DNA of 64,000 bases, taken from the IMG/VR virus record IMGVR_UViG_3300037852_000238. The stretch is one strand, 5' to 3'. This document shows, in pieces, positions 1 through 64,000 of this stretch. How positions within the stretch are numbered: the stretch's first letter is position 1; every line of letters starts with the position of its first letter. This DNA comes from a virus. Its lineage: Duplodnaviria > Heunggongvirae > Uroviricota > Caudoviricetes. The notes beneath the pieces were generated by a model, which was given only the letters and a program-made list of their open reading frames with translations, ran no database searches and had not been told where the DNA came from. Position numbers and translations under genes: made by a program.

Positions 1-1
1 C

Positions 2-310
2 AGCATCCCGTACAACCAGGCCGGCAACGGGTTGATCGCCGCGGCGTGCTCCGATGTTATTGCTGCAGGGATCTTTAACGGCATAATCCAGCCCGGTGTG
101 ACCCTCTCTGCGGCACAGGCTGCTGAGGTCAACGCGGCGTCCGGTGGCAACGATATCGCGCCGATTCTTTCCACCCGCGGATGGTATCTTCAGGTCTTGC
201 CGGCCTCTGCTGCAGTGCGGGCAGCGCGTGGTAGTCCGCCGATCAATTTCTGGTGGACCAGCGGGCAGAGCGTGAATCAGATCTCCCTCAACTCTATCCT
301 CGTCCAGTAG
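2..310 (+). CDS. phage structural protein, C-terminal fragment (gene starts upstream of window; possibly tail sheath by position)
   Basis: Open frame from window start to stop at 310; followed by tube/chaperone/tape-measure order. Confidence 0.35.
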   Translation, partial: SIPYNQAGNGLIAAACSDVIAAGIFNGIIQPGVTLSAAQAAEVNAASGGNDIAPILSTRGWYLQVLPASAAVRAARGSPPINFWWTSGQSVNQISLNSILVQ

Positions 311-321
311 CGGAGGCAACA

Positions 322-771
322 ATGCCCACGATCACCTCCGCCAACTCGGTCTTCGTCTTGACAATTCCTAACGTGTTCGGGAACGGCGTGCAGTTGCAAG
401 GGTTCGGTCCAGACGAGGCGTTCGACACCGCCGACGTTGACGCGATCGAGACTCAGGTCGGCGTCGACGGTACCGGCGTTGGCGGCTGGCTGCCGCGCGA
501 GGTCGAGCAGACGATCACGCTGCTGGCCTCCAGCCCGAGCAACGCGGTGTTCGACCAGTGGATCGCGGCGCAGGACGCGATCCAGGACGTTATCTACGCC
601 TCGGGCGTCATCCGGCTGCCGTCGCTCTCGATCCAGTACGCGCTGGCCCAGGGCGTACTGCGCCGTTACAACACAACGCCGAACGCGCGCCGCGTGCTTC
701 AGCCGCGCCGTCAGATGATCCGCTGGCTGCCCCAGCCCGGCTCGCCGGCCGTCACCGTCTCGCCGCTGTAA
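322..771 (+). CDS. putative tail tube / major tail protein (149 aa)
   Basis: ATG with GGAGG RBS upstream; position immediately before chaperone and tape measure; TAATG overlap with next gene. Confidence 0.45.
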   Translation: MPTITSANSVFVLTIPNVFGNGVQLQGFGPDEAFDTADVDAIETQVGVDGTGVGGWLPREVEQTITLLASSPSNAVFDQWIAAQDAIQDVIYASGVIRLPSLSIQYALAQGVLRRYNTTPNARRVLQPRRQMIRWLPQPGSPAVTVSPL

Positions 772-1340
772 TGCGCAAGACCAAAGACGTTACGATCACG
801 CCGGAGACCTGCCCCTCAGCCGAGGGGCGCGACTACGGTAAGACCTTCCGCTTGACCGAGATGTCGGCGTTCGACGCCGAGGAGTGGGGCACGCAGGCGA
901 CGTTGGCTCTGATCCCGCGGCTCTCGCGCGAGGTTTCGCCGGAGATCGCCGAGGAGCTGCGCGAGAACCCCGGCATGGCGCCGGTGTCGCGCGTCGGGCT
1001 CTTGCTCTCCGGCATCTCGTTCCCCGAGACCAAGGCGCTGATGGACCGCCTTATGAAGTGTGTCCAGGTGGTTACCTCGCCGGACGCGCGTATCCCGCCG
1101 CGTGCGCTCAACGGGGCCGGCGCGGAGGACATCGAGGAGGTCGAGACCATCCGCTACCTGCGTGAGGAGGTGCTCCAACTGCACACGGGTTTTACGCTGG
1201 CCGCCAGCCTCTTCTCCTTGCTGGCGGTGGCGGCGACGACCCCGGCCTACGAACCTACGTCAACCTCCCGCAATCCGTCGGCGCCGTTCTCTCCGCCCGC
1301 CTCGCCACGCTCGCCGAGCTCCAGACGGTCTACGGGCTAG
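771..1340 (+). CDS. tail assembly chaperone, unshifted frame-0 product
   Basis: Starts at TAATG overlap; located directly upstream of tape measure; contains slippery heptamer. Confidence 0.5.
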   Translation: MRKTKDVTITPETCPSAEGRDYGKTFRLTEMSAFDAEEWGTQATLALIPRLSREVSPEIAEELRENPGMAPVSRVGLLLSGISFPETKALMDRLMKCVQVVTSPDARIPPRALNGAGAEDIEEVETIRYLREEVLQLHTGFTLAASLFSLLAVAATTPAYEPTSTSRNPSAPFSPPASPRSPSSRRSTG

Positions 1341-1414
1341 AGGACCTCGCGAACATGCTGGAGGTGCTTGCGGTCGACGCGCACAACCAGCGCATCCTGA
1401 TGAAGCAGGACTGA
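771..1414 (+). CDS. tail assembly chaperone, -1 frameshift fusion product (frame 0 to frame 2 at 1187-1193)
   Basis: Heptamer G GGT TTT in X XXY YYZ register; frame-2 ORF is open from 1166 to TGA at 1412-1414, ending 1 nt before tape-measure start, and reads protein-like (…LATLAELQTVYGLEDLANMLEVLAVDAHNQRILMKQD). Confidence 0.5.
1187..1193 (+). other. programmed -1 ribosomal frameshift slippery site GGGTTTT
   Basis: Canonical X XXY YYZ heptamer in chaperone gene upstream of tape measure. Confidence 0.5.
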
Positions 1415-1415
1415 A

Positions 1416-3752
1416 TTGCCGACCATTTTGGACTCGCTTGTAGTCGAGCTTGCGCTTGATCCAACGCGCTTTAACGAGGGCGAGCGCGAGGCGATCCGCT
1501 CGCTGGCGAAGATGCGCGAGTCGGCCGAGCGCGGGGTCGACGCGCTCGGCACCACGACGAAGCGGGGGCTGAAGGATTACCTCGCGTCGTTTGACGAACA
1601 ACTCAAGACCGTCCAGCTCGCGCTTGTCAATCTCGGCGCGCAGTCGCGCCGCTCCGGCGAGACCGTCCGCTCGGGCGCGATGGCTGGGGCCGAGGGTTTC
1701 TCGGCGCTGGCTACAGCGGGCCTGGCGGCCTACGCCGCGCTCAAGACGGTTCAGGAGACGCTCGGCAAGATCGGGCAGACGGTTGGCGGGGCGGTACAGA
1801 CCGGGCGCTCGGCCTTCTTCACCGGGTTGCCGGTCCAGTGGCTCTCGGCCTTCGGTCAGTATGCCTTTGCCACCGGCAACGTGCCGCAGGCCCAGACCGA
1901 GGCGCTGCTCAACCAGTTCCAGCAGCAACGTGAGACCTACAAGCTAACCGGGCAGTACCCCGCGGAGTTTTCCACGCTCTCGCGGTTTTTCGGGATGGGC
2001 GAGGCGGACCTTGCCAACTTGCCGATGCCCGAGTTGCTCCAACGAATTTCCGCGGGATTGCAATCGCGCCGCGGGCCGGAGATCCAGAACCTCCTAAGCC
2101 GGCTCAATCTGGGCCAGCTAGCGCCAACGCTCGCACGCGGCCCGGAGGCACTCCAGCGTGGCGTCGCGGAGCACCTGCCGACGGCGGTGACGCCGGGGCA
2201 ATACGAGGCATTCCAGAAGCTTCAGGAGGCGATCAACAACGTCGAGACCGCGTGGGACGGCCTCGTGCGCCGTGTCATCGAGGCTAACCCGCAATGGTTG
2301 ACCATCGTCACGACCTGGCGCGACTGGCTTGTCCAGTTGCAGTCGACCCCGGAGGGCCTCCGGGCGGTCGAGGCCGCGGCGACGGCCGTCTCGATCGTCA
2401 TCGGGTTCACTATCGTCGCGGCGGTTGAGAAGTTTGTGCTCGCGGTAATCGCAGCCAACGCGCGTATGCTGGCGACGCCGCTCGGGCGCCTTCTCCTGAT
2501 CGGTTATGGCGCCTACGAGGGGGCCAAGGAACTCTACCAGCACCCGTTGCAGCACCTGATCCCCGAGACGCCGGAGCAGTACCGCAAGCGCATCGAGGGA
2601 TATAAGCAAGAGCAGGGGATCGACGACGCCAAGTCTGGTTGGACGTGGTGGAAGCCTTGGACATGGGGGAATACGGTTAAGGATACGCAGGCGGTGCCGG
2701 CTCCCCAGAGTGGTATCTTTCCCGCCGGAAGATTATCGGTCGCGCAGATGCGTGACCTCGCGCTCCAGACCGGGTTCAGCCCGCAGGATGCGCCGACGAT
2801 CGCCGCCATTGCGATGGCCGAGAGCGGTGGGAACCCGAACGCCAGGGGTGCCGCTGGGGAGTACGGGATAACGCAGATCCTACCCGGTTCGACGGGTGCG
2901 CACGTCCAAGCGGCCGAGGCCTACGGCAACCCGCTGCGCGCAATGCAGCTGGCGCACGAGATCTTCCAGTCGGAAGGCTGGAGGGCTTGGTCCGTCTACA
3001 AGAGCGGCGCTTATCAAAGTTATATGGGGGCCGCGGCTCAGGCCGCTCCTGCCGCTGCAGCTCTGGTGACCCCGGCCGCCGGCACCTACGCCGCCGCGCT
3101 GGGTGACAGCATCGCGGTCGGCCTCGCCGCGGCGGGGGCTGGGGGCGGCAGTTACCGCGACGATCCGGCGTTCCGCCGCGACCTCGCGATCGACGCGGTC
3201 TCCGGCCGCACGCCGGCCGAGGTGCTGGCGCAGATCCAAGGATCGGACCTCTCGCGCTGGCGTGGCCGGAACGTGCTGCTGTCCTCCGGGGCCAGTAACG
3301 ACCCGTCGCAGATCGGGCTTGTCGCACAGCAGATCGCTGCGCTGCGCACCGCGGGGGCCAACCCGACGCTGCTCGGCGTCGGGGAAGGTGTGCAGGGTTA
3401 TGGACAGGTCAACAAGCAGCTTGCGGCCATCGCCGCGGGAGCCGGAGCGAACTTCTCGCTCGGTCGTCCGACTTCCACTGGAGCGCTGGAGGGGACCGAG
3501 GGCGGTCGGGTTCATCCCGGTTCTTACGGGACGGATTTACGCGACTTGAACAACAACCTCGCCGTCATCCGCTCCGGAACCGGCGCCCCGCACCGCAGCG
3601 TCACCAACGACAACAGCGTTGACAACGACGTGAACGCGACGATCTACATGACGCCGCCGAACACGGCCGACCCGCGGGCTTGGGGGCACGCCGCGGCGGC
3701 GCAGCTGAAATCTTCGCTGACCGTCACCTCGGCCAATACGGGGCTGGAGTAA
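1416..3752 (+). CDS. tail tape measure protein with lytic transglycosylase (SLT-like) and SGNH/GDSL-like segments
   Basis: 778 aa, Ala/Gln-rich coiled regions; segment GITQILPGSTGAHVQAAEAYGNPLRAMQLAHEIFQSEGWRAWSVYKSGAY resembles SLT lysozyme-like domain; GDSIAVG…SSGASND resembles SGNH hydrolase blocks; TTG start. Confidence 0.85.
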   Translation: MPTILDSLVVELALDPTRFNEGEREAIRSLAKMRESAERGVDALGTTTKRGLKDYLASFDEQLKTVQLALVNLGAQSRRSGETVRSGAMAGAEGFSALATAGLAAYAALKTVQETLGKIGQTVGGAVQTGRSAFFTGLPVQWLSAFGQYAFATGNVPQAQTEALLNQFQQQRETYKLTGQYPAEFSTLSRFFGMGEADLANLPMPELLQRISAGLQSRRGPEIQNLLSRLNLGQLAPTLARGPEALQRGVAEHLPTAVTPGQYEAFQKLQEAINNVETAWDGLVRRVIEANPQWLTIVTTWRDWLVQLQSTPEGLRAVEAAATAVSIVIGFTIVAAVEKFVLAVIAANARMLATPLGRLLLIGYGAYEGAKELYQHPLQHLIPETPEQYRKRIEGYKQEQGIDDAKSGWTWWKPWTWGNTVKDTQAVPAPQSGIFPAGRLSVAQMRDLALQTGFSPQDAPTIAAIAMAESGGNPNARGAAGEYGITQILPGSTGAHVQAAEAYGNPLRAMQLAHEIFQSEGWRAWSVYKSGAYQSYMGAAAQAAPAAAALVTPAAGTYAAALGDSIAVGLAAAGAGGGSYRDDPAFRRDLAIDAVSGRTPAEVLAQIQGSDLSRWRGRNVLLSSGASNDPSQIGLVAQQIAALRTAGANPTLLGVGEGVQGYGQVNKQLAAIAAGAGANFSLGRPTSTGALEGTEGGRVHPGSYGTDLRDLNNNLAVIRSGTGAPHRSVTNDNSVDNDVNATIYMTPPNTADPRAWGHAAAAQLKSSLTVTSANTGLE

Positions 3753-4634
3753 GTGCCCTCGCCGCTCGTCCCGTTCGTCCCGCCGATCCTCCCTTTCGCG
3801 CCGGGCATCCCGGCGCTTTTCGCATCCGCCGGCGTCCCGCCGTCGTTGGCGCTGGCTACGGCCGACGGCCCCGGCATCCTGAGCCTGTTCGGCCAGGAGC
3901 AGTGGGGTATCTTTGATGCTTCCGGCAACCCGGTGCTGACCGTCGATGCCGTGGCCTCGGTGGAGTATGCGCGGGATTATCGCATCTCCGATTATCCGCA
4001 GGAGCAGGGGGCGTTCGAGAGCTACAACAAGGTCCAGGTTCCGTTTCAGGCCAAGGTCGGTTTTCTGCTAAACCAGAGCCGGGTCGCTTTCCTCAACGAG
4101 ATCGAGGCGCAGCTCGCGACGCTCTCGCTGGTCTCGGTGGTGACGCCGGAGGTCAGCTACCCCTCGGCCAACCTGACGCACTACGGCTACCGCCGCGTCG
4201 CGCGCAACGGCGTGACAATGGTCCTGGTCGAGGTGTGGTGCGAGGAGGTTCGCGTGACTGCCTCCACGGACCTCACTGGTGGTGGTGGCACCGCCGGCGG
4301 CGCCACCACGCAAAGCGTCAACGGCGCGACCGCGCTCCAGGGTGGCACGGTTCAGGCCCAGCCGACCACGACGACGCCGACCAACCTGGTGACGGGTCTG
4401 CCGGACCAGACGGTTTCGCCGTCACCGCCGCCCACCTCGCTGACCACGCCGAACGTGGGGCCGGCGTACTATACCGCGGACAACTTGCCGACCGTGCCGA
4501 ATTTCGCGTCGCAGCTGACGCCGCAGCAGCTCTCCGGCGCGACGGCGCAGAGCCAGGCGACGGACGCCGCGCAGGCGCAGGTCACGTCGCCGGACGCGAA
4601 CGGTAATATCACCTGGTCTTTCGTCGGCCCGTAA
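3753..4634 (+). CDS. phage tail protein (Thr/Gly/Pro-rich C-terminus)
   Basis: GTG start adjacent to tape-measure stop; position in tail module. Confidence 0.45.
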   Translation: MPSPLVPFVPPILPFAPGIPALFASAGVPPSLALATADGPGILSLFGQEQWGIFDASGNPVLTVDAVASVEYARDYRISDYPQEQGAFESYNKVQVPFQAKVGFLLNQSRVAFLNEIEAQLATLSLVSVVTPEVSYPSANLTHYGYRRVARNGVTMVLVEVWCEEVRVTASTDLTGGGGTAGGATTQSVNGATALQGGTVQAQPTTTTPTNLVTGLPDQTVSPSPPPTSLTTPNVGPAYYTADNLPTVPNFASQLTPQQLSGATAQSQATDAAQAQVTSPDANGNITWSFVGP

Positions 4635-4635
4635 G

Positions 4636-5106
4636 ATGGCCTCACCTTCCGTCCTGATAACGCCCTCGGGGCAGATCCTTGGTGCGGGCCTCTCGCCGCT
4701 CACCGGCGTGCCGACGACGTTGTTGCTGGCGAACGGCGCCGTTACGCTCAGCACGCCTTCGGTGGTCCCGTTACAGCCGCTCCCGGCGCAACTACTGCGG
4801 GTCTCGCTCGGGGGGCAGGCGACCACTATCAAGGTCTACTTCAAACAGATCACGGTTCCTCTGGCCGCGCAGATCCCGACCGTGCCGCCGCCCTACGGGG
4901 CGATCACCCCGTGTTTCCTCGATCTTTACGTCAACGACGCGCTGGTGATCGGCGGGGTGTTGTGTCAGCATGAGAACTTGATCGTGAGGGATTCATATCT
5001 TGGATTCATCGGTGATCTATCGATGATCGATACACAGGGCTCTGAAGACCCTCAAGTGGCGGGACTTGGTTCGCGCTGGATTTTGAGTTATTGGCCCGAC
5101 TTGTAG
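4636..5106 (+). CDS. phage tail protein, 156 aa
   Basis: Tightly packed between tail genes. Confidence 0.4.
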   Translation: MASPSVLITPSGQILGAGLSPLTGVPTTLLLANGAVTLSTPSVVPLQPLPAQLLRVSLGGQATTIKVYFKQITVPLAAQIPTVPPPYGAITPCFLDLYVNDALVIGGVLCQHENLIVRDSYLGFIGDLSMIDTQGSEDPQVAGLGSRWILSYWPDL

Positions 5107-6030
5107 ATGGTCTCCTCCCCTTATGCCAAGCGCCAGATTGTCCTGACCTTCAAGCTGGGTGCCGCGCAGGTGGCCGGTAACGTCGCTGGGGGGATCGCGG
5201 GGAGCAACACTGGCGCTGCGTCGGGCTTCAGCCAGATGACTGTCTCCGGTTTGCGCACCTTTGTCCAGGTTAGCCAGGCGATGACGCCGCAGCCGTCGCA
5301 GTGCCAGATCAGGGTCTTCGGGCTCACCCTCGACCAGATCAACACGCTGACCAAGACAGGTTCGGTGTTCCAGGTGCGTAACAACCAGGTCGCGGTGCAG
5401 GCCGGGGACGACCAGTCGGGCCTGGCGACGATCTTCAACGGGATCATCTACTGGGCCGTCCCAGAGTTCGGCGAGCAGCCCGAGACCTCGTTCCTGATCA
5501 AGGCCAACCCCGGCGGTACGATCCAGCTCAAGCCGACGCCGGCGGTCTCGTTCCCCAAGTCGGTCGCGGCCGATGTGGCGCTGAAGCAGATACTGCAGCC
5601 AGCCGGCGTGACGCTGGAAGCGAACGGCACGATGCCGACCCTGGCCAGCCCGTACTTCCCCGGCACGGTCTGGCAGCAGGCCATGCGCGCGCTCGCCGCT
5701 GGCGACCTGTTCGGCTATTACGACGGTGTCGCGCAGAAGCTGGCCGTGTGGCCCAAGACCGGCAACCGCTCCACCTCGCCGATCACGATCTCCCCGGCGA
5801 CGGGCATGATTGGCTACCCGGAATACATGGAGAACCAGATCCGCGTGCGCACGCTGTTTGATCCAAGTTTCCAGAACGCGACGCCGGGGACGCAGATCCA
5901 GGTTCAGAGTCAGTTGACCCCGGCCAGCGGCAAGTTTGTGCTAAACGTGGTGGACTACAACCTTTCCTCCGAGGCGCCTGGTGGCCCCTGGGAGATGGTA
6001 CTGACCGCAGCGCCGACCGGGACCGAATAG
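5107..6030 (+). CDS. phage tail/baseplate hub-like protein (307 aa)
   Basis: Position between tape measure and baseplate V/W/J-like genes. Confidence 0.45.
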   Translation: MVSSPYAKRQIVLTFKLGAAQVAGNVAGGIAGSNTGAASGFSQMTVSGLRTFVQVSQAMTPQPSQCQIRVFGLTLDQINTLTKTGSVFQVRNNQVAVQAGDDQSGLATIFNGIIYWAVPEFGEQPETSFLIKANPGGTIQLKPTPAVSFPKSVAADVALKQILQPAGVTLEANGTMPTLASPYFPGTVWQQAMRALAAGDLFGYYDGVAQKLAVWPKTGNRSTSPITISPATGMIGYPEYMENQIRVRTLFDPSFQNATPGTQIQVQSQLTPASGKFVLNVVDYNLSSEAPGGPWEMVLTAAPTGTE

Positions 6031-6696
6031 GTGTCCGACGCTCTCCAGGGTGCGGCCGACTCGCGCTCGGTCTCGACCGACTTCCACGCCAGCCAGTTCC
6101 ACATCCAGCAGGCGCTGGCACAGATCTCGACCGCGACTTTGGTCAAGGTGGTCAAGGCGCCGTACGACAAGAACGGCGCAGCACTGACGCCCGGCGCGGC
6201 GGTACCGATTGGATTTATTGACGTCCAGCCACTCGTCAATCAACTGGACGGGTTCGGCAACGCGACGCCGCACGGCACGGTCTATCGGCTCTCCTACTAC
6301 CGCCATTCTGGTGGCAACGGCGCGTTTATTACTGACCCGGTTGTTGGCGATATTGGCAAGATGGTCGTCGCCGACCGCGACACTTCGGTCGTGCGCTCGA
6401 CCAACGCGGCGGCTAATCCGGGGTCGCGGCGGAAGTTCAGCAAAGAAGATGGTACATATTTCGGAACGACGCAGGGCGCAACGGCGCCGACGCAGTATTT
6501 CGCGTGGCTTGCAAAGGGCTTCAATATAACTGACGCCTACGGGAACACGATGGTCGGAACCCAGAATGGCGTATTGATCAATGGTTGTCTGATCAATAAG
6601 TCAGGTGACGTTATAACTAAAAATGGCAAGAACCTCGATACGCACATCCATACGGGAGTTACTTCTGGCAACTCTAATAGCGGTCCTCCAGTTTAA
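6031..6696 (+). CDS. baseplate assembly/spike protein (gpV / Mu gp45-like)
   Basis: 221 aa; position immediately before W-like and J-like baseplate genes. Confidence 0.45.
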   Translation: MSDALQGAADSRSVSTDFHASQFHIQQALAQISTATLVKVVKAPYDKNGAALTPGAAVPIGFIDVQPLVNQLDGFGNATPHGTVYRLSYYRHSGGNGAFITDPVVGDIGKMVVADRDTSVVRSTNAAANPGSRRKFSKEDGTYFGTTQGATAPTQYFAWLAKGFNITDAYGNTMVGTQNGVLINGCLINKSGDVITKNGKNLDTHIHTGVTSGNSNSGPPV

Positions 6697-6698
6697 CT

Positions 6699-7127
6699 GT
6701 GGATACTTTACTCCTCGGGCTTAATACTTGGGATTTGACGATTGACGCATCGGCTAATATCGCTGTTGCGACGGAGCCTTACGCGGTCGCCCAGGACGTG
6801 GCTTCGGCGTGCCGGACCTTTCTCGGTGAGCCATGGTATTCCAAAAATTTGGGAATCCCGTACTTCCAACAGATCCTTGGCAAACTGCCGCCGGCATCGC
6901 TGGTCAAGGCACTGGAGGAGGCCACCGCGCTGACCGTCCCCGGCGTCGTGTCAGCGACGTGCCTGCTTACCGCCCTCGCCAGGCGTGCTCTGGGCGGCCA
7001 GATCAAGCTTATGCTCGATGACGGTACGGTGGCCGTGGTGAACGCTTCGACGCTCCAGGGGCCGACGCCGTGGTACGTGACGGCGGTTTCGCCGCAGGCG
7101 GCCGGTAGCCAGGCGGGTGGTCCGTAG
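6699..7127 (+). CDS. baseplate wedge protein (gpW / GP46 / gp25-like)
   Basis: 142 aa; size and position typical of gp25/W family preceding J-like protein. Confidence 0.5.
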   Translation: MDTLLLGLNTWDLTIDASANIAVATEPYAVAQDVASACRTFLGEPWYSKNLGIPYFQQILGKLPPASLVKALEEATALTVPGVVSATCLLTALARRALGGQIKLMLDDGTVAVVNASTLQGPTPWYVTAVSPQAAGSQAGGP

Positions 7128-8599
7128 TGTCTTCGCCGTTTCCGCCCAACACCGCATGCCCTTTCCCCACACTCGGGCCGCAGGGCTTCATAGTCCCCTC
7201 CGAGTCCGCGATCCTGGCCGGTGTGATGGCCGACATCAACGCGGCTTTCGGCAACAACCTAAACCCCGCGCTGACGACGCCGCAGGGGCAGCTCGCGTCG
7301 AGCGAGGCGGCGGTCATCGGCGACTCGTTCGCGGTGTTCGCGTGGTTCTGCAACATGGTCGACCCGGCCTACTCGGTCGGGCGCATGCAGGACGCGATCG
7401 GGCGCATCTACTTCATTAAGCGCATCGCGGGGGAGCCGACCGTCCAGCCTTGCGTCTGCGCGGGGCTGGACGGGACCACGGTGCCGAACGGCGCGCTGGC
7501 GCAGGACCCGGCGGGCAACCTTTGGGTGGCCCAGGCGAACGGCACGATCGCCGCCGGTTCGGTGACGCTGAACTTCGCGTGCGCGACGAATGGTCCGACG
7601 CCGGGGCCGCCGAGCCTTATCATCTACCAGGCGGTGTTCGGCCTGGAGAGCATCACGCCAACCGGCCCCGCGGCGCTCGGCCGGTTGGTCGAGACCCCGG
7701 CGCAGTTCGAAGCGCGCCGGGCCGCGTCCACCGGGATAAACTCGCTGGGGCCGCTTAACGCGATCCTGGCGGCGGTGCTCCAGGTGCCCGGCGTGCTCGA
7801 CGCATTGGCGCTGGAGAACGATAACTCGACGAGCCAGACGGTTGGTGGGGTATTGCTCCTTGCTAATTCGATCTTCATCTCTGTGGTCGGCGGCAGCGAC
7901 GCGGCGGTGGCGTTCGCAATCTGGTCGCGTAAGGCGCCGGGGTGCAATTACTCCGGCAATACGACCGTGGTGATCACCGACCCGAACCCGGCCTACCAGC
8001 CGCCGGCACCGACGTACAACGTCTCTTTTGGACGCCCGCCGCTGGTACCGTTCGCGGTTGTCGTGACCCTGAAAAACAGCTCGCAAGTCCCGTCCGATGC
8101 GTTGACGCTCGTCCAGAACGCGGTGATTGCGGCCTTTGCCGGACTAGACGGCGGACCGCGTGCCAAGATCGGTTCGCTGGTCTACGCCAGCCGCTATTAC
8201 GCGCCGGTCGCCGCGCTCGGGAACACCTACAACGGCACCACTGGGCAGGTTACACCGGGGTGGTCCGCGCCGATCGTTTCCATCCAGCTCGGGGTTGACG
8301 CTGCGGCGGCGACGATCACCGGGACGATAAACGGTACGACGCTCGCGGTCTCCGCGGTCTCGTCCGGCACGGTCGCGGTTGGCGACCTGGTCGAGGGCTC
8401 CGGCGTGGCGCCGGGGACGATCATCAACGCACTGGCCGGCGGCACGGGGTTAACCGGCAACTACCTGGTCAACCTCTCGCAGACGACTGGTACCGCTAGC
8501 CAGACAATGAACCTGACTGCGCTGCTCAACGACGTGCCGCTCAACGCGCTGCAGGCGCCGGTGGTGAGCGCGGCTAATATATACTTGAACCTGGTTTAA
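7127..8599 (+). CDS. baseplate J-like protein
   Basis: 490 aa; follows W-like gene, precedes I-like and fiber genes (Mu/P2 order). Confidence 0.6.
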   Translation: MSSPFPPNTACPFPTLGPQGFIVPSESAILAGVMADINAAFGNNLNPALTTPQGQLASSEAAVIGDSFAVFAWFCNMVDPAYSVGRMQDAIGRIYFIKRIAGEPTVQPCVCAGLDGTTVPNGALAQDPAGNLWVAQANGTIAAGSVTLNFACATNGPTPGPPSLIIYQAVFGLESITPTGPAALGRLVETPAQFEARRAASTGINSLGPLNAILAAVLQVPGVLDALALENDNSTSQTVGGVLLLANSIFISVVGGSDAAVAFAIWSRKAPGCNYSGNTTVVITDPNPAYQPPAPTYNVSFGRPPLVPFAVVVTLKNSSQVPSDALTLVQNAVIAAFAGLDGGPRAKIGSLVYASRYYAPVAALGNTYNGTTGQVTPGWSAPIVSIQLGVDAAAATITGTINGTTLAVSAVSSGTVAVGDLVEGSGVAPGTIINALAGGTGLTGNYLVNLSQTTGTASQTMNLTALLNDVPLNALQAPVVSAANIYLNLV

Positions 8600-8601
8600 C
8601 A

Positions 8602-9174
8602 GTGCTCGACGTTGATAAGACGGTAATCAGCCAGTACAGCAACAGTCCTGTACTGACGCAGTTAATTGAAAATTTTAATACTTGTGTCGATCCGACGGTA
8701 GATCTACAACAGTTCTACGATTTAATCTGGAACATAGACACCGCACAGGGGGTCGGTCTCGACATTTGGGGACGAATTGTGGGAATCGGCCGAGTTTTAA
8801 CGGTAACCAGCGGCGTTTACTTAGGCATGACCGGCGCTGGCGGCGCCAGCGGCGAGACCTTCAACACCGGCATCTTCTACTCCGGCCAGACGATCACCAG
8901 CAACTACCGGCTGACCGACGAGGCTTACCGCCTGCTGATCCTGGCCAAGGCGGCGGCCAACATCTCGAACGGTTCGGTCCAGTCGATCAACGCGATCCTG
9001 ATGAACCTTTTCCCCAATCGTGGCAACTGCTACGTGACCGATAATGGCAACATGAGCCTGACTTACACCTTCCAGTTCCCGCTCCAGCCGTTCGAGGTAG
9101 CGATCATCAACACTTCCGGTGTGCTGCCCAAGCCGGCCGGCGTCGCCGCGGGCATCAGCTACCCGATACTCTGA
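8602..9174 (+). CDS. tail protein I-like (Mu gp48 / DUF2313-like)
   Basis: 190 aa; between J-like gene and tail fiber. Confidence 0.45.
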   Translation: MLDVDKTVISQYSNSPVLTQLIENFNTCVDPTVDLQQFYDLIWNIDTAQGVGLDIWGRIVGIGRVLTVTSGVYLGMTGAGGASGETFNTGIFYSGQTITSNYRLTDEAYRLLILAKAAANISNGSVQSINAILMNLFPNRGNCYVTDNGNMSLTYTFQFPLQPFEVAIINTSGVLPKPAGVAAGISYPIL

Positions 9175-10841
9175 TGAACGACTCCCAAATTCCCGCTAAA
9201 TTTGCGGCGATCTTCGCTAACGCCGCCCCGGCCGGGAACGTCACTAGCCCGTTCCCGGTCACGGCGCAATCCGGCGGCCTGGCTTCCCTAAACACCGGCT
9301 TCACGACCGTCAACTTCACGCCGATCGCGGGCGGTGGCGTGCCGCCCTGGGGCAAGGACTTCAACGGCCTGTTGCAGCTCCTGACCGCCTGGGACCAGTG
9401 GTTCCAGGCCGGCGGCCCTATCCCGTACGACGGCGCTTTCCAGACCGCGATCGGCGGCTACCCGAAGAACGCGATCGTCGCTTCGGCCGTCACCTCGGGC
9501 CTGTGGTGGCGCTCGACGGTCGAGAACAACGCGACCAACCCGGACACCGGCGGCGCCGGCTGGGTCACCTGGCCGATCACTTATCCGCTGACCGCGCACG
9601 CTGTCGTAGTGGGCGAGGGCACCAACCCGCTGGCCGCGGTTGGCCCCGGCGCGCAGGGCGTGCCGCTGCTCGGCAACGGCGCCAGTAGTGACCCACAGTT
9701 CGCCGCGCTCAACCTGTCTGGCGGCGCGGCGGTCGTAACTGGTGACCTACCGATCGCGAACGGTGGCACCAACGCTACGTCTTTCGTCTCCGGTGGCGTG
9801 GTCTTCTACGACGGCACGCGGCTGACCCAGAATGCGCCGCTGCTGTTCTGGTCGGTCGGTTCCGGCTTCCTTGGGGTGGGCACCAACGCGCCGACCGCGA
9901 CGCTGCACGTCGCCGGAACCGCGCTGGTGACGGGGACCTTCACGGCGAATAGTACGGCTACGTTCGGTAGCTCCTTGAGCGTCGCCGGCGCCGCCGCTTT
10001 TAGCTCCACGCTTTCGGTCGGTGCGTCGGTAACGTTTAATAGCTCCTTGAGCGTCGCTGGCGCGGCCGTTTTTAGCAGTACCATCTCGGTCGCGTCGTCG
10101 GCCACCCTTAATGGTTCCTTGACGGTCGCCGGTGCGGCCAGCTTGAACTCCACTCTCAACGTCGCCGGCGCGGCGGCGTTGAATTCCACGCTAAGCGTCA
10201 CCGGCGCGACGACGCTCAGCCAGAGCCTGCTGGTCGGAAACGGTGCCACGATTACTGGCGTCGTCGGCTCAGGTTATGGGTTGGAGGTCCTCTCCGGTGG
10301 CATATTCGCCACTGGTAACGTCAACTACGTCGGCACCACGACTGGTTTCGGTCTCGGCGCGATCGGCCCGAGCCCGGTGGTCGAGTGGCAGAACGGCGTC
10401 GGCGGCAACACTTGGGTCGTTCAGCACAATAACGCCGCGTCGCTGACCTTTTCGTTCAATACCCTGGGCAAAGCGACGCTTGACCAGTTCGGTAATTTGA
10501 ACATCCAGGGCACGCTGACCCAGGCCTCGGATCGCGCGCTGAAGGACCGGATCGAACTTCTCGACCCAGTGACGGACGTGATCGCGGCGCTACGCCCGGT
10601 GCGCTGCGTCTACCGCGACGAGCCGGACCGCGAGCGCTGGTCGTTGGTGGCGCAGGAGATCCCCGCCGGCCTGGCGCACGCGGTGCGGCCGATGGAGCAG
10701 TGGCGCGTGGTGCGCGGCGAGGAGCCGGAGCGGCAGGAGGATGTGCTGGGTGTGACCTACAACGATATCGTCGTGGCGCTAGTCCGCGAGGTTCAAGACC
10801 TGCGGCGCGAGCTCGACGCGCTACGGAAAATCGCCGCATGA
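9174..10841 (+). CDS. tail fiber protein with C-terminal intramolecular chaperone (peptidase S74-like) domain
   Basis: 12-aa Ala/Ser/Thr-rich shaft repeats; C-terminus DRALKDRIELLDP…WSLVAQEI…VTYNDIVVALVREVQDLRRELDALR matches the auto-cleaving chaperone domain of fibers/endosialidases. Confidence 0.8.
   Translation: MNDSQIPAKFAAIFANAAPAGNVTSPFPVTAQSGGLASLNTGFTTVNFTPIAGGGVPPWGKDFNGLLQLLTAWDQWFQAGGPIPYDGAFQTAIGGYPKNAIVASAVTSGLWWRSTVENNATNPDTGGAGWVTWPITYPLTAHAVVVGEGTNPLAAVGPGAQGVPLLGNGASSDPQFAALNLSGGAAVVTGDLPIANGGTNATSFVSGGVVFYDGTRLTQNAPLLFWSVGSGFLGVGTNAPTATLHVAGTALVTGTFTANSTATFGSSLSVAGAAAFSSTLSVGASVTFNSSLSVAGAAVFSSTISVASSATLNGSLTVAGAASLNSTLNVAGAAALNSTLSVTGATTLSQSLLVGNGATITGVVGSGYGLEVLSGGIFATGNVNYVGTTTGFGLGAIGPSPVVEWQNGVGGNTWVVQHNNAASLTFSFNTLGKATLDQFGNLNIQGTLTQASDRALKDRIELLDPVTDVIAALRPVRCVYRDEPDRERWSLVAQEIPAGLAHAVRPMEQWRVVRGEEPERQEDVLGVTYNDIVVALVREVQDLRRELDALRKIAA
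9960..10211 (+). repeat. about seven tandem 36-bp (12-aa) coding repeats (N/S-S-T-L-S-V-A-G-A-A-x-F/L) in fiber shaft
   Basis: Direct reading of translated repeats SSLSVAGAAAF / SSTLSVGASVTF / NSSLSVAGAAVF …. Confidence 0.6.
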
Positions 10842-12322
10842 GACGCCTTCTCCTCGCCGCCGCGTTCCTTGTCCTTGCCACTGCCCCGGCCGCGGCGCAG
10901 TCCACGCCGCAGTTTACGGCGGGCGGCCAGGTCTTCGGCTTTTTCGCGCCGAGCTGGAACCAGTTCTTCGGCGCGAAGGTCGACGTGAACGGCGGCACGG
11001 CGCACAACCTGACGCTGACCGGCACGGTCAACGGTGCCAACGCGCAGCTGATCCTGCCGACGTTCTCCTCGATATCTGCGACGCAGAACCTGACGACCTT
11101 GCCGCTCGGCCTGACCGGGTGGATCATCCAGGCCGGCGCGCAGGACGGCGTCATCGCGCGCGCCGAGCTCGACTCGTTCGGCAACACGGGGGTTTTCACC
11201 TGCCGCCGGGCGGACGGGACGAACCTCAACAAGACCGTGTTGGTCAACGGCGACGAGATCTGCTCGATCAACGCCTGGGGCTATAACGGTTCGGCCAGCA
11301 ACGTGGGTTACACTTCCGGTGGCCGCATCAGTTTCTTCGCGACCGGCACGTGGTCGCTGACAAGCACGCCGCTGGAGATCCGTTTCTCGACGACGCCGGT
11401 GGGTAGCGTCACGTTGGTTGACCGTTTCCACGTCGGCCCGGACGGCGGGTTCTACGCCGACGGCGTGACCGGCGGCAGCAAGGGCGCTGGCACCGGGAAC
11501 TTCGCCGGGCTGTACATCAACAACGTCGCGCTCTCGGCGATAAGCACTCCGGTCTCGGGGGCGAACGGCGGAACCGGGATCGCGAACACCGGCTCGACGC
11601 TGAGCCTGAACGGCGCGCACAACTACGGCTTTACGGCCAGCGTCGATACCACTGTGACGCTCCCCGCCGGTTCGTCGTCGACCTTAGCGAGCCTCGCCGG
11701 CACGGAGGCGTTAACTAATAAAACCATAAACGGCCTCACGATCACGACCTCGACCGGTACGTTGACGGTTGCCAACGGTAAGGTCGCGACGATCAACAAC
11801 ACGCTGACCTTCACGGGCACCGACGGCAGCAGCGTCGCCTTCGGCGCGGGTGGGACGATCGGCGGCGTAGGCTACGCCAGCAATGGGCAAGTCCCCGGCG
11901 TTGCCTCTAACACCGCTGCAACCGCCGGCAACTTCGGGGAGATCATCAAATCGGTAGTTACTTCTGGATCGGCGGTTCCCCTAGTAAGCTCTACATCAAA
12001 GACTGTAACATCAATTACATTAACTGCCGGTGAGTGGAATATCACAGGATGTGTATATATTTTGCCCGCAGCTACAACTTCTACTACAACAGAAGCCGTT
12101 TCAATCGGAGATGCCGATAATACTTTTATTACCACTCCTGGACGATACGCCGAACTTACTACATCCGCTGTTGTAACAGGTGGGGTTGAAGACACCTATT
12201 GTGTGCCTGCATATTACCTGTCTCTTTCTGGGAATTCTACTAAATACCTGATTGCTAATGCGGCCTTCTCCGTAAGTACCGCGTCGGCATTCGGTTATAT
12301 ACAAGCTGTTAGGATACACTAA
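10838..12322 (+). CDS. second fiber-like protein with N-terminal Sec-type signal peptide and low-GC C-terminal domain
   Basis: ATGA overlap with fiber 1; MRRLLLAAAFLVLATAPAAAQ signal-like N-terminus; Gly/Thr/Asn-rich beta-helix-like repeats; last ~400 nt markedly AT-rich. Confidence 0.65.
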   Translation: MRRLLLAAAFLVLATAPAAAQSTPQFTAGGQVFGFFAPSWNQFFGAKVDVNGGTAHNLTLTGTVNGANAQLILPTFSSISATQNLTTLPLGLTGWIIQAGAQDGVIARAELDSFGNTGVFTCRRADGTNLNKTVLVNGDEICSINAWGYNGSASNVGYTSGGRISFFATGTWSLTSTPLEIRFSTTPVGSVTLVDRFHVGPDGGFYADGVTGGSKGAGTGNFAGLYINNVALSAISTPVSGANGGTGIANTGSTLSLNGAHNYGFTASVDTTVTLPAGSSSTLASLAGTEALTNKTINGLTITTSTGTLTVANGKVATINNTLTFTGTDGSSVAFGAGGTIGGVGYASNGQVPGVASNTAATAGNFGEIIKSVVTSGSAVPLVSSTSKTVTSITLTAGEWNITGCVYILPAATTSTTTEAVSIGDADNTFITTPGRYAELTTSAVVTGGVEDTYCVPAYYLSLSGNSTKYLIANAAFSVSTASAFGYIQAVRIH

Positions 12323-12324
12323 CA

Positions 12325-12771
12325 ATGGCAATCATTCCCTTGCAAAACGTGACCGCTGACTTCGTTACCGGCACTGACGCAACGAACGGGAACACACTGG
12401 TTATCTTCTGGGGGCCGATGAACGGCGGCGATGAAGGGGAACCTATCTCAGTTTATGCCTTCGACGATCCCTCATGGCAGTTTACCGGAGCGCCAGAAGG
12501 CGGGCAACTGTCGAACCCGAACGTGCCTGTCTCTCCCGACCGCACAGTGACCCTGCTAGGATCGAATGATGGCCACTGCTGGGGGAAGGTCTTTACCCTC
12601 CCCGCCGATCCGGCCGGCATGGCCGCGCGCACTGGCGATCCGCTCCGTGTAGGCTATCCCGATGGCAAGTATATCAGCATCAAGCCCGTCGTGGGCGGCG
12701 CCGTGAATTTAGTTGCTCCCGACTGCGGACTGTTGCTCTTCTGCGCTAAGTCATATGGATCAAGGAGCTAA
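12325..12771 (+). CDS. hypothetical protein (148 aa)
   Basis: ORF immediately after fiber gene. Confidence 0.4.
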   Translation: MAIIPLQNVTADFVTGTDATNGNTLVIFWGPMNGGDEGEPISVYAFDDPSWQFTGAPEGGQLSNPNVPVSPDRTVTLLGSNDGHCWGKVFTLPADPAGMAARTGDPLRVGYPDGKYISIKPVVGGAVNLVAPDCGLLLFCAKSYGSRS

Positions 12772-12772
12772 G

Positions 12773-13279
12773 ATGTTCATAAGGCTAGCGACGACCGCCG
12801 CCATCCTCGTCTTCCTCGCCTTCCCCGCCCTCGCCGACCCTGTCAAGATTTCCGTCGTGCAGGCGCAGGAGGTCGTCGCCGCGGTGAGTGACCTAGACCG
12901 CGTCGAGCGGGTCAAGAAGGTTGACGGGAAAGACGTGACCGTCCACGGCGCGGACCTCACCGTGGCGGTGCGCACGCGGCTGGCGATCGACGTGACGCGG
13001 CTCAAGCCGCTGGTTGATGCCTACGCGGAGGCGCACAACAAGCGCCTGATGGAGCTGAGCGACGGCGGCAAGCGCGAGGTCAAGCCGGATTCACCCGATG
13101 GGATCAAGCTGCAGTACGAGTCCCTGGCCCAGATGAACCGGCGGGACCCTGTCGAGCTGCTGCGCGTCACCCTGGCGGACCTCAGCATGGACGTCAACCC
13201 GATCCCACCGGAGACGCTAGCGCGATTGGCGCCGCTGATTTCCGACCTCGACTCGGTCGAGCCGCAGGCGAAGCAGTAG
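12773..13279 (+). CDS. secreted hypothetical protein (signal peptide MFIRLATTAAILVFLAFPALA)
   Basis: ATG inside listed ORF 12713..13279; hydrophobic N-terminus with AxA site. Confidence 0.45.
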   Translation: MFIRLATTAAILVFLAFPALADPVKISVVQAQEVVAAVSDLDRVERVKKVDGKDVTVHGADLTVAVRTRLAIDVTRLKPLVDAYAEAHNKRLMELSDGGKREVKPDSPDGIKLQYESLAQMNRRDPVELLRVTLADLSMDVNPIPPETLARLAPLISDLDSVEPQAKQ

Positions 13280-13280
13280 C

Positions 13281-13958
13281 GTGACCTTTCGCCCCGACGT
13301 ACTGGCCGAGTTCCTGCGCTCGCCGCTGCCGCCTTCGGCGGTGGCATTCGTGATGGATATTGCATCGGGCGAGATCAACTCGGCCCAGGGCTTCGAGACG
13401 CTGGCCGGCGGTGGCGCGATGACCGCCGCGATGTGCGGCGGCACGCTGTTCGCGCGCTACCCCGTCTGGGACGGCATCCCCGACTCGGCTGGCACCAGCC
13501 ACGGCGCCGGGGCGTTCCAGTGGGAGCGCCGTACCGCGGCGAGCATCACTGCCGGCACCGGCGTCACGACCTTCTACTCGCAGGACCAGATCAACGGCTC
13601 GTGGTGGTGGGCGAAGCTGTGCTACCACGCCGCTACCGAGCGCGACCTCGGCGCGGACCTGGCGGCCGGCTACTTCGACTCGCCGGGGCACGGCCCTGCT
13701 GGCCTCGGCAACCAGTGGGACCGTGGCAAGGTCGCAGGGCCGGGCAGCGACCGCTATGCCGGGTTCCTGGCGCAGGTTAATCAGGGACGTACGACGCCGG
13801 CTTCGCCAGCGCCGCCCGTCGTGCCGCTGACGCCGATCCAGGTCATCCTCGCCGGGGCGAACTTCAAGGACGGCGTGCGCGCGTTTCAGGCAGCGCGCGG
13901 GCTCGGGGTGGACGGCGTGATCGGCCCACACACGCTCGCGGCGCTGAACGCGGGGTGA
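13281..13958 (+). CDS. putative endolysin with C-terminal peptidoglycan-binding (PG_binding_1-like) domain
   Basis: C-terminal FKDGVRAFQAARGLGVDGVIGPHTLAALNAG motif; precedes membrane-protein genes (lysis cassette). Confidence 0.6.
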   Translation: MTFRPDVLAEFLRSPLPPSAVAFVMDIASGEINSAQGFETLAGGGAMTAAMCGGTLFARYPVWDGIPDSAGTSHGAGAFQWERRTAASITAGTGVTTFYSQDQINGSWWWAKLCYHAATERDLGADLAAGYFDSPGHGPAGLGNQWDRGKVAGPGSDRYAGFLAQVNQGRTTPASPAPPVVPLTPIQVILAGANFKDGVRAFQAARGLGVDGVIGPHTLAALNAG

Positions 13959-14233
13959 CCTGGTTCTTCCTTTCTGGCGGCGCTTTCATGGCGTTCGCTG
14001 CGGTCGTCACGCTGCTGATCGCGGCTTCGCTTATCGCGCCGTTCTTCAACGCCGAGCCCGAGCCGCCTCCGCCCGCGCCGGGGCCGCGGCTTGACACGCT
14101 GCCGCGGCGCAACTTCGTCCTTCACCCGCGGACGCCGTATCATCGGCACGTCCTGGTCGAGCGGACGCGCATCGTGCGGTATCGCGGCCAGTACTACGTC
14201 GAGGTCACCGAGTTCGACTATGAGATTGCGTAG
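13955..14233 (+). CDS. single-TM membrane protein (holin/lysis-associated candidate)
   Basis: GTGA overlap with endolysin stop; one hydrophobic helix then charged tail. Confidence 0.35.
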   Translation: MTWFFLSGGAFMAFAAVVTLLIAASLIAPFFNAEPEPPPPAPGPRLDTLPRRNFVLHPRTPYHRHVLVERTRIVRYRGQYYVEVTEFDYEIA

Positions 14234-14242
14234 GAGTCACTT

Positions 14243-14407
14243 ATGTCGCTTGGTCTAACACTCGTCATTATTCTCGTTCTCGCGCTGTTCGGTGGGTTCT
14301 TTCCCATCGGCGGCAACTACGGGTATGGATTCGGGGGAGGGGGCATCGGGGTTGTCGGCATCATCCTGATCATCCTCGTTGTGCTATTGCTCACGGGACG
14401 GTTGTAG
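14243..14407 (+). CDS. DUF3309-like small membrane protein (55 aa, two TM helices around a Gly-rich loop)
   Basis: AGGAG RBS 6 nt upstream; hand translation MSLGLTLVIILVLALFGGFFPIGGNYGYGFGGGGIGVVGIILIILVVLLLTGRL; not in ORF track (<60 aa). Confidence 0.5.
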   Translation: MSLGLTLVIILVLALFGGFFPIGGNYGYGFGGGGIGVVGIILIILVVLLLTGRL

Positions 14408-14829
14408 TGACTGGTCGCGTCTCATTACTCGCTCTGCTTTTTGTCGCCGGCTGTGCGCAGACGCCGGCGACCGCACCGCCGCAGGCGATGCCGCTGCTCC
14501 CGCTGCCGGCTCCGGCCAGGGCACCCATCGTCGAGACGCCTTCCGCGTGCCCACTCGGCCAGGTACTGCGCCGCGTTCGTGTTCGCCATGGCACTTACCA
14601 GACCGCCAGGTGCATCCCTCTCGATCGCCAGGTGCGGGGCGCGGTGCCGCTAGAGGACCCGATCAACGTCGCGTGCAAGGAGCTGGTCGTCGCGGAGCGT
14701 GGGAAGCCTCCTCTCGATAAGCCCGCGCCCGCGGTGGTGTTCTGCGACGACACCAAGCGCTACCACTCGGGCGACCCCGAGGCGGATGCGCGCTGGATAC
14801 ACGGTGAGACCAAGGCACTATCGCGGTAG
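14407..14829 (+). CDS. lipoprotein (lipobox LFVAGC); o-spanin candidate
   Basis: N-terminal signal plus Cys lipobox; inside the lysis cassette. Confidence 0.55.
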   Translation: MTGRVSLLALLFVAGCAQTPATAPPQAMPLLPLPAPARAPIVETPSACPLGQVLRRVRVRHGTYQTARCIPLDRQVRGAVPLEDPINVACKELVVAERGKPPLDKPAPAVVFCDDTKRYHSGDPEADARWIHGETKALSR

Positions 14830-14832
14830 ACG

Positions 14833-15153
14833 ATGGCCGACGCTCCGCGCATCAACGGCTCCGGCGGGTGGGCTATCCCGTTAGCCTCGCTCGTAGTAAC
14901 GGTCCTTGCGCTGATGTTTGCCATGTACGAGTCCTCCAACTCCACTTCAGCTAGCTCGGCGACGGCCTTTCAGAATCTCCAGTCCAGGGTGGCGGTCCTG
15001 GAGAATGAGATCGCCCGCTCGAACCAGGACGCCGGCCAGGATCGCTCGGAATACAGGCAGGGATTCAACGATATCTCCAAGAGATTCGAGTCCGTCCAGA
15101 CAGCAATCGCCGACTTGTATACGAAACTGGCGAGCAAGGCTGACCGCAAATGA
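14833..15153 (+). CDS. N-terminal TM plus coiled-coil protein; i-spanin-like candidate
   Basis: TM helix residues ~14-32, then heptad-like QNLQSRVAVLENEIARSNQ. Confidence 0.4.
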   Translation: MADAPRINGSGGWAIPLASLVVTVLALMFAMYESSNSTSASSATAFQNLQSRVAVLENEIARSNQDAGQDRSEYRQGFNDISKRFESVQTAIADLYTKLASKADRK

Positions 15154-15605
15154 ACTGGAATTGGCCGCTTATCATAAGCTTCGGGGCGGTGATACTTCTG
15201 CAGATCGTCTCGTATTGGTACGACCGGCGACAGTACTCGGTACTTAACAAGCAATTTCAAGAGATGGCGGATCGGGTCAGCATCATTAACGCGGGTTATA
15301 CGCCAATGTTCACGGCGTTACTCAAGGTCGTCGTCCCGGAATTGACGCATTTTCACACGCCCGAAGCCGATGATCTCCTGGCGCGGATCGCCACTCTCAA
15401 AGACGACGAGATGGATCGACTTGAAGTGCTCATGCGCGAGCGGGAGAGCGTGGTGGACCCCCAAATTTCTCCGAAAGAACGCGCGACCGCGCGAGCGCTG
15501 CCGTGGATTGCCCGGCGTGCCCGCGAGGAGGCCCAGGTCGGCCCGGACGTTCGCGTCGTCGTGCAGATGGTCTCGACTTCGTTGGAGGTGCAGGAGCCCA
15601 AGTGA
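15150..15605 (+). CDS. membrane-anchored hypothetical protein (151 aa)
   Basis: N-terminal TM helix; ATGA-coupled to preceding gene. Confidence 0.4.
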   Translation: MNWNWPLIISFGAVILLQIVSYWYDRRQYSVLNKQFQEMADRVSIINAGYTPMFTALLKVVVPELTHFHTPEADDLLARIATLKDDEMDRLEVLMRERESVVDPQISPKERATARALPWIARRAREEAQVGPDVRVVVQMVSTSLEVQEPK

Positions 15606-16081
15606 ACCGCCCAGACTCCCGAAAGATAGTCCTCCCCAACTTCGCCAAGGTTGACGCGACGCTGTGGCGCGGCGGCCGGCCGGACGAGGCCGGCGCGCGC
15701 TGGCTGGTCGCCGAGGGCGTACGCACGGTCGTCAACCTGGAGTGGGAGCAGGAGGACGACGACGTGTTCGGTTACGCGCCCGCGGTTCGCTTCGTGCGGG
15801 TCAAAGATTTTGAGCCGCTGCCCTGGTTCGCGCCGTCGGTGTCGGATCATCACGCCCGGCGGTTTCTCGCCGTCGTGCGCTCCGGTTCTACGCCGGTCTA
15901 CGTCCACTGCCGCTCGGGCGAGAACCGCACCGGCGTCATGGTCGCGGCGTACCAGCTGATCGTGAAGGGCCTGCTGCTCGACGACGTGCTAGATGAGTTT
16001 GACCGCTTCCGCGGCTTCTGGGCGTGGGGTGATTTTCGCTACATCCGCTCGCTCGACGCGCGCCGGTTGAGCTTCCGGTGA
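15602..16081 (+). CDS. protein-tyrosine / dual-specificity phosphatase family protein (CX5R active site)
   Basis: GTG start overlapping previous stop; VHCRSGENRTG = HCx5R P-loop; upstream DxxN-like acid region. Confidence 0.7.
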   Translation: MNRPDSRKIVLPNFAKVDATLWRGGRPDEAGARWLVAEGVRTVVNLEWEQEDDDVFGYAPAVRFVRVKDFEPLPWFAPSVSDHHARRFLAVVRSGSTPVYVHCRSGENRTGVMVAAYQLIVKGLLLDDVLDEFDRFRGFWAWGDFRYIRSLDARRLSFR

Positions 16082-16254
16082 CCCGCCGACCCCGCTACTT
16101 CACGCGCGCCCTCGGCGCCGTGGCGTTGCTATTGGCCGTGGGGAACGGCATCCAGAAGTGCTCGGCCGATTTGGTGGCCGACGCCGACGCCGCGACGGCG
16201 GAGTACTGGCGGCTCTGGGTCGTCGGCGACGTGGCTAAGTGCCCGCGGCCCTAG
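16078..16254 (+). CDS. small hypothetical membrane/secreted protein (58 aa)
   Basis: GTGA overlap with phosphatase stop; hydrophobic core ALGAVALLLAVG. Confidence 0.25.
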   Translation: MTRRPRYFTRALGAVALLLAVGNGIQKCSADLVADADAATAEYWRLWVVGDVAKCPRP

Positions 16255-16466
16255 AGCGACAGCGCCGCGAACGCCGCGCGCAGCTCGGCCAGCCGCGCGC
16301 GGATGAGGTCGCGCAGCTCGGCCGCGACGCCGGCCGGCACCGGCGCGGTCCCGGCGCACCAGCGGCGCACCGCGCGTGCGTCGACGCCGAGCGCCGCCGC
16401 GAGCTGCGGGCGGAACTCGGCGCCGAAGAGCGCGGTGCCGGTCTGGGTTAGGAGGGCGGGGGTCAC
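16251..16466 (-). CDS. small HTH-like protein
   Basis: C-terminal part of listed ORF; AALGVDARAVRRWCAG helix-turn-helix-like; probable GTG start near 16464. Confidence 0.4.
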   Translation of the reverse strand: MTPALLTQTGTALFGAEFRPQLAAALGVDARAVRRWCAGTAPVPAGVAAELRDLIRARLAELRAAFAALSL

Positions 16467-17125
16467 AGCGCTACCACCCGGTTGACGATCGTTTGCCGTT
16501 CGCCGCGGTAATCCGAGTGGTCCTTTACCGTCGCCTTGATCGTCAGCTTCGAGCCTTCCTTGCGGTAGAAGCTCGCCGACTTCGAGACCAGCAAGTTGCC
16601 CGTCGCGTCGCGCATATTGACGATGTAGACGGTCTCGTAGCCGTCGCCGTTGAACTGAATTCGGCCGAACGAGTGGACGCGTTCGACCTCGACCTCCGCT
16701 GTGATGCGGTTCCTGACGGCGCCGACGTAGTCGGACGCCGCACGCTTGGCGGCGCGCTCCGCATCCGTCATGATGCGGTTGCGGACCGCATTTAGCTGGG
16801 CGTCGCTTAGGGCCGCTTCGCGCGCGGCGCGGCGTAGTAGGCTCGCGGCGAACTCGTTGTCCTCGGGCTGAGCGCGGAGCCACGCTAATACGTCGCCGTT
16901 CGCGACCTCAAACGCCTCGCGACGAACCGCCGCTTCAGCGGCAATCTCGGCAGCCTTTACCGCGACGACCGCCAGCTTCTTCGCGTTGCGCTTTTCGGCC
17001 GCGGCGTTCAGCTTCGCCAGCTTCTCCGCCGTGTGGAGCCGCTCCGAGGCGGCGCTGCCGAGGCCGGAGCCGGCGCAGTCGTAGCAGGTATAGCCGGTGT
17101 GGCGCCACTGCTCGCCGCCGCCCAA
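16463..17125 (-). CDS. hypothetical protein (220 aa) with N-terminal CxxC pair
   Basis: Long ORF with protein-like composition opposite the late operon. Confidence 0.5.
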   Translation of the reverse strand: MGGGEQWRHTGYTCYDCAGSGLGSAASERLHTAEKLAKLNAAAEKRNAKKLAVVAVKAAEIAAEAAVRREAFEVANGDVLAWLRAQPEDNEFAASLLRRAAREAALSDAQLNAVRNRIMTDAERAAKRAASDYVGAVRNRITAEVEVERVHSFGRIQFNGDGYETVYIVNMRDATGNLLVSKSASFYRKEGSKLTIKATVKDHSDYRGERQTIVNRVVAL

Positions 17126-17227
17126 GCCACCGCACCGACGACACTTGGCCGTATAGACGTAGAACGGAACGCCTTTCGCGTCTTCGTGATTCGGGTTGCG
17201 GACCTTACTGTGGCGGTTGAAAAGGGC

Positions 17228-17262
17228 GGTCGTTCTTATGCCCTCCGGTCATAAGAACGACC
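17228..17262 (-). terminator. 13-bp perfect stem hairpin (GGTCGTTCTTATG / CATAAGAACGACC, 9-nt loop), weak T-run on minus strand
   Basis: Seen directly; overlaps stop of gene 17236..17442; followed on minus strand by GCCCTTTTC. Confidence 0.3.
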
Positions 17263-17442
17263 AACTTCGGCGATTTCCGTTACACCATCCACCGGCGGAT
17301 AGCGCCGCGCGATGGCGACGTACTCGGCGTCACCAAGCCCGGTGTCGTCTCCGAGGTTCAGGTAGCTGTAAACGTAGCGGCACTCCTCGTCCGGGTCGAC
17401 GGCTAGGAAATAGACGGTTATCGTGGCGATTTCGTGCGTCAT
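17236..17442 (-). CDS. hypothetical protein (68 aa)
   Basis: ATG with GGAGGG RBS; first gene downstream of motif copy 1. Confidence 0.45.
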   Translation of the reverse strand: MTHEIATITVYFLAVDPDEECRYVYSYLNLGDDTGLGDAEYVAIARRYPPVDGVTEIAEVGRSYDRRA

Positions 17443-17491
17443 CTCGGTCCCTCCAAGGGCGGGTCGGCCCAGCGCCAACCCCAACGATCAC

Positions 17492-17525
17492 TAACTTACG
17501 CGCTTTACTCAGCGGAGTAAATAGC
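17492..17525 (-). promoter_or_regulatory. copy 1 of 34-nt two-box motif TAACTTACGCGC-N13-GTAAATAGC
   Basis: Five same-orientation, same-spacing copies in the window, all 5' of minus-strand genes; on minus strand reads TTTACT-N17-TAAGTT. Confidence 0.55.
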
Positions 17526-17539
17526 AAAAAGGAGCCAAC

Positions 17540-18163
17540 GTGGAAAAAAGATTGACCCGCCGCTGGCTGCTGGCCGGCGCCTCGACGGTTGCGCTGGCGG
17601 GGTGCGCGCAGCCCCTAGTAGGCCCACCGGGACCAAGCCCTGTACCGCCGAGCAACACCCTCGGTCAGTATCTCGCTGCGATCATCTCCGGGCTCTCCGG
17701 CGAACTCGGAGCGTTAGGGCAGGTCGTCGGGATCACTCCGGCGGCCGTGGCGCAGATCTCTGACATTACCACCAAGCTGTTATCCGGGCAGCAGGTAAGC
17801 GCCGCCGAAGTGGTCGGAGCGGTTAACACGATCGTCGGCATCCTGGCGCCGCTCGGCGAGGCCGCGCTGGGGCCGTACGGTCTGGCACTCGCTGCAGCCG
17901 TAGCGTTGCTTCCGCTCGTCGAGCGGCTTGCAGGGCTTCCGGTTGCTGCGTCGCTACCATTACGCGCCGCGGCGCTTATGGACGAGCAGCAGGCGCTCAA
18001 TATATTGCGCCGAGCAGCTTCCGGATCACTGTCCGTGACCCCTGTTCCAGCCCCCGGCGCTTCTGCGCGCTTCCCCTCGCGCCGCCAGTGCGTCAGCTCG
18101 CGCACCGGGGCGATGTTTACGCCGCGGCACGCCAACGCGCGGTGCAAGATCCCGGTGCAATGA
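17540..18163 (+). CDS. lipoprotein (lipobox LAGC), 207 aa
   Basis: GTG start with AAAGGAG RBS; signal peptide plus Cys. Confidence 0.55.
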   Translation: MEKRLTRRWLLAGASTVALAGCAQPLVGPPGPSPVPPSNTLGQYLAAIISGLSGELGALGQVVGITPAAVAQISDITTKLLSGQQVSAAEVVGAVNTIVGILAPLGEAALGPYGLALAAAVALLPLVERLAGLPVAASLPLRAAALMDEQQALNILRRAASGSLSVTPVPAPGASARFPSRRQCVSSRTGAMFTPRHANARCKIPVQ

Positions 18164-18351
18164 AATCTCCGTCATTTGGCGCGCTCCCCCCTCCAAATTT
18201 GGAGTGGCAAATAGGTAAATCTGTGGCTGAAATATCGCTGATAGTACGTCTGGAACGAGTGCTTCAGTTTATGGATCGGCCAACAAGCCCGGCGGGAGAA
18301 TTGCTTCGGGAGATAATTGAAGAACGTAAGTGCTCGCCTGCGACCCGCTGA
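18160..18351 (+). CDS. small hypothetical protein (63 aa), low-GC
   Basis: ATGA overlap with lipoprotein stop; AT-rich relative to genome. Confidence 0.35.
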   Translation: MKSPSFGALPPPNLEWQIGKSVAEISLIVRLERVLQFMDRPTSPAGELLREIIEERKCSPATR

Positions 18352-18575
18352 CCTACATCAGTGTCGACGCCCCGGCCTGGGCTCGCGTCAGGATCGCCGC
18401 GGCGCGCTACGTGACGATCGACGCCGACGCCGGCTGGGCTACCTCGCGCGGCTTCGCGTTCGCCTGGGCGTACGACCCGCGCGCCGGGGTGCTAACGATT
18501 CGGGTTGACGACCGGCCGCCCTCCGTGCCTTGTGAGTCGATCGCGACGGTTATTGGCGGGGCGTTGAGCCGCTAG
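18330..18575 (+). CDS. hypothetical protein (81 aa)
   Basis: ORF with typical codon composition; overlaps previous gene end. Confidence 0.3.
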   Translation: MLACDPLTYISVDAPAWARVRIAAARYVTIDADAGWATSRGFAFAWAYDPRAGVLTIRVDDRPPSVPCESIATVIGGALSR

Positions 18576-18703
18576 GAAGCCGTTACGCGCGCGGAAGCGG
18601 TTTTAGGCTAGGGTAACTACGCCCGCGGCCGTTCCGCGCACCTACGGGTTCCCTAGGGGCTCTAGGTTGGCCTTTCTATGAACGAGAGGGAGTTAAGCGT
18701 AAG

Positions 18704-18889
18704 ATGAACCCACGTTGCCCTCATTGCGGCAAGTTTATGAACCTGGGGTGGAATGCCGGCATGATCGTTTGGCAATGCCCCAGCGCGGGTCTTGGTTGGT
18801 CGGACGGGGTGCATCCCGTTTCGATTACGACTACAAGCACCACTGGCAACAGCTTCGCGGGTCTGCCTTACAAGCAACAAACGCAATAG
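18704..18889 (+). CDS. small zinc-ribbon-like protein (CPHCG…WQCP)
   Basis: GAGGGAG RBS upstream; two Cys pairs. Confidence 0.45.
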   Translation: MNPRCPHCGKFMNLGWNAGMIVWQCPSAGLGWSDGVHPVSITTTSTTGNSFAGLPYKQQTQ

Positions 18890-18900
18890 GGGGAACCCCG

Positions 18901-19707
18901 ATGCCCCTCCACCGACAATATGGCCGGCGTCCGCGCCGCTTCAACCCGAATATCCCTCACATGTCGTCCCTCCGCATGATGCGCGGCCGCGCGCCGCTGC
19001 CGCCGATCCCGGACTCCGCCGACTACGGCGCCAAGCTGCCGGCGGATGTTGGCATGCTGATGAACGATTCGTTGGGCGACTGCACGTGTGCTGGCGTCCT
19101 CCACGCCATCCAGACGTGGACCGCGAACGCGGGCACGATCGCCCCGGTAACGGACGCCAACGCGCTGGTGCTGTATGAGGCCTGGGCGGGGTATAATCCG
19201 GGCGCGCCGCGCGCGACCGACGGGACCAACCCGACCGACGCCGGGGCGGACGAGCAGACGATCCTGACCGACTGGGCGACGGAGGGCTTCTACCTGACGG
19301 CCGGCGGGCCGGTAGACCGCCTCGCGGCCTTCGTCGAGCTCGACCCGCGCAACCAGGGCGACGTGCGGCGGGCCATCTACACGGGCGCTGTGGTGTATAT
19401 TGGATTCAACGTGCCAAAGAGCCTGGAGAACACCGACCCGGCGCCGTTCTCCTGGGACGTGGTGCCGGGGCAGACGCAGTCGGTGGGCGGGCACTGCGTT
19501 ATCCTAAATTCCTACACCCTGAGCGACTTCGGCCTCGTGAGCTGGGGATTGAAGTACCGCATGACCAACGCCTTCTTTTCGACTTTTTGCGACGAGGCTT
19601 ATGCCCTGGTCAGTACGGACTGGATCGCGGCCGGCGGCGCGACGCCGCTCGGCATGTCGCTCGCCGACCTGGAGAAGCAGATGGGGGCGCTGCGCCGCGC
19701 CGCCTAG
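18901..19707 (+). CDS. papain-like (C1-like) cysteine peptidase candidate
   Basis: LGDCTCAGVLHAI (Cys nucleophile context like QGxCGSCWAF) and VGGHCVILNSY (His context like GGHAV); start chosen at ATG 18901 with GGGGGA RBS. Confidence 0.55.
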   Translation: MPLHRQYGRRPRRFNPNIPHMSSLRMMRGRAPLPPIPDSADYGAKLPADVGMLMNDSLGDCTCAGVLHAIQTWTANAGTIAPVTDANALVLYEAWAGYNPGAPRATDGTNPTDAGADEQTILTDWATEGFYLTAGGPVDRLAAFVELDPRNQGDVRRAIYTGAVVYIGFNVPKSLENTDPAPFSWDVVPGQTQSVGGHCVILNSYTLSDFGLVSWGLKYRMTNAFFSTFCDEAYALVSTDWIAAGGATPLGMSLADLEKQMGALRRAA

Positions 19708-19733
19708 CTACACGCACCTTAGAGCGCTTCCAA

Positions 19734-19765
19734 CGCCCCGCCTCGCGCGGGGCGTTTTGCGTTTT
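19734..19765 (+). terminator. rho-independent terminator (8-bp GC stem, TTTTGCGTTTT tail) at convergence point
   Basis: CGCCCCGC-ctcgc-GCGGGGCG followed by T-run; lies between convergent genes. Confidence 0.7.
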
Positions 19766-20796
19766 CACTTCCACCCGTTAGGCTGATCCACGACCACCGT
19801 CGAGCCGGCGCGGTCGACCGCGACCGGCACCTCGATCGGGTCACCCAGCGCCACCTTGACGGCCGCGCGGCGCTCGGGCTCGACGACGAGCAGAAAGAAT
19901 CCCCCGCCGCCCGCACCGAGCAGTTTTCCACCGACCGCGCCCGCGGCCCGCGCGCGCCCGTACAGCGCGTCTACGGCGGCGGGCGCGACGCCGGGGGCCA
20001 GCCCGCGCTTAACGCGCCAGGCGGCGTCCAGGAGCGCCCCCAGCTCCGTCACGGGGCATCGGGGGTCGGTCAGGATCGCCTCGGCGTCGTTAACCATCGC
20101 CGCGAGTGCGGCCAGCCCACGCGCATTCTCGTTGATGCGCGCGATCTTCACCGCTTCGACCTCGGCCGCGACCCGCGTCGTGCCGGTGTAGACCAGCATC
20201 AGGTGGGCTAGTATTTCAACCTTACGGCTTGGAGAAATCTCTAACGGATGGATTCCGATAATGTTCGGCTTAAAGCCGGCCTCGATCTCCTCCGGCGTCG
20301 CTCCGAACTGTAACCGATTGAAACCTCCGAACGCCGCGAAGACCTGATCCTGCGACCCCACTGCCTCGCCGATCAGCGCCTGCTCCACGTGGATCGCGTC
20401 GCTCGCCAGCTCCTCCGGCGAGAGCCGGCGGCCGTCCAGCGTCGCCGCGGCGTTGAGCAGCCCCACGGTGAAGGCCGACGACGAGCCCATCCCACTCATG
20501 TGCGGGATGTCGCCGGCGTGGTGGAGCTCGTAGCCCTGGCCGGGCGCGCCGACCGCGCGCAGCACCTCGCGGGCGGCGGGGTGCGCGATCTCGTCGACCT
20601 CGCGCACCAGCTCGGTGCGCGACCACACGATGCGGTGGCGGTGAGCGAAGTAGGGTGGCAGGCGGCGCAGCGAGATCCAGCAGTATTGCGCGAGTGCGAA
20701 GCCGAGCGTGGCGCCGCCGTGGGCGCGGTAGTGCGCGGGCAGGTCGGAGCCGCCGCCGGCGAGGCTGATGCGGTGCGGTGTTCGGGTGATGATCAA
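19765..20796 (-). CDS. hddA: GHMP-family sugar kinase, D-glycero-alpha-D-manno-heptose 7-phosphate kinase (HddA)-like
   Basis: GHMP motif PHMSGMGSSSAF; Gly-rich C-terminal GGKLLGAGGGGF; size 343 aa. Confidence 0.75.
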   Translation of the reverse strand: MIITRTPHRISLAGGGSDLPAHYRAHGGATLGFALAQYCWISLRRLPPYFAHRHRIVWSRTELVREVDEIAHPAAREVLRAVGAPGQGYELHHAGDIPHMSGMGSSSAFTVGLLNAAATLDGRRLSPEELASDAIHVEQALIGEAVGSQDQVFAAFGGFNRLQFGATPEEIEAGFKPNIIGIHPLEISPSRKVEILAHLMLVYTGTTRVAAEVEAVKIARINENARGLAALAAMVNDAEAILTDPRCPVTELGALLDAAWRVKRGLAPGVAPAAVDALYGRARAAGAVGGKLLGAGGGGFFLLVVEPERRAAVKVALGDPIEVPVAVDRAGSTVVVDQPNGWK

Positions 20797-20801
20797 GGTA
20801 T

Positions 20802-21023
20802 TTAACGCTGATAAATTGGGTTCTTTTTCTCAAACTCTTTACGGCGAGCAACGCAAATGCGAACTCGCTCAACGATCCTTAAATCAAAAGGCGCCACGCT
20901 CGTTGGATCAGAGTTAAATTCGGCGTTGATTAAATCGAGTAAGATGTGGGCTTCTTCGTCATTTTTCCAGCTATCTTCCATTTCTCGCTGCCGCTTGCTA
21001 CTCATTCTTGGAGTTTTATCCAT
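20802..21023 (-). CDS. small low-GC hypothetical ORF inserted between hddA-like and hddC-like genes
   Basis: AT-rich island (approx 20800-21020) inside GC-rich operon; 73-aa ORF. Confidence 0.3.
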   Translation of the reverse strand: MDKTPRMSSKRQREMEDSWKNDEEAHILLDLINAEFNSDPTSVAPFDLRIVERVRICVARRKEFEKKNPIYQR

Positions 21024-21028
21024 CTAAG

Positions 21029-21616
21029 TTATGGTGCCTCCCGCTCCGCCCGCGCCAGACCCTCCGGCGAACCGATATCCCAGAACGCGCGGCAGCAGCC
21101 CACCGGCAGCGCGCCCCATGTGGGCTGCCGCCGGTCCAGCCACGCGCGCGGTAGCAGGTGCACGCCAGACTCGACGTGGGCCAACCCTACCGGGGCCACC
21201 GCGACCAACCCGACGGGCACGCGCTGGGAGGTGTAGACCGTCAGCAGGGTCCGCCAGTCCAGATCCACCAGCGTGTCGCCGTTGACGACGGCGACGGGGT
21301 CGGAGAGTTTGGAGAATGCCTCTGCGATGCTGTTCAGCGCGTGTGGGATCGAGCGCGGCTCGGGCTCCTCCCAGTTTACCGTCGGCATCGAGGTTATCAT
21401 CCTCGGAAGCGCGCGCCGGATTTGCTCCGCCCCATAGCCCAACGCCAGCACTGCGCACTGGAACCCGGCCGCGGCGAGCTGGCGCAGTAGTGCCTCGGCG
21501 AACGGCCGGTCGCGGAAGGGCGCGAGGAACTTCGGCACGCCGGGTGGTAATGCCGGCGCTAGGCGCGTGCCTTGGCCGCCGCAGAGGATTATCACATCTA
21601 GGTCAGCGGGGGTCAC
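21029..21616 (-). CDS. sugar-1-phosphate nucleotidyltransferase (heptose-1-P guanylyltransferase HddC-like)
   Basis: N-terminal IILCGGQGTRLAP…PKFL signature of NTP-transferase family; GTG start overlapping next gene. Confidence 0.7.
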   Translation of the reverse strand: MTPADLDVIILCGGQGTRLAPALPPGVPKFLAPFRDRPFAEALLRQLAAAGFQCAVLALGYGAEQIRRALPRMITSMPTVNWEEPEPRSIPHALNSIAEAFSKLSDPVAVVNGDTLVDLDWRTLLTVYTSQRVPVGLVAVAPVGLAHVESGVHLLPRAWLDRRQPTWGALPVGCCRAFWDIGSPEGLARAEREAP

Positions 21617-21903
21617 GGCTTGACCAGCTTGACGACCTTCTCCCGCTCGGGTTCGTCGACCCAGTTCAGGAAGGCTCGGACCCCGGCGTAATCGTCGAAG
21701 ATCTTGGCCGGCGCGCCCTCGTCGCCGGGCTTCAGCATCAGTAACCGGAGATCCACGACGTAGCAGCCGAACTTGTTCGGTTCGCCCGTGCTCGGGTTCA
21801 GCGCGCGGACCAGGTAAAGGTGGCGGGTCTGGCGCCGCTCGAAGCGCGCGAGCTGCCAGTAGTCGTCCGGCATATCGAGCATCAGGTAGAGGCCGATCAT
21901 CGG
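21613..21903 (-). CDS. hypothetical protein (about 96 aa; internal ATG start chosen)
   Basis: C-terminal portion of listed ORF is protein-like; the N-terminal extension is not. Confidence 0.35.
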   Translation of the reverse strand, partial: PMIGLYLMLDMPDDYWQLARFERRQTRHLYLVRALNPSTGEPNKFGCYVVDLRLLMLKPGDEGAPAKIFDDYAGVRAFLNWVDEPEREKVVKLVKP

Positions 21904-23406
21904 AGCAAGTCCCTGTCTAAAGTGTAGGAAAGCATCTTCTCCACCTCCGCCACGGCGCCGGGGCCGAACCGCGCGCGGAGCATCGCGCGGTACTCGGGGG
22001 AGGAGAAGTAAGTGACGTGGGCGGCGTCGCGGAAGCGGAGGATGTCGGCGGCCGAGAGGTGTGCGTTGCGCAGCGGCACCGTGTGCCGGTTGTGCTGCGA
22101 GTACGCCGCCCAGCTCGGTGGCAGATCCTCCGGCCGCTCGCGCGCGACCCGGTCGTAGAGCGGCGAGCCGGGGTACGGCATGGCGCAGTAGAAGTTGGCC
22201 CACTCCGCGTTGAGGCGCTGGGCCAGCGCAAGCGTCTCGCGCATCGACGCTTCGGTGTCGTCGGGCAGCCCGAAGATGTAATTGCCGATAACGTTAATGT
22301 CGGCGCGGCGGATCGCCAACACGGTCGTCTCAATCCCGAGGTTGCCGTCGCCGCGTAAGGCTTTGTTGGTTCCAGCGCGGACCTCGCTCGACCCCGACTC
22401 GATCCCGAGCGCCAGCCAACGGATGCCGGCCGCGCGCATCAGCGGCAGATCCTCCTCGCGCACGGTATCGGTGCGGGCGTAGGCCCAGACGTTGATGTCG
22501 TTACCAATACCAGAATCGACTAGCCATTGGCAGACCGCACGATAATGATTTTTTGATAAAACAAAAAGTTCGTCTACGATCTTGAATGTCCGTACACCAC
22601 GTTCGCGGTAGAGCCAGACCATCTCCTCGACGACCGCCGCGGGCGAGCGGCGGCGGTAGCGGTTCGTGTGCTGAAAGACGTTGATCATGCAGAAGTCGCA
22701 CGTGTAACTGCATCCGAGTGACGTATACACCGCCGCGTAGGGCGACGACCGCGGCCAACCGTCCAGGCACTGCCAGTTGTGGGCGCGGTAACGCGATGGC
22801 TCGGGCAGTAGGTCCCACGTGCGGCCGTGGAGGTCGCGGTCAAGGTCAAGTGGTGGAGCGAGGGGGTTGCGAACGATCTCGGCGCTCCGCCAAACCAGAC
22901 CGGGGATCTCGCCGAGTTTGAAGATGTAGCTACCTCTTTCGGGGTCATCTTTCGAGGGTGACTCCCCTAACCGTAAAAGGGCATCTAGGGTTATCGGTCC
23001 TTCACCGTCGATGACAAAATCACATGGCTCCTCGCGAAGTGTTTGTTCGGGTAGGGCGGAAGGGTGGTTGCCGAGAAGGATTACTTTCGAATGGTCCTTA
23101 TGATTTAAACCTATTTCCCAAGCCACCGCCCGCGCACCCGGTAGAGCCTGCGTGCTGGCGCTGGGCTGGTGGCCGTGGACACAGATCGCAACGACCCGCG
23201 GCCGTAGGAGCGCGACCTTGGCAGCGATCTCCGCCGCGCTCAACCCTTCCACCTCCTGGTCGACGATTGTGACCGACCACCCGCGGTCGCGCAGGTAGCC
23301 GGCGATCAACCGGGGCCATAGTGGTGGCTCGCGCGCGACGAGCTCACCGCCGAGCGGGCCGTATATGCCGTGGACGCCTCCGGGATGTATCAGAACGATA
23401 TCAGTC
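21897..23406 (-). CDS. B12-binding domain radical SAM protein (class B, likely C-methyltransferase)
   Basis: N-terminal B12-binding-like Rossmann segment; CSYTCDFC = CX3CX2C radical SAM motif; GTG start VTDIVLIHPGG. Confidence 0.75.
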
Positions 23407-24190
23407 ACACGAACATCTCCTTCTCCACCGCTGCGCAGATCGTGTGGCCGATCGCCAGGTGGATCTCCTGGATGACCGGCGTCTCGTCGCTCGGGGCGCG
23501 GATCAGGACGGCGACATGCTCGGAGTGCTCCCGTAGGACGTGGCCGCCGTCCGCGCCGGTCATCGCAATCACCTTCATCCCGCGCGCGAAGGCGGTGTCG
23601 ATCGACCGCAAGACGTTCGGGCTCCTGCCCGACGTGCTTATCACCACTAGAACGTCGCCGGAGTTTCCCAGGCCCGCTATCCACCGGGCGAAGGTCCAGT
23701 CGTACCCGTAGTCGTTCCCGAGTGCGGTCAAGGTCGCCGGCTCGGTCAGCGCGATCGCCGCCAGCGGCGCCCGATCCCGCGCGTAGCGCTCGACGAGCTC
23801 GGCCGCCAGGTGCGCCGCCAGTGCCGCGGAGCCGCCGTTGCCGCAGAGCAAGACCTTTCCGCCAGCGCGGAGAGCGGTGGTGATTAGCTGGGCCGCGTTG
23901 TCTACGGAAGTGAGGTAATCGACGTCGACTGCGAGGCGATTGAATGCGGTCATAAAGTCGTTAATATGCTTATTCATGCCTTCAGGTACCTCACGCTTTA
24001 GTGCATCAATTATAGCGCCCGCAGCTTTACCGACCTCGGTTGAGCGGTCTAAATTGGCGGTCATCCGTAATACGAACTCGGCGTTGCCGCCGAGCAATAT
24101 TCGGCGTATCTGTTCCTTCTTGCTCATCCGTTGAAAGTCTTCGTACATCGCTTCTTCAAGGCTCGGAAACGGCATCACACATTCCCCCAC
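23405..24190 (-). CDS. gmhA: SIS-domain phosphoheptose isomerase (GmhA-like); possible shorter start at MNKHI
   Basis: GGKVLLCGNGGSAA…ISTSGRS…GMKVIAMTG SIS motifs; AT-rich N-terminal extension. Confidence 0.7.
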   Translation of the reverse strand: MGECVMPFPSLEEAMYEDFQRMSKKEQIRRILLGGNAEFVLRMTANLDRSTEVGKAAGAIIDALKREVPEGMNKHINDFMTAFNRLAVDVDYLTSVDNAAQLITTALRAGGKVLLCGNGGSAALAAHLAAELVERYARDRAPLAAIALTEPATLTALGNDYGYDWTFARWIAGLGNSGDVLVVISTSGRSPNVLRSIDTAFARGMKVIAMTGADGGHVLREHSEHVAVLIRAPSDETPVIQEIHLAIGHTICAAVEKEMFV

Positions 24191-25125
24191 TGGTGCCGTG
24201 GAAACGCCGCGTAGAGCTTGAGCAACTCATCAATCCCCTCCACCAGCCCGCGTCGCGCGCGGAAGCCGGCCGCGGCCAGCCGCTTGTTGGAGACGAGATA
24301 ATCGCGGGCATCAGGATCGCGCCCCTCGACCTCGAACCAACGGAACCCCGGCACCCGCGTGCGGATCGCCTCGCACAGCCCGCGTTTGGTGATGTTGGCT
24401 TCGTCGTTGCCGAGGTTGAAGATGCGCTCCGCGCTCGGAAGACCTTTCCAGATTACGCGCGGTGGATCGATCGCCCATAAGATTGCGTCCGCCACGTCCC
24501 TGACGTGCACGAAGTTCCGCCGGGCCGCACCGTCATACAGCGCTACCGCCTCGCCGCGCGCGGCCTTCAGCACGAAGTCGTTGACCAGTAAGTCGGTTCT
24601 CATCCGCGGACTAGCACCCATGACGGTCGCCAACCGAAACACCACCGCGTTCGGGTGCTCCAACACCACGGCCTCGCCCTCGCACTTGGTCCGCGCATAT
24701 AGCGACAGCGGCCGCTGCGGCGCGTCCTCGGTCAGCGGCTCGGCGCCGCCGGTGCCGTAGGCGGAGTTGGTGTTGGGGTAGATTAGGAGCTGGCGCGGCG
24801 AGAGCAGGCCGACGAGCGTGCGCACGGCGTCCCGGTTGGTTGAGACGGCAGCAGCGGAGTCAGCGTCACACGCCGGTGCGCCGACGATCGCGGCTAGATT
24901 CACCACCGCGTCCGCACGGGCCACCAGCGGGCGCAGTGTCATGGCGTCCCGCATGTCGCCTCGCACCAGTTCGAACCGCGGGTCGGCGCAGCACGCGGCC
25001 AGCGCGAGAGCCTGGTTGTAGCGGAGGTTGTCGACGATGGTGACGCTATATCCTCTGTCGAGCATCATTCGGGCCATGACGCTCCCCAGATACCCCGCGC
25101 CGCCGAGCAGAAGGACGTGATCCAT
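24175..25125 (-). CDS. NAD-dependent epimerase/dehydratase (SDR) family protein
   Basis: LLLGGAGYLGS Rossmann motif; 316 aa. Confidence 0.8.
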   Translation of the reverse strand: MDHVLLLGGAGYLGSVMARMMLDRGYSVTIVDNLRYNQALALAACCADPRFELVRGDMRDAMTLRPLVARADAVVNLAAIVGAPACDADSAAAVSTNRDAVRTLVGLLSPRQLLIYPNTNSAYGTGGAEPLTEDAPQRPLSLYARTKCEGEAVVLEHPNAVVFRLATVMGASPRMRTDLLVNDFVLKAARGEAVALYDGAARRNFVHVRDVADAILWAIDPPRVIWKGLPSAERIFNLGNDEANITKRGLCEAIRTRVPGFRWFEVEGRDPDARDYLVSNKRLAAAGFRARRGLVEGIDELLKLYAAFPRHQWGNV

Positions 25126-25413
25126 TTATTCCCCCGTGACTCCGAACGAGCCCTTCGACGGTGGCCGCGTCGGTAACGCCGCCTCCCGCCCCGTCAACGG
25201 CCTTCGCGGCCGGCGGAACAACCGCCGCTTCGCCCGGTACGCGGCCGGTAGGCAGTCCCAGCAGCGCCACTCGCCCCGGTACGCGAACAGCCGCCAGCCG
25301 TCACGGTGCGTCCGGCCGCAGGCGCAGGTGGGGGTCACCGGGCGAGGTACCACAATAGTTGACCGAAAGCGAATCCCGCAAACGGGGCCACCAAAGGTAG
25401 CGCCCGTAACCAT
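25126..25413 (-). CDS. small Cys-rich hypothetical protein
   Basis: Abuts SDR gene; CxC…CxxC. Confidence 0.3.
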   Translation of the reverse strand: MVTGATFGGPVCGIRFRSTIVVPRPVTPTCACGRTHRDGWRLFAYRGEWRCWDCLPAAYRAKRRLFRRPRRPLTGREAALPTRPPSKGSFGVTGE

Positions 25414-25446
25414 AAAGGTCGCCGGGTGAGTCGTTTCAGTTCAACC

Positions 25447-26589
25447 TCATAATACCTCCCTCATAACAGCCACCGCCTTCTCGATAAGTTCCGGTATCGG
25501 CCACGGCGCGCAACCCAGGAACATGCCTCGCTCATGCACGAGATCGGCCCGCGGCGTCTTCTGGTCACGCCATGGCACGCCGTATGGATGCTTTAGGAAC
25601 GATCCGCCCGTCGGCGGCCGGCTGTCGATCCCGGCCATGGCCAGCGCTCGCGCCAACGGCGCACGGCGCGTGGGGTCGAGGACCTCAAATGCGAGGCCGA
25701 ACGGTGACGGGGTTCCGCGTTGCTGCTGGTGCTGTATCGGCGCTTCGAGCGTGCAGGCAATGAAATGAGATATGTTTCGGCGCCTGGCAAAAATCATCTC
25801 GTCGAGCCGTTTTAATTGTTTGCGGGCGACCGCGCAATGCGCCTCGACCGGTCTTACATTGTAGCCGAATAGACTGAACGAATAACGCCCCTCGAATTCC
25901 TCCCGCCCCCAGCCCTCGTTCCCGTGGTTGCGCAGCAGGCGGCAGAGCCGCGCCAGCTCGTCGTCGTCGGTGAGTATCCAGCCGAGTTCGACGGCACTAA
26001 TTTGGTGGGAGTAGAAGCCCGAGCCGGTCGAGAGGTCGCCGAACGTGCCGGTCAGTCGGCCTTCCGACGTCCGCCCGCCGATTGATTCGCAATTGTCCTC
26101 AAGGAGTAGCTGCTTTTGCCAGCGGGAGGTCGCGCAACGCCAATCACTTAGGTGGCCAGGACTTCCCAAGATCGACGCGATGACGGTTAGCGGCTCGCTC
26201 CTCGTAAGCGGCGCGTTCCAGGTATCATCCACGTCGATGATCGTTGGCCAATAACGGTGCTGTAGGGCCGGGCTATAGGTTGTTGACCATGCGACTCCGG
26301 GCGCGACGAAGCGTCCCTCGTAAGGACCTTCTTCCTCGTTGATGTATCCTTCATCGACATGCCAATGCCTGATCGCCGCCACCGCCACCAGGTTCGCGCT
26401 CGACCCCGAGTTTACGGCGATAGCGTGCCGCCGGCCATGGTAGGCCGCGATCTCTTCCTCGAACGCCTCGGTCTCAGGTCCCATGGTCAGCCGGCCAGAG
26501 CGCAGCACGCGCTCGTACGCGGCCCATTCGGTGGAGCCGTCATACGGTTTCCACGACGAGAATGCAGCGGGAAAGAGCCAATCTTTCAT
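25447..26589 (-). CDS. DegT/DnrJ/EryC1/StrS-family PLP/PMP sugar aminotransferase or 3-dehydratase
   Basis: Fold-type I sugar aminotransferase blocks (SGSSANLVAV, EDNCESIGG, LRNHG); residue at canonical Lys position unclear (FYSHQIS). Confidence 0.75.
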   Translation of the reverse strand: MKDWLFPAAFSSWKPYDGSTEWAAYERVLRSGRLTMGPETEAFEEEIAAYHGRRHAIAVNSGSSANLVAVAAIRHWHVDEGYINEEEGPYEGRFVAPGVAWSTTYSPALQHRYWPTIIDVDDTWNAPLTRSEPLTVIASILGSPGHLSDWRCATSRWQKQLLLEDNCESIGGRTSEGRLTGTFGDLSTGSGFYSHQISAVELGWILTDDDELARLCRLLRNHGNEGWGREEFEGRYSFSLFGYNVRPVEAHCAVARKQLKRLDEMIFARRRNISHFIACTLEAPIQHQQQRGTPSPFGLAFEVLDPTRRAPLARALAMAGIDSRPPTGGSFLKHPYGVPWRDQKTPRADLVHERGMFLGCAPWPIPELIEKAVAVMREVL

Positions 26590-26894
26590 TATTTTGGCTC
26601 GAAGAACTTAGCGTCGGGGCCGCAAGCACCTTCTGGCCTCCGAAGATCTCTAGGATCTTGGTAGGTGAAGTACGTCCTGCCACTAATTATGCTTTCGGTT
26701 TTGCGGAGGAGCTCTGTCCGGTGGCAGCGAAACCCGATGAATTCGCCACTGATATTCTCGAAGGCGTTGCAGTCCTGGCAACCCTTCGTCGTTTTCGCGG
26801 GAGGTGGGCGGTTATCTTTGACCGCGGTTCTTTGTATAATACTGGGCTCCGTGACTCGACGCTTTAGGAATTTAAACATCGTATCTCTCCGCAT
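26589..26894 (-). CDS. low-GC hypothetical protein (101 aa)
   Basis: AT-rich island 26590-26880. Confidence 0.3.
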   Translation of the reverse strand: MRRDTMFKFLKRRVTEPSIIQRTAVKDNRPPPAKTTKGCQDCNAFENISGEFIGFRCHRTELLRKTESIISGRTYFTYQDPRDLRRPEGACGPDAKFFEPK

Positions 26895-27399
26895 GTTCGA
26901 TCAGCATCGACGACCCCCCGTGCGCCAGCGCCGCGCGGTAAGCCGGCACTACGGCCGCGGCGTCCGTTAGGTCAAACACCAGCACAGTGCGCAGCATCTG
27001 CTGCAGGTGCCACACGAAATTCGGCCCGGTCAGGTGCTGCGGGCCGGGGTCAAGCGGCCGGTCGTGAGCGACCGCGACCCGGATCAGGACGCGCGGCCGG
27101 TAGCCCATCAGCGGCAGCGCGTCGAGGTGGTTCACGAGCTGGTCCATGCAGCGCATCAGGAAGGACGCGCGTGGGTAGCACGACACCACTGGCCGCCCCG
27201 AGGCCAACGAAAGGCCGATGGCCATTCCGAGTTGAAGCTCCTCGCATACAGGCATCTCAACAAGCGCGGCGTCCGGCAGATGATCCAGCGTCCCGCGCAG
27301 CGCCGTGCCGCCGGCCAGGACCGACTGCCCGATTATCGGCGCACCGGCCGCGGCGCACAGCGACATCGCCTCGCGGAGGGCGGCGGCATAGGTCATCGG
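26872..27399 (-). CDS. thiamine-diphosphate enzyme beta-like subunit (transketolase C-terminal / E1 beta-like)
   Basis: Internal ATG start MTYAAALREA; transketolase C-terminal-like blocks. Confidence 0.65.
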   Translation of the reverse strand, partial: PMTYAAALREAMSLCAAAGAPIIGQSVLAGGTALRGTLDHLPDAALVEMPVCEELQLGMAIGLSLASGRPVVSCYPRASFLMRCMDQLVNHLDALPLMGYRPRVLIRVAVAHDRPLDPGPQHLTGPNFVWHLQQMLRTVLVFDLTDAAAVVPAYRAALAHGGSSMLIEHAERYDV

Positions 27400-27590
27400 A
27401 ACGCGCCGAGAAGATTGGCTATGTGAAGTCCGGCGCCGACAGTAACTAACACGCCGAGAACAATTGCGAGTAGGAGCCACCACCCGCCGCGCTCGACCGC
27501 CATAAGTATCGGTGAAACGCAGAACACCGCGAGGATGGCGAGACGCGATACGGACCAAGCGGCGTTTCTAATCATCGAAACCATCCAACG
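27393..27590 (-). CDS. small two-TM membrane protein
   Basis: Hydrophobic segments LAILAVFCVSPILMAV and WLLLAIVLGVLVTVGAGL. Confidence 0.3.
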   Translation of the reverse strand, partial: RWMVSMIRNAAWSVSRLAILAVFCVSPILMAVERGGWWLLLAIVLGVLVTVGAGLHIANLLGAFR

Positions 27591-27708
27591 ACCATGTCGA
27601 TAAACTGGATCACGTCCATCGTTAACCAGACGATAACGACGCGGCCGGCCCAGGCAAGCTCGCGCGGCGTCAGCGACTGACCGGAGAGGATGCGGTGGAG
27701 GGTGTCCA

Positions 27709-28344
27709 TCAGAAATCGATCCAGGTTCCTGCACCGCTATGAGGCCATTCGAGCTTGTAGGTATAAGCTACCGTACGTGCTTCGTCGCTTTCGAACCACA
27801 TGCCATTTGACGTCATTTGCCACCAGTTATTACGATCTGGATCTGATGCCCATTGCCGACCCCAGACGTGTTCTGTGTCTGTCTTCACTGACAGCCCATT
27901 GTCCTCGACCACGAACGTGATTGGCAGATTATGCCCGCAGGCGTACTCCCGACACTCGTAGAATAAGCCTGACCTTGCTGCACTATCTCCGACGAAGCAG
28001 TGCACATGCCGCACCAGCCCGCTGGCCGCCAGCCCCACCGCAATCGGGCACGCCCCGGCGACGATCGCCGACGCCAGGAAGCGATGTTCCGGGAAGCACA
28101 GCGCGATCGAGCGCCCGGCGCGGATCGCGGCCATGACCTCGGCGGGGGGACAACCGGCGAGCAAACAATGATAATGACTCCGCCAGGTTGAGACCACCCA
28201 ATCCCCCGGCTGGAAGCGCTCGGCGAAGTAGCGCAGCAGCGGCGCCTCGTTCCCCCCGCTGAGGTGCACCGGTGCACGGATCTCCCCGCGGTTGTACATC
28301 GCCGCAACCTCGGCCTCGAACTCGATTAGCTCCTCGGCGGTCAC
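27709..28344 (-). CDS. thiamine-diphosphate enzyme alpha-like subunit (dehydrogenase E1 alpha / transketolase N-terminal-like)
   Basis: E1-alpha-like blocks (GGNEAP, HCFVGDSAARSG…NNG-like segment). Confidence 0.65.
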   Translation of the reverse strand: MTAEELIEFEAEVAAMYNRGEIRAPVHLSGGNEAPLLRYFAERFQPGDWVVSTWRSHYHCLLAGCPPAEVMAAIRAGRSIALCFPEHRFLASAIVAGACPIAVGLAASGLVRHVHCFVGDSAARSGLFYECREYACGHNLPITFVVEDNGLSVKTDTEHVWGRQWASDPDRNNWWQMTSNGMWFESDEARTVAYTYKLEWPHSGAGTWIDF

Positions 28345-28550
28345 CGCGGCCCCTCGATCGGCGTCGCCAGCGCCTTACACCTATCCCGCCAAGCGTAAAG
28401 CTGCTCCAGCCGAGCCTCCGGCGCGGCCCGGTCGCGCGGCTCGCCGCGCCGCATGACCTCGCCGATCATGCGCTCGGCGATGGCCCGGAAGTGCGCCGCG
28501 TGGCGGCGGAGATCGGCGGGGGTCACGGTACCGTTCTCACGTTCCGACAC
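28341..28550 (-). CDS. hypothetical protein (69 aa)
   Basis: ATGA-coupled to E1-alpha-like gene. Confidence 0.35.
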   Translation of the reverse strand: MSERENGTVTPADLRRHAAHFRAIAERMIGEVMRRGEPRDRAAPEARLEQLYAWRDRCKALATPIEGPR

Positions 28551-28996
28551 GGGTACAGCTCGTGCTGCACCACGGCCTCGCGCAGCGTCTCGAAGTCGGC
28601 GCGGGTTAATTGAATGCTGTAATCTTTGATCTTAACGAAAACCAACCATTCGGTGTGATCGACGTTAGGCGGTAGGTCGCGCACGGCGAAGTCCTCAGTC
28701 ATCCTTTTAACTCCTCCATTATCGCCCGCGCCGCCGCGTCCGGGTCCGGCGCGCGCCAGATCGGCCGGCCGACGACGACGTAGTCGGCGCCCGCGGCGCG
28801 GGCCCTCCTCCGCGGCGAGCTTGAAGATCGACCCGCCGTCCTTGAAGGTCAGCTTGAGGTAGTCGAGCAGTCCCTCCCTCCGCCTGATCCGGGTCACGTG
28901 CCTCACTATACCCGTCGTCGGCGTCCCGTCGTACCTGAACGCCCGGACCACGTCGCCGGGTTTGTACGGGCATCCGACCGGAACCTCGTCTGTCAT
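28523..28996 (-). CDS. hypothetical protein (possibly two genes or N-terminal over-extension)
   Basis: Protein-like ends flank a low-complexity GC-driven middle. Confidence 0.3.
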
Positions 28997-29221
28997 CGCC
29001 CACACCTGTCGCAGCGCCCGCGGAAGACCGGCCGGCCGTCGGCGCGGACGACGAGGACGTCGGTCCCGTCCGGTCCGGGGAAGCGGTCGATCGATCTGGA
29101 GGAGCGCCAATCGACGGCCGCCTCGTAGGCGGCCGTCGCCTGGACGTACAAAGCGTCCTCGCAGGGTTGGGAGGACGGGAAGGTTGCGGCGACGACGCCG
29201 GCGACGACTAGGTTCCACATA
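28993..29221 (-). CDS. hypothetical protein (about 75 aa)
   Basis: Internal ATG MWNLVVAGVV. Confidence 0.3.
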
Positions 29222-29621
29222 ATGTCACCCCTCCGTGCGCTGCTAAGGCTATGATGCACATCGCGAGCGCCGGGTTTCTCCCTGTCACGCTGTGCTCCCT
29301 AAGTCCCTGCTCGTAAGACTGTCGCAACGAGACACGGAAGGAGTCGTCTCCGAGATCCTCGATTATCCACCTCCAACCCTTCGGAACGATCGTTCGGGCG
29401 GCGTCAAGCGAGGTCGTATAGCGCGGACAACTTTGATAAGCCGTGGAGCCGCAGGCATCGCAGGGATAGTCCCTGCTATATCGCTCGATTACAGCCTTCC
29501 ACTCTTCCGTAGTCAACACCCCCGCATCCCAGCTAGTCGCGGCGTAGATCTCAGCGTCAAGCTCCCGAGAGCCTTTCGTAGCCGCGCTGAGCCGCGCGAG
29601 TAGATCTCCTATAGATTTCAT
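29208..29621 (-). CDS. hypothetical protein (137 aa)
   Basis: ATG MKSIGDLL; ATGA coupling to upstream gene. Confidence 0.4.
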   Translation of the reverse strand: MKSIGDLLARLSAATKGSRELDAEIYAATSWDAGVLTTEEWKAVIERYSRDYPCDACGSTAYQSCPRYTTSLDAARTIVPKGWRWIIEDLGDDSFRVSLRQSYEQGLREHSVTGRNPALAMCIIALAAHGGVTLCGT

Positions 29622-29857
29622 TGTCTCAAATCCTTCGGGTTCTCGCCGTCGAACCCCGGCCCGACGTAGGCGCACTCGGTAGAGCCGCCGTCGCCGTGGG
29701 CGAGCCAGGTCCAGCCGCGCGCGGCGCACTCGTAGCGGCCGAGGTCGGGCTCGACGCCGTCTGCGAGGCGACTGACGTAGCAGCGCCGCCCGCCGAGGAC
29801 GACGAACCGGCGCTCCCGCCCGGCGCGCTGGAAGTCCTCGTAGGTCACCTGAGCCAC
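29618..29857 (-). CDS. hypothetical protein (79 aa)
   Basis: GTG start VAQVTYEDF; rest of listed ORF is GC-shadow. Confidence 0.35.
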   Translation of the reverse strand: MAQVTYEDFQRAGRERRFVVLGGRRCYVSRLADGVEPDLGRYECAARGWTWLAHGDGGSTECAYVGPGFDGENPKDLRQ

Positions 29858-30246
29858 TCCCCGAGGACGAAGAACGCCGAGACCCAGTCGGGGCGTTGGC
29901 CCTCTCGGCTCCGGTCGTAGAGGACCAGGCCGCGAATGTCCCAATGATCGGTGCCGCAGTCCTGTTCCATCGACGCCGCTTTCTCTAGAGAGTTGCCGGT
30001 CGTTAGCACGTCGTCGGCGATTAGGACGATCGTCGCGTCGGTCCGCTCGTACCTCCGCAGAGCCTCCGCGAACCGAGCCCCGGCGCCCGATCCGGCGGCG
30101 ATAACGTGCCTGAACTTGATGCGCGCAGCGGCGACCGCGGCGAACGCCGCCAGGTCCGCGTCGGTGTACGCGTCGCACTCGATCTTGAACGGCAGCCGAA
30201 CGCCCGAGTGCGAGGTGAATGGACGCGGGTCGATGAGGCCGGTCAC
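29845..30246 (-). CDS. phosphoribosyltransferase (type I PRTase) domain protein (133 aa)
   Basis: TIVLIADDVLTTGNSL PRPP-binding motif; GTG start. Confidence 0.6.
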   Translation of the reverse strand: MTGLIDPRPFTSHSGVRLPFKIECDAYTDADLAAFAAVAAARIKFRHVIAAGSGAGARFAEALRRYERTDATIVLIADDVLTTGNSLEKAASMEQDCGTDHWDIRGLVLYDRSREGQRPDWVSAFFVLGEWLR

Positions 30247-30710
30247 TCCGGCACCTCCATCCACTCGGTCGGCGCGAGGCCGCGGTCGGCGAGCGCGTCG
30301 CCGTGGACGTCGCGCCACGGGTCGAGCGGCCGGTACTCCGCATTGTGATAGGCGAGGATCACGTCGTGCTCGACGCCCACCATCCCGGAGGGACCGCGGA
30401 CGAGGACATAGCGGTTCGGCTCGCCGAAGCCGGACCTTGGCGCCGTCTCGATTGGGCGCCAACTGGTCGGCGCGAGCTCGTACGCTATCCGCTTCTCTGG
30501 CCCGCACTTCCAGGTCCGGTCATAGGCGTCGTCGAAGGAGTGGCGGCCAGCCGCCGCCTCCTCCGTTGCGTAACCCGAGCCGCCGGCGCGCCAGTACGCG
30601 CCGTGCTCGAACGAGCGGATCAGGACCAGCCGGTCGCGGAGGGCGTCGAACGCGGCGTGGCCGCGCTCTCGCCTCTCGCCCGTCTCTGGGTCGTAGAGCT
30701 TCAGGAACAT
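30243..30710 (-). CDS. DUF551-like phage protein
   Basis: WRPIETAPRSGFGEPNRYVLV block typical of DUF551. Confidence 0.45.
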   Translation of the reverse strand: MFLKLYDPETGERRERGHAAFDALRDRLVLIRSFEHGAYWRAGGSGYATEEAAAGRHSFDDAYDRTWKCGPEKRIAYELAPTSWRPIETAPRSGFGEPNRYVLVRGPSGMVGVEHDVILAYHNAEYRPLDPWRDVHGDALADRGLAPTEWMEVPE

Positions 30711-30889
30711 TGTGTTGGCCTCGCGTCATAACCCAGCGGATGGCACTCCGCGGGCGGACAATTGCACACCGGGTAGCCCATGATCCTGCCCCAAAAGTGA
30801 AGGCGGTTTCGGCAGTAAACCTGCCACGCGTATATCGGCCGGTTGGGACGGGACCGGCTTCGTAATAGGTTATCTAACCAGCGAGTCAC
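30701..30889 (-). CDS. small Cys-rich hypothetical protein
   Basis: 62-aa ORF, CNCPPAEC. Confidence 0.3.
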   Translation of the reverse strand: MTRWLDNLLRSRSRPNRPIYAWQVYCRNRLHFWGRIMGYPVCNCPPAECHPLGYDARPTQCS

Positions 30890-31107
30890 GATCGCCGCTC
30901 CGGGTTAATGTCCGCCGGCTCTTCCTCCGGCACCGGCACGCCGCCGACCAGCCCGCCGCCTGCGTCGTCGATCGCCGCGCCAAGCTCGGCCGGCCACAGC
31001 GCCACCAGATAGGCGTAGCGCCAGGCCGGCGCCGCGGCGCGCTCGGCGTGGTTGACCGCCGCGCCGAAGCCGACGAGCAGGTAGAGGGCGAGGAGGAGGC
31101 GGATCAC
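30886..31107 (-). CDS. small membrane protein
   Basis: N-terminal TM MIRLLLALYLLVGFGAAV. Confidence 0.35.
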   Translation of the reverse strand: MIRLLLALYLLVGFGAAVNHAERAAAPAWRYAYLVALWPAELGAAIDDAGGGLVGGVPVPEEEPADINPERRS

Positions 31108-31391
31108 TCAACAGCCTCCAGTGCCGCAGCCACCATATCCGGTGTGATGTCCTCCGCGCGCGTGACGTTGTAAAACGTCACGCTATCGCCGATGCCGAAG
31201 ATCTTGTCAAAGAGTGGCTCTTCGAGCCCGAGCCAGTCCGGCCATCTTCCGTCGTCGTCTTCCGGCCCGATGGCAGCTAGCTCGCAGAAGGCGCATCTAC
31301 TCACCAGTCTAAAGTTCCAGGGCAGTCGCCCCGGCGCTGGGTTGCGTAGCGCCGCGGCCAGCCGCGCGCGGTTTTCGGCGGGGGTTGTCAT
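31104..31391 (-). CDS. paralog 1 of small TPxMVAxAL-family protein
   Basis: Shares ALRNP…W.F…C…IFGI…FYNV…TPDMVAAAL blocks with genes at 34213 and 60371. Confidence 0.5.
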   Translation of the reverse strand: MTTPAENRARLAAALRNPAPGRLPWNFRLVSRCAFCELAAIGPEDDDGRWPDWLGLEEPLFDKIFGIGDSVTFYNVTRAEDITPDMVAAALEAVE

Positions 31392-32602
31392 GGTTTCGCC
31401 CCTGGCACCTTTGCGCCCGGTTGCAGACTGCCGATGAAATCGGTGATGAGGCTGCTTACACCGCCTAGCAAGGTCACGCTGGTGGGCAGGTGACGATCCC
31501 AGCCCGAGATCGCGTCGATGCGCGCCTTCTCCTGGAGGGTCGAGATAACCGGTGCTATGTGCTCGGCGGCGAAGCGCGTATTGATCGCGTCGCTGACCTC
31601 CTTCGGATAGGTGAAGCCGCCGGCCCAGCCGACGTACTCGATCGTGATGCCGAAAGTCAGGAAGAATTTGACCGCCTCCCCCTGAATGGCGTCCAGGACG
31701 GCGTTGCCGCTCGCCGCTAAATCCTCGATCGTGTGCTCGTTGATGTGCCGGCAGACGCGGCTCTGGATCTCCCCGCGGCCCCACCCACCCATGACCTGCG
31801 CCAAGGACTTACCCTGGAAGACCGAGGTAAAGATCACCTGCGGGTCGGAGGCGTCGCCTGCCGGCTGGTTGACGCCAAAGTAGAAGAGGAAACGCGCGGC
31901 GTCCTCCTCGGTCACGCTGGCGGCCAGGGACATTTCGGCCGAAACCTCGATGTTATCCTTGGAATGGCAGGGGAAGGATTGGTCGATCGCGGCATCGGTG
32001 CCGCGACCCTTCTTCGTCCACTCGTGGAAGAACGGCGCCCGGTCGACGACGATCAGCCGCCCCGTCGGAATGTACTTGTCCCATCCCATGTAGGTCGAGC
32101 CGGATAGCTTGACGTGCGGGATGATGAAGAACTTACCCGGCACCTTGTTCGCCTTCAGGAAATCCTCGGACTCCATCTGCGCCTGGTTGGCCTTCGTGTC
32201 GCCCATGCCGGGCACCCAGAACGCCGTGTGGTTGGGCAGGATGCCGTAGGCCTCGGTCGTGTCAGTCGAATTGTAGAAGGCATAAGCCGGCGCGGTGCAG
32301 ACACATATGCCCAGCGCGGCCAGGAGACCGGCCGTAATCTCCCGCTTGAGGGCGAGTACGCCGCGGCGTAGGTATTTCCACCAGATCGCCAGGATGAGCA
32401 GGAAGGTCACTGCCGTCACGACGGCGCCGATGCCGCTGAACGCCCTCATCCCCAGGACCGCGAGCACGGCGTTGGCGTCGCTGTTGGTCAGCTGGAGCGC
32501 CGCGGCGTTGCTTGCCCCGATCACAGCCACGGGCATGAGGAACGCTTGTAGCCAGCCGGCAAGCCCCAGGACCAGCACTGTGATAATCAACCGACCTATC
32601 AT
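31388..32602 (-). CDS. membrane protein with SPFH/band-7-like domain candidate
   Basis: Three N-terminal TM helices; KDNIEVSAEMSLAASVTEEDA resembles SPFH core. Confidence 0.45.
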   Translation of the reverse strand: MIGRLIITVLVLGLAGWLQAFLMPVAVIGASNAAALQLTNSDANAVLAVLGMRAFSGIGAVVTAVTFLLILAIWWKYLRRGVLALKREITAGLLAALGICVCTAPAYAFYNSTDTTEAYGILPNHTAFWVPGMGDTKANQAQMESEDFLKANKVPGKFFIIPHVKLSGSTYMGWDKYIPTGRLIVVDRAPFFHEWTKKGRGTDAAIDQSFPCHSKDNIEVSAEMSLAASVTEEDAARFLFYFGVNQPAGDASDPQVIFTSVFQGKSLAQVMGGWGRGEIQSRVCRHINEHTIEDLAASGNAVLDAIQGEAVKFFLTFGITIEYVGWAGGFTYPKEVSDAINTRFAAEHIAPVISTLQEKARIDAISGWDRHLPTSVTLLGGVSSLITDFIGSLQPGAKVPGAKP

Positions 32603-32611
32603 CTCACCCTC

Positions 32612-33691
32612 CTAGAACTGTGTTTCTTCGTCCTTCAGCTTGAAGCCGTTGACCGCGTCGAGCAGCGCTTTCGCCAGGTCGTCGATCTCATCGTCGTCCA
32701 CGGAGTCGGCGATCGAGGCGATGCGATTATCGTTATTGTCCCGAAGGTCGATGCCGTCCTTGTACCACGGCCGCGGCCACCGCGCGAAGGGGTCCGCGCG
32801 CGCCGGCGCCGGCTCGGGGACGTGGGTCACGTAGTAGCGCAGCGCGCTCGGGCTGGCCGCGCCCTTACGGCGTGCCATCACTGCCTTGAACGCCTCGGAG
32901 GGCGCGGTCCACGCGTAATCCCAGTCCAGGTGCTCCTGCTCCCAGGAGCCCTTCGGCGCCGCGACGACACGCTCGATCAGCGCCTCGTCGTCCGAGACAG
33001 CCACGGCCGCGGCGACCAGGTGGTGCACGCGGTAGGTCAGCGACAGCGTGCGGTCCTCGGTGAGCGCCTGCTCCTCCAGTAGGTCGTAGGTCAGCAGCGC
33101 GGGCTTGTCGCCGAGGTCGCGCACCCGCACGCCGCGGTAGTAGAGGTGCGCCGCGGGGTGGTCGAGCACGCGTAGGCTCTCGGTTTCTAGTGCCGCTGGG
33201 CCGGCTTCCGGCGGCAGGAAGATCTCCTCGCGCGCCGCGTGCGCCGCCAGCAGGTCGGGGTGGGAGACGACGATGCGGGTGAAGTTCTCCTCGCCGCAGA
33301 CGGCTCCAAAGGCGCCAGTCGAGATATACGTCTGTCCGCCCTCGTCCTTCGTGTTCGCCTCCAGCTCGCGGTAGAGCATCCACGGTTCCCAGTGCCGGCC
33401 GAGCGCCGTGGTGAACGGCAGCTCCAAAGAGGAGAAGCGGCCGTCGTCCATGACAATGGTCTCGACCTCACGATCGCGGAACTCGACCGGCACCGCGCGG
33501 AAGCGGTAAGTTGTCGCCCCGACATGCATCACCGGCGGCGCATCGAGGCGCACTAAGCCGGCGATTGCGTATTTGAGGCCGGTGCCAAAGCGCCCGAGCG
33601 GCGAGACCGCGTTGGGCTTCGCCGACGCCCCGAACAGCGTCAGTGCCCGCAGGTCCAGCGCGCCTGGCGTTTCGAAGACGAGGGAGGTCAT
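32612..33691 (-). CDS. hypothetical protein (359 aa)
   Basis: Long ORF; LGRFGTGLKYAIAGL resembles a GHKL G-box but no full ATPase signature seen. Confidence 0.5.
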   Translation of the reverse strand: MTSLVFETPGALDLRALTLFGASAKPNAVSPLGRFGTGLKYAIAGLVRLDAPPVMHVGATTYRFRAVPVEFRDREVETIVMDDGRFSSLELPFTTALGRHWEPWMLYRELEANTKDEGGQTYISTGAFGAVCGEENFTRIVVSHPDLLAAHAAREEIFLPPEAGPAALETESLRVLDHPAAHLYYRGVRVRDLGDKPALLTYDLLEEQALTEDRTLSLTYRVHHLVAAAVAVSDDEALIERVVAAPKGSWEQEHLDWDYAWTAPSEAFKAVMARRKGAASPSALRYYVTHVPEPAPARADPFARWPRPWYKDGIDLRDNNDNRIASIADSVDDDEIDDLAKALLDAVNGFKLKDEETQF

Positions 33692-33978
33692 GGGAACGCG
33701 CTCCGCGGTGGCTTACCCTTCGGCGCTTCTTGCTGACCGGTCATTAATCTTTGGACGCAATGCTCGGCTTTGCCGCGGCTGCCATAGGTCGCCAGCAGGC
33801 GCCACCAACCCGCCCCGGCGTTCTCGAAGACTCGGAATAGTGGTCGTGGTCCCGTGCCGGCGATGAAGATGGGTACGGCGGAGAACCGACCCGCCGGCTG
33901 GCGCTTTAATGCCGCAGCGGCGTTCGCCTTCGCGGCCACGTCCTCGGCGTGCTTTCGGGCCTCGGTTATGTGTTTCAC
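33688..33978 (-). CDS. hypothetical protein (96 aa)
   Basis: ATGA-coupled. Confidence 0.35.
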   Translation of the reverse strand: MKHITEARKHAEDVAAKANAAAALKRQPAGRFSAVPIFIAGTGPRPLFRVFENAGAGWWRLLATYGSRGKAEHCVQRLMTGQQEAPKGKPPRSAFP

Positions 33979-34202
33979 CTCAGCCTCCTCACCGCCGCCA
34001 CGAGCGGCACCGGCGCCGCGCCGTCGAGCACCCAGCGCAGCCGGCCGAGCGCGCGGGCGACGACCTCTGGAGCAGTGGTGCTCAGGTGAAGATCGCCGTA
34101 GTGGAGTTCAATCACAGCCACAAGCTCCAGCACCCGACTCGCGCGAGGTCGCGCCGGTAGTAACGCCACGCGGCCTCCCACCAGGAGGCGCGGCACTGCC
34201 AT
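33975..34202 (-). CDS. hypothetical protein (75 aa)
   Basis: Coupled ORF; weak. Confidence 0.2.
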   Translation of the reverse strand: MAVPRLLVGGRVALLPARPRASRVLELVAVIELHYGDLHLSTTAPEVVARALGRLRWVLDGAAPVPLVAAVRRLR

Positions 34203-34212
34203 TCGACGAAGG

Positions 34213-34527
34213 TCATCGCCCGATCGCCCCCAATGCGTCGGCGACCATAGCCGGAGTTACCTCGCGGCGATGTCCCACGTTGTATAGCTGCCTGTAGGGA
34301 GCTTCGATGTCGTCCAAGAAGTATATTCCAAAGATTCCACTGAATTGCCAGCGGGTTAACCCGAGATCTTCACGAGCATCGAATCCTAAACCCCTAGCGT
34401 CGTTAAGAGCGCAGCGGCGGCCGCTGGCGAAGTCCCATGCCACGCGATCGGTCGCCGGGTTGCGCAGCGCCTGGGCGAGCAAGGAGCGATTGAGCGCGGC
34501 GTCGTTGTGCTTGGGGTCGAAGGGCAT
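34213..34527 (-). CDS. paralog 2 of small TPxMVAxAL-family protein
   Basis: ALRNPATDRVAWDF…IFGIYF…LYNV…VTPAMVADAL. Confidence 0.5.
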   Translation of the reverse strand: MPFDPKHNDAALNRSLLAQALRNPATDRVAWDFASGRRCALNDARGLGFDAREDLGLTRWQFSGIFGIYFLDDIEAPYRQLYNVGHRREVTPAMVADALGAIGR

Positions 34528-34539
34528 CTGTTGTTCCTC

Positions 34540-34920
34540 CTAGAAGCAAGTATCACAGCTACAGTGGCTCCGCCGCCCGCTGGCGCACCGCGGGCTCGCG
34601 TCGTGCGGCGGGTGGTGCCGGTTGCCGGCCGCGCGCTCGGCGTCGCAGTAGGCGCACGTCCCCGGCGCGACCTTATGGCGATGGCCGACGGCGCCGACGC
34701 ACGATTCGTCGCAGCGGTCTAGCTTGCGGAAACAGTCGCAAGGAAAGGAGCGGGCCGGGTCGTTGCCGGAGCCGGGCGCCACGACGGACGTTCGATCCCT
34801 ATGCTTTCCCGGAGTCGCGGACCCGGCCCTAGCCGCAGCGCGCCTCTTCCATCGATCGGCACCGGGAGCCGTTTGGTCGGCTGACCGATCGGCCGTCGCG
34901 CGCTGTGGGGTCTCAGCCAC
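34540..34920 (-). CDS. Cys/His-rich hypothetical protein
   Basis: Multiple CxxC/CxC; composition otherwise Arg/Ala-rich (could be GC shadow). Confidence 0.3.
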   Translation of the reverse strand: MAETPQRATADRSADQTAPGADRWKRRAAARAGSATPGKHRDRTSVVAPGSGNDPARSFPCDCFRKLDRCDESCVGAVGHRHKVAPGTCAYCDAERAAGNRHHPPHDASPRCASGRRSHCSCDTCF

Positions 34921-35323
34921 TGCTGTCTACCTCGTAAGTCCAGCCGCACTTCGAGCAGCGATAGCGGTTTAAGCAATTTCCAGTTGTCGCAACGTGCTCG
35001 ATAGCATGCTCGCAGAGGAAGAACTTGTAGAATTTCGGCTCGTACGTCCGGCCGTGGTCGCGCGACGCTGCGGTGATCGCGAAGCCGGCGTCCCCGGCAC
35101 CGAATAGCAGGTGGACCGACTGTATCCACGCCGGCTCGCCCTCCAGCGGAATGACGAATAGGCGGAACTCGCGGCGCTCGGAGAAGCCGTATCTCGCGAA
35201 CTCAGCCCAGAACTCGCTGGGCTCGATTCGCGTCAGGTTCGGCGGCGGATCGTTATAGCTGCCCCACTTGGCGCGGTGCGCCGCGCGCTCGGCGGCCGGG
35301 AGGGAGTTAGGGAGGTTTGTCAC
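34913..35323 (-). CDS. hypothetical protein with C-terminal zinc ribbon (CxxRYRCSKC)
   Basis: 136-aa protein-like ORF. Confidence 0.4.
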   Translation of the reverse strand: MTNLPNSLPAAERAAHRAKWGSYNDPPPNLTRIEPSEFWAEFARYGFSERREFRLFVIPLEGEPAWIQSVHLLFGAGDAGFAITAASRDHGRTYEPKFYKFFLCEHAIEHVATTGNCLNRYRCSKCGWTYEVDSSG

Positions 35324-35553
35324 GACCGAAGCTCCGGGTACCAGTTACGCCAATCCTCGTGGGCCATCCTGGCCGTCTCGAAAGCGGTCTCGTACCACTC
35401 GATGGTGTTAAGAGGGGCGGTGTCGCTGGCGTTCGTCTCGGCTGAGCACTCGACGTGCCACCGCAGATCGCCGTACTCGCTGCGACCGGCGACCGAAACG
35501 TCGATCGCCGCGATGTAAGCTTCGTAGCGGCTGCGGGCTTCAGTCTGCGTCAT
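35320..35553 (-). CDS. hypothetical protein (77 aa)
   Basis: ATG MTQTEAR with GAGGAG RBS; directly downstream of motif copy 2. Confidence 0.4.
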   Translation of the reverse strand: MTQTEARSRYEAYIAAIDVSVAGRSEYGDLRWHVECSAETNASDTAPLNTIEWYETAFETARMAHEDWRNWYPELRS

Positions 35554-35580
35554 CGCGAGTCTCCTCGGTTTCAACGCGCC

Positions 35581-35614
35581 TAACTTACGCGCTTCCCACG
35601 GCGGAGTAAATAGC
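35581..35614 (-). promoter_or_regulatory. copy 2 of 34-nt two-box motif
   Basis: TAACTTACGCGC-N13-GTAAATAGC. Confidence 0.55.
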
Positions 35615-35622
35615 TAATTTCG

Positions 35623-36165
35623 TCACCCGAGCGATTTCCTCCGCTCCGCCTCCCCGGCCCGCCAGCCGGCCAGCCAGTTGAACCGCCACACGCGGCGGAA
35701 GCCGCCGCGGCCGGGCGTGATCGCGTAGGGGCACGACGACGACGGCTCCCCGGCCAGGCCGGCGACCCGGCCGCGCTCATAGGCGCCGCGTAGCTGCGCC
35801 GAGCCGGCGTGAGGCCGCGCGGCGGGCAGCAGTGCCGCGTAGCCCCGCGCGCGCCAGTACTCGATCAGGTAATCCCGGCCGGGGCACGCCCGGCGTTCCC
35901 ATAGGCTAACGGTCATCTTGGCCACGCCGAGGTCGGCCGCGACCTGCGCCTGGGTCAGCCCGGCGCGCAGCCGCGCCAGCGTACAAACCTCGCCGGGGTC
36001 CAGCCGCAAACGCGCTGCGTCGCTTAGCGCTGCGTCGGCCTCGTCGGCGGTCATCGTCGGTAGCCGATCGCCGAGCCGGCCGCCGCGCGCGCGGCGCAGC
36101 GCCAGGCGCAGCCGCTCGCCCGCGGTCGGCGCTGCGGCAGTGGGGAGGGGGAGGAGGTCGTTCAT
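35623..36165 (-). CDS. XRE-type helix-turn-helix transcriptional regulator
   Basis: LTQAQVAADLGVAKMTVSLWERR HTH. Confidence 0.6.
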   Translation of the reverse strand: MNDLLPLPTAAAPTAGERLRLALRRARGGRLGDRLPTMTADEADAALSDAARLRLDPGEVCTLARLRAGLTQAQVAADLGVAKMTVSLWERRACPGRDYLIEYWRARGYAALLPAARPHAGSAQLRGAYERGRVAGLAGEPSSSCPYAITPGRGGFRRVWRFNWLAGWRAGEAERRKSLG

Positions 36166-36171
36166 CGAATC

Positions 36172-36369
36172 CTAACCGATGGTCCCATTTTGGTACAACG
36201 TATAGACAACGTTCCCGGTCCCTTGCCGCAAGATAGACGCCTCAGCAGCGCTTACCTGGCGGTAGTGCTGCCCGTACTCGTCTATCAGGATATCGCCTTC
36301 GCCCGCGGTGGTCTGCGGGCCGGGGATGCGCTGGACGATCCGACGCGTGAAAAGAGGTTGAGATGCCAT
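36172..36369 (-). CDS. hypothetical protein (65 aa)
   Basis: Compact ORF. Confidence 0.35.
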   Translation of the reverse strand: MASQPLFTRRIVQRIPGPQTTAGEGDILIDEYGQHYRQVSAAEASILRQGTGNVVYTLYQNGTIG

Positions 36370-36530
36370 TACAGATCCTTCCCATCCGGCTTCACGCAGG
36401 CCGCCGTCTCCGCCCGCATCTCGATGTAGCCGACGTTAATCATGATCGCGCCAGAGAGCAGCCGGTCGGTCGCGAAGCCCGCGGCGAACACGACGCAGAA
36501 CCCGAGGAAGAGGAGGAGGGTTTTCATCTT

Positions 36531-37145
36531 TCAGAGCCTTTCAAACCTTCCATCTTCAAATTCGTCAGCCGCGCGAATCCATAAACTGCCGTCCACATCG
36601 TCGCGGTAAACGACCATGTCCAAGCCCTCTTCGAGCGTGCCAACGCCATAGCTGCTCTGTAGCTTACCGCGGCCGATCTCGGTATAGGTCGAGCCACGCT
36701 TTTTGTGCCGCCACCTATTAAAGCCGCGAACCTCTCGCCCTGCGGGCTCGCGGTTCGCGTCGCGCGGCGCCAGCACGTCGAGCGCGGCGCGGACGGGGAA
36801 CGGGCCGGGCAGCGCGAACAGCGGCGCGTTGCTGCGTCCGTCGAACAGCGCGCGGGCGCCGGGGGCGTCGTAGGCCACCCACTCGTCGCCACGGCGGCCG
36901 AGCAGGGTCCAGCGGCCGCCGGCGCGGATCTCCTCCTCGCCCCAGATTAATTGATCGAGCGTGAACGCCTCCGGTGCCCTTCCTGAGCGCGGGAAGAGCT
37001 TGGCCTCGATCCACCCACTCACGCCCCTCAGCGTGTAGTGCCAGTCGGGCCACCCAATTTCCAACCGATGCTCGACACGCAGCATCCGGCCGAACGGGCC
37101 GAGGTGCTCGCGGAGGGCGCGGTTGACTTGGTTTGACTCGGTCAT
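36531..37145 (-). CDS. hypothetical protein with DUF1653-like C-terminus
   Basis: GSTYTEIG…MVVYRDDVDGSLWIRAADEFEDGRF. Confidence 0.5.
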   Translation of the reverse strand: MTESNQVNRALREHLGPFGRMLRVEHRLEIGWPDWHYTLRGVSGWIEAKLFPRSGRAPEAFTLDQLIWGEEEIRAGGRWTLLGRRGDEWVAYDAPGARALFDGRSNAPLFALPGPFPVRAALDVLAPRDANREPAGREVRGFNRWRHKKRGSTYTEIGRGKLQSSYGVGTLEEGLDMVVYRDDVDGSLWIRAADEFEDGRFERL

Positions 37146-37399
37146 GATGCTGATGAGTTGTTAGTTGGGGTGGTACCGTTTTTACTTGATAAAGCGACGT
37201 TCTTCTTAACGATTTCCGGTATTCTATCGCCTATAACAGCGCCTAACATCATTGGCCAAATGATTCCACAAAGTAACGATATAAGCATAGGATAAGGAGC
37301 CCAAGATGGCAGGCGAGTAGGGTCGTTTCCGCATTGTAGAGCGAAACCGATGCCGATGCTCGCGTAGATTGCTATAAGCCACGTCACCACGCCTCGCAC
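37142..37399 (-). CDS. low-GC small membrane protein (85 aa)
   Basis: AT-rich island 37150-37340; two TM helices. Confidence 0.4.
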   Translation of the reverse strand: MRGVVTWLIAIYASIGIGFALQCGNDPTRLPSWAPYPMLISLLCGIIWPMMLGAVIGDRIPEIVKKNVALSSKNGTTPTNNSSAS

Positions 37400-37698
37400 T
37401 CCCCCATCGACGACATGCCCAGCCCGGCCTCGGCCCAGGGGCGCGCGGCGATGAACCAGGTTCGCCGCGCTGGCTCCGCGATCGTGCCGCGAGCGTAGTA
37501 GTCGGGCGGGACGCCGCGCTCGGCCGCCGGCGCGCGGTAACGCTTCGCGTTGGGACCGAAATGGCGCCGGTCGAGGCCGCGGAGCCTATTGGCGCAAGCG
37601 GCGCCGCATGTCTTGCGCTTCTCGAAGTTAACGCGCTGCTCGCCCGCGCGGCGGACCAGCGGGCGGGCGCAACCCGCCGCGGCGCAGAGGCGGGTCAC
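37384..37698 (-). CDS. hypothetical Cys-containing protein
   Basis: 104-aa ORF, CAAAGC…CGAAC. Confidence 0.3.
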   Translation of the reverse strand: MTRLCAAAGCARPLVRRAGEQRVNFEKRKTCGAACANRLRGLDRRHFGPNAKRYRAPAAERGVPPDYYARGTIAEPARRTWFIAARPWAEAGLGMSSMGECEAW

Positions 37699-37997
37699 CC
37701 ACCGGCCCTCGCCGCGGCGCGGTCAAGTAGCGCCAGCACCGACTCGACGCTGGTCTGGCGGTCGTTCCAGCGCGTAACCGGCCGACCTTCCCCAACTTCT
37801 TGGGAGATAAAGCTACGCGCCGCGCGAAAGCGGTCTCCGTCATAGTCGGTGGCTCTGCCGAGCGCGACTAGGATACAACGACCGTTGCCTAGCTCGATTT
37901 GACGTTGATCGTTGGACCACCCTTCCTCTATCAACAGCCGTCGAGTAGCGAACAAGTCGCGTTGGACCTGGGTCAGGGGCGTCGCGTCATAGGGCAT
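37695..37997 (-). CDS. hypothetical protein (100 aa)
   Basis: Protein-like composition. Confidence 0.4.
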   Translation of the reverse strand: MPYDATPLTQVQRDLFATRRLLIEEGWSNDQRQIELGNGRCILVALGRATDYDGDRFRAARSFISQEVGEGRPVTRWNDRQTSVESVLALLDRAAARAGG

Positions 37998-38086
37998 TAT
38001 TTATCTCCAGGTCGCCACGAGGAGCAGCAGGACGACGGTCGCGGCGAAGACGATCAGCGCGAGGGCGGGGTCTCGGGTGATAACGG

Positions 38087-38566
38087 TCATCGGAGATGCC
38101 CCTCGATCCAGGCGCGGACGCGTGCGAACCGCTGCTCCGGCGTCTCCTCGCGCCAAGTTCCCTCGTCGTTCTCGTACATGATCTCGCAGGCGAGTGCGTT
38201 GGGGATAGCTAGGTCTGCGACGACCCGATCTCGGTTTACTTCGGCGTCAGAGGGCGGAAGAGTGAGGTACCAGCTAAAACCTTCCGTCATGTTTATCCAC
38301 TCACCGAAGTAGGGGTCATCTCGATCCATCCAAGTGGTTACGTCGAGCCCGCGCGAGCGAGCGACGGCGCCCAGCGCGCAGACCTCGCCCTCGGTAGAAA
38401 AGTCGTTCTTGATCAGTCGCGGGGCCGGCAGCGCGGCAAGCGCGGCCAGCATCTCACGCAGAAACGCCTGGCCGCGCCGGCCGCGGATCGCACTCGCCAC
38501 AGCGCCGCGCCAGCAGATGGAGCACCAGTTATCATCAGTCTCTCCGGTGTAGCCGGAGCGGGACAT
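38087..38566 (-). CDS. hypothetical protein (159 aa)
   Basis: Protein-like ORF. Confidence 0.45.
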   Translation of the reverse strand: MSRSGYTGETDDNWCSICWRGAVASAIRGRRGQAFLREMLAALAALPAPRLIKNDFSTEGEVCALGAVARSRGLDVTTWMDRDDPYFGEWINMTEGFSWYLTLPPSDAEVNRDRVVADLAIPNALACEIMYENDEGTWREETPEQRFARVRAWIEGHLR

Positions 38567-38959
38567 TTACCCCTCCTTCGCGTTCCACGGTTTGAACGCC
38601 AGTAGCCGTTCTGGTGTAAGTGCGGCCCAGTCGCCGTCGAAGGTCAGCGCGCGATCGTCGATCGTCAGGAAGGCTGGGGGCTTTTCGTGGGCGAAATCGA
38701 AGTCGTCTACCGCGATCGGCGTCGGGTTCTCGTATTCGTTACGGATCTGGTCGCCCAGCCACGTCTTCATCTCGGCGACGCCGTTCAGCTCCTTCGATCG
38801 CGATGAGTAGATTACCAGGTGGAAGCGCTCCTTGGCGCGGATCGCCCACTCGAAGAAGCCGGGAACGACGGGGTCATAGATCGAACCGTCCTGCCAGCCA
38901 CGGGAATAGGCGTGGATACAGCCATCAAAATCGAGATATAAGATTGGTTTTGCCATCAA
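38567..38959 (-). CDS. HAD-superfamily phosphatase-like protein (DxDG motif)
   Basis: LYLDFDGCIH motif I of HAD hydrolases; 130 aa. Confidence 0.55.
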   Translation of the reverse strand: MMAKPILYLDFDGCIHAYSRGWQDGSIYDPVVPGFFEWAIRAKERFHLVIYSSRSKELNGVAEMKTWLGDQIRNEYENPTPIAVDDFDFAHEKPPAFLTIDDRALTFDGDWAALTPERLLAFKPWNAKEG

Positions 38960-39222
38960 TCTAACCCCGCAGCTTTCCTGAGTTTATCCATCCAATGCAT
39001 TAGTATTTTTGGGGCTGGAATCATCTCTAGCGCCCGCCGCAGGTCCGTCTCGTCGACGATGACCTCGTTGCATTCCTGGATCGCCTCCATGACGCGGTTC
39101 GCCGCTGGGTCGCACGAGCAGAACGGCCAGTCGCAGTCCTCCGGGTTGGCCTTGGCGCGGCAGGTGAACCGGGGCGCGGTCATGGGTTCGATTTGCGTTA
39201 GGTCGAAATGTTTGTCGCTCAT
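38956..39222 (-). CDS. hypothetical protein (88 aa)
   Basis: Coupled ORF. Confidence 0.4.
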   Translation of the reverse strand: MSDKHFDLTQIEPMTAPRFTCRAKANPEDCDWPFCSCDPAANRVMEAIQECNEVIVDETDLRRALEMIPAPKILMHWMDKLRKAAGLD

Positions 39223-39521
39223 CTCGCCGCAATACTCCCATCGGACAGAACCTCAACCTCGCGTTCGGCCGGGTCGTTTAAGATCGCCTCCAGCTCGGCG
39301 ACCGTTGGCTTACCACCTTCCTTGTAGTCAGGCCGCGCCAGTTCCCTCAATGCGAACTCCAATAGCTCGCGGAGCTCTAGCTCGTTGTCCACGATCACCA
39401 AAGCCATGTCGCCGTCCGTCGCGTTAGCAGCGCCGATCAGCATGAGCGCTTCGAGAAGCGCGGCCGCGCCGCGCAATCGGCGAGCGCGAAGGCTCCTCGT
39501 GTATCGTGTCTTGTCCATCAC
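39219..39521 (-). CDS. hypothetical protein (100 aa)
   Basis: Coupled ORF. Confidence 0.4.
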   Translation of the reverse strand: MMDKTRYTRSLRARRLRGAAALLEALMLIGAANATDGDMALVIVDNELELRELLEFALRELARPDYKEGGKPTVAELEAILNDPAEREVEVLSDGSIAAR

Positions 39522-39928
39522 CTCACCCTCCCTCCACTATGCCGCTCCGCCGCCCGCTCCGCGGCATCGCGCACGACCTCGCGTTGGCGTGGCGAGAGCG
39601 CGCGGCCGTCGCGGTACTGGGCCTCGATCGACAGCAGCACGTCGCGGAACGAACCCGACGACGAGTCGAGTGCTAGCTGGAGGTCGTCGTCGAAGTCGTT
39701 ATCAACGGAATCGTCCGCCGCGCGGAACGATTTCGTTGAACCCGGACCTTCATCGAGAGGTTCGGCCGCCGCGATCACCTTCACCGTCTTGCTCAGGATC
39801 AGGTTCCAGTCCACGTCGCACTGCTTCAGCAGCGCGTTGACCCGGCGCAGCGCCGCTAATGCCTCGGCGTCGACCGGGGAGGTGGTGAGGGCGAGCAGCT
39901 TCTTAAGAAGCTGAAATTCCTGGAGCGT
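39518..39928 (-). CDS. hypothetical protein (GTG start, about 136 aa)
   Basis: GTGA overlap. Confidence 0.4.
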   Translation of the reverse strand, partial: TLQEFQLLKKLLALTTSPVDAEALAALRRVNALLKQCDVDWNLILSKTVKVIAAAEPLDEGPGSTKSFRAADDSVDNDFDDDLQLALDSSSGSFRDVLLSIEAQYRDGRALSPRQREVVRDAAERAAERHSGGRVR

Positions 39929-40236
39929 CACGCCACCTCCTCCGAGTCGACCCGGACCGAGCGGAGCTCGTCGAATTGCGCACAATACTCCGCCTCGGCC
40001 GCGGCCAACTCGTCCGGGCGGCAGGCCACCGTGCGGTGGCCCAGCTCGTAACCGGTGTCGGCGTCGCGGGCGATTTGGCGGTACGAACGAACGGCGCCGT
40101 CAGGCGGTGGTCGGTCGTCACTTATCTCACCGACCAGGTCTGCCAGGTCCGGCACCAGCTCCAGCGCGCGGGTGCGCGCGGCCGGCGTCGCGGTGCGGTA
40201 AAGGGCGACCATTGCTGTAGCTTCGTGGAGGGTCAC
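39928..40236 (-). CDS. hypothetical protein (about 102 aa)
   Basis: GTG start overlapping ribonucleotide reductase stop. Confidence 0.35.
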   Translation of the reverse strand: MTLHEATAMVALYRTATPAARTRALELVPDLADLVGEISDDRPPPDGAVRSYRQIARDADTGYELGHRTVACRPDELAAAEAEYCAQFDELRSVRVDSEEVA

Positions 40237-43200
40237 CCGCAGCCCTCCTCGTAATCGCAGACCTCGCAGTTTACGCAAGTCCCGGTAGTTCGCGCCAACG
40301 CGCCGCAGCGCGGGCAGGTGCGGCCAGTGAGGCTAGAGCGCGCCTCTTTAAGTGCGGCGTGCTCCATGCCGATAATGCCCTGACCGACGACGAACTCGGT
40401 CTGCGGCGCCGGCGTGTTTGCTAGCCGCTCCTCGCCGAGAAACGTAATACCCAGCTCGCGGCCGACGAGGTCGCCGATTGATGAGACGATCTTGATCCGG
40501 TTGTGACCCTCGACGATCCCGGCCGGTTCGAATTTGGTCCCAGTGAAGCGGTCGACGAACTCGCGGACCGGCACGCCGTACTGGAGCCCGACCGAGACGG
40601 CCATGGCGAACAGTCCGGCCATGCCGCGCAAGGTCGAGCCCTCGTGGCCGAGCTCAAAGTAGACCTCGCCGAGCCTGCCGTCGGGGTAGTGGTTCATCGT
40701 CATGAACACGGACTGCCCGTGGTCGCCTATCTTGACCTTCTGCGTCCGGCCCTCGCGGCGCCACGGGAGGTACTCGCGGACGCCCCTCGGTAGGCTGGTG
40801 TCGTGACCGTTCGAGTACATCCGAAGGGTCTCTTCGTCGGCCGCCGGCCTCGACCACTCACCGTTCAACTTCGGCGCGCCGGCGCCGACGCTCAGCGGCT
40901 GCGTCAGCTTAGACCCGTCGCGATAGACCGCCACGGCCTTCAGCCCGAACCGGTGGGCCTCGCGGAGGGCGCGCGACACGTCCTCGACAGTCGCGTCGGC
41001 CGGCAGGCCGATCGTCTTCGAGACCGCGCCCGAGAGGAACGGCTGGACCGCGGCGACCATCCGGACGTGGCCCATCGGGGCGATCGAGCGGCCGCCCTCG
41101 CGCGCCGGGAAGGCGCAGTCGAAGACCGCCTCGTGCACGGGGTCCACGTACCCGGTAAAGCTCCTGACCGAGTCGACGAGCTGCGGAAGGTATCCCTCCG
41201 CCTCGACGAACGACACGATCTTCTCGATCGCGCGCTCGTCGTACCCGAGCCGCCTAAGCGCCTCCGGCACTGCTCGGTTCACGATCGTCATGTCCTCACC
41301 GCCGCCGGCGAGCCTCTTGCGCTTGACGAGCCCGAGGTCCGGCTCGACGCCGGTCGTGTCGCAGTCCATGACGAACGATATCGTCCCGGTCGGCGCGAGC
41401 AGGCTCACCTGAGCGTTGCGGAAGCCGGACGCGCTCCGCTGCACGTCCTCCCAGGCGTTGCGGGCGCGCTCCCACAACTCGGAGCCGTCGCGGGCGACCT
41501 CGTACGGCCTCACGGTCAACCCCTCGTAGCCGATCGAGATGTCCGGACGACCGGCGCCGCAGGCGCGGGCGTGGTTCCGCAGCACGCGCCACATCCCCTC
41601 GGCGTTGGTCCCCCAGCGCGGGAACGGGCCGAGCCGCGGGTCGGCGGCCATCTCGGCGCTCGTCCGGTAGGCGACGCCGGTCATCAGCGCGGTCAGCCCG
41701 GCGGCGAGCGCGCGGCCCTCGTCCGAGTCGTAGGGGATCGCCAGGCGCATCAGCAGCCCGCCGAGGTCGGCGTAACCGAGGCCGATCGTCCGGTACTTGA
41801 TATTGGTCTCGGCGATCGAGCGGCCGGGGAACGAGCCCATCGAGTTCGAGATGTCGAGAATGACCGTCCAGATCCGGAGCGCGTGCTCGTAGGCGTCGAG
41901 GTCGAGCGAGCCGACCGGGAGGAGGAAGGCAGTGAGCCGGAGCGAGGCGAGGTTGCACGCAGTGTCGTCGAGCCACTGGTACTCTCCGCACGGATTGCTT
42001 GAGAGGATCTCTCCGTCGGCGCGACACGTATTCCACTCGTTGATCGTGTTGCCGAACTGGAGCCCGGGATCGCCCGAGGCCCAGGCGGCGCGACAGACTG
42101 AGTCCCAGAGTCCCTTGGCGTTGACTGATCGGACGACCTCGCCGGTCGTCCGGGCGGTCAGGTCCCAGTTCAGCGTTGACGGGTCGCGGGCGCTCAGCTC
42201 CATGAACCGGTTCATCACGCGGATCGAGTTGTTTGCGTTCTGGGCGCTGATGGTCCGGATCGCCTCGCCCTCCCAGTCGATCGGGAGCTCGTCGGGGACG
42301 ATCCCGACGCGGGCGCGGTCGATCACGGCCTCGGGGACGCCGGCTGCGCGAGCGTCGGAGATTGCCTCCATAGACGCCAGCGCGTAACGTAGCGGGTCTT
42401 CAGACAAGCTCGCGGTCGTCTCCGCTACCGTCGCTGCGCGCTCGCGCAGGACGCGCGATCCGACGGCGAGCGCGGCGGCCTTCGCCTCCTCGCGGACCTT
42501 CCACCCGACGAACTCGACGACCTCCGGGTGGTCGGCGTCGAGGACGACCATCTTCGCGGCGCGGCGCGTCGTCCCGCCGGACTGGATCGACCCGGCGTTC
42601 CGGTCGAATACCTCCAGGAACGAGATCAGCCCCGAGGCGACGCCGCCGCCGGAGAGCCGCTCGTCCTTGCTCCTGAGCTTAGAGAAGTTCGACCCGGCGC
42701 CCGAGCCGAACTTGAAGATCCGCGCCTCGCGCGAGAGCAAATCGGCGATCCCGCCCTCGTCGACGAGGTTGTCGGCGATCGAGTTGATGAAGCACGCGTG
42801 GACCTGCGGGCGCTCGTAGGAGTTCTCGACCGTGCGCGGACCGTCGCCGTCGTCGACCCACTGCCCGCCCTCACCCTCGATCCCGTAGGCCCAGTGGAGT
42901 CCGGTGTTGAACCACTGGGGCGAGTTCGGCGCCGCGACCTGGCGCGCGAGCATCAGGTAGATTTCATCGTAGAAGGCGCGCGCGTCCTCCTCGCCGTCGA
43001 AGTACCCGCCGCGCCAGCCCCAGTAGGTCCAACAGCCTGCCATCCGGTGGAAGACCTGCCGCGCGGAGGTCTCGGGGCCGCGATCTGCGTTGACGCTGGT
43101 CGCAGCACAGGGCCAGAGGAACTCGGGCACCCCGACCGATCCGATCGCCTGGAGCCGCACTGGCACCCCCGCCTTCCGGAGGTACTTGTCGTGAATGATG

Positions 43201-43325
43201 CGCGCCGCGTTGTCGGACCAAGCCTCTGGCACCTCGACCGTTCCACTCGGCACCGTCGCGATACGCCATGCGACCTGGTCCTCAGCCGACTTGCCGGCGA
43301 CCGAGTAGCGGCGCTCAAATTTCAT
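40233..43325 (-). CDS. nrdJ: class II (adenosylcobalamin-dependent) ribonucleotide reductase
   Basis: 1030 aa; conserved class II ribonucleotide reductase blocks (active-site Cys regions, long alphaproteobacterial-type architecture); C-terminal Cys-rich tail. Confidence 0.85.
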   Translation of the reverse strand: MKFERRYSVAGKSAEDQVAWRIATVPSGTVEVPEAWSDNAARIIHDKYLRKAGVPVRLQAIGSVGVPEFLWPCAATSVNADRGPETSARQVFHRMAGCWTYWGWRGGYFDGEEDARAFYDEIYLMLARQVAAPNSPQWFNTGLHWAYGIEGEGGQWVDDGDGPRTVENSYERPQVHACFINSIADNLVDEGGIADLLSREARIFKFGSGAGSNFSKLRSKDERLSGGGVASGLISFLEVFDRNAGSIQSGGTTRRAAKMVVLDADHPEVVEFVGWKVREEAKAAALAVGSRVLRERAATVAETTASLSEDPLRYALASMEAISDARAAGVPEAVIDRARVGIVPDELPIDWEGEAIRTISAQNANNSIRVMNRFMELSARDPSTLNWDLTARTTGEVVRSVNAKGLWDSVCRAAWASGDPGLQFGNTINEWNTCRADGEILSSNPCGEYQWLDDTACNLASLRLTAFLLPVGSLDLDAYEHALRIWTVILDISNSMGSFPGRSIAETNIKYRTIGLGYADLGGLLMRLAIPYDSDEGRALAAGLTALMTGVAYRTSAEMAADPRLGPFPRWGTNAEGMWRVLRNHARACGAGRPDISIGYEGLTVRPYEVARDGSELWERARNAWEDVQRSASGFRNAQVSLLAPTGTISFVMDCDTTGVEPDLGLVKRKRLAGGGEDMTIVNRAVPEALRRLGYDERAIEKIVSFVEAEGYLPQLVDSVRSFTGYVDPVHEAVFDCAFPAREGGRSIAPMGHVRMVAAVQPFLSGAVSKTIGLPADATVEDVSRALREAHRFGLKAVAVYRDGSKLTQPLSVGAGAPKLNGEWSRPAADEETLRMYSNGHDTSLPRGVREYLPWRREGRTQKVKIGDHGQSVFMTMNHYPDGRLGEVYFELGHEGSTLRGMAGLFAMAVSVGLQYGVPVREFVDRFTGTKFEPAGIVEGHNRIKIVSSIGDLVGRELGITFLGEERLANTPAPQTEFVVGQGIIGMEHAALKEARSSLTGRTCPRCGALARTTGTCVNCEVCDYEEGCG

Positions 43326-43660
43326 GGTTTTCCCCTCTCGATCCAGTGCTGCGCTGTGAATACCTCGTCCTCCCCAAACGCTTTCTCCCCGGTCTGCCGC
43401 AGCATCCAGGTGAGGTAATTCTTGGGCACCCTAGACCAGGGCAACCCGGCATGCTTGCCGAAGTGGCAGCGCGCGAGCAGCGCTGGACTCTCCGAGACCC
43501 GCACCATATCTTCAACTGTGAGTCCCGCCTCCAGTAGCGCGCCGAAAACGAACGCGGTCGTGGCGGCGTCGTACAGCGCCGAGTGCGGCGCGAGCGCGGT
43601 CAGCCCCTCCGCCTCGAAAAACGCGCGAACCACCTGACGAACGCTAATCATATTATCCAT
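43322..43660 (-). CDS. DnaQ-like 3'-5' exonuclease C-terminal fragment (Exo III motif plus KxxGxPxSxxPxxYLxWxL tail only)
   Basis: HSALYDAATTA motif (Exo III) and HAGLPWSRVPKNYLTWMLRQ; Exo I/II motifs absent in 112 aa. Confidence 0.45.
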   Translation of the reverse strand: MDNMISVRQVVRAFFEAEGLTALAPHSALYDAATTAFVFGALLEAGLTVEDMVRVSESPALLARCHFGKHAGLPWSRVPKNYLTWMLRQTGEKAFGEDEVFTAQHWIERGKP

Positions 43661-43661
43661 A

Positions 43662-43868
43662 TTATGTTGCCTCTAACTTACGCTGGCAGTCAGAGCAGCG
43701 ATGCTTCCCGGCGGCGAGCGGAACCCATCCGGCAGATCTGCTGCGTTCGTCTATGTCGCGGGGAAGGTAAGACCCGTCGGGCCTTCGCGGGCCTATCCCG
43801 GCGGTCCAAACGTTGCCGCAGTGCGGCTCATCGCAGATGATGCTTATACGTGGAGCCTGGACCGTCAT
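43662..43868 (-). CDS. small zinc-ribbon protein
   Basis: CDEPHC…CSDC. Confidence 0.4.
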   Translation of the reverse strand: MTVQAPRISIICDEPHCGNVWTAGIGPRRPDGSYLPRDIDERSRSAGWVPLAAGKHRCSDCQRKLEAT

Positions 43869-44059
43869 CCCACCACCCGATCGTAGAACCCCGTCCGCAC
43901 TAGATCCGCCAGCCGCTCGCGGGCCGCGGCGTCATCGAGCAGGTGCATGCCGTTCAGCTTGATCGGCGGGCCGCCGGGGCGCGCGGCGAGTTCGTAGACG
44001 GGCTCGGAGGCGACGTCCCAGACGCGCAGGCGGAGGCCGTTGCCCTCCAGGAGCTTCAC
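43865..44059 (-). CDS. hypothetical protein (64 aa)
   Basis: Coupled ORF. Confidence 0.3.
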   Translation of the reverse strand: MKLLEGNGLRLRVWDVASEPVYELAARPGGPPIKLNGMHLLDDAAARERLADLVRTGFYDRVVG

Positions 44060-44349
44060 GTCGCCACCTCGTTAGACCCACCGTCGATCGTCACGAAATC
44101 CGGTCGGCGGTTAGCCTCACCGACGACGTAGTAAGCGTTGCCGCCGAAGCGGTCTATCTCCTCGCCAAATTCGGGGAAGCTCGCCGCGTTCTCCGTACAG
44201 CCCGTGATCTCCTGATTGTAGTCGGTAAATGCGACCTCGGCGCCGGAGGGCTCATGGACGATGATCCATAGGTGATCGCGGAAGTTCATGATACCGGGAA
44301 CGTTGCCCTTGTATTTGGCGATTAAACGGTTGGCTTCGTTTTGGGTCAT
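44056..44349 (-). CDS. hypothetical protein (97 aa)
   Basis: Protein-like. Confidence 0.4.
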   Translation of the reverse strand: MTQNEANRLIAKYKGNVPGIMNFRDHLWIIVHEPSGAEVAFTDYNQEITGCTENAASFPEFGEEIDRFGGNAYYVVGEANRRPDFVTIDGGSNEVAT

Positions 44350-44831
44350 CTTTCGTATCTCACCGGCGTGGGCTCCGGTCCCTGGCCGCTGTACTTGCCC
44401 CGGTAGGGTGCTTCAGTCGGTTCGTCCAGCCACTCAAATTTGACCTGGCACAGCGGGTCCCCTTCCTCGTACTCGGCCGGCTCGTCGCCTAGGTTGGCCA
44501 GCTCGACCGTGAGGAATCCGCTCCAACCGGGATCGAGGTGCGTGTTGAACGCCGAGACGAACACCCGCGCCCAGGAGGACTTGTCGAGCACCGAGCCGCA
44601 GATGTCGGTGGGGAAGACGAACCGCTCCAGCGTGACCGCGAGCCGGCATTGGCCGACCGGGATCAGCAGCGGGTGCGCGATGCGGCAGTCGTAGGTACAC
44701 GCTGACAGGCCGTAGCTGCGGCCGCGGATTACGCCGCGCTCGGTGAAGGGCGTCAACAGGGCGTCCTCGCGCCAGGCACCATTTGGGTGTATACAAGCCT
44801 TGCGAACGGACTGGGCCGAGAGGACGGACAT
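44346..44831 (-). CDS. dCTP deaminase / dUTPase-fold family protein
   Basis: LDPGWSGFLTVELANLGDEP resembles IDPGFRGEITLEL block of dCTP deaminases. Confidence 0.6.
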   Translation of the reverse strand: MSVLSAQSVRKACIHPNGAWREDALLTPFTERGVIRGRSYGLSACTYDCRIAHPLLIPVGQCRLAVTLERFVFPTDICGSVLDKSSWARVFVSAFNTHLDPGWSGFLTVELANLGDEPAEYEEGDPLCQVKFEWLDEPTEAPYRGKYSGQGPEPTPVRYER

Positions 44832-44835
44832 CGCG

Positions 44836-46821
44836 TTACCTTACGCTATTCCGGGCGTGAAGTAAATCGACTCCGAGGTCTTCGGCGAGGTGCACGGTCT
44901 CCTCGCAATAGCGCAAGTAATCGATGTCTGGCGGCAGCTCATTGGTGATTTCAAGGAGGGGGCGGCTCCCCTCCGTCTTGGCCACGCGGCGCTTACCGTC
45001 GAGGATCGGCGCGCCGTCAGTTGAATAATAGTAGCGCACGGCGCGGCCCAGCGGGTGTCCACGCCAGGTGCCACCGCCGCCAACCTTTATCACCGTGACG
45101 AACGCGCGCGGGTCGCGGCAACCGCGAATCGTGTCCTCCAGCGGTGCGCCATCTTTGACATAACGGAGGATGGCCTCACTGCACACCGTCATCTGAGGAT
45201 TCTTCATCATCTGCCCGCGTAGGTCGCCCTCGGTCCAGGGGTCCGAGATCCATCCCTTGCGCTTGACCTTGCCGTCCTCGCGCAGTGCGAGGTACGTGTT
45301 GACCGAGCTGTTGTAGATCGCGCGGTAGGAGGTTTCCTCGACCGCGAAGCCGGTTTCCGTTTCCCAGCCGCGCAAAAGGGCGGATAATTCATCCGCTTTG
45401 TTGCGCGAGCAATAAAATAACACCCCATCCGTATTAGCCGACACCACCGGCACCCCGGCCGCCTCGGCGCGCTCGATCAGCATCAAAATTGATAATTGAC
45501 CTGTCAAAGTTGTCGAAATCAGCAGGTGTGGAGCGTAAAGCGGCGAGTATTGCGACCCGAGCTTCCCGTACACCCCATTGAGTGCGATGCGTCCACCGTC
45601 GGCGCGGACCTTGTCGCCGGCCGCCTTGGCCGCCAGGCGCTCCTTGATCAACTTACCGTAGATATCCAGGAACGCTGGGCCGAGGGCCTTGGGGTAGAGC
45701 CCGAGCTTCACGATGATATTAGGGTACTGTGACGCGACGTCGCAATCTATCAACTGATGCTCGGCGTCGGAACGCAGCGCGCGGTGGGCCTCAGTTGAGT
45801 GCAGGCCACCGATGCCGAGCGTGTACGTCGCGGCGCCGATCCGCACGCTAAAGCCCTTCAGCGCCGCGGCCTCGATCTTGCCGAAGGCATTGACGTAGAA
45901 ATCGGTCGCGGTGAAGCGCTCCAATACCGCGACCAGGCGCGGGTCCTCGAACCGAATAAACGGCGGCGCGGTGTAGCGGAAGCCGGCGCGCTCCGGCCCA
46001 GGCTTCTCGACGCGGCGGCCGAGCGCCGCCTCCGCGCGCTTCTTGACGATCGCTTCGCCGATCTGCGCGTCGCTCTTAGAGCGCAGGTCGATCCGGTACT
46101 CGCGCGATAAGGCGATTCGAAGCTCGATCGGCTCGCGCAGCGCGGCGTATAGCCCCTCCGTCGCGTCGAGGTCGTTAAAGCAGTACAGCGTCGCGAAATT
46201 CATCTGTTCGCGAGTGAGCCAGGTGTCTTCCGGGTAGGGCAGGTCCACCATGAACCGGCCATGGAGCCGGCCATGAAGCATCTTCAGCCCTTGTCGCACC
46301 GAGGGATTGGGCTCGATCAGGTCGATATGGTTGTACCGCGGCAGCCGTAGGCCTAGTTCCTTTTCGACAGTCCAGGGCTTCATATCGTGTTTAACGATCT
46401 GATCGCTGGCGGCCTTGAGCCGCGCGTTATCGGCGCTGGCCAGCGCGAGCGCGAGAATCGGCATGTCGTAGGCCAGCCCGTTGAACGAGATCAGCAGGTT
46501 GCTCTGGAGGACGGCCTGCAGTCCCGCGCGGTCGAGTCGGGAGCGCTCGCTCAGCTCGAAAGCTAGTCGCTTGCCGTCTTCGAATCGCTTGAAACAGACG
46601 ACGAAAAAATTGCGGAAGACTTCAACATCGATCCCGACGGCAGAGCGCGAGTCGTGGTTCCAAGCAGCCTCGTCGAAGACGAGCCGTTCTTCGCCTGCGG
46701 CTCGTAACAGCTCGGCGTGATGCGCGCGGAAAGGGTCGTGGAAGCCCTGGCGCGCGGCCGGAGGTGGCGGAGGTGCACTCCACCGCGGCGAAAACAGGCC
46801 GAGCTGTAGAGCGTTGGTCAT
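44836..46821 (-). CDS. family B DNA polymerase
   Basis: Motif A DVASQYPNII (DxxSLYPSII), motif B ALNGVYGKLGS (KxxxNSxYG), motif C SANTDGV (YGDTDS-like). Confidence 0.75.
   Translation of the reverse strand: MTNALQLGLFSPRWSAPPPPPAARQGFHDPFRAHHAELLRAAGEERLVFDEAAWNHDSRSAVGIDVEVFRNFFVVCFKRFEDGKRLAFELSERSRLDRAGLQAVLQSNLLISFNGLAYDMPILALALASADNARLKAASDQIVKHDMKPWTVEKELGLRLPRYNHIDLIEPNPSVRQGLKMLHGRLHGRFMVDLPYPEDTWLTREQMNFATLYCFNDLDATEGLYAALREPIELRIALSREYRIDLRSKSDAQIGEAIVKKRAEAALGRRVEKPGPERAGFRYTAPPFIRFEDPRLVAVLERFTATDFYVNAFGKIEAAALKGFSVRIGAATYTLGIGGLHSTEAHRALRSDAEHQLIDCDVASQYPNIIVKLGLYPKALGPAFLDIYGKLIKERLAAKAAGDKVRADGGRIALNGVYGKLGSQYSPLYAPHLLISTTLTGQLSILMLIERAEAAGVPVVSANTDGVLFYCSRNKADELSALLRGWETETGFAVEETSYRAIYNSSVNTYLALREDGKVKRKGWISDPWTEGDLRGQMMKNPQMTVCSEAILRYVKDGAPLEDTIRGCRDPRAFVTVIKVGGGGTWRGHPLGRAVRYYYSTDGAPILDGKRRVAKTEGSRPLLEITNELPPDIDYLRYCEETVHLAEDLGVDLLHARNSVR
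44837..44870 (-). promoter_or_regulatory. degenerate copy 5 of 34-nt two-box motif (TACCTTACGCTA-N13-GTAAATCGA)
   Basis: Same spacing and orientation; directly 5' of dCTP-deaminase-like gene. Confidence 0.4.
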
Positions 46822-47372
46822 GACCGCCAACGCCGCTCCGGCGCGGCGAAAGTCGGGGTCGCCTCGTGGCCCCAACTTTCCCACCCCGGCCGCTGCTGTC
46901 GCGCAAAGAGTTCTAGGTACGGCCCCGCGAGCAAGGACTCGATCCGCTCGTACGCCTCCTCGGGCTTACGCGAGTGCTCTCGGCGTGGGGCCGTAATCAA
47001 CTTGCGAACCGAAGCCGAGCGCCGGCGCGGGTTGCCGCGCGTCGCCAGCAAGCACGGCTCCGGGTTCGTCCGGGTCCAGTGCCCCAGCCCCATAAACGGC
47101 GAGCCGTCGCGGTTTGTTTTCACCCAATAGAAGCCGACGGTCTTATAGGTAAACCCCCAGGCCGTGATCACATCGAACGCGACGTGAAGCATCGGGTCTA
47201 TCGCCCAGAGTAGAAGCACGCAATCGGGCGCCGCGCGCTCGGCTACCTGGAGGGCCTTTATATCGTCGAGCGACATAGTGTCGTACCACGCGTCGGCGCA
47301 GCGCCCGCGGCCGCGCGCGGACCACGTGCGGAAGTGCCAGGGCGGATCGGCGTAGATTACTGCCGCGGTCAT
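46818..47372 (-). CDS. MT-A70-family DNA N6-adenine methyltransferase
   Basis: IYADPPW motif; 184 aa. Confidence 0.85.
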   Translation of the reverse strand: MTAAVIYADPPWHFRTWSARGRGRCADAWYDTMSLDDIKALQVAERAAPDCVLLLWAIDPMLHVAFDVITAWGFTYKTVGFYWVKTNRDGSPFMGLGHWTRTNPEPCLLATRGNPRRRSASVRKLITAPRREHSRKPEEAYERIESLLAGPYLELFARQQRPGWESWGHEATPTFAAPERRWRS

Positions 47373-47830
47373 TCCGGCCGCAGATCCTGCGCCGGGTCGA
47401 ACCCACGGGGGTTATCTTGGCCGTTGGATGTCCGCGGCTGGGCCGGCCGCGCGACAATACCCTGCTGCATCATGTAGGCTTCGACCAGGAGCAAGTATCG
47501 CCGCAAGTCGCGTATCTCAGCCAATACCGTGCCGTCCTCGCCGCCGGGACCTTCCTCGATCTTGGCGAAGATATCTTCGGCGGTGTAGCTGTTGCGGAGA
47601 TGTTGAATATCTTCCGGGGTACCTGAATCGACTTGAAAAGCTCGCGGCGCAGGCGGCCGGCTCAGCATCGCGATCATACGGTCCATCTTGCGGCGCAGCA
47701 TGAAGTACGCCGACCGGCCGCCGGCCGCCTTCCAGGAGCCGCCATAGGAGCGGTCCTTCACCTTTAGGTAACGTACGTCCTCGGCGGCGATCTCGCTGAG
47801 GCGATCGTGGTAGGCGAAATCTTCGGTCAT
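47369..47830 (-). CDS. DUF1599-like phage protein
   Basis: RSYGGSWKAAGGRSAYFMLRRKMDR block. Confidence 0.4.
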   Translation of the reverse strand: MTEDFAYHDRLSEIAAEDVRYLKVKDRSYGGSWKAAGGRSAYFMLRRKMDRMIAMLSRPPAPRAFQVDSGTPEDIQHLRNSYTAEDIFAKIEEGPGGEDGTVLAEIRDLRRYLLLVEAYMMQQGIVARPAQPRTSNGQDNPRGFDPAQDLRPE

Positions 47831-48237
47831 TTGAAATTCCCCTTCGCTTTTTCGATCAGAACTTCGCCGTCATCAACGTAGCCCGTAAGCCGTTCGGCGA
47901 GGTCGTCCCAGCTTTCGCCTGGCCGCTGGCCGTAGATCCGCTTGCCTTGTATCTGCGCCCACAAGATTTCGCGGGCGGTGGAGAAGCCGACGTAGCCATC
48001 CCCTAGTACCAGGATCGCGTCGCTGTTTTGTATTCTCTGAAAATATAGGAGATCCGCAAGTATTTTGTCGAGCCCGTCGTCAGACCAGTTCTCGTTGGGC
48101 TGGCGGTGCTGCGGCAGGACGGCGAGCGAGAAGCACAGGATGCCGCGGCGGGATAACTCCCTCTGGGCGTCGATGAAGGATTGTTCGAATTTGGTCGATC
48201 CGCAGAGGGTTATTATCATTGCCGGCACACCCGACAT
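47827..48237 (-). CDS. nucleoside 2-deoxyribosyltransferase-like (Rossmann) protein candidate
   Basis: MIITLCGSTKF…AILVLGDG pattern; weak. Confidence 0.35.
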   Translation of the reverse strand: MSGVPAMIITLCGSTKFEQSFIDAQRELSRRGILCFSLAVLPQHRQPNENWSDDGLDKILADLLYFQRIQNSDAILVLGDGYVGFSTAREILWAQIQGKRIYGQRPGESWDDLAERLTGYVDDGEVLIEKAKGNFK

Positions 48238-48932
48238 TGCATTTCGGAAATAGGGTCACGCGTATCGCGCGGCACCCAGCCAGTTTCAAATTTGGCGCGC
48301 AGGTCTTTGAGAGATGTCGGTTGCGTGTCGCGGCCTGGCGAGCGGAATGTGTATCCCGTTAGCGCCTCAAGTTCCTCGCCCCATAGGTAAGCGGTGAGAT
48401 TGTATTTCCACAACTCCCACCATTCGATCAGGCGCTGGAAAAAGCACAGCATACAGTCGGTGCGCTTCGGGATGATTATGCCGTGTTCATCGTTGAACCG
48501 GATAACGTCGGATTTGCACATCCCCGCGTCGCGCAGCGGAAATACCATCTCGACGTTCGGGACTTGCTGGTAGTCGCCGCCCTCCCGTTCCTCTTCGTCA
48601 GCACGTAGGCCAACGTAGAAGCGCGCCGGTGAGTGTTGAGAGAGGTAATCGGCGAACGGCTCGATCTTGAGGACGCGCGTACACCAGCGCTGCCGCCAGT
48701 TGGGCAGGGCTTTCCATTTCTTTATCAATCCGTCAAAACCGCCAGGGTACATGATCGGGATGATCGGCCCGAGCCTCGTGGCCAACTCCCGCATGTGGGC
48801 GAACCACTCAGGCGGCTCATTGCCTGTCGGCGTACAGATCCGCGTGAACTCAATTTTTGGATCCTGTTCGGCCAGCATAACGGCCATCGCCACACTGTCT
48901 TTACCGCCCGAAATAGCGACGATGTGGTTCAC
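48216..48932 (-). CDS. phosphoadenosine-phosphosulfate reductase-family (PP-loop ATP pyrophosphatase) protein
   Basis: VAISGGKDS PP-loop; GTG start overlapping upstream stop. Confidence 0.75.
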   Translation of the reverse strand: MNHIVAISGGKDSVAMAVMLAEQDPKIEFTRICTPTGNEPPEWFAHMRELATRLGPIIPIMYPGGFDGLIKKWKALPNWRQRWCTRVLKIEPFADYLSQHSPARFYVGLRADEEEREGGDYQQVPNVEMVFPLRDAGMCKSDVIRFNDEHGIIIPKRTDCMLCFFQRLIEWWELWKYNLTAYLWGEELEALTGYTFRSPGRDTQPTSLKDLRAKFETGWVPRDTRDPISEMQCRVCRQ

Positions 48933-49783
48933 GCCGTAGGCCTCCACCGCCGCCCCGTACCCTCGCCGGTACGGATGCGCTCGTATTTGTCCCATTCGCA
49001 AAGGTTGTGCTCGGTCTCTAGGAGGTTGGGAAGACCAGACGCTTGCTGGATTTCCCGGAGCGCGTCGCGGGCTTTCGGCGCCAGTCGCATATCCTCTTTG
49101 GTTGGCTGAAAACCGAGGGCTCCATATATCTTGTTGCGCCACTCGCTGCCGGTGCGGTCGCTCCAGTGGTCGCTCTTTACGTATTTTTCCTGAAGGCGAC
49201 TGATCCCTCGAATAGCACCCAGGCCGAGCATGCACCGTTCTTGCTCGTCTTCATAAGGGCCGTAGAGCCAGCGGAGATCCTGCGCGGTTTGGTAGGCAAC
49301 GAAGGCGCCGACGCCGAGCCAGCCGCGGATGGATTGGCAAGTCAACTCGGCTCTCTCTCGCCTTTGGAAGTCGTTCCGACGCGCCGCTTTGTTAGCTCTT
49401 ACGATCACGTCGGCTATACCCGGAAGGTAGAACAGGCCGCCTTTGACCGAGATCTTGTAGGCCAGCGAGTTGATCGCGGGCTCGGGCAACGCCTTCAACA
49501 CCTCGTCGCGCGTTTCGGGCCAGCCCGCAGCGGCCAGCGCTTCGAGTGACTCGACCCGATTATAGATGCGGAAGCCCAGGGCGGCGCTCAGACGGTATTG
49601 CTCCGGCAGGCCCAGGATTATCCTCTTAGCCTCCCGCGACGTACGGTCATCGTCTCGAATCACACAGCAGAACTTGTGCTTCTGTAATATCGGGTCGGTG
49701 GACCAGGGGACAGGCTCGCCGGCCTGACGGCGGTCGAAGATGGCTTGGCGCTCGCGGACGTAGGAGACGAATTGCTGGATCAC
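48929..49783 (-). CDS. paralog A of a phage protein family tentatively related to alpha-glutamyl/putrescinyl thymine pyrophosphorylase (aGPT-Pplase)
   Basis: Shares N-terminal block F..Y..ER.AIF.RR.AG.P.PW(S/T).D.IL.K..FC.V.R.DDR with gene 51078..51944; assignment from memory of thymidine-hypermodification clusters. Confidence 0.45.
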   Translation of the reverse strand: MIQQFVSYVRERQAIFDRRQAGEPVPWSTDPILQKHKFCCVIRDDDRTSREAKRIILGLPEQYRLSAALGFRIYNRVESLEALAAAGWPETRDEVLKALPEPAINSLAYKISVKGGLFYLPGIADVIVRANKAARRNDFQRRERAELTCQSIRGWLGVGAFVAYQTAQDLRWLYGPYEDEQERCMLGLGAIRGISRLQEKYVKSDHWSDRTGSEWRNKIYGALGFQPTKEDMRLAPKARDALREIQQASGLPNLLETEHNLCEWDKYERIRTGEGTGRRWRPTA

Positions 49784-50061
49784 AACGTTTGAACCTCCTC
49801 GATAATCTTACCGCAAGAGGAACAGGCGGTTCCTTTGAAACAATCGGCAAAACTTCCTGGACCGGCACGCTTGTCTACTCGATTATATTGGAAAGTTTGG
49901 CCGTGATCACAAAAGAACGGATGTTTGATTCGATAATCGGGCGTCTCTTTTGCAAAGTCCCAATCTTCCGGATGCCAGTTCTCTTTATCAAAAGAGCGGA
50001 CCGCGGGCACTGTAGCGTAGACCTCGTGGAAAAGGCCGTTTCGGGGAAGCCTCCATCTCAT
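49780..50061 (-). CDS. small Cys-rich (zinc-binding) protein
   Basis: 93 aa; CDH…C…CSSC; coupled on both sides. Confidence 0.45.
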   Translation of the reverse strand: MRWRLPRNGLFHEVYATVPAVRSFDKENWHPEDWDFAKETPDYRIKHPFFCDHGQTFQYNRVDKRAGPGSFADCFKGTACSSCGKIIEEVQTL

Positions 50062-51077
50062 AGCAATCTCTCCTCCGCCATCTCGCGCTTACGCCGAGCC
50101 TGCCATGTCACCTGCCGGCGCTGGAGCCACTCGGTCGCCGCGCGCCGCCAGTCCGTCGCTTCGCATTCGGAAATGATCTCCAGCGCGTTGACGTAAGCGT
50201 GCCGCTTGTGGGCTAAGTGCGCGAACCACATCGGCTTGGCAACGCGCGCGAACCAGCGGTTTACGAACCCGTACGCCCGCGGGTCTTCCAGGAACAAGGC
50301 CAAGTCTCGGTCCCAAGCGGCGGGATCGTCAACAACGGGGTAAGGGGTTACCTCACCCCGCGCGTAGGGGCAAGGTGCCGGGTCGGCGGAGGCTAGGGGG
50401 CGGAGCTTGTTGTACAGATCCAGGTACGCGTGCCAATTCGTCGAGACCTGGTAGTAGGTGCCGATCTCTAGGCCGAGCTGGGCGGCAACATACTCCTGGA
50501 GGAACGCGAAGTGCACTGCATTTGCGCCATAGGCGCCGAGGCAGATGTCATTCGACCGGCAGTTGACCTGCATCTGTAGCCGGCCCGCGAGGTTCCAGAA
50601 GATTGCCTGTTGATTACAGGGCACATCTTTTAACGCCTCATCTGTCCGCAGATCAGTTCGCGGGTCCCACATCTGGAGTATCGCGCGTCGACTCGCTACG
50701 TTCTGGCGTAACAACGTCACCACGCGTTCGATCTGGTCGAATTCAAATTGATGACGCCACCGGTAGCCGTAGGCCCCCTGCAACGTGACGCCGTCGTCGG
50801 AGAAATCCTTGAACCTTGGCAGAAACTGCTCCAAGAAGGCTAGGTCTTTCCGACCAGCAAGCATGTGTAGCGCTTCAAACAGATGGAAAAACGGGTTAGC
50901 GTCGCGCAACGACTCGAACAGCACGCGCTCCGCCGGCCGCGAATAGACCGTCGTCACCGGCTCAGGAAGTACGATTACGTCCCCGGCGCGCGAGGGCGAG
51001 GGCTGGCCGCGGGCGGCGAGCTCGTTTAGGGCGAGGGGGAGGGCTTGATTTACGTTCCGGCAGCGGATTACGAACAA
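50058..51077 (-). CDS. thymidylate synthase-family pyrimidine hydroxymethylase (dUMP hydroxymethylase-like)
   Basis: PCNQQAIFW (ThyA PCHxxxQF nucleophile) and RSNDICLGAYGANAVHF (ThyA RSxDxxLGxPFNIAS); 339 aa with non-canonical N- and C-terminal regions. Confidence 0.7.
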   Translation of the reverse strand: MFVIRCRNVNQALPLALNELAARGQPSPSRAGDVIVLPEPVTTVYSRPAERVLFESLRDANPFFHLFEALHMLAGRKDLAFLEQFLPRFKDFSDDGVTLQGAYGYRWRHQFEFDQIERVVTLLRQNVASRRAILQMWDPRTDLRTDEALKDVPCNQQAIFWNLAGRLQMQVNCRSNDICLGAYGANAVHFAFLQEYVAAQLGLEIGTYYQVSTNWHAYLDLYNKLRPLASADPAPCPYARGEVTPYPVVDDPAAWDRDLALFLEDPRAYGFVNRWFARVAKPMWFAHLAHKRHAYVNALEIISECEATDWRRAATEWLQRRQVTWQARRKREMAEERLL

Positions 51078-51944
51078 CTAAACCTCCCTAGGACGGTATA
51101 GGGCGCGGGGGCGGCCTTCGCCGTTTTGAACACGCAAGTACTTTTCCACCTCACACATCACGTTCCCAGAATCCAGCCAGTCAAAATTTACTTGGCTCTC
51201 TTTAATTAGTAAAGGGTAAACCTCTCGTAACTCCTCTAAAGCTTGCTTTTGACTTAACGGTCGTTTGACTGGACGCTCGTGAAGCCGATTTAATCCACGG
51301 AGCGTCCCTGGACCCGAGGCGAACCAGGTGTTACGGTCTGGTGCGTCGGCGAGTATCGGAGTAAACGCCATGTCGATAATCGCTTGAAAAGCCATAAACG
51401 GACCCCAACCGCAATAAAGCATCAAGGCGGCATGTGCCTTTTGTAATGATTCAGTGAAACTTAACGAAAGAAACTGGCGATCCCTCCACAATCGGCCGAG
51501 GACGATTTCCGCGATATAGCGCGCCTTAGACCAAACGAACCACGGTACACGTTTGTCGCTTTCCGCCCTAATCATGTAGGCACCAGTGTGCCATTTCTCG
51601 CCGCGCTTTGATATCGCCTCGATTACCTCCGTCACAGCCTCCGGCCGAAAGCGCCGAACCGTTGGCCAAGCGCGCGCGTCGATCAACGCTTGGAGCGTCG
51701 TCGGCCAGTTGATCTGCCGCGCCGCGCAACACATCCACCAGAGGTGCGGGTGGTCAGCATAGGGCTCGCGGATGTTGGCCTTAATCCACCGCGTCACGCG
51801 GTCGTCCTCACGGCGAACATTGCAGAAAGAGTACTTCCGCAAGATTAGGTCGTCGGTCCATGGCCAGAGGTCGTGATTTACCTCTTTGCTGATACGGATG
51901 GCTTCGCGCTCCTTGATCCAGTAGATGAATGGATCGAGGTTCAC
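51078..51944 (-). CDS. paralog B of the aGPT-Pplase-like family
   Basis: Same N-terminal block as 48929..49783. Confidence 0.45.
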   Translation of the reverse strand: MNLDPFIYWIKEREAIRISKEVNHDLWPWTDDLILRKYSFCNVRREDDRVTRWIKANIREPYADHPHLWWMCCAARQINWPTTLQALIDARAWPTVRRFRPEAVTEVIEAISKRGEKWHTGAYMIRAESDKRVPWFVWSKARYIAEIVLGRLWRDRQFLSLSFTESLQKAHAALMLYCGWGPFMAFQAIIDMAFTPILADAPDRNTWFASGPGTLRGLNRLHERPVKRPLSQKQALEELREVYPLLIKESQVNFDWLDSGNVMCEVEKYLRVQNGEGRPRALYRPREV

Positions 51945-52390
51945 GACCGCCTCATAACAACACCGAGAGCGTGAAGCGGATAAACGCTTAAACCGAACCC
52001 AAATAGCGCCGAGCCGTGACTAGCGGCCTCCTGTCGTCGATTCTCTCGCAAAACTCCGAAACGCAATCGGGCATTAATGAAAAGAACATCGTCACAATCC
52101 GCAAGAGCGCGCTGGAAGATCCGCGTCTCAGTGCCGGCTGGGATTAGGAGAATGACCCTCCGTTGGCGACCTTCGGTTATACACCTCTCTACCCATCGCT
52201 CCCGCGCCTTAGCGTAAGGAGGGTTGACGAACACCGTCTCAGCGTTCCAGGGGAGGGTCGCGCCGTCCTCGGGCGGCGTATAGAATCGCTCGGCGCCCGT
52301 CGGATTGTCCGGCTCCGTACAAGGATCGAGCCCGATCTGACCGCCAAAGAGCGCGCGGACTGGCTCTAAGACGTAAGCGGGCGTCAACAT
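51941..52390 (-). CDS. phage-type DNA N6-adenine methyltransferase (Dam-like, NPPY)
   Basis: VFVNPPYAKA motif IV; internal ATG start chosen. Confidence 0.65.
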   Translation of the reverse strand: MLTPAYVLEPVRALFGGQIGLDPCTEPDNPTGAERFYTPPEDGATLPWNAETVFVNPPYAKARERWVERCITEGRQRRVILLIPAGTETRIFQRALADCDDVLFINARLRFGVLRENRRQEAASHGSALFGFGLSVYPLHALGVVMRRS

Positions 52391-52452
52391 CGCTTGACGA
52401 ACGTGCGACTCTGGTCGGTAGCGCTTCCCGTTGTCAAAGCGATGAGAGGCGA

Positions 52453-53007
52453 TCACCCCATCACCTCCCGCAGTATCTCCACCGCGTGATCGCCGGGCAG
52501 CGTCAAGACCCGCTCCCCCGCCGCGGCGGCCTTTCGCCGGGTTGCGTCGATCGATTTCACCTTGTCCGCGACGAGCTGCTCCTTGATCGTTTTCCCGCCG
52601 TTCCGGGCCTGTATGCGCGCCAGGCAAACCGCGAGCGGCGTGTCGAGGTACGCCCACAGATAATCCTGGCCGGCGGTGCGGAGCTCCTCGGACAGGGTCA
52701 GGTAGCCCGAAAAGAGAGTCGAGATGATGACGCCCTCGAACAGGACGTGGCGCGCGCGGCGGGCGGCAAGGCGGACGGACTCTTTGACGAGAGCTTGAGT
52801 TGGGATCGCGTCGCAGCCGCCACAGGGGGTGCGGTAGGGGCCGATCACGATTAGGTCCCCGGCCTCATAGCCCATGACGGAGCGCGGGGCGCCTTTCGCC
52901 GTGGTGTAGGGGGCCAGGGCGATCTCGCACGTCCCCGGCGTGGCTAGGAAGGCTCGGGCGATTGCGCTCTTGCCGCTGCCGTTGCATCCTCTGATATTTA
53001 CAATCAT
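52453..53007 (-). CDS. P-loop nucleotide/DNA kinase (5-hmdU DNA kinase-like candidate)
   Basis: Walker A IRGCNGSGKS; paralogous to next gene. Confidence 0.55.
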   Translation of the reverse strand: MIVNIRGCNGSGKSAIARAFLATPGTCEIALAPYTTAKGAPRSVMGYEAGDLIVIGPYRTPCGGCDAIPTQALVKESVRLAARRARHVLFEGVIISTLFSGYLTLSEELRTAGQDYLWAYLDTPLAVCLARIQARNGGKTIKEQLVADKVKSIDATRRKAAAAGERVLTLPGDHAVEILREVMG

Positions 53008-53579
53008 GGTGCCGACACCCATTCCACGATCCGCGCGACGGCGTCCTCGGCGGACATTCGCTTGACCCATAAGCCGCGATCACCAAAATGACGAACCTGG
53101 CGCAAGCCGCGACCGTAATGGTCCTGAATGCTATCTAGCGTCGCTGGGCTCAGCGGGCGCGGGTCATTAACCGCGGCACGGCGAGCAAGCATGTTAGTTT
53201 GGCTCTGCTCGATCGACGTGTTGAGAATCACGAACCGATAAACGGTCCGCGGTGCGAAATTGGAGCACCCGAGATCAACCCAGCGCTGGTGAGCCCCGTG
53301 AACCCGAATGCCCTCGAACAGTACATGCTTACCGGCGGAGTGCTGCCGCTTCACGATCTCGATAACTTGATCCATATCCTTAAACGTGTCACAGCCGCCC
53401 GTGTTGGCCTCATCGTATTTGCCGATCAGGAAAGTTGGCGCAGGCGCCGCGAGGTCGTAGCCCTCGATTTTCTTGCCGTCGGTCCACATGACGGGCGGTC
53501 CAGCCGGGAAGCGCGCTAGCGCCTGGCGCATGACCCAGCTTTTGCCGCTGGCGTTTCCGCCGCGAACGTTGATTATCAC
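53004..53579 (-). CDS. P-loop nucleotide/DNA kinase paralog
   Basis: Walker A VRGGNASGKS. Confidence 0.55.
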   Translation of the reverse strand: MIINVRGGNASGKSWVMRQALARFPAGPPVMWTDGKKIEGYDLAAPAPTFLIGKYDEANTGGCDTFKDMDQVIEIVKRQHSAGKHVLFEGIRVHGAHQRWVDLGCSNFAPRTVYRFVILNTSIEQSQTNMLARRAAVNDPRPLSPATLDSIQDHYGRGLRQVRHFGDRGLWVKRMSAEDAVARIVEWVSAP

Positions 53580-54370
53580 GCCACGTTCTCCGGTAGACAG
53601 CGCTCTAGCCGCTCGGCGAGCGGCCCCCAGCCGGCGAGTCCGTGGCGAATTTCACGGATGTCTTTACCGATGGAGTAATGGCCGCCGAGAGATGACAACC
53701 ACTTACAACACACGGTTTCGGTTTCCTGTGAACCACACGGACGATCGTAACGCGGTGGCGCCTTGAACCCAGAGAAATGCTGAAGCATATGCTCGTAGGC
53801 CCCCGGCGGCAGCCTTCCCAGCGCGGCCCGCGGCGACTCATACATCATCGGGATCGACGGCGAGAACGAGACCCTCGCGCCATAGACCCGCTCCATTACG
53901 TCGGCAATCTTGAACGCGATCCACGGGCCGAACATCGGCCAGCGGACAACCGCGGCTATGAGATCGTCGGCGTTATCTATCCGCGCCAAATCTCGAACGC
54001 GCTCCTCGGCCGAGATTACTGAGAGCCAATTAATTGCCTCGACGCACTTTTGCCCGCGAAAGTGCCGACGTTCGGTTGCCCGAGGCCAGCGTGAGCCGAG
54101 CGGCGAAGGCGTTTGGTTCTCCGCCGCGTGACTCATCCATTGCCAATAATCCGGCCCCTCGTGCTCCGACAACCAGGCGCTCGCGCCTAGGTGATAATAG
54201 CAGAAATAGGTAAGCAACAGCCGACAGAGCTGCGGCTCGGGGATCTGCGCGCCAGCCACCGCGATATAGACCGGGTCTAGGTCGCCGGTGGTAATGAGGC
54301 GCTCGCCGAACGCAATACAGGCGTCGAGGGCGTCGTCCTGTTCGAAGCCGATGGTTTGAAGATCGATCAA
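53576..54370 (-). CDS. hypothetical protein in modification cluster (264 aa)
   Basis: Protein-like ORF. Confidence 0.45.
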   Translation of the reverse strand: MIDLQTIGFEQDDALDACIAFGERLITTGDLDPVYIAVAGAQIPEPQLCRLLLTYFCYYHLGASAWLSEHEGPDYWQWMSHAAENQTPSPLGSRWPRATERRHFRGQKCVEAINWLSVISAEERVRDLARIDNADDLIAAVVRWPMFGPWIAFKIADVMERVYGARVSFSPSIPMMYESPRAALGRLPPGAYEHMLQHFSGFKAPPRYDRPCGSQETETVCCKWLSSLGGHYSIGKDIREIRHGLAGWGPLAERLERCLPENVA

Positions 54371-54684
54371 TTCAGGTGACTCCGGCGGAACGCCTCGAAT
54401 ATCAAGACATCCGAGTAAAAGTTGTCGGCGGTCTTCTTTTTGAAATTCCCTCTCATCATCTTGGGATATGCCTTATCTAAAGCCATCCCCACGGACATCA
54501 ACACCACCAGGCGGTCTCTATGCGAGAGGCCGGCGACGTACTCCTGGGCGTCCTTCAAAGCGCGTGGGTCGACGAGCAGCTCGGTGTCACGAAATCGTAT
54601 CTTGATGCCTTGAGACCGTAGTTGCTCCATCAACTCCGGCAGCTCGGCCTCCGGGATGGCCGGGTCGTGACGGATGTCTGACAT
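54367..54684 (-). CDS. hypothetical protein (105 aa)
   Basis: Internal ATG MSDIRHDP; TGATG overlap with radical SAM stop. Confidence 0.35.
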   Translation of the reverse strand: MSDIRHDPAIPEAELPELMEQLRSQGIKIRFRDTELLVDPRALKDAQEYVAGLSHRDRLVVLMSVGMALDKAYPKMMRGNFKKKTADNFYSDVLIFEAFRRSHLN

Positions 54685-56069
54685 CAGAAGCCAACCTCCT
54701 CGGTGGGAACCACGCCGTCGAAGGGGCGGCGCAGGTCGCTGATCTTGAGTGCCTTGGCGGCACCAAGCAGAGTCGAGCCGCACTGGCCCTTGCCGTCGGT
54801 CGAGGTGTCGGCGCAGGAGAGGCAGCCTGATGGGGGGCAGGTGGAGAGTGGTTGGAAATGGTCGCCGATGCGGGTGAACCAGGGGACGCGACGCCCGTGA
54901 CACTGGTCGCTGGTGATGAACTCTGGGCCCATACTGATCCAGCGGCCGTCGTTCCTTTTGGTATATTCGTAGCAAAGCGAACTGGTTATTCCGACCTCTT
55001 TACACTTTTTGTAGTAACGGGCGTGCCCTTCGCGTCGGTACTCCTCAGAGACCGTGATCTGGTTGCCCGCCTGGTGCTCGACCATGAGATTACGAAAGAT
55101 TTGCATGCGGTTGCCGCCAAACTTTTCGACGAGCCGCTCAACCATGACTTTGGCTGAGCCATGGTTACTTTCCACAAACTTGAAGATCGCGTGGTGAACG
55201 CCGGCTGTGGCGAGGAGTTCGATCAACTCCTCGATGTCGTCGTGCGTGACGACGCCAGGGATCATGGGGTTCACTTGGATGCTTATGTAGATCCCGCGGC
55301 GGCGCGCCTCTCGGATCTGGTCAAAGTGGTCGGCGAGGCTAGCCGCTCCTGGCGAAAGCCTCCGCCAGTCATCCTCGTGTGGCGTGTTGATCGAGCGCTG
55401 CATATAGGAATACTTGTTCTTCGACAGAATGTCCATAGCCCAGTCGGGGTATAGCTTCCGCGAGAGGAAGAATACTGGGAGACCGGCCTCGGTGAACGCT
55501 TCGGCGGCGCCCTGAGAGTTGTGATACAACTCTTCGATGGACTGAAATGGATCAGTGAATGGGGTGATGTAGCCGGCTTGGGCGATCGTCATCTGCGCGA
55601 GATGCTTGCGGATAAAGCCGCCGTAGTTCAGAGGCACGGTCACGAGGCCCGTGTGGCGATAACCGTAAGGTGAGTTCAGGACGTAACAGAATGAAGTGCA
55701 GCCGACTCCACAGTAGCCGCCGTATGGCTCAAGCAGGATTGCGTCCGTCATGCAGGGCCGGTCGCGTTCCCCGCGGCGAGCGCTGTCGCCCTTGGAGGAG
55801 TACCATCCTTGAGGTGGCTTTGGATTAACGCCGCGAATGTGGGGTACGGGGTCGAGGTAGACGGTCGTCTCACGCATATTCTCGGGCTTTGCACCACGAA
55901 TGACCGCAACCCGCATCTCGCGCTGGCGCATCTCACGGCCGAGGAAAGGATCAAACTTGGTTTCTACGGGGCCGAGAGAATCCCGCGCCTCGGGGTCGTT
56001 ATGATAGAAGTACTGGTAGGCCTTCTTCTGAGCCTCTTCTTGGTCAATCCAGTCGGTCTCATTCTGCAT
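54684..56069 (-). CDS. radical SAM protein (SPL/DNA-repair-photolyase-like)
   Basis: Cys cluster GGYCGVGCTSFC; 461 aa. Confidence 0.65.
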   Translation of the reverse strand: MQNETDWIDQEEAQKKAYQYFYHNDPEARDSLGPVETKFDPFLGREMRQREMRVAVIRGAKPENMRETTVYLDPVPHIRGVNPKPPQGWYSSKGDSARRGERDRPCMTDAILLEPYGGYCGVGCTSFCYVLNSPYGYRHTGLVTVPLNYGGFIRKHLAQMTIAQAGYITPFTDPFQSIEELYHNSQGAAEAFTEAGLPVFFLSRKLYPDWAMDILSKNKYSYMQRSINTPHEDDWRRLSPGAASLADHFDQIREARRRGIYISIQVNPMIPGVVTHDDIEELIELLATAGVHHAIFKFVESNHGSAKVMVERLVEKFGGNRMQIFRNLMVEHQAGNQITVSEEYRREGHARYYKKCKEVGITSSLCYEYTKRNDGRWISMGPEFITSDQCHGRRVPWFTRIGDHFQPLSTCPPSGCLSCADTSTDGKGQCGSTLLGAAKALKISDLRRPFDGVVPTEEVGF

Positions 56070-56859
56070 GGCTTCTCTCCACTCGGCGTCTTTCGACCCA
56101 ACGGTAAAAACCCGCGCGCGCGGCTGCTACCTGTTCAGGTGAACGAAGCCTTCTACGGTGTTCAGGGCTTGTGGCTGCCTTCAGCAATCGCTCTAGGTTT
56201 TCGGGCGATCGCAGCGCCTCTTTCCTCTCCGGGGACCTCAGTCTACTGAGGTTTTCCTCGCTAGTCACCCACGCCAACTGAGCCTTTTTTCTAGACTCAG
56301 AGTGTCGGAGGGTCTCTCTTTGAGCCGCCGCTTCCGGGGTATCGTTGTACGCTGCGAGATTCGGAAGACGAGAGGGAGCCTCGTTTAAGCGCTCCAGATT
56401 TTCCGCTGACCTTAACCTCTCCAGCGTCTCTGGGGTCGTCATTCTGTCGGCGTGGCCGGCAAGTCTTTCTGGCGTCCACGCGGAACGCATTTTTTCTTTG
56501 GTCTTATCCGAGTGGTGCGTGCCAAGACGGAATCTTTTTCCTTTCATTCTTTGACGAGTAAGTTCGCGGTGTATATCTCTTAATCGTCTATATTTAAACC
56601 GCGACCGTCGTCCCATGTATCTTTTTGTTCCGAACATACAAATAGCCGCCACAGCCATCGCGCCGCCATAGATCTTGGCCAACAAAATATGAGCAAACAA
56701 ATGCTCTTCTGGAATTAACCTTATAATGTTAGACGGCTCGTTTCCACCACCAAAGTAACGCGGCACAATATGATGTCTCTCGAACCGCTCCAGCCCACCC
56801 TGCTTTCCAAGTCGATCGGCGATGAACTCACGATAGACGCGGGCATAATTCACGGTCAA
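56059..56859 (-). CDS. HNH homing endonuclease with NUMOD3-like repeats (low-GC insertion)
   Basis: HHIVPRYFGGGNEPSNIIRLIPEEHLFAH HNH motif; repeated short helical segments (K..RLRSPE..E.LR); TTG start; AT-rich 56450-56760. Confidence 0.7.
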   Translation of the reverse strand: MTVNYARVYREFIADRLGKQGGLERFERHHIVPRYFGGGNEPSNIIRLIPEEHLFAHILLAKIYGGAMAVAAICMFGTKRYMGRRSRFKYRRLRDIHRELTRQRMKGKRFRLGTHHSDKTKEKMRSAWTPERLAGHADRMTTPETLERLRSAENLERLNEAPSRLPNLAAYNDTPEAAAQRETLRHSESRKKAQLAWVTSEENLSRLRSPERKEALRSPENLERLLKAATSPEHRRRLRSPEQVAAARAGFYRWVERRRVERSHAE

Positions 56860-57020
56860 GCTTCCTTTTTGGTCATCTCGCGGATTATTTCGACGCCTTC
56901 CGCGCGATCGTCGACCGGAATAAGCATGCCATTGCCTACGACGTAGTAACCATCGCGACGGCGTTCTACTCTCAACGGACCATCAAGATTAAACTTGACG
57001 CCATCTGTAAATTCAACCAC
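56856..57020 (-). CDS. small hypothetical protein (54 aa, GTG start)
   Basis: Hand translation; RBS-like GGTGAGGGG adjacent; stop overlaps HNH start. Confidence 0.3.
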   Translation of the reverse strand: MVEFTDGVKFNLDGPLRVERRRDGYYVVGNGMLIPVDDRAEGVEIIREMTKKEA

Positions 57021-57023
57021 CCC

Positions 57024-57857
57024 TCACCCCACATTCCAAAAGAGCACATCCCCGGCACCGTACCACTCGCGGCCGTAACTCATCCACCAACGATAACATT
57101 TGAGATCGTAGTAGGAATTACACGGCCAAGGCGGCGTTGGTCCCGGCCGCGCCTCGTCCTTGTACTCGTAGCCCTCGTCAACGATCTCGACCTCCAAGCC
57201 GCCAAGCGACTCGCCCACCATCTTGTCGATATAGGTCCGGACCGCGCCGGCCGGCCGCGAGTAACCGAGATGGACGATTACGCGGAACACGCTCCGGTGC
57301 CGTAGGAAGCCGCGTATCACTCCGGCGGCGATCGTCCCAGAGCTCGCGCTTACCAGCACCGTATCCACGTCCGGCGGCAACGCCGTGCGCGCTACCTCGC
57401 GCGCGGTCTCGGCGACCGTCTCGGACAGCTTTAGAGCGTTCGGAAACATGTAGCCGCCGCGGCCGGCAATGTCGGCCTTGGCGCGATGATACAACACCGC
57501 CGAGCGCCCGGCGGGCAACACGTGAAGCTCGGCCCCGAGCCGCTCGGCCGCGGCCTGTTGCGGCTTGAGCCAAGGTTCCTCGTGCTTGCGAACTGGATAG
57601 TACAGATGACACCGCTTGCCGAGAAGCGCGCAGGCTCGCGCGACGGCCCATCCCCCCTGACTGTGCGCCGTGTCGAGCACCCCAATGACACTCTCCGGGC
57701 GAGCAAGGGCGTGCGCCCACACCCCACGGGTCTTAGAGAAATTAGGGCCGCCCGGACAAGACAGATCCTCGCGCTTGACCCAGAGCCCCAGCGCGGGGTG
57801 ATGTTCTAGGGAGGTGGAGGTCACGCACATCGGCGTGACCTCCGTGGTGTCGAGCAT
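57024..57857 (-). CDS. PLP-dependent enzyme of tryptophan-synthase-beta superfamily (ACC deaminase / D-cysteine desulfhydrase-like)
   Basis: Fold-type II PLP blocks (SxGGWAVARACALLG, Gly-rich SASSGTIAAG). Confidence 0.65.
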   Translation of the reverse strand: MLDTTEVTPMCVTSTSLEHHPALGLWVKREDLSCPGGPNFSKTRGVWAHALARPESVIGVLDTAHSQGGWAVARACALLGKRCHLYYPVRKHEEPWLKPQQAAAERLGAELHVLPAGRSAVLYHRAKADIAGRGGYMFPNALKLSETVAETAREVARTALPPDVDTVLVSASSGTIAAGVIRGFLRHRSVFRVIVHLGYSRPAGAVRTYIDKMVGESLGGLEVEIVDEGYEYKDEARPGPTPPWPCNSYYDLKCYRWWMSYGREWYGAGDVLFWNVG

Positions 57858-58418
57858 TTATGCGGCGGCGGCGGTCGAGCGGGCCGCGTCGATCTTGGCC
57901 TGGAGCTCGGCAATCTTGCGCTCACCGGCGTCATATTTCTCGAACGACGACGTGTGCTCCTTGGCCTTCAAGCCGAGGTTGATCGCCTCGCGGGCAACCG
58001 CGTTGTAGCGGTCCATCTGCTCGCGACCGCTGGTGCGGCCTTCGACGGGCTTGCGGCCGCGTTTGGCAGGCTCCGTCGCATTGATCTGCTCTTCCGACAT
58101 CTTACTCTCCTTCGCGATTGTGGCAACAACCGGCAACACCGCCATAAGCCGCTTCGCACCGACCTTCCTGTCGGCAAACTTCTTGACCCCGCTGTTAGTA
58201 AGCCCGTTGAACACCGCGAGCAGCGGCCCGAGCGCGCGGGCGTCCTCCTCGGTCTCGACGACGTAGGAGCAGCCGCCAGCGTGGTGGCCGGTCGGGACGC
58301 CGACGTGGTAGGGCGAGCCGGGCCGAGCGGCGGCGAGAGCGGCGGCGCGGTCCGGAAACTGGGTAGCAGCGAGCCGGTCGCTGGGGTCGATGCCGTAGGC
58401 GATCAGGTAGGCGGTCAT
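57858..58418 (-). CDS. hypothetical protein (186 aa)
   Basis: First gene downstream of motif copy 3. Confidence 0.45.
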   Translation of the reverse strand: MTAYLIAYGIDPSDRLAATQFPDRAAALAAARPGSPYHVGVPTGHHAGGCSYVVETEEDARALGPLLAVFNGLTNSGVKKFADRKVGAKRLMAVLPVVATIAKESKMSEEQINATEPAKRGRKPVEGRTSGREQMDRYNAVAREAINLGLKAKEHTSSFEKYDAGERKIAELQAKIDAARSTAAAA

Positions 58419-58458
58419 CGTCTTTCTCCCTCTAGGGTCGGTCCAATCCGACGGGAGC

Positions 58459-58492
58459 TAACTTACGCGCTTTCATCAGCGAGGTAAATAGC
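58459..58492 (-). promoter_or_regulatory. copy 3 of 34-nt two-box motif
   Basis: TAACTTACGCGC-N13-GTAAATAGC. Confidence 0.55.
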
Positions 58493-58581
58493 AAAGATGG
58501 GCGTCGCCCCGAATTTTTCCACCGCATCGGGGCCACCGCGGCTTGGACGGCGCGACGCTGAGGGGGCGCCGCGCTGCTGGA

Positions 58582-59565
58582 TCAGAACGGCACTTCGTCG
58601 TCGGTCTTGGCGGCCGAGTCGTAGTCCGCCTTAACCTGGCCGGCGCGGTACTCAGTGCGGAACTGGCGCGCCAGTTCGTAGAGCGAGTCGGTACGCTTGA
58701 CCATGCTCGGCACTGGCCCGGCGGGGTCGGCCAGCTTCAAGTCGTAATTAAAGAACGTACCTTTCTTATTGGTCTGACTGACCGTGCGGAGCCGCCAGCG
58801 GTAGGCGTAGGGCTGCAGCGCGGTGGGCGGTTTGCCCTTCTCCAGCTCGTAGCGCCACGAGGTGTGACGGGTCCACCAGCCCTGGTAGACCGGCAGCTGG
58901 GTCGACGTGAACGCGACGATGACGCGCTGGGCGTTAGCCGCCGTCAGGGTCGGCGCGCCGTACAGCGCGTAAACCTGGCCGGTCTCGACCAACTCGACCT
59001 CCTCACCCGTATCGGCCAGCGTCGGCGCGTCGTCGGTCCACCGCCCGTCGCGCTTGCGCGGGAAGCGGAAGCGCCCGCTCTGGCCGTACTTCTTGACCAT
59101 CCGCGCCTTGGTTTCCTCGACCAGCGGGTCGTCCGGCGAAAAGATGCCGCGGAAACCGCCACCCTCGTCGCGCGGGATCCACGCCCCGTAGTGATAATCC
59201 TTGGCACAGATCACCAGCTCGACACCCTCGCCGTTCGGCGGTACCGCGCGGTACAGTTCCTGGGTCGCCGTATTATAGAGCATCCCCGGCCGCGCCGCCT
59301 CCAGCCAGGCCGGCTCGCCCTCGACGCACTGAGGCGAGAGCGCCTGCAGGATGCGGAGGAACGGAGTGACCTGCTCCTCGATACGCGAACTCTCGTCCGC
59401 GTCGAGCGCGTCGCCCTCGACGACGGCGAGCGCGGTGCCGGGCTCCTCCCTCTCGGGGCTTAGTCGCGGAATCGCGCGCTCGGGGGCGGCGACCTTGTGG
59501 TCGACGGTGTGGTCCACCACCGCGGCGCCGCGCGGGGCGTCTTCAAAGCCAACATCTGAGGTCAT
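58582..59565 (-). CDS. hypothetical protein (327 aa)
   Basis: CAGGAG RBS; protein-like. Confidence 0.5.
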   Translation of the reverse strand: MTSDVGFEDAPRGAAVVDHTVDHKVAAPERAIPRLSPEREEPGTALAVVEGDALDADESSRIEEQVTPFLRILQALSPQCVEGEPAWLEAARPGMLYNTATQELYRAVPPNGEGVELVICAKDYHYGAWIPRDEGGGFRGIFSPDDPLVEETKARMVKKYGQSGRFRFPRKRDGRWTDDAPTLADTGEEVELVETGQVYALYGAPTLTAANAQRVIVAFTSTQLPVYQGWWTRHTSWRYELEKGKPPTALQPYAYRWRLRTVSQTNKKGTFFNYDLKLADPAGPVPSMVKRTDSLYELARQFRTEYRAGQVKADYDSAAKTDDEVPF

Positions 59566-59745
59566 GGGTTCTCCTGGGTTTATGCTTCGGGATCTGGCTC
59601 GTCGGTTACATAGATACGGTTCTCGCCGGGGATGAACCGGCGAACCTCGTAGGTATTACCCACATGGCCGCCGTATCTCCGGTGGATGTAAGTAAACACC
59701 TCGCATTCTCCGTCAGGATCGGCATCTCGATCAATTCGTGAGTTT

Positions 59746-60378
59746 TTACTCGTCCTCCCCCAACAACCCCTTAAGCTCTACCTTCCGCGGCTGGCGTGAG
59801 CCGACCTGCGCGTAGACCGTGCGGTTTACCTTGAGGGTCGCCAGCTCGTCGGGGTCGACGATGTGCCGCTCCGAGGCCAATGCGCCGGACTTGCCCTGGT
59901 GGCAGTAGCGCTCCAGGGTACAACGCTTAAACGAGTTCGCCGCCGGGTCGGCGCGGACGGTCTCGTAAATCCGCCGGGCGGCCTCCATATCGCCGGCCGG
60001 CAGCTCCACGGTGACGACGGTCGAGATCAGCTCCTCGGCGCCGTGCGCCGAGAGCCAATCTAGGCCGGCCGCGTCGCGCTCCTCCGTCAGCTTGCCCGAA
60101 GAATACGAGTCGAGCAGGCGGAGTTGCCGCCCGGCGATCGTGATCTTGCTCGGCGCGGCGTAGCCGGAAGCGGCCAGCGCGCGCGGTAGGTCCACCTCGG
60201 CCGTCTGGCGGCGCGCCGCTAACGCGGCGCGCAGCGCGGTGGTAGCGGCGATTACTTCCTGGGTCTGTTCCTCCAGGCGGCTGGCGAGGGTAGCGACAGA
60301 CGCCAAGTCCGCGTCCGTGGGCGCGTCAAGCGCGTCGAGGCCGTCTTCGGCGACGGGCTCGACGCTTAAATCAACCAC
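59746..60378 (-). CDS. hypothetical protein (210 aa, coiled-coil-rich N-terminus)
   Basis: Protein-like. Confidence 0.45.
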   Translation of the reverse strand: MVDLSVEPVAEDGLDALDAPTDADLASVATLASRLEEQTQEVIAATTALRAALAARRQTAEVDLPRALAASGYAAPSKITIAGRQLRLLDSYSSGKLTEERDAAGLDWLSAHGAEELISTVVTVELPAGDMEAARRIYETVRADPAANSFKRCTLERYCHQGKSGALASERHIVDPDELATLKVNRTVYAQVGSRQPRKVELKGLLGEDE

Positions 60379-60703
60379 CGACCTTCTCCAACTCGTCCGC
60401 GACCATCGCGGGGGTTACGTTACTGATATAGCGGCCATACGGATTTCCGACGGCGTAGAACACTCTATCGGCGTCCTCCTCCGTGATCCCGAAGAACCTG
60501 GCAACCCGCTCCTCGGGGGTGACGTCGGCGTCGATGCTCCGCGGCCAGAGGATCTGCGCCAGGCCGAGCGCGCAGCCGACCGTGCCGCACCCGCGCTTCT
60601 CATAGACCGTACCGAAGTCCCACTCGAACCGCGCGGGCAGCGGCGCTCGAAGCGCGGCGACCAGGCGGGCGCGGCGCTCGGCCGGGGTGGTTCGTTTGGT
60701 CAT
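60371..60703 (-). CDS. paralog 3 of small TPxMVAxAL-family protein
   Basis: ATG with GGAGG RBS; ALRAPLPARFEWDF…FFGI…FYAV…VTPAMVADEL. Confidence 0.5.
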   Translation of the reverse strand: MTKRTTPAERRARLVAALRAPLPARFEWDFGTVYEKRGCGTVGCALGLAQILWPRSIDADVTPEERVARFFGITEEDADRVFYAVGNPYGRYISNVTPAMVADELEKVGG

Positions 60704-60867
60704 GGTTTTGCCTCCGCGAGATGTTGTTTGCGCTCCGCCAACCAACGCTCGAACTCGGCAGTCCTCCGGAGGAACATCGAAAATCTGCTTTAGCCCGACG
60801 AGGGCCTCGCTGTCCGACCATCCCGCGTCAAAGGTTCCACCACAGCTCTCGCAAAAGTAAATGTTGC

Positions 60868-61092
60868 TCACCGCAGCGCCTCCGGCTCGCCAAACTCCAG
60901 ATCGATGCCAGAGACCTCGAACTCCTGCGAAATGCCGTCGTCCCGGCTCCAGACGCCCGTGACGTAGCCCCGTATAACAACGGGCACGCGAACCTTCTCG
61001 GGCTTCTCAAGGAGCTTCCGCAGCTTAGCACGGCCTCGCTTAACGTCGAGGAGGGTGAAGGTGCTCTTGAACGTGCTGAGCGTAGCATTCAT
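60868..61092 (-). CDS. hypothetical protein (74 aa)
   Basis: ATG with GGAGG RBS; ATGA coupling. Confidence 0.4.
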   Translation of the reverse strand: MNATLSTFKSTFTLLDVKRGRAKLRKLLEKPEKVRVPVVIRGYVTGVWSRDDGISQEFEVSGIDLEFGEPEALR

Positions 61093-61286
61093 CGTTTTTC
61101 CTCCGGCGATAGCCACTCCAGGTCCTTCCGCGCCGTCGCCTTGCTATTGAAGTCACTGCCGTATCGCACAAAGATGGAGTGAGCATTAATCGAGGTAATG
61201 ACACCCTGCTCAAGCTTACCGCCCGGATAGCGGTTGCCGGTGTAGACCACGCTGCGGCCGATATCCTCGTCGATGGGTTCTATCAT
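61089..61286 (-). CDS. hypothetical protein (65 aa)
   Basis: GGAG RBS; downstream of motif copy 4. Confidence 0.4.
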   Translation of the reverse strand: MIEPIDEDIGRSVVYTGNRYPGGKLEQGVITSINAHSIFVRYGSDFNSKATARKDLEWLSPEEKR

Positions 61287-61484
61287 CTCTCCTTCAACCT
61301 CCGCCGGACTTCGTCGAACGACAGCACTCGCACCGGCCGCGCGCGGCGCGCTGGCGCTGGATCGAGGAGTGGTGGCGCATGCGGCCGGACATCGTTACCC
61401 TCCGCGGTGGCGGGGCGTTACCCCGCCTGGCCGCATGGTAGCCTCCGTAGGGACCTATCTGTACCCTTCAAGGTCGAACCCGAT

Positions 61485-61518
61485 TAGCTTACGCGCGAGG
61501 GCGGCGGAAGTAAATAAT
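61485..61518 (-). promoter_or_regulatory. copy 4 of 34-nt two-box motif (TAGCTTACGCGC-N13-GTAAATAAT)
   Basis: Same spacing and orientation. Confidence 0.5.
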
Positions 61519-61523
61519 AAAAG

Positions 61524-61754
61524 TTACGCCGACGCGCGTTCGTTTAAATTATTGATTACGGTCATTGCCATCTCGTAGGATTCATACGTCTGCCCGGCAT
61601 CTGCCGCTGACTCAATGACTTCCCATTTAACCTTTGGAATACGCGACCACCACTTTCTATAAGCAGTTCCGAGTCGCAAGCGACCGTCGCCGCCGATTTG
61701 AAGTAATCGAACCTCCTCACCGCCTTGGAAATAGACTAAACCGTAAAGGATCAT
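61524..61754 (-). CDS. hypothetical protein (76 aa), lower GC
   Basis: ORF. Confidence 0.35.
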   Translation of the reverse strand: MILYGLVYFQGGEEVRLLQIGGDGRLRLGTAYRKWWSRIPKVKWEVIESAADAGQTYESYEMAMTVINNLNERASA

Positions 61755-62082
61755 TGTTCTTCCTTCTCACTAAGTCCTAACACGACGTACCCCGGCTCGA
61801 TCCCGAGCTGGCCGCCGGTCAGCACGTAGGTGATCCGGCGGCGGAGGTCGTAATACGTGGGATCCATCGTAACGTAACGGCTACCGATGCGATCTCCAGT
61901 AAGGGCGACGCCACCAAGGGTCTTTAAGTCAAAATCATACGGCGGCTCGGCTAACGCCCTTCGCAACACTAGCATATCGCCCTTCTGGAAGCCGCGGTCG
62001 TCGCGACGGACCTCGAAGGTCTTGTCGCCGCGCTCGACGGCGTACCAATGCGGGGCGAGGGTCTTAAGGACGTGTTCGGTCA
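61751..62082 (-). CDS. DUF3850 / ASCH-like domain protein (GTG start)
   Basis: GDKTFEVRRDDRGFQKGDMLVLRRA block. Confidence 0.4.
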
Positions 62083-62349
62083 CAACAACCCTCCGTAGTA
62101 CTCTTCCCACCGCTCGTCCCAGTACGCGTCGTTCTCGGCGCGACAGGGCGGACAGAGCGTCACCATGTTCGGATCGTCCGCGTCGCCCGGCCCGCCGTCG
62201 TACCGGTACATGGTACGTTGATGATAGCGGATGACGCCGGAGGTCGCGCCGCAGGCCTGGCACCCGCGGCCCCCCTCGCGCGCGATCTCGGCGCGGCGGG
62301 CGCGGAGCGCGGGGAGGTCGTCCAGGACGCTGGGCCGGGTCACAGCCAT
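62080..62349 (-). CDS. small HNH/zinc-finger-like protein
   Basis: CQAC … VTLCPPCRAEND. Confidence 0.4.
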   Translation of the reverse strand: MAVTRPSVLDDLPALRARRAEIAREGGRGCQACGATSGVIRYHQRTMYRYDGGPGDADDPNMVTLCPPCRAENDAYWDERWEEYYGGLL

Positions 62350-63947
62350 TTCGAGGCGGGGTCCCCCTGTATGAGTTCCGCCACCGACCGCTTGGCGCGC
62401 AGCGCGTTGATCACGTCAACATCTCTTGTATCAGCGGCAACAATGTCAACGATGCCCGTTGAGAACGTCCGGTCTAAGCTCTCCGCCCGGTCCTCATCCT
62501 GCAGCCGGTCGCGCAGCTTGAACGAGTTGGAGTAGAAGATCAGCGTCTCGGCGCGCGTCAAGTCGTGCCCGCGCGAGAGGCCCGAGGAACCCGTCGCGAC
62601 GATCGTGTCCACCTCGCCGGCCTTAAACGCCAGGTAATTCGCCTCGCACGTCGCGTTGGGCAGCGAGCCGTCGTAGCGGAGAGCAGTGCGGCCGAGCGCG
62701 CGGACCCGCTCCAGCGCGTCGGTCACGTCCTGCCGGTAGCAGCACCACACGACCGCCGGACCGCGGCTAGCGCGCAGCTCCTGCTCCATCGCGTCAAGGG
62801 CGGGTGAGGTCTTGTCGATCCGCTCCAGCTCGGTCCACGCGACGGCGATGCCGATCCCCTCGCAGGTCGGACAGTCCTCGCCGAGCAACGCGCCGGAGCC
62901 GGCGCAGGTCGGGCAGGTCTTGCCCTGCCGCTCGGGTGGGTAGTAGTTGCGCGCAGCCATCTGCAGCCGGCACATGCGCCGGAGCACCTCGCCGACCGTG
63001 ACCTCGCCGCGGCTTAGCTCGGCGACATATTCATCTCGCAGCCGGTCGTAGACCGCGCGCTGGCGCGGGGTTAACTCGAAATAGCGAAATTGATACGTGG
63101 GCTCGGGCGCGTTCGACACGTCGCGTCGCCGTACCCGATCGCCGAACCGCGCTAAACGGCGCTCCAAGTGATCCAGGTTGCGGTAGCCCTGGACGATGTC
63201 ATACTCCTGCGGTTTCCACTCACCGTCGACGATCTTGCCCTGTCGATAATTCGTCCCCTTGACGCGGCGCGTGATCTCCACGCCGTCGACCTCGACCGTC
63301 TCCTCCTCGTAGGCGGTGTAGAACTCCTTGAAGATAGCCTTGTCGCGGAAGCCGAGCAGGCCAGGGAGCAGGAAGTTCGTCGGGTGATATAAATCATTCG
63401 GGCCTTCTGCTGCCGGCGTCCCGTCGAGGATCGCGCGAAACACGGCCGGGCGGCGGCCAAGAGCTAAAAAACGCTGAGTACGGGCGCTCCAGTTTGCGGC
63501 GAACGACGCTTCATCACCGACGATTGCCGCGCGGCGCTTGGCAAGAAACTTCTCAATATATTTCCAACCGCGATCGGTCGTTAATGTATCACAGTGAACT
63601 GAGAGAACCGCGAGGCCATTGAACACCAATAGTTCGGCGGCCTTCTCCTTAAACCATTTGGTTCCAGCCTTGCCTGTCTCCCAAACGAGGACTGTCGATG
63701 GAATATTAGCGGGGATGTCCTTTTCCGCTTCATCTCTCCAGACGCGATTCACTCCGTTGGGAGCCGACACAATAAGTAAAGCGTTAAGTTGATTAAGTAA
63801 ATAACGGTAACAAGTAATATCATATACGACCTTTGTCTTGCGCACTCTCTGTTCCCAGAATAATGCCCAATATTGCTCGTCCTTGAAACGCTCGAACGCG
63901 CGCGCCTGGTGCGGCATCATCGGGCGGCCGGGGGTGAAGGTGGTCAT
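62340..63947 (-). CDS. SNF2/DEAD-like superfamily-2 helicase
   Basis: Motif II VGDEASF; helicase C-terminal blocks; internal CxxC pairs (zinc insert). Confidence 0.75.
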   Translation of the reverse strand: MTTFTPGRPMMPHQARAFERFKDEQYWALFWEQRVRKTKVVYDITCYRYLLNQLNALLIVSAPNGVNRVWRDEAEKDIPANIPSTVLVWETGKAGTKWFKEKAAELLVFNGLAVLSVHCDTLTTDRGWKYIEKFLAKRRAAIVGDEASFAANWSARTQRFLALGRRPAVFRAILDGTPAAEGPNDLYHPTNFLLPGLLGFRDKAIFKEFYTAYEEETVEVDGVEITRRVKGTNYRQGKIVDGEWKPQEYDIVQGYRNLDHLERRLARFGDRVRRRDVSNAPEPTYQFRYFELTPRQRAVYDRLRDEYVAELSRGEVTVGEVLRRMCRLQMAARNYYPPERQGKTCPTCAGSGALLGEDCPTCEGIGIAVAWTELERIDKTSPALDAMEQELRASRGPAVVWCCYRQDVTDALERVRALGRTALRYDGSLPNATCEANYLAFKAGEVDTIVATGSSGLSRGHDLTRAETLIFYSNSFKLRDRLQDEDRAESLDRTFSTGIVDIVAADTRDVDVINALRAKRSVAELIQGDPASKWL

Positions 63948-64000
63948 TCCTTCACCAACCTAACGACGCGGTCCTCTGGCGGCGTCCTCACCGTTAGCTG

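Follow-up and report, generated by a model that had tools for sequence, protein, structure and literature searches.

Analyses of a 64-kb stretch of phage DNA (hereafter the window) indicated that the region at 13281–15605 is very probably a phage lysis module. The first-pass annotation had proposed this assignment, and it was upheld by a lambda-lysozyme-type endolysin and by a lipoprotein and a TM/coiled-coil protein with spanin features. One gene of the region encodes a true DUF3309 peptide, judging by the match of its product to the family profile. The explanation that we tentatively favor is a lysis module with a captured DUF3309 peptide that would act at the holin step, together with a spanin-like pair. 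All six ORFs of the proposed cassette were present on the + strand and in the order originally given; these genes, and the one that follows them, are:

13281–13958, + strand: endolysin gene, 225 aa
13955–14233, + strand: single-pass membrane protein gene, 92 aa (81 aa in the public gene call, which starts at the ATG at 13988)
14243–14407, + strand: DUF3309 peptide gene, 54 aa
14407–14829, + strand: lipoprotein gene, o-spanin candidate, 140 aa
14833–15153, + strand: type II TM/coiled-coil protein gene, i-spanin candidate, 106 aa
15150–15605, + strand: single-pass membrane protein gene, 151 aa
15602–16081, + strand: dual-specificity/tyrosine phosphatase-like protein gene (PF22741 PTP-NADK, E 7.8e-17, and related phosphatase families)

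The junctions of the six cassette genes, taken straight from the DNA letters, were a 4-nt overlap, a 9-nt gap, a 1-nt overlap, a 3-nt gap and a 4-nt overlap, and the start/stop coupling described earlier was therefore essentially right. The description of the cassette as atypical in composition did not hold, as the GC content of its genes (0.56–0.71) compares with 0.56–0.67 in the tail genes of the same phage, and per-gene GC and GC3 lie inside the range of the phage's other genes. Tight packing is not peculiar to these six genes, and extends upstream to the tail-fiber genes and downstream to the phosphatase-like gene. The latter joins the cassette by a 4-nt overlap and is probably an accessory gene; its presence in the same operon indicates that the operon tolerates non-lysis cargo.

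The phage is an uncultured myovirus of ~103 kb (source contigs of 103–104 kb), whose host is probably an alphaproteobacterium. Upstream of the cassette are genes for a tape measure with an SLT domain, a baseplate hub, gpJ, a DUF2612 wedge and tail fibers, and downstream are those for RNR, ThyA, an SNF2 helicase and a Pam3 gp34-like protein. Searches at the DNA and protein level identified no close relatives in INPHARED, IMG/VR, a word-indexed protein database or GTDB genomes, and the JGI metagenomes gave only three short contigs as relatives.

Sequence and model together indicated that the product of 13281–13958 is a soluble, canonical, holin-dependent endolysin of the lambda R type. It comprises a lambda-R-type (GH104) lytic transglycosylase domain (residues ~1–170), a Pro-rich linker and a C-terminal PG_binding_1 domain (residues 192–222; Pfam, E 6.8e-07). 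Both this domain and a lambda-lysozyme profile match agree with the earlier call of an endolysin-like protein with a PG-binding domain. The N-terminal domain had 54 distant homologues, and a profile of 38 of them matched lambda lysozyme (1AM7/3D3D) at E 3e-15. Glu31, which is invariant or nearly so among the homologues, aligns with the catalytic Glu of lambda R. An AF2 model built with the 38-sequence alignment had a pLDDT of 85.9, and its top PDB fold match was 1AM7 (E 8e-04, prob 1.00, target TM 0.60). The two enzymes thus share the catalytic fold and the aligned catalytic Glu, but have only ~13–17% identity in the structural alignment, and the window endolysin has PG_binding_1 as an additional domain at its C-terminus, along with a short insertion (~residues 47–55). 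In addition, its gene lies before, not after, the candidate holin genes. No signal peptide or SAR segment was detected in the endolysin, as no 19-residue window was above the hydropathy threshold. Being soluble and without an export signal, the enzyme can reach the wall only once a holin has opened the inner membrane, as is the case for lambda R, which is likewise soluble and cytoplasmic.

The peptide sequence quoted in the first-pass annotation was exact, but its size is 54 residues rather than the 55 given. Its proposed kinship with DUF3309 was borne out by an HMM search with PF11752 (E 5.3e-08; 33.3 bits against a gathering score of 22.3), in which residues 3–54 aligned over profile positions 1–50 of 50. 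Hydropathy analysis also agreed with the suggested double-TM, Gly-loop architecture, with hydrophobic segments at 1–27 and 26–54 and a Gly/Tyr-rich loop between them. The gene has an AGGAG 6 nt upstream of its ATG, and its stop shares 1 nt with the lipoprotein gene start. The peptide aligned without gaps to 54-aa homologues (29 aligned), and five residues that are near-invariant among the chromosomal members were replaced in it (S20F, G21P, R22I, G25N and H32G). We consider that the absence of S20, G21, R22, G25 and H32 marks divergence within DUF3309 and not exclusion from the family, and the YGYGFG core and both TM helices are kept in an intact, full-length peptide. The C-terminus reads TGRL, and there is one charged residue in the whole peptide, which is without a charged C-terminal tail. 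Searches of Pfam, PHROGs and NCBIfam gave no holin family match for the peptide. No PHROG family corresponds to it, and the class is accordingly missed by phage family libraries. A tblastn search of INPHARED phages with the peptide gave no match, nor did a tblastn-confirmed search for related loci with the peptide or its alignment; both outcomes are likely due to low-complexity filtering and are not evidence of absence. A blastn search with one phage DUF3309 gene returned only spurious short matches.

The canonical members of DUF3309 are chromosomal, as had been stated, and nearly all of them come from alphaproteobacteria. The literature indeed assigns DUF3309 no function; in the searchable literature the family appears only in one transcriptome table and one proteome list. 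The alphaproteobacterial chromosomal peptides have the same length and architecture as the window peptide, ~70% identity to it, and a canonical loop of F-G-G-Y-G-Y-G. They differ from it in having near-invariant Ser20, Gly21, Arg22, Gly25 and His32, all five of which the window copy lacks. They also differ in their surroundings, as the chromosomal genes adjoin stress-type genes (CsbD, a HisKA_2 kinase, PRC and a Gly-zipper lipoprotein), whereas the window copy adjoins phage genes.

A survey of IMG/VR by a loop-sequence pattern followed by an HMM filter identified HMM-confirmed DUF3309 peptides on 17 contigs (16 distinct) with phage genes as neighbors, the neighbors being annotated from crude ORF calls and a limited number of family searches. 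In five of the 16 distinct loci an endolysin gene was on the same strand within ~3.3 kb of the DUF3309 gene. This proximity is only marginally above chance (binomial p 0.03–0.08 under nulls of 12–15%), and several of the loci are from related phages. The endolysins were of the GH24 type with PG_binding_1 (L079), GH25 (L080/L087) and GH19 (L083, matching PDB endolysins at E 9e-16, and L085, with a homologous GH19 enzyme and a Pam3 gp28 holin); in L076 the same-strand gene within ~3.3 kb encodes a PG_binding_1 protein. The endolysin-proximal DUF3309 genes were flanked by lipobox proteins and TM/coiled-coil proteins, and membrane or lipobox proteins made up 35% of genes within three positions of DUF3309, compared to 17% elsewhere in the loci (Fisher p 0.002). 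Other copies adjoined portal and protease genes (L051/L072), DNA polymerase and helicase genes (L053/L064) or host-like transporters (L084). The loop Arg was lost in 14 of the 16 other phage copies, all of which are full length.

The 92-, 106- and 151-aa proteins of the cassette each had one TM segment by hydropathy, in agreement with what had been claimed for them. In the 92-aa protein the TM is N-terminal, and a Pro-rich linker connects it to a C-terminal domain of ~45 aa that is charged and rich in His, Arg and Tyr. This protein had weak, sub-threshold Pfam matches and no match in PHROG, NCBIfam or INPHARED, and we regard it as a holin candidate without homologues. In the 151-aa protein the TM spans residues 5–24 and is directly followed by DRRQ, based on which the ~125-aa C-terminal domain is probably cytoplasmic; it had no family or phage match and is a candidate holin, antiholin or accessory protein. 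No holin family was identified in the 92-, 106- or 151-aa proteins in Pfam, PHROGs or NCBIfam. Within the 64-kb window, small TM proteins are concentrated at 13955–15605 and nothing else is holin-like; a canonical holin could lie in the other ~40 kb of the ~103-kb genome. The Pam3 gp28 holin family (PF23987, Phage_holin_10), which is present in the lysis region of the related myophage contig L085 along with DUF3309, was matched by no membrane protein of the window, although baseplate genes like those of Pam3 and a gp34-like gene are present in the window phage.

The first-pass annotation suggested a holin, antiholin or membrane-depolarizing role for the peptide, and we infer a role of this kind from its surroundings. 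A direct part in lysis is plausible on the basis of genomic context, though this is held with less than even confidence. The recurrence of DUF3309 by endolysins of different classes, among membrane and lipoprotein genes, suggests such a part. We propose that the peptide derives from the small membrane peptides that alphaproteobacterial chromosomes encode near stress-type genes, and that after capture it lost conserved polar loop residues (Arg22 and His32). It would form a helical hairpin in the inner membrane and work at the holin step. There it may oligomerize and itself permeabilize or depolarize the membrane or, as we hold more likely, it may partner or modulate the neighboring single-pass protein of 13955–14233. 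The latter scheme would resemble the cassettes with two holin-like proteins that occur in some phages, such as mycobacteriophage Ms6 with gp4/gp5. Like the class II holins and pinholins (e.g., S68 of phage 21) and Ms6 gp4/gp5, the peptide is a small two-TM protein of the inner membrane encoded in a lysis cassette beside a second small TM protein, and it shares glycine-rich segments with them. It differs from them in having only 54 aa and no charged cytoplasmic tail, in bearing no sequence relationship to them and in that its function is a prediction. Its first TM is also strongly hydrophobic and not SAR-like.

The main rival to a captured peptide acting at the holin step is that DUF3309 is a moron or other accessory gene of host origin that merely lies in a variable region by the lysis genes. 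Its purpose would be one other than lysis, for example superinfection exclusion, stress mimicry, or stabilization or modification of the membrane of the infected host, and the part of holin would fall to the 92-aa protein, the 151-aa protein or a gene beyond the window. We consider this reading rather less probable than the one we favor. The stress-type neighbors of the chromosomal homologues would fit it, as would the phage copies in head and replication modules, the presence in L085 of its own Pam3 gp28-type holin, the phosphatase gene in the same operon and the lack of a holin-like charged tail on the peptide. The arrangement also resembles the lambda morons bor and lom, in which a small host-like membrane gene lies by lysis or tail genes in the late operon. 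A moron is usually equipped with a promoter and a terminator of its own, whereas the DUF3309 gene of the window is translationally linked to its neighbors, its stop overlapping the lipoprotein gene start, and a promoter and terminator scan of the region gave no signal above shuffled expectation. The recurrence of DUF3309 on the same strand near four different endolysin classes and spanin-like genes, and the enrichment of its neighbors for membrane proteins, also argue against a moron. That the gene is instead a decaying or neutral passenger, captured from the host and drifting without a role in the phage, is highly improbable. Its five changed near-invariant positions would be expected of such a gene, and there are no close relatives to show purifying selection. 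Phage genomes rarely keep useless genes, however, and this ORF is intact and full length, still encodes the YGYGFG core and two TM helices, is preceded by a good Shine-Dalgarno site, is translationally linked to the next gene, and shares the loss of the loop Arg with most of the other full-length phage copies.

At the opposite extreme, the peptide might be the sole holin, a very small class-II-like two-TM protein releasing the soluble endolysin, and this we consider improbable. The endolysin needs a holin and no known holin family was found in the cassette; the peptide has two TM segments, and its gene starts 285 nt past the endolysin stop with one gene between. In addition, the DUF3309 gene of L087 is the first of a GH25-endolysin operon and encodes the sole TM protein on that strand within ~5 kb. 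Holins typically have a hydrophilic, highly charged C-terminal cytoplasmic tail, however, and a 54-aa peptide with one charged residue and no such tail is unlike the characterized holins. Two other TM proteins of the cassette are equally well or better placed, L085 has a separate, recognized holin of the Pam3 gp28 family, L087 encodes, 3.8 kb from DUF3309, a 2-TM protein of classical appearance whose tail is basic, and the copies in head and replication modules also speak against this role. The least probable of the alternatives is that the cluster does not serve lysis, the 225-aa protein being a virion-associated wall-piercing enzyme and the membrane proteins tail-fiber or host-surface accessory factors. 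The genes come straight after the tail fibers, in some relatives (P0053; L030) the catalytic domain is joined to a tape-measure-like or long structural protein, and the third-best fold match of the endolysin model was a cyanophage baseplate protein. Against this, the tape measure of the phage already has its own SLT domain, and related temperate myoviruses carry holin and endolysin genes directly after the tail fibers. The 225-aa protein is small, stands alone and has PG_binding_1 at its C-terminus, genes for a lipoprotein and a type II coiled-coil protein lie downstream of its own, and its nearer relatives (41–51% identity) are free-standing proteins of 160–210 aa adjoining small TM proteins.

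If the favored link of DUF3309 to lysis modules is reproducible, it would provide the first concrete and cheaply testable hypothesis for a family that is widespread in proteobacteria, namely membrane permeabilization or control of holin timing, and would add a class of very small peptides that gene callers and phage family libraries now miss. A broader generalization, which we consider unlikely on present evidence, is that DUF3309 is a recurrent, previously unrecognized part of phage lysis modules, comprising minimal two-TM holin-like or holin-modulating peptides that accompany endolysins from four or more catalytic classes. Extended further, this would mean that the hundreds of DUF3309 genes that adjoin stress-type genes on alphaproteobacterial chromosomes also specify peptides of this kind, which permeabilize or depolarize membranes. 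If the link is only one of position, the region would reduce to a normal lysis cassette that has taken up a host gene.

Besides an orphan endolysin of the lambda type that carries a peptidoglycan-binding domain, the cassette provides, somewhat more probably than otherwise, a two-component spanin of inverted gene order encoded by 14407–14829 and 14833–15153, an assignment based on protein anatomy. The lipoprotein would form the outer-membrane half and the 106-aa protein the inner-membrane half. The lipoprotein call was supported by a VAGC lipobox with Cys16, which fits the consensus [LVI][ASTVI][GAS]C (Kongari et al. 2018, PMC6139136). Its mature part is 125 aa long, and 10 of the first 35 residues are Pro. 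Periplasmic Cys residues, which in spanins can serve intermolecular disulfides, number four besides Cys16 in the lipoprotein and none in the i-spanin candidate. The TM-plus-coiled-coil description of the 106-aa protein was likewise sound, with one TM (~13–32) and heptad helices at 46–60 and 78–99 separated by a linker, in which the a/d positions were 83–88% LIVFM compared to 0–7% at other positions. No homologues of the lipoprotein were found in Pfam, PHROG, NCBIfam or by tblastn against cultured phages; the 106-aa protein had only weak coiled-coil-type matches in family libraries and no tblastn match in cultured phages, the latter outcome applying to a neighboring coiled-coil protein as well. 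Neither member of the spanin-like pair had sequence similarity to any spanin family. As in known two-component spanins (lambda Rz/Rz1 and the “separated” T4 PseT.3/PseT.2), an adjacent lipobox lipoprotein with a Pro-rich mature N-terminus accompanies a type II membrane protein with two coiled-coil helices. In those systems the i-spanin gene precedes the o-spanin gene, which is embedded, overlapped or separated, whereas in the window the lipoprotein gene is upstream and the i-spanin candidate gene begins 3 nt past its stop; no lipobox ORF was embedded in or downstream of 14833–15153. The combined periplasmic length of the pair, 199 aa, is inside the reported range of 62–300 (PMC6139136). The o-spanin was shorter than the i-spanin in 489 of 528 systems (PMC6139136), and the window pair shows the reverse.

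The six plus-strand ORFs that the first-pass annotation had proposed as a lysis cassette were all found at 13281-15605.

Genes of the candidate lysis cassette
13281-13958 (+), endolysin gene, ORF of 225 aa
13955-14233 (+), membrane protein gene, ORF of 92 aa (81 aa from the ATG at 13988, the start used by the public gene call)
14243-14407 (+), DUF3309 peptide gene, ORF of 54 aa
14407-14829 (+), lipoprotein gene, ORF of 140 aa
14833-15153 (+), TM/coiled-coil protein gene, ORF of 106 aa
15150-15605 (+), membrane protein gene, ORF of 151 aa

Adjacent genes overlap by 4, 1 and 4 nt or are separated by gaps of 9 and 3 nt, and an AGGAG lies 6 nt 5' of the ATG of the peptide gene. Such close packing is no peculiarity of these six genes, as it extends to the tail-fibre genes on the upstream side and, on the other, to a phosphatase gene (15602-16081) and an ORF of 58 codons. 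The GC (0.56-0.71) and GC3 (0.71-0.88) of the individual cassette genes fell inside the spread of the same phage's tail genes, so the atypical composition attributed to the cassette was unsupported. The phosphatase-like gene (dual-specificity/tyrosine; + strand) is linked by translational coupling to the 151-aa membrane protein gene that ends the cassette; the phosphatase-like product matched PF22741 (PTP-NADK, E 7.8e-17) and also a polymorphic-toxin-type Tc-R-P family; the 58-codon ORF occupies 16078-16254. Two orphan genes, 12325-12771 (+) and 12773-13279 (+), separate the endolysin gene from the last tail-fibre gene; no family match was found for either, and one encodes a 168-aa product with a cleavable-looking signal peptide (MFIRLATTAAILVFLAFPALADP).

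The source of the window is a phage. Upstream of the cassette is a contractile-tail module (1416-12322) encoding a tape measure with an SLT domain, a Pam3 gp18-like plug, an E217 gp41-like hub, a gpV apex, Baseplate_J, a DUF2612 wedge and two tail fibres. Burkholderia phage phiE131 and other related small myoviruses have holin and endolysin soon after the tail fibres. Downstream are sugar-nucleotide genes, a class II ribonucleotide reductase, thymidylate synthase, a Pam3 gp34-like protein and an SNF2 helicase. A block at 19765-26589 (-) combines GHMP kinase, nucleotidyltransferase, B12-binding radical SAM, SIS, epimerase and DegT aminotransferase genes, and could function in DNA or surface-glycan modification. 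The peptide and the endolysin are encoded, unchanged, on metagenomic contigs of 103,149 bp (Logan SRR12659391_33279) and 104,458 bp (JGI). The window, placed in record coordinates, overruns the end of the Logan contig, which suggests that these assemblies are circularly permuted versions of one complete phage genome of ~103 kb. No tRNA genes and no DNA similarity to cultured phages were found, and no close relative of the phage turned up in the collections searched.

Analyses of the first cassette gene bore out its reading as an endolysin with a peptidoglycan-binding domain. A C-terminal PG_binding_1 was the sole domain detected by Pfam and PHROGs, and the N-terminal 185 residues had no relative in a word-indexed protein database. 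An exhaustive HMMER search identified 54 distant homologues, and a profile built from 38 of these matched bacteriophage lambda lysozyme (1AM7, 3D3D) with an E of 3e-15. Glu31, invariant or near-invariant across the homologue family, aligned with the catalytic Glu of the lambda 'WSEG' motif. The AlphaFold2 model computed with the homologue alignment (pLDDT 85.9) had 1AM7 as its top PDB fold match (prob 1.00, target TM 0.60). Based on this homology and the absence of a hydrophobic N-terminus by hydropathy, the protein is a soluble, canonical, holin-dependent GH104-type (lambda-type) lytic transglycosylase. Some relatives of the catalytic domain are fused to tape-measure-like proteins, which raised the possibility of a virion lysin; however, the 225-aa protein is free-standing, ends in PG_binding_1, and belongs to a phage whose tape measure already has its own SLT domain, making an endolysin much the likelier assignment.

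The lipoprotein and the TM-plus-coiled-coil protein were also as described. The former has a consensus lipobox (VAGC, Cys16), 10 Pro among its first 35 mature residues and four further Cys; the latter has an N-terminal TM preceded by Arg6, and heptad repeats in two helices (46-60 and 78-99), where LIVFM residues occupy 83-88% of the a/d positions. The pair shows the features by which Kongari et al. 2018 (PMC6139136) define two-component spanins, and its combined periplasmic length of 199 aa is inside the 62-300 aa range reported there. It differs in that the lipoprotein is encoded ahead of the TM/coiled-coil protein and exceeds it in length, whereas in 489 of 528 systems it is the i-spanin that is longer (PMC6139136). 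We consider these proteins a putative spanin.

In agreement with the first-pass annotation, the 92-aa and 151-aa proteins are TM proteins; each has its TM at the N-terminus. In the former this precedes a Pro-rich linker and a charged His/Arg/Tyr-rich C-domain; in the latter it is followed by DRRQ, so that the C-domain is probably cytoplasmic. Neither had a significant relative in Pfam (the 92-aa protein gave weak sub-threshold matches only) or any relative in PHROGs, NCBIfam or cultured phages. Small TM proteins within the 64-kb window are concentrated in the cassette, and no holin-like gene was seen elsewhere in this part of the ~103 kb genome. We infer that the holin is one or more of the 92-aa, DUF3309 and 151-aa proteins.

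The peptide, previously given as 55 aa from a quoted sequence of 54 residues, is a clear Pfam member of DUF3309 (PF11752). Its composition defeats BLAST-based searches. Nearly all of its 47 other database homologues are 54 aa (~65-72% identity), the longer entries being the same peptide with an upstream gene-call extension. When GTDB species genomes were scanned with a DNA pattern of the canonical loop, at least 120 loci were identified; the matches listed were almost exclusively alphaproteobacterial (Hyphomicrobiales, Rhodobacterales, Rhodospirillales, Acetobacterales and Sphingomonadales), consistent with the chromosomal family described in the first-pass annotation. Neighbours of the chromosomal genes (CsbD, HisKA_2 kinase, PRC, Gly-zipper lipoprotein, DUF3185) suggest stress-regulon-like surroundings. 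The literature assigns DUF3309 no function, as had been claimed, its sole mentions being an entry in a transcriptome table and detection by proteomics in Asaia. The window peptide retains both helices and the YGYGFG core, and has substitutions (S20F, G21P, R22I, G25N and H32G) at five positions where conservation among the chromosomal peptides is 90% or more; of these, R22I and H32G remove the loop Arg and His. The loop Arg was kept in two of 16 other phage peptides versus 27 of 29 in the chromosomal set, both samples being biased by collection.

Other phage genomes also encode DUF3309 peptides, often next to genes for lysis. Scanning IMG/VR by sequence pattern and then HMM filter identified them on 17 viral contigs (16 distinct; GC 0.37-0.67). 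Neighbours, annotated from crude ORF calls and family searches limited in number, are phage genes: portal, prohead protease, Mu-F, cement protein, Pam3 gp33-like protein, DNA polymerase and helicase. In five loci the DUF3309 gene and an endolysin are on the same strand within ~3.3 kb.

Phage loci (IMG/VR contigs) with DUF3309 near an endolysin
L079: Phage_lysozyme + PG_binding_1; DUF3309 1.1 kb downstream, with genes for a lipoprotein and a 173-aa membrane protein in between
L080/L087: GH25, no signal peptide; DUF3309 is the first gene of the endolysin operon, two genes upstream
L083: GH19 (PDB endolysins, E 9e-16); DUF3309 1.15 kb downstream, after a TM/coiled-coil protein
L085: homologous GH19, then a Pam3 gp28-family holin (E 1.2e-08); DUF3309 preceded in order by lipoprotein, 2-TM protein and two small signal/TM proteins
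L076: PG_binding_1 protein; DUF3309 3 kb downstream

TM/coiled-coil or C-terminally anchored coiled-coil proteins flank DUF3309 in seven loci (L066, L073, L056, L076, L079, L083 and L085). Membrane or lipobox proteins made up 35% of genes within three positions of DUF3309 versus 17% of the remaining genes of these loci (Fisher p 0.002, from crude ORF calls and loci that are not independent).

Overall, the cassette is an ordinary kind of system, with endolysin, spanin-like pair and small membrane proteins; what is unusual is the DUF3309 component, absent from PHROGs and from any holin family, the inverted order of the spanin-like genes, and the orphan GH104 + PG_binding_1 endolysin. We tentatively propose a direct lysis role for the peptide, in which its hairpin would act at the holin step. 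Because it has no charged tail, and a recognised holin accompanies DUF3309 in L085, it would most plausibly pair with a single-pass holin or modulate one, and less plausibly be the sole holin. That L085 has a holin of its own also counts against a lysis role, as do DUF3309 genes adjoining portal and protease genes (L051, L072), DNA polymerase and helicase genes (L053, L064) or host-like transporters (L084). Further counter-evidence is that L087 encodes, 3.8 kb away on the opposite strand, a 77-aa protein with two TM segments and a strongly basic tail, and that the share of loci with an endolysin nearby (5 of 16) exceeds the 12-15% expected by chance only marginally (p 0.03-0.08). The main rival, which we regard as only slightly less likely, is a captured host membrane peptide with a non-lysis role (a moron) in a variable region beside the lysis genes. 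The value of the finding is that it offers a concrete, cheap experimental test for a widespread uncharacterised family.

Several features recur near phage DUF3309 genes. A His/Arg/Tyr-rich segment (e.g., HPRTPYHRH, YERSHYRHHHHHRHHRE, HHHRHHHHHHRR) is repeatedly encoded directly upstream of, or two genes before, DUF3309, and may reflect chance or a partner of the His/Tyr-rich loop. An unannotated coiled-coil family of 200-310 aa with a C-terminal TM anchor adjoins DUF3309 genes in five phage loci and also occurs in a lysis region that contains a relative of the window endolysin; three members (L066, L085, L026) have an N-terminal 'PDPTxLTT' motif. Second small two-TM peptides with Trp/Gly/Tyr-rich loops (e.g., WWRxGSxWxYGWGG), unrecognised by Pfam, are beside or near DUF3309 and look like tandem DUF3309-like paralogues.

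Recurring neighbours of phage DUF3309 genes
His/Arg/Tyr-rich segment: window 13955-14233; L085 4789-4968; L051 3445-3960; L083 9498-9746 (-)
C-anchored coiled-coil family: L066 3530-4144; L085 5262-5948; L076 7085-7840; L056 1108-2046 (-); L079 12641-13258; L026 984-1598
Second two-TM peptides: L076 6539-6730; L085 4194-4421; L072 4236-4565 (-)

In addition, the DUF3309-bearing contig L079 encodes, just upstream of its lysozyme (8830-9066), a 79-aa protein with a hairpin domain of the Acb2/Tad1 anti-CBASS/Thoeris sponge family (E 7e-19).

What the first reader, a model, noticed from the sequence alone, without database searches (positions are those of the whole stretch)
15602..16081. CX5R protein phosphatase encoded at the end of the phage late/lysis operon
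VHCRSGENRTG is a textbook tyrosine/dual-specificity phosphatase P-loop. Phage-encoded PTP/DSP-family enzymes are uncommon and could target host signalling, inositol pyrophosphates or polyphosphate (Siw14-like).
Basis: seen in the sequence. Interest (0 to 1): 0.55.

Follow-up and report, generated by a model that had tools for sequence, protein, structure and literature searches.

The report
Phage-carried dual-specificity cysteine phosphatase gene
A large bacteriophage carries an intact 159-residue cysteine phosphatase that lacks an export signal; it belongs to a small clade that hops as a single gene between unrelated phages, it is an ordinary enzyme type in an uncharacterised viral setting, and its target is unknown.

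Summary
ORF 15602-16081 (+) encodes a 159-aa protein whose VHCRSGENRTG motif (nt 15902-15934) sits in a true PTP/DSP fold. Evidence: Pfam PF22741 at 5e-17; AlphaFold pLDDT 93; best structural matches P. aeruginosa TpbA, Arabidopsis PFA-DSP1 and human DUSP23. Cys103, Arg109 and an Asp69 that aligns with the DUSP23 general acid are conserved, and dN/dS is about 0.26.

The whole window is a large phage. The gene is the penultimate one in a translationally coupled string that follows the tail-fibre genes and a putative lysis region.

The subfamily is small (29 clusters at E<=1e-30 among 1.84 billion representatives) and splits in two. The bacterial forms carry a signal peptide or lipobox and a two-cysteine tail. 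A clade without either is found on at least eight unrelated phage contigs, where the phosphatase is the only shared gene.

The Siw14-like reading is not supported. Three of the four P-loop side chains that bind inositol pyrophosphate are replaced, one with reversed charge, and a general acid is present where PFA-DSPs have none.

Most likely it is a cytoplasmic dual-specificity protein phosphatase that acts on host phosphoproteins. The substrate is unproven. It is a new member of a known kind, of moderate interest.

The parts
15602..16081 (+). Phosphatase gene: 159 aa, no signal peptide, DSP-type member of the PTP superfamily
15902..15934 (+). P-loop VHCRSGENRTG. Cys103 is the nucleophile (codon 15908-15910) and Arg109 the phosphate clamp.
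   Evidence: Read from the sequence. H102, C103, R109 and G111 are invariant in 48 homologues. P-loop variants counted.
15797..15847 (+). General-acid loop RVKDFEPLPWFAPSVSD. Asp69 (15806-15808) aligns with Asp65 of the DUSP23/VHZ 'IPD' loop. E71-P72-L73-P74 are invariant in the phage clade.
   Evidence: hhalign of A1 against DUSP23, probability 97.9 %, E 4.4e-13; conservation
15584..15596 (+). Shine-Dalgarno-like GGAGG and AGGAG ahead of the GTG start. The start overlaps the upstream stop (GTGA).
   Evidence: Read from the sequence
15150..15605 (+). Upstream, translationally coupled ORF of 151 aa with an N-terminal membrane helix. No family match, and not conserved next to the phosphatase in other phages.
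16078..16254 (+). Downstream overlapping 58-aa ORF with a hydrophobic N-terminus; the last gene of the + strand string.
13281..15153 (+). Putative lysis region: a 225-aa protein with a C-terminal PG_binding_1 domain that matches endolysin PHROGs only over that domain; an 81-aa single-TM protein; a 54-aa DUF3309 membrane protein; a 140-aa lipoprotein (lipobox FVAGC); and a 106-aa TM plus coiled-coil protein.
   Evidence: The assignment is an inference.
1416..12322 (+). Baseplate and tail-fibre module of a myovirus-like phage, in the same orientation and upstream of the phosphatase.
   Evidence: baseplate J-like protein about 46 % identical to Burkholderia and Acetobacter phages

Best explanation
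The gene encodes a catalytically competent cysteine phosphatase of the dual-specificity (DSP) branch of the PTP superfamily, with no signal peptide.

Mechanism, taken from the established chemistry of the family:
- The Cys103 thiolate in the HC(103)RSGENR(109)TG loop attacks a phosphomonoester held by Arg109 and the P-loop amides.
- Asp69 in the RVKD(69)FEP loop protonates the leaving group.
- The thiophosphoryl enzyme is then hydrolysed.

Family: it belongs to a small subfamily. The bacterial members are exported: they carry a signal peptide or lipobox and a C-terminal two-cysteine tail. TpbA of P. aeruginosa is the nearest characterised relative. The phage members have lost both features and travel as a self-sufficient single-gene cassette between unrelated phages.

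In this phage the gene is probably co-expressed with the tail-fibre and lysis-region genes. The protein is made in the host cytoplasm and most likely removes phosphate from phospho-Tyr/Ser/Thr proteins of the host, either ordinary signalling proteins or a kinase-based response to infection, to the phage's benefit.

Shown here: the ORF, the fold, the catalytic residues, purifying selection, the split into a clade with and a clade without the export features, the phage contexts, and the lack of a conserved neighbour.
Inferred: enzyme activity, cytoplasmic location, protein substrate, timing of expression, and benefit to the phage.
For: - Pfam PTP-superfamily hits above cut-off.
- Confident model whose best structural matches are TpbA, PFA-DSP1 and DUSP23.
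- The family profile hits TpbA at 1.7e-16 and DUSP23 at hhalign probability 97.9 %, with D69 aligned to the DUSP23 general acid D65.
- H102, C103, R109 and G111 are invariant, and D69 is at least 90 % conserved in the phage clade.
- dN/dS is about 0.26.
- No hydrophobic leader in the query (maximum Kyte-Doolittle 12-mer 0.83). Of the 84 long forms, 62 have a strongly hydrophobic leader, 51 a lipobox-like motif and 79 two Cys in the tail. The tree separates the two forms.
- The short forms lie on phage-like contigs with different architectures. The phosphatase is the only gene shared within +/-10 kb.
- None of the 43 loci in bacterial species-representative genomes is a short form, although the search motif fits both forms.
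- TpbA dephosphorylates pTyr peptides about 20-fold faster (kcat) than pNPP (PMC4409338).
- The neutral or acidic P-loop position 4 (E/Q) argues for a monoester such as a phosphoprotein rather than a polyanionic substrate.
Against: - No substrate is identified and there is no biochemical data.
- The nearest characterised relative acts in the periplasm on one specific cyclase, so substrate transfer by homology is weak (27 % identity).
- The PTP fold also hydrolyses RNA ends, lipids, sugars and inositol pyrophosphates.
- Genomic position varies between phages (late or lysis region, DNA-metabolism operon, isolated gene), so timing gives no consistent clue.
- No phage- or host-encoded kinase partner was found near any copy.
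- In some phages the enzyme is fused to, or lies next to, a possible zincin-like hydrolase. This hints at a more specific but unknown joint function.
Confidence: 0.5

Rival explanations
1. Siw14/PFA-DSP-like pyrophosphatase: it cleaves phosphoanhydride bonds of inositol pyrophosphates or inorganic polyphosphate in the host.
For: - AtPFA-DSP1 is the best single-sequence PDB hit (1.3e-10).
- PF03162 (Y_phosphatase2) scores above its cut-off.
- Siw14 appears among the fold matches.
- A 'SIW14-like' protein of an uncultured phage is a structural neighbour in BFVD.
Against: - In AtPFA-DSP1, K151, R152, K154 and H155 of the P-loop bind the phosphates of 5-InsP7, and the WPD-equivalent loop has no general acid (PMC9038691).
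- Here the same positions are R104, S105, E107 and N108, and D69 occupies the general-acid position.
- The family profile is much closer to TpbA than to PFA-DSP1 or Siw14.
- Bacteria are not known to make inositol pyrophosphates (own knowledge).
Confidence: 0.06
2. Sugar-phosphate phosphatase for the phage's own nucleotide-sugar pathway. It would stand in for GmhB, removing the 7-phosphate of heptose-1,7-bisphosphate between the GHMP kinase and nucleotidyltransferase steps.
For: - 3.7 kb downstream, on the other strand, the phage encodes a SIS isomerase, a GHMP kinase, an NTP transferase, an epimerase, a DegT aminotransferase, a B12-radical-SAM enzyme and split TPP-enzyme subunits.
- No HAD-type (GmhB-like) phosphatase was found among the ORFs of the cluster and its surroundings that were scanned against Pfam.
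Against: - The gene is not in the sugar operon.
- None of the other phage loci with the phosphatase has such genes within +/-10 kb.
- The host normally supplies GmhB (own knowledge).
- No PTP-fold heptose phosphatase is known (own knowledge).
- Only 64 kb of the genome was seen.
Confidence: 0.07
3. Nucleotide or cofactor phosphomonoesterase, for example an NADP(H) 2'-phosphatase that raises NAD(H), possibly against NAD-depleting defence systems.
For: - The best Pfam model is PF22741, defined on DSP domains fused to NAD kinase.
- In L054 the gene is in an operon after ThyX and before nuclease genes. In L003 it lies next to a histidine phosphatase.
Against: - The protein has no NAD-kinase domain.
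- The sister clade is exported to a compartment without NADP.
- The Pfam match says only that the DSP domains are similar.
- No nucleotide-binding feature was identified.
Confidence: 0.08
4. Polynucleotide 5'-phosphatase like baculovirus BVP or human PIR1/DUSP11. It would convert 5'-tri/diphosphate RNA ends to monophosphate, for host mRNA decay or RNA repair.
For: - The P-loop ends in N-R-T-G.
- The family profile hits PIR1 (1.5e-5), BVP (3.4e-5) and the mRNA capping enzyme (7.8e-5).
- L053 also encodes a T4-type RNA ligase 1.
Against: - These hits are about 11 orders of magnitude weaker than the TpbA hit.
- RNA 5'-phosphatases of this class lack the WPD motif (PMC9038691), whereas D69 is conserved here.
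- The charge at P-loop position 4 (E/Q) is unfavourable for a triphosphate.
Confidence: 0.08
5. Envelope- or lysis-linked role. Like its exported relatives it would act on a periplasmic or membrane substrate (a phosphorylated envelope protein or a lipid-linked phosphate), reaching it from the cytoplasmic face or after holin action.
For: - In this phage and in L053 the gene follows endolysin-like and small membrane-protein genes, and here it is translationally coupled to them.
- Its bacterial relatives are exported.
- TpbA acts on periplasmic tyrosines of TpbB/YfiN.
Against: - There is no leader, and the disulfide tail has been lost.
- In other phages the gene sits in replication or early regions.
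- After holin triggering there is very little time for enzymatic action (own knowledge).
Confidence: 0.08
6. Catalytically dead binding protein (pseudophosphatase).
For: One distant short-form relative has lost the Cys (P0130: VQAKLTERVG).
Against: Cys, Arg, the flanking His, Asn-Arg-Thr-Gly and the general-acid Asp are all intact here and across the clade.
Confidence: 0.02

Closest known systems
TpbA (PA3885) of Pseudomonas aeruginosa, periplasmic dual-specificity phosphatase
   Same: - Nearest characterised relative by profile (1.7e-16) and by fold (Foldseek E 2.7e-9, TM 0.75).
- Same single-domain DSP fold.
- The P-loops HCKHGNNRT and HCRSGENRT share 6 of 9 positions.
- The bacterial sister clade of the phage protein is exported, as TpbA is.
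   Different: - Only about 27 % identical.
- No signal peptide.
- Ser replaces the P-loop His.
- The general-acid loop is of the DUSP23 'xxD-F-x-P' type, not the TpbA 'HAD105RVDD' type.
- Phage-encoded and cytoplasmic, so TpbB/YfiN periplasmic tyrosines are an unlikely target.
Human DUSP23/VHZ (small atypical DSP)
   Same: - Similar size (150 aa).
- hhalign probability 97.9 %.
- 'RIPD65F..P..AP' aligns with 'RVKD69FEPLPWFAP', and HC..G..RTG is shared.
- Fold match at TM 0.73.
   Different: - Eukaryotic.
- About 26 % identity.
- P-loop CALGFGR against CRSGENR.
PFA-DSP / Siw14 inositol-pyrophosphate phosphatases
   Same: - Best single-sequence PDB hit.
- Shared N-terminal 'NF..V...(W/F)R(G/S)..P' motif and HC..G..RTG.
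- Same fold.
   Different: - Lacks the basic P-loop side chains (R152, K154, H155 equivalents are S, E, N).
- Has a general-acid Asp where PFA-DSPs have Asn.
Poxvirus VH1/H1 dual-specificity phosphatases
   Same: Virus-encoded small DSPs that dephosphorylate a host immune signalling protein (STAT1; PMC13577060). They give a functional precedent for a viral DSP used against the host. Weak profile hit at 7e-7.
   Different: - Eukaryotic viruses.
- Domain-swapped dimers.
- Distant in sequence.
- No evidence that the phage enzyme targets immunity.
Bacteriophage lambda Ser/Thr/Tyr protein phosphatase (PPP family)
   Same: A phage-encoded protein phosphatase of unknown role in infection (own knowledge).
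   Different: A metal-dependent PPP fold, unrelated to the Cys-based PTP fold.

Membership tests
PTP superfamily (Cys-based CX5R phosphatases), DSP branch | H-C-X5-R-(S/T) P-loop | tested here: met
   HCRSGENRT at residues 102-110. H102, C103 and R109 are invariant in 48 homologues.
PTP superfamily (Cys-based CX5R phosphatases), DSP branch | General acid Asp in the loop about 30 residues before the Cys | tested here: met
   D69 lies 34 residues before C103 and aligns with D65 of DUSP23. It is at least 90 % conserved in the phage clade. Its function is inferred.
PTP superfamily (Cys-based CX5R phosphatases), DSP branch | Central beta-sheet with flanking helices (DSP fold) | tested here: met
   Model pLDDT 92.9. 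235 PDB matches at E<=0.001, all of those listed being PTP/DSP-fold proteins.
PTP superfamily (Cys-based CX5R phosphatases), DSP branch | Cys-dependent phosphomonoesterase activity | not testable with these tools
   Needs recombinant protein.
TpbA-type bacterial DUSP | Significant sequence relationship to TpbA | tested here: met
   Profile E 1.7e-16. But identity is about 27 %, far below the 52-68 % used to call TpbA homologues in PMC13577060.
TpbA-type bacterial DUSP | P-loop H-C-x-H-G-x-x-R-T | tested here: inconclusive
   6 of 9 residues are identical to TpbA. The His after C-x is Ser here.
TpbA-type bacterial DUSP | Signal peptide and periplasmic location | tested here: not met
   No hydrophobic N-terminus. 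The start is fixed by the RBS and the overlap with the upstream stop.
TpbA-type bacterial DUSP | Dephosphorylates TpbB/YfiN | not testable with these tools
   The host is unknown.
PFA-DSP / Siw14 inositol pyrophosphatases | Basic P-loop C-K-R-G-K-H-R whose side chains bind PP-InsP phosphates | tested here: not met
   The P-loop here is C-R-S-G-E-N-R, against the AtPFA-DSP1 alignment and the residue roles given in PMC9038691.
PFA-DSP / Siw14 inositol pyrophosphatases | No Asp/Glu general acid in the WPD-equivalent loop | tested here: not met
   D69 is present at the position of Asn119 of AtPFA-DSP1.
PFA-DSP / Siw14 inositol pyrophosphatases | Match to Pfam PF03162 (Y_phosphatase2) | tested here: met
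   32.4 bits against a cut-off of 27. It is weaker than PF22741.
Pfam PF22741 (DSP-PTPase fused to NAD kinase) | Score above the gathering threshold | tested here: met
   62.1 bits against 27.
Pfam PF22741 (DSP-PTPase fused to NAD kinase) | Fusion or association with NAD kinase | tested here: not met
   It is a stand-alone 159-aa protein. No NAD kinase appeared in the Pfam listings of any phage locus examined or among the recurrent neighbours of the bacterial loci.
Cys-type RNA 5'-phosphatases (BVP, PIR1, capping-enzyme triphosphatase) | Lack of the WPD motif and general acid | tested here: not met
   D69 is conserved. Only weak profile hits, 1.5e-5 to 1e-4.
Phage lysis cassette | Adjacent, co-oriented endolysin, holin and spanin genes | tested here: inconclusive
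   Only the PG_binding_1 domain of the 225-aa protein matches endolysin families. The small neighbours have TM or lipobox features but no family hits.

The most novel reading that the evidence does not exclude
The phage clade without export signal or Cys tail is a dedicated counter-defence or host-takeover enzyme. It would be a mobile single-gene cassette that erases a phosphorylation-based host response: a kinase-triggered abortive infection, a BY-kinase-controlled envelope response, or a phosphorylated small-molecule or RNA signal. In some phages it would act together with a fused or adjacent zincin-like hydrolase. That would make it the first functionally defined Cys-phosphatase of bacteriophages.
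Probability: 0.15. Interest if true: 0.75.

Novelty: new member of a known kind. Interest (0 to 1): 0.38.

Why it matters
No bacteriophage PTP/DSP-fold phosphatase has been characterised. A 2025 structural review of microbial DUSPs lists TpbA as the only bacterial example and only poxviral enzymes for viruses (PMC13577060). Phage genome papers merely annotate 'tyrosine phosphatase'.

Here a catalytically intact version of an otherwise exported bacterial DSP, without its export signal, recurs as a lone mobile gene in at least eight unrelated phages. That pattern is typical of genes which act directly on the host. Recent work shows that a phage kinase disarms bacterial defences through pervasive phosphorylation (PMC13645617). 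A phage phosphatase clade is therefore a concrete, testable handle on the reverse reaction.

The enzyme class itself is ordinary, so the value lies in identifying its substrate.

Tried and rejected
- Motif scans of IMG/VR with the alignment and with the single protein found no relatives. These scans need exact motif matches, so absence is not proof.
- tblastn against 50,697 GenBank phage records gave only two 25 %-identical hits, both in Acinetobacter phage MD-2021a.
- PHROGs gave only a marginal hit to 'dual specificity phosphatase' (0.043). PADLOC gave nothing for the phosphatase or its immediate neighbours.
- No conserved neighbours were found around the bacterial long forms in 43 loci, only scattered LysR/MerR regulators. 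None were found around the phage forms either.
- The longer ORF starting at 15503 (192 aa) was rejected. It overlaps the upstream gene by about 100 nt, homologues start near residue 4-13 of the 159-aa form, and the database protein is 159 aa.
- D82 (the 'SD82H' motif) was first taken as the general acid from the PFA-DSP1 and TpbA alignments. The hhalign alignment to DUSP23 and the PFA-DSP1 literature instead point to D69.
- The promoter and terminator scan of 12000-18000 gave nothing above the shuffled expectation.
- The partner family was absent from the window by HMM search (E<=10). Its model is only of moderate quality (pLDDT 68), and its fold matches to metzincins are all weaker than E 0.05. 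It had no Pfam, PHROG or PDB sequence hit.
- Literature searches for a characterised phage PTP or DSP found none.
Full report
**1. The observation**

The window has an ORF at exactly 15602-16081 on the + strand. It translates to 159 aa and contains VHCRSGENRTG at residues 101-111, nt 15902-15934.

The GTG start overlaps the stop of the upstream ORF (GTGA). AGGAG lies 5 nt upstream of it. A longer reading from 15503 would overlap the upstream gene by about 100 nt and is not supported by homologues.

The motif is in a true PTP-fold context:
- Pfam gives PF22741 at 5.3e-17 (62 bits, cut-off 27). PF22785, PF22784 and PF03162 are also above their cut-offs.
- phmmer against PDB sequences gives Arabidopsis PFA-DSP1 at 1.3e-10 and P. 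aeruginosa TpbA at 7e-8.
- An AlphaFold2 model built on 48 homologues has pLDDT 92.9 and pTM 0.88.
- Its best Foldseek matches are TpbA (E 2.7e-9, TM 0.75), PFA-DSP1, DUSP23 and Siw14.
- H102, C103, R109 and G111 are invariant in the alignment.
- GC3 is 0.87. dN/dS against a 73 %-identical orthologue is about 0.26.

**2. Catalytic apparatus**

A profile-profile alignment of the family with human DUSP23/VHZ has probability 97.9 % and E 4.4e-13. I recalled the DUSP23 sequence from memory and verified it against PDB 4erc and 2img. The alignment puts 'RVKD69FEPLPWFAP' on 'RIPD65FCPP---AP'. D69 therefore sits at the general-acid position of the DUSP23 'IPD' loop. D69 is at least 90 % conserved in the phage clade.

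The protein thus has the nucleophile, the arginine clamp and a general acid, which is the canonical PTP mechanism. I first took D82 as the acid, from the PFA-DSP1 and TpbA alignments. I dropped that after seeing the DUSP23 alignment and reading that PFA-DSPs have no general acid in that loop (PMC9038691).

**3. Context in the window**

The whole window is phage:
- Baseplate and tail-fibre genes at 1416-12322. The baseplate J-like protein is about 46 % identical to those of Burkholderia and Acetobacter myoviruses.
- On the other strand: DNA polymerase, helicase, class II ribonucleotide reductase, a thymidylate-synthase-like protein, a dCTP-deaminase-like protein, an MT-A70 methylase and a homing endonuclease.
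- No tRNAs.
- No close relative at the DNA level among GenBank phages.

The identical sequence of window 5602-26081 lies on a 103-kb public contig.

After the tail fibres comes this series of genes:
- A 225-aa protein whose C-terminal PG_binding_1 domain matches endolysin families.
- An 81-aa single-TM protein.
- A 54-aa DUF3309 membrane protein.
- A 140-aa lipoprotein.
- A 106-aa TM plus coiled-coil protein.
- A 151-aa N-terminally anchored protein.
- The phosphatase.
- An overlapping 58-aa ORF.

After this series the gene orientation reverses. 'End of a late/lysis operon' is therefore roughly right. But the lysis assignment is an inference, and the phosphatase is the penultimate gene. The consensus promoter and terminator scan was uninformative.

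**4. The family**

The word-indexed search found 125 relatives. An exhaustive HMM search with the phage-clade profile found 29 clusters at E<=1e-30, 1,237 at E<=1e-10 and 6,063 at E<=1e-3 among 1.84 billion representatives. The specific subfamily is therefore small.

A neighbour-joining tree and a length analysis split it in two:
- Long forms, 210-270 aa. Of 84, 62 have a hydrophobic N-terminal leader, 51 a lipobox-like motif, and 79 two cysteines in a C-terminal tail of about 32 residues. They occur in MAGs, mostly Burkholderiales and other Betaproteobacteria.
- Short forms, 145-187 aa, with no leader and no Cys tail.

The motif used to scan 185,579 species-representative genomes (HCRSG[QE]NRT) fits both forms, yet all 43 loci found were long forms at 50 % identity or less. 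The long forms have no conserved neighbours.

**5. The short forms are phage genes**

I looked up the contigs that encode short forms. All those long enough to judge are phage-like, and their architectures differ:

| Locus | Features |
|---|---|
| L002 | GpA terminase, portal, capsid |
| L003/L004 | Terminase_6N, sheath, gp15-like, ribosomal protein S21 |
| L006/L007 | 102-kb contig with capsid, HNH, methylase |
| L008/L009 | VapE-like, helicase, SMC-like |
| L053 | GH25 lysozyme, DNA methylase, T4 RNA ligase 1, RecT |
| L054 | Operon ThyX-phosphatase-PDDEXK-SbcCD-like |
| L137 | 64-kb contig with HNH and T5orf172; a natural fusion protein |

With the window, that makes at least eight contexts. 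An all-against-all BLAST shows that the phosphatase is the only gene shared within +/-10 kb. Even the 73 %-identical copy in L055 has unrelated neighbours.

The gene therefore behaves as a self-sufficient mobile cassette. GenBank phages contain only two weak matches, and IMG/VR none by motif scan. The metagenome scan added further short forms, but only on 1-3 kb contigs.

**6. Mechanism and function**

What is shown:
- An intact DSP-type enzyme under purifying selection.
- It lacks export signals.
- It has spread horizontally among phages.

What I infer:
- It acts in the host cytoplasm as a phosphomonoesterase, most likely on phosphoproteins.
- Its nearest characterised relatives (TpbA, DUSP23) are protein phosphatases. 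TpbA turns over pTyr peptides about 20-fold faster (kcat) than pNPP (PMC4409338).
- P-loop position 4 is Glu or Gln throughout the subfamily. That disfavours polyanionic substrates.

I put 0.9 on 'active PTP-superfamily phosphatase' and about 0.45-0.5 on 'protein substrate of the host'.

Rivals, each below 0.1:
- The Siw14-like reading.
- A GmhB substitute for the phage's nucleotide-heptose-like cluster at 19765-28344. No HAD phosphatase was found among the ORFs of that cluster and its surroundings that were scanned. However, the two features do not co-occur in the other phages.
- An NADP or nucleotide phosphatase, suggested only by the name of the best Pfam model.
- An RNA 5'-phosphatase, supported by weak profile hits.
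- An envelope- or lysis-linked role.
- A pseudophosphatase.

**7. The Siw14-like idea**

In AtPFA-DSP1, the P-loop residues K151, R152, K154, H155 and R156 hold the phosphates of 5-InsP7. The enzyme has no Asp/Glu general acid. The aligned residues here are R104, S105, E107, N108 and R109, and D69 is present. The family profile prefers TpbA (1.7e-16) to PFA-DSP1 (5e-10) and Siw14 (9.5e-6). Two defining features were tested and not met, so I do not file the protein as PFA-DSP-like.

**8. A lead from relatives**

Two short-form relatives (P0122, 365 aa; P0267, 375 aa) carry an N-terminal domain of about 215 aa. That domain also exists as a stand-alone phage protein family, and it is encoded beside the phosphatase in L059, L060/L061 and L006/L007.

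It has invariant H, H-E-x-x-E, D-P and D-P-V-E motifs. It has no Pfam, PHROG or PDB sequence match. Its model is of moderate quality (pLDDT 68), and its best fold matches, all weak (E 0.06-0.4), are uniformly metzincin or zincin proteases.

One stand-alone member sits at the same place in another 107-kb phage: after the baseplate and tail-fibre genes and an endolysin. The family is absent from this window, so it does not explain this gene. The fusion does suggest that, in some phages, the phosphatase works with a second hydrolase.

**9. Comparison and novelty**

The enzyme kind is well known. The specific clade, a phage-borne sister group of exported TpbA-like bacterial DSPs without their leader, has not been described in the papers I could search. 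A 2025 review names TpbA as the only bacterial DUSP and discusses only poxviral enzymes among viruses. Phage genome papers only annotate such genes.

I rate it a new member of a known kind, with interest 0.38. The most novel reading that I cannot exclude is that the clade is a counter-defence or takeover enzyme erasing a phosphorylation-based host response (probability about 0.15).

Noticed in passing
Not in the window. P0122, P0267 (L137 10001-11128); L059 1170-1838; L061 1946-2656; L006 8136-8831; L138 10001-10642: A phage protein family of about 215 aa with no Pfam or PHROG hit. It has invariant H / H-E-x-x-E / D-P / D-P-V-E motifs and a weak zincin-like fold signal. It is fused N-terminally to short-form phosphatases in two proteins and lies beside the phosphatase in three other loci. 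Alone, it occupies the same post-endolysin position in another 107-kb phage.
   Followed up: partly
window 19765-28344 (- strand): A phage-encoded nucleotide-sugar cluster: GHMP kinase, NTP transferase, B12-binding radical SAM, SIS isomerase, NAD-epimerase, DegT aminotransferase and two halves of a TPP enzyme (E1_dh and transketolase-like). It resembles an NDP-heptose or branched amino-sugar pathway. No GmhB-type phosphatase was found among the ORFs scanned against Pfam.
   Followed up: partly
window 35623-36165 (- strand): A 180-aa protein that combines an HTH_3 domain (residues 63-99) with a C-terminal ribosome modulation factor (RMF) domain. The RMF hit is 29.8 bits against a cut-off of 27.9. 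This is a possible phage-encoded ribosome-hibernation-like module.
   Followed up: no
window 44346-57857 (- strand): A cluster that may point to modified DNA bases. It holds a dCTP-deaminase-like protein (44346-44831), an MT-A70 methyltransferase (46818-47372), a PAPS-reductase-like protein (48216-49235) and a long thymidylate-synthase-like protein (50058-51077, 338 aa, only 1.5e-22 to ThyA). It also holds a protein matching a PHROG annotated 'DNA repair photolyase' (54684-56069) and a protein matching a PHROG annotated 'threonine dehydratase' (57024-57857). A homing endonuclease lies at 56059-56859.
   Followed up: no
window 31388-32602 (- strand): An SPFH/Band-7 domain protein of 404 aa encoded by the phage.
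   Followed up: no
window 14243-14407 (+): A 54-aa glycine-rich two-TM DUF3309 protein inside the putative lysis region. A 54-aa ORF also precedes the phosphatase region in L055/L056, but its homology to this one was not tested.
   Followed up: no
L003 7390-7605: A phage contig carrying a short-form phosphatase also encodes a ribosomal protein S21 homologue. A histidine phosphatase (His_Phos_1) lies directly next to the PTP gene.
   Followed up: no
P0130 (169 aa): A short-form relative in which the P-loop Cys and the surrounding motif are lost (VQAKLTERVG). It is a probable pseudophosphatase within the wider clade.
   Followed up: no
window 5602-26081 = L001; contig logan:SRR12659391_33279: The window is identical (0 mismatches over 20,480 bp) to part of a 103-kb public contig. 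By the reported coordinates that contig would end near window position 41,354. The genome is therefore either larger than about 125 kb, or the two records are circular permutations of each other.
   Followed up: partly

What the first reader, a model, noticed from the sequence alone, without database searches (positions are those of the whole stretch)
17492..17525. Five-copy, fixed-spacing 34-nt motif upstream of leftward transcription units
The motif TAACTTACGCGC-N13-GTAAATAGC occurs at 17492, 35581, 58459, 61485 and, degenerate, at 44837. Orientation and 13-nt spacer are identical in every copy, and each copy lies in an intergenic gap just 5' of a minus-strand gene. On the transcribed strand it reads GCTATTTACT-N17-TAAGTT, a plausible -35/-10 pair (TTTACT/TAAGTT). 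The extra conserved flanks (GCGCG before the -10, GCTA before the -35) suggest a phage-specific promoter class or a regulator-binding site. Copy 1 sits in the divergent region that also feeds the rightward lipoprotein gene.
Basis: seen in the sequence. Interest (0 to 1): 0.6.

Follow-up and report, generated by a model that had tools for sequence, protein, structure and literature searches.

The report
Repeated phage promoter with TTTAC box
The repeated 34-base motif is most likely the standard promoter that an uncultured 104-kb phage (probably infecting an alphaproteobacterium) places before its leftward early and DNA-metabolism gene blocks, which makes it a clean but ordinary kind of feature.

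Summary
Read on the minus strand, the motif is (G)CTATTTACt-N14-GCGCGTAAGnTA. It occurs five times in the window, all in one orientation, where 0 matches are expected by chance. Two more copies lie just outside the window on the same approximately 104-kb phage contig.

The invariant bases form a -35/-10 pair, TTTACt-N17-TAAGnT. Positions -12 T, -11 A and -7 T are fixed and -8 is free. An A+T-rich stretch lies upstream. Start codons lie 21-44 nt downstream of the predicted start site in five copies. In copy 5 the start site falls on the ATG, and copy 4 has a leader of about 190 nt.

The nearest relatives share 47-54% helicase identity and have otherwise unrelated intergenic DNA. They carry the same architecture: TTTAC-N17..19-TAnnnT occurs 17 times in sense-oriented intergenic DNA, against 1 time in 119 kb of other sequence.

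In a closer relative, a 71-nt promoter-plus-leader block is 93% conserved while both flanks are unrelated.

I found no phage sigma factor, no RNA polymerase, no stable RNA structure and no conserved dyad.

Verdict: this is a sigma-70-type promoter class of a phage clade, with T instead of G at -33, as in T4 early promoters. It is a new member of a known kind and of modest interest. Promoter activity itself remains untested.

The parts
17492..17525 (-). Promoter copy 1. Minus-strand sequence: GCTATTTACTCCGCTGAGTAAAGCGCGTAAGTTA. The -35 box TTTACT is at 17521-17516 and the -10 box TAAGTT at 17498-17493. The predicted +1 is near 17486, giving a 44-nt leader to the ATG at 17442 (RBS GGAGGG). It would drive the two-gene leftward island 17442-17236 and 17125-16463.
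35581..35614 (-). Promoter copy 2. The -35 box is at 35610-35605 and the -10 box TAAGTT at 35587-35582. The predicted +1 is near 35575, giving a 22-nt leader (GTTGAAACCGAGGAGACTCGCG) to the ATG at 35553. It lies directly downstream of the HTH_3 gene 35623-36165.
44837..44870 (-). Promoter copy 5, degenerate: TCGATTTACTTCACGCCCGGAATAGCGTAAGGTA. The -35 box is at 44866-44861 and the -10 box TAAGGT at 44843-44838. It is embedded in the 3' end and TAA stop of the DNA polymerase gene (44836-46884). The predicted +1 coincides with the A of the ATG at 44831 of the dCTP-deaminase-like gene, so the transcript would be leaderless.
58459..58492 (-). Promoter copy 3. The -35 box TTTACC is at 58488-58483 and the -10 box TAAGTT at 58465-58460. 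The predicted +1 is near 58453, giving a 35-nt leader to the ATG at 58418 (RBS GAGGGAG). It would drive the 186-aa gene and the downstream thymidine-hypermodification genes.
61485..61518 (-). Promoter copy 4: ATTATTTACTTCCGCCGCCCTCGCGCGTAAGCTA. The -35 box is at 61514-61509 and the -10 box TAAGCT at 61491-61486. The predicted +1 is near 61479. About 190 nt without a credible ORF follow before the ATG at 61286.
17526..17535 (-). Example of the A+T-rich stretch just upstream of the motif (about -48 to -39). It is 50-80% A+T in the six intergenic copies, against 36% for the genome, and may act as an UP-like element. The equivalent stretches are at 35615-35624, 58493-58502 and 61519-61528.

Best explanation
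The motif is the core of a family of sigma-70-type promoters. They fire leftward (minus strand) into the early, replication and nucleotide-metabolism blocks of an uncultured ~104-kb contractile-tailed phage. The host is probably an alphaproteobacterium.

Shown by sequence and comparison:
- The element has two blocks with fixed spacing, aTTTACt at -36..-30 and TAAGnT at -12..-7, separated by 17 nt.
- G/C-rich bases lie at -15..-13, and an A+T-rich tract lies upstream of -38.
- All copies point toward the downstream genes.
- The same architecture is conserved in related phages.

Inferred:
- The host RNA polymerase carrying its primary sigma factor (RpoD) binds these sites.
- It opens the -10 element and starts about 7 nt downstream.
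- The transcripts have leaders of 21-44 nt with strong ribosome-binding sites. One would be leaderless (copy 5) and one would have a long leader (copy 4).

The T at -33, where hosts have G, is a clade-specific signature. It parallels the GTTTAC box of T4 early promoters.

The near-identity of the copies, and the shared 20-nt leader in three of them, is best explained by spread of one promoter-leader cassette. That cassette also marks mosaic junctions between related phages.
For: - Statistics: five copies in the window against 0 expected. No other site comes near them in a matrix scan. Two more copies lie in the 10 kb beyond the window, and none lies in the 20-kb rightward tail/baseplate block.
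- Positional logic: in seven copies ATTTAC and GCGTAAG are invariant. The -10 reads TAAG[T/C/G/A]T, so only -8 varies while -12 T, -11 A and -7 T are fixed.
- Context: six copies are intergenic. The ATGs lie downstream with GGAG-type ribosome-binding sites, and the sequence upstream is A+T-rich.
- Relatives: in six loci, TTTAC-N17..19-TAnnnT occurs 17 times in sense-oriented intergenic DNA (10.3 kb). It occurs 0 times in sense-oriented coding DNA, 0 times in antisense intergenic DNA and once in antisense coding DNA (119 kb). The TTGAC version occurs only 3 times in sense-oriented intergenic DNA.
- Match to host-type consensus: the L010 sites read CTTTAC-N17-CTATAT or CTATAA. That is the rhizobial sigma-70 consensus CTTGAC-N17-CTATAT (PMC2873474) with a single G-to-T change.
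- Footprint: relative L021 keeps 71 nt of promoter, leader and ATG at 93% identity. The DNA upstream and the first ORF downstream are unrelated, and homologous coding DNA further on is 85.5% identical.
- No rival machinery: Pfam scans of the window's predicted proteins from 14.4 kb to the window end, together with the precomputed Pfam hits for genes called on the same contig, show no sigma factor or RNA polymerase. There is no conserved RNA or DNA fold (consensus energy -0.18 kcal/mol) and no Rfam hit.
- Host clues: a GcrA-domain gene, a DNA polymerase closest to those of Rhodobacter phages, and a helicase closest to those of Rhizobium phages.
Against: - There are no transcription data.
- The match to the E. 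coli consensus is only 7 of 12, and the generic promoter scan does not list these sites.
- The host is not identified, so its real consensus is unknown.
- About 25 kb of the genome could not be read and might encode a sigma factor or other transcription factor.
- The invariance of GCG at -15..-13, of G at -9 and of CTA at -39..-37 is more than a plain housekeeping promoter needs.
- Within this phage the -10 block also fits the 'CGT' element of ECF-type promoters.
- Consistent terminator hairpins upstream are lacking, so these are not clean unit boundaries.
Confidence: 0.75

Rival explanations
1. The sites are promoters, but host RpoD holoenzyme alone does not use them. Under this reading they need a phage-made or virion-delivered factor. 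Candidates are an Alt-like ADP-ribosyltransferase acting on the alpha subunit, a sigma-appropriation or activator protein reading CTATTTAC, or a divergent phage sigma factor reading TTTAC-N16-CGTAAG. That would explain the clade-specific T at -33 and the extra invariant bases.
For: - The TTTAC form outnumbers the host-like TTGAC form 17 to 3 in sense-oriented intergenic DNA of the clade.
- There is extra invariance at -39..-37 and -15..-13.
- T4 early promoters have GTTTAC at -36..-31, and the T at -33 is linked there to Alt-modified polymerase (PMC1524935).
- Relative L012 encodes an 835-aa protein with an ADP-ribosyltransferase domain.
- This phage has a 424-aa multi-HTH protein with a GcrA domain next to copy 6, and L014 has a multi-HTH protein with faint sigma region-4 hits.
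- Within this phage, AC-N16-CGT fits ECF-type geometry.
Against: - No sigma factor, AsiA/MotA-like protein or ADP-ribosyltransferase was found in the 84 kb read.
- The multi-HTH proteins are not shared between relatives.
- The relatives lack CGT at the -10 and have ordinary TAnnnT or CTATAT boxes, so one common recogniser is most simply the primary sigma factor.
- The box sits at the normal -35 position with a 17-nt spacer, not at -30 like a MotA box.
Confidence: 0.15
2. The motif is mainly an operator for a phage DNA-binding protein. The candidate is the HTH_3 protein at 35623-36165, binding as a dimer to the imperfect inverted repeat TTTAC-N17-GTAAG.
For: - An imperfect dyad is present in all copies.
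- An XRE-type HTH gene lies immediately upstream of copy 2.
- The conservation is stronger than most promoters show.
Against: - The dyad is only 4 of 5 and is not present in the relatives' sites, which keep only the -35 and -10 positions.
- All copies have one orientation tied to gene direction, and the flanks (GCTA... and ...TTA) are asymmetric.
- The half-sites alone are not enriched.
- No copy lies away from a gene start.
Confidence: 0.05
3. The repeat is chiefly a recombination linker (a mobile cassette boundary), or some other DNA-level signal, with no role in transcription.
For: - The 71-nt block is conserved at a mosaic junction between this phage and L021.
- Three copies share the whole leader.
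Against: - The conserved positions follow promoter logic (-12, -11 and -7 fixed, -8 free), and the spacing is fixed at 17.
- Relatives with unrelated spacer sequence keep the same boxes.
- Linker activity and promoter function are not exclusive, as shown for the PeSL cassettes of T4-type phages (PMC2839356, PMC4122927).
Confidence: 0.03

Closest known systems
Primary-sigma (sigma-70/RpoD) promoters of Alphaproteobacteria: CTTGAC-N17-CTATAT in Sinorhizobium (PMC2873474), and TTGaCgS / GCtANAWC in Caulobacter (PMC8144410)
   Same: - Two boxes at -35 and -10 with the same spacing (TTxAC-N18-TA).
- G/C immediately before the -10 TA.
- Location in front of genes.
- Sites in relative L010 equal the rhizobial consensus except for one base.
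   Different: - T instead of G at the third -35 position, consistently.
- In this phage the -10 is TAAGnT rather than TATAT, and GCG rather than GC precedes it.
- The copies are far more alike than host promoters are.
Bacteriophage T4-type early promoters (GTTTAC at -36..-31 plus a sigma-70 -10; PMC1524935)
   Same: - A phage-specific, highly uniform version of a host sigma-70 promoter.
- xTTTAC at exactly -36..-31, with T at -33.
- Invariant -11 A and -7 T.
- A+T-rich DNA upstream.
- Many copies in front of small genes of unknown function.
   Different: - The phage lineage is unrelated and the host class differs.
- The -10 is not TATAAT.
- No Alt-like enzyme was found in the 84 kb read.
- Only 7 copies were seen, against dozens in T4.
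PeSL mobile regulatory cassettes of T4-like phages (PMC2839356, PMC4122927)
   Same: A conserved early-promoter cassette sits at the boundary of swapped genes. The 71-nt block is kept at 93% between two phages while the neighbouring ORFs differ.
   Different: No consistent stem-loop or terminator accompanies the promoter here. Only one junction was observed.
ECF-sigma promoters (AAC-N16/17-CGT)
   Same: Within this phage the invariant bases can be read as AC-N16-CGT.
   Different: - The -35 is TTTAC, not GAAC.
- The relatives lack CGT.
- No ECF sigma gene was found.

Membership tests
sigma-70-family (primary sigma) -35/-10 promoter | Two conserved hexamers separated by 17 +/- 1 bp | tested here: met
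   TTTAC[T/C]-N17-TAAGnT in all 7 copies. Relatives have 16-18 bp.
sigma-70-family (primary sigma) -35/-10 promoter | -12 T, -11 A and -7 T are the most conserved -10 positions, with the inner positions freer | tested here: met
   TAAG[T,T,T,C,G,C,A]T: -8 varies and -12, -11 and -7 are invariant. Relatives have TAnnnT.
sigma-70-family (primary sigma) -35/-10 promoter | Lies upstream of, and is co-oriented with, transcription units | tested here: met
   All 7 copies are co-oriented with the downstream genes and 6 are intergenic. In the clade the counts are 17 sense-oriented intergenic against 1 elsewhere.
sigma-70-family (primary sigma) -35/-10 promoter | Close match to the canonical TTGACA/TATAAT consensus | tested here: not met
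   The match is 7 of 12, and the consensus scan does not list the sites. The fit to the alphaproteobacterial consensus is better in relatives (PMC2873474).
sigma-70-family (primary sigma) -35/-10 promoter | Transcription start 5-9 nt downstream of the -10; dependence on host RpoD | not testable with these tools
   There are no expression data, and the phage and host are uncultured.
T4-type early promoter | xTTTAC at -36..-31 with T at -33 | tested here: met
   ATTTAC at -36..-31 in all 7 copies. The T4 definition is taken from PMC1524935.
T4-type early promoter | Belongs to a T4-like phage that has an Alt ADP-ribosyltransferase | tested here: not met
   Tail and baseplate proteins are of the Pam3/E217 type. 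No ADP-ribosyltransferase domain was found in the 84 kb read. 25 kb remain unread.
ECF-sigma promoter | AAC at -35 and CGT at -10, with a cognate ECF sigma gene | tested here: not met
   The -35 is TTTAC. CGT is present only in this phage and not in the relatives. There is no Sigma70_r2/r4 hit.
Single-subunit (T7-like) or N4-like phage RNA polymerase promoter | A contiguous block of about 20 bp, or a hairpin, plus a phage RNA polymerase gene | tested here: not met
   The architecture is two blocks with a variable spacer. There is no hairpin and no RNA polymerase domain.
T4 MotA-type middle promoter | An activator box centred at -30 that replaces the -35, 11-13 bp from the -10; MotA and AsiA present | tested here: not met
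   The box occupies the normal -35 position with a 17-bp spacer. No MotA or AsiA homologues were found.
Repressor operator / stoperator | A dyad or asymmetric site found independently of gene orientation, and conserved as a binding site | tested here: not met
   The dyad is weak and absent in the relatives. Orientation is strictly tied to the genes, and the half-sites are not enriched.
PeSL-type mobile regulatory cassette | An early promoter plus an adjacent stem-loop flanking shuffled ORFs | tested here: inconclusive
   One mosaic junction with a conserved cassette was seen. No consistent stem-loop was found.

The most novel reading that the evidence does not exclude
The clade-wide T at -33, together with the extra invariant bases (CTA at -39..-37, GCG at -15..-13, G at -9), may not be drift of a housekeeping promoter. 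It could be the signature of a polymerase-redirection mechanism in a group of alphaproteobacterial phages that carry hypermodified DNA. A phage-delivered factor or polymerase modification, or recognition of hypermodified thymines in the T-rich boxes, would then make these promoters preferred over host TTGAC promoters. This would be analogous to, but independent of, T4 Alt with GTTTAC.
Probability: 0.15. Interest if true: 0.6.

Novelty: new member of a known kind. Interest (0 to 1): 0.3.

Why it matters
The motif gives a ready-made transcription map for an uncultured ~104-kb phage that carries thymidine-hypermodification and sugar-biosynthesis genes. At least seven leftward units are defined, including one predicted leaderless transcript and one with a long leader.

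It also defines a simple searchable signature, TTTAC-N17-TAnnnT in sense-oriented intergenic DNA, for a clade known only from metagenomes. The recurrence of T at -33 in an unrelated phage lineage echoes T4 early promoters. It offers a testable case of convergent promoter tuning by phages. Beyond that, it is an ordinary regulatory element.

Tried and rejected
- Known-phage identity: megablast of 5 kb around copy 1 against 50,697 phage records gave no match.
- Motif scan of IMG/VR: one hit (L001), unrelated by tblastx and so a chance match.
- Motif scan of metagenome contigs: 20 hits. Nineteen were unrelated low-GC chance matches, and only L021 was a true relative.
- Close relatives of the helicase in IMG/VR (single-protein query): none. 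With an alignment query, 22 loci were found, but those below ~46% identity mostly lack the TTTAC signature. The class is therefore limited to the nearest clade.
- Relatives in 185,579 bacterial and archaeal genomes: none, so no host could be assigned.
- RNA explanations: no Rfam family and no tRNA. The consensus fold of the seven copies has ~0 kcal/mol. The long leader after copy 4 folds with z = -1.7 only.
- Upstream terminators (PeSL-like stem-loops): not consistent.
- Rhodobacter phage RcPutin, the best DNA polymerase hit, is not otherwise related, so I did not pursue it.
- Shared candidate regulators between relatives (multi-HTH proteins): no homology.
- A 508-nt apparent gap at 51945-52452 turned out to be an uncalled methyltransferase gene rather than a second regulatory region.
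- A rightward promoter for the lipoprotein gene inside copy 1: only poor candidates (CTTACG-N17-TAAATA, which lacks T at -7). This is unresolved.

Full report
**Observation**

The pattern TAACTTACGCGC-N13-GTAAATAGC, allowing up to 3 mismatches, matches four places: 17492, 35581, 58459 and 61485. All are on one strand, and 0 matches occurred in 100 dinucleotide-preserving shuffles.

Read on the minus strand, the copies align without gaps as (G)CTATTTACt-N14-GCGCGTAAGnTA. The fifth, degenerate copy at 44837-44870 keeps ATTTAC-N15-GCGTAAGnTA exactly.

A weight-matrix scan of both strands finds nothing else comparable. The next best site scores about 16 bits, against 37-52 for the copies. In leave-one-out scoring each copy, including the degenerate fifth, ranks just behind the other four window copies and ahead of all remaining positions in the window; for copy 4 the margin is only 0.1 bit (17.2 against 17.1).

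ATTTAC and GCGTAAG on their own occur at about chance frequency. The unit is therefore the two-block composite with fixed spacing.

**What the window is**

The DNA is 64% G+C and has no near match among 50,697 phage records. Its layout is as follows.
- The plus strand from 1 to about 19.7 kb encodes tape-measure, baseplate, tail-fibre and lysis-type genes.
- Within that rightward block, 16463-17442 forms a small leftward island.
- From 19.7 to 64 kb nearly everything is on the minus strand. This includes:
  - a sugar-nucleotide cluster;
  - a class II ribonucleotide reductase, a dCTP-deaminase-like gene and a DNA polymerase;
  - an MT-A70 methylase;
  - a full set of thymidine-hypermodification genes;
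  - a Pam3 gp34-like gene and an SNF2 helicase.

There is no tRNA and no Rfam family.

Exact-protein look-ups place the window on a 103-kb contig, at 100% identity over the parts compared. The window spans the contig's ends, so the genome is about 104 kb. I could read 84 kb of it.

A GcrA-domain gene just outside the window suggests an alphaproteobacterial host. So does the similarity of the polymerase to Rhodobacter phages and of the helicase to Rhizobium phages. No relative was found in bacterial genomes.

**More copies**

The 10 kb beyond the window end hold two further copies.
- L005 1288-1321: GCTATTTACTCCGCCGCCGAAAGCGCGTAAGCTT
- L005 4676-4709: CCTATTTACTTCGCCGCATCCCACGCGTAAGATA

Both are intergenic and co-oriented with the genes. 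The 20-kb rightward structural block (L007) has none.

**Anatomy**

- The invariant bases across the seven copies are ATTTAC and GCGTAAG.
- The -10 hexamer reads TAAG[T/T/T/C/G/C/A]T. Position -8 is free, while -12 T, -11 A and -7 T never change. This is the pattern expected from recognition by region 2 of a primary sigma factor (established knowledge).
- TTTAC[T/C] lies 17 nt upstream.
- The ten bases upstream of the motif are 50-80% A+T in the six intergenic copies, against 36% for the genome.
- The predicted start site is a purine in five of seven copies.
- Leaders are 44, 22, 35, 21 and 21 nt, with GGAG-type ribosome-binding sites.
- Copy 5 overlaps the last codons and the stop of the polymerase gene, and it places +1 on the A of the next ATG.
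- Copy 4 is followed by about 190 nt without a credible ORF.
- Apart from these sites, the leftward block has almost no true intergenic DNA. An apparent 508-nt gap is an uncalled methylase gene.

**Relatives**

The helicase has homologues at 47-54% identity on long metagenomic contigs. I fetched five of them. Their intergenic DNA is not alignable to this phage, yet it carries the same architecture.
- L010: CTTTACA-N16-CTATAT or CTATAA
- L012: CTATTTACT-N16..18-TAnnnT
- L014: TTTACT-N17-TAAAGT, TAAACT or TAATAT
- L015 and L016: equivalent sites

Over the six loci, TTTAC-N17..19-TAnnnT occurs as follows.

| Location | Count | DNA scanned |
|---|---|---|
| Sense-oriented intergenic | 17 | 10.3 kb (both intergenic rows) |
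| Antisense intergenic | 0 | |
| Sense-oriented coding | 0 | 119 kb (both coding rows) |
| Antisense coding | 1 | |

The host-like TTGAC form occurs only 3 times in sense-oriented intergenic DNA.

The L010 sites equal the rhizobial sigma-70 consensus CTTGAC-N17-CTATAT (PMC2873474) except for G-to-T at the third -35 base. More distant relatives, below ~46% helicase identity, mostly lack the signature.

**Footprint in a closer relative**

A metagenome scan with the motif gave 20 hits, of which 19 were chance matches. The true relative, L021, keeps 71 nt from TAAATTA through both boxes, the leader and the ATG at 93% identity. The DNA upstream and the first ORF downstream are unrelated, and homology resumes 316 nt later at 85.5%.

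Copies 2, 6 and 7 of this phage also share nearly the whole leader, GTTGAA(A)CCGAGGAGACTCGCG-ATG; copy 2 has one extra A and copy 7 begins CTC instead of GTTG. The element therefore behaves as a conserved promoter-leader cassette at mosaic junctions. This resembles the PeSL cassettes of T4-type phages (PMC2839356, PMC4122927), although without a consistent stem-loop.

**Mechanism**

Best explanation (confidence 0.75): these are sigma-70-type promoters used by the host polymerase with its primary sigma factor, driving the leftward early, replication and nucleotide-metabolism units. The architecture, orientation and conservation are shown. Recognition by host RpoD, and a start about 7 nt downstream of the -10, are inferred.

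No sigma factor, RNA polymerase, MotA/AsiA-like protein or ADP-ribosyltransferase domain was found in the 84 kb read.

The T at -33 matches the GTTTAC box at -36..-31 of T4 early promoters, where it is linked to Alt-modified polymerase (PMC1524935). That is a resemblance in function, not membership.

**Rivals**

- Factor-dependent promoter (0.15). The evidence for it:
  - the clade's preference for TTTAC;
  - the extra invariant bases;
  - an ADP-ribosyltransferase-domain protein in relative L012;
  - multi-HTH proteins in the early regions.
- Operator for the HTH protein at 35623-36165 (0.05). The dyad TTTAC/GTAAG is weak and absent in the relatives.
- Pure recombination linker (0.03).
- An RNA or DNA structure is rejected.

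**Limits**

- There are no expression data.
- The host is unidentified.
- 25 kb of the genome are unread.
- The promoter of the rightward lipoprotein gene next to copy 1 was not found.

**Verdict**

This is a new member of a known kind and of modest interest.

Noticed in passing
window 47858-57857, minus strand: A complete-looking thymidine-hypermodification gene set. It includes two 5-hmdU DNA kinase helical-domain genes (48929-49783, 51078-51944), a thymidylate-synthase-like gene (50058-51077) and a PAPS-reductase-like gene (48216-48932). It also has two HMUDK_HMUD1 genes (52453-53579), an ADDT gene (53576-54370) and a PLP enzyme (57024-57857). The phage DNA probably carries hypermodified thymines (compare PMC5889632 and PMC8989533).
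   Followed up: partly
window 19765-28344, minus strand: A sugar-nucleotide biosynthesis cluster inside a phage. It includes a GHMP kinase, a nucleotidyltransferase, a B12-binding radical SAM enzyme and a SIS-domain isomerase. It also has an NAD epimerase/dehydratase, a DegT-type aminotransferase and E1/transketolase-like subunits. Its purpose is unknown; DNA decoration and surface glycan are both possible.
   Followed up: no
L005 1-1272 (just beyond the window end; equivalent to window position ~72.7-73.9 kb): A 424-aa protein with several helix-turn-helix repeats and a GcrA cell-cycle-regulator domain, directly upstream of motif copy 6. It is a candidate phage transcription regulator and a hint that the host is an alphaproteobacterium.
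   Followed up: partly
window 35553-35580; L005 1322-1350 and 4710-4738: Three promoter copies share a near-identical 21-22-nt leader, ending AACCGAGGAGACTCGCG-ATG. It contains a GANTC site (GACTC), the target of CcrM-type methylases.
   Followed up: partly
L021 (Ga0070765_100614135) 794-864 versus L005 4669-4739: A mosaic junction. The 71-nt promoter-leader cassette is 93% conserved, while the upstream DNA and the first downstream ORF are unrelated (53 aa here, 112 aa in the relative). Homology resumes further on at 85.5%.
   Followed up: yes
window 44831-44843: The -10 of copy 5 overlaps the TAA stop of the DNA polymerase gene and places the predicted +1 on the A of the next ATG. The dCTP-deaminase-like gene may therefore be expressed from a leaderless transcript as well as by read-through.
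   Followed up: partly
window 61287-61484, minus strand: About 190 nt downstream of copy 4 hold only 12-aa and 32-aa ORFs and a GC-rich hairpin (61411-61428). This could be a long leader or a small RNA. The fold z-score is only -1.7.
   Followed up: partly
window 51945-52452, minus strand: An apparent 508-nt gap in the gene calls actually reads as a DNA adenine methyltransferase-like ORF with an NPPY motif. Neither my caller nor the contig's gene calls picked it up.
   Followed up: partly
window 17505-17510, plus strand: The spacer of copy 1 contains TTTACT on the opposite strand, 30 nt before the GTG of the lipoprotein gene (17540), but no TAnnnT follows at the right distance. The promoter of the rightward genes 17540-19707 is unidentified. 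A strong bidirectional terminator hairpin lies at 19732-19756.
   Followed up: partly
L010 11717-13195; L012 1-2380; L016 14998-17311: The relatives differ in accessory content. L010 has an IS605/TnpB insertion next to the helicase. L012 has an 835-aa protein with an ADP-ribosyltransferase domain. L016 has 7-deazaguanine synthesis genes (PTPS, QueC, GTP cyclohydrolase I).
   Followed up: no
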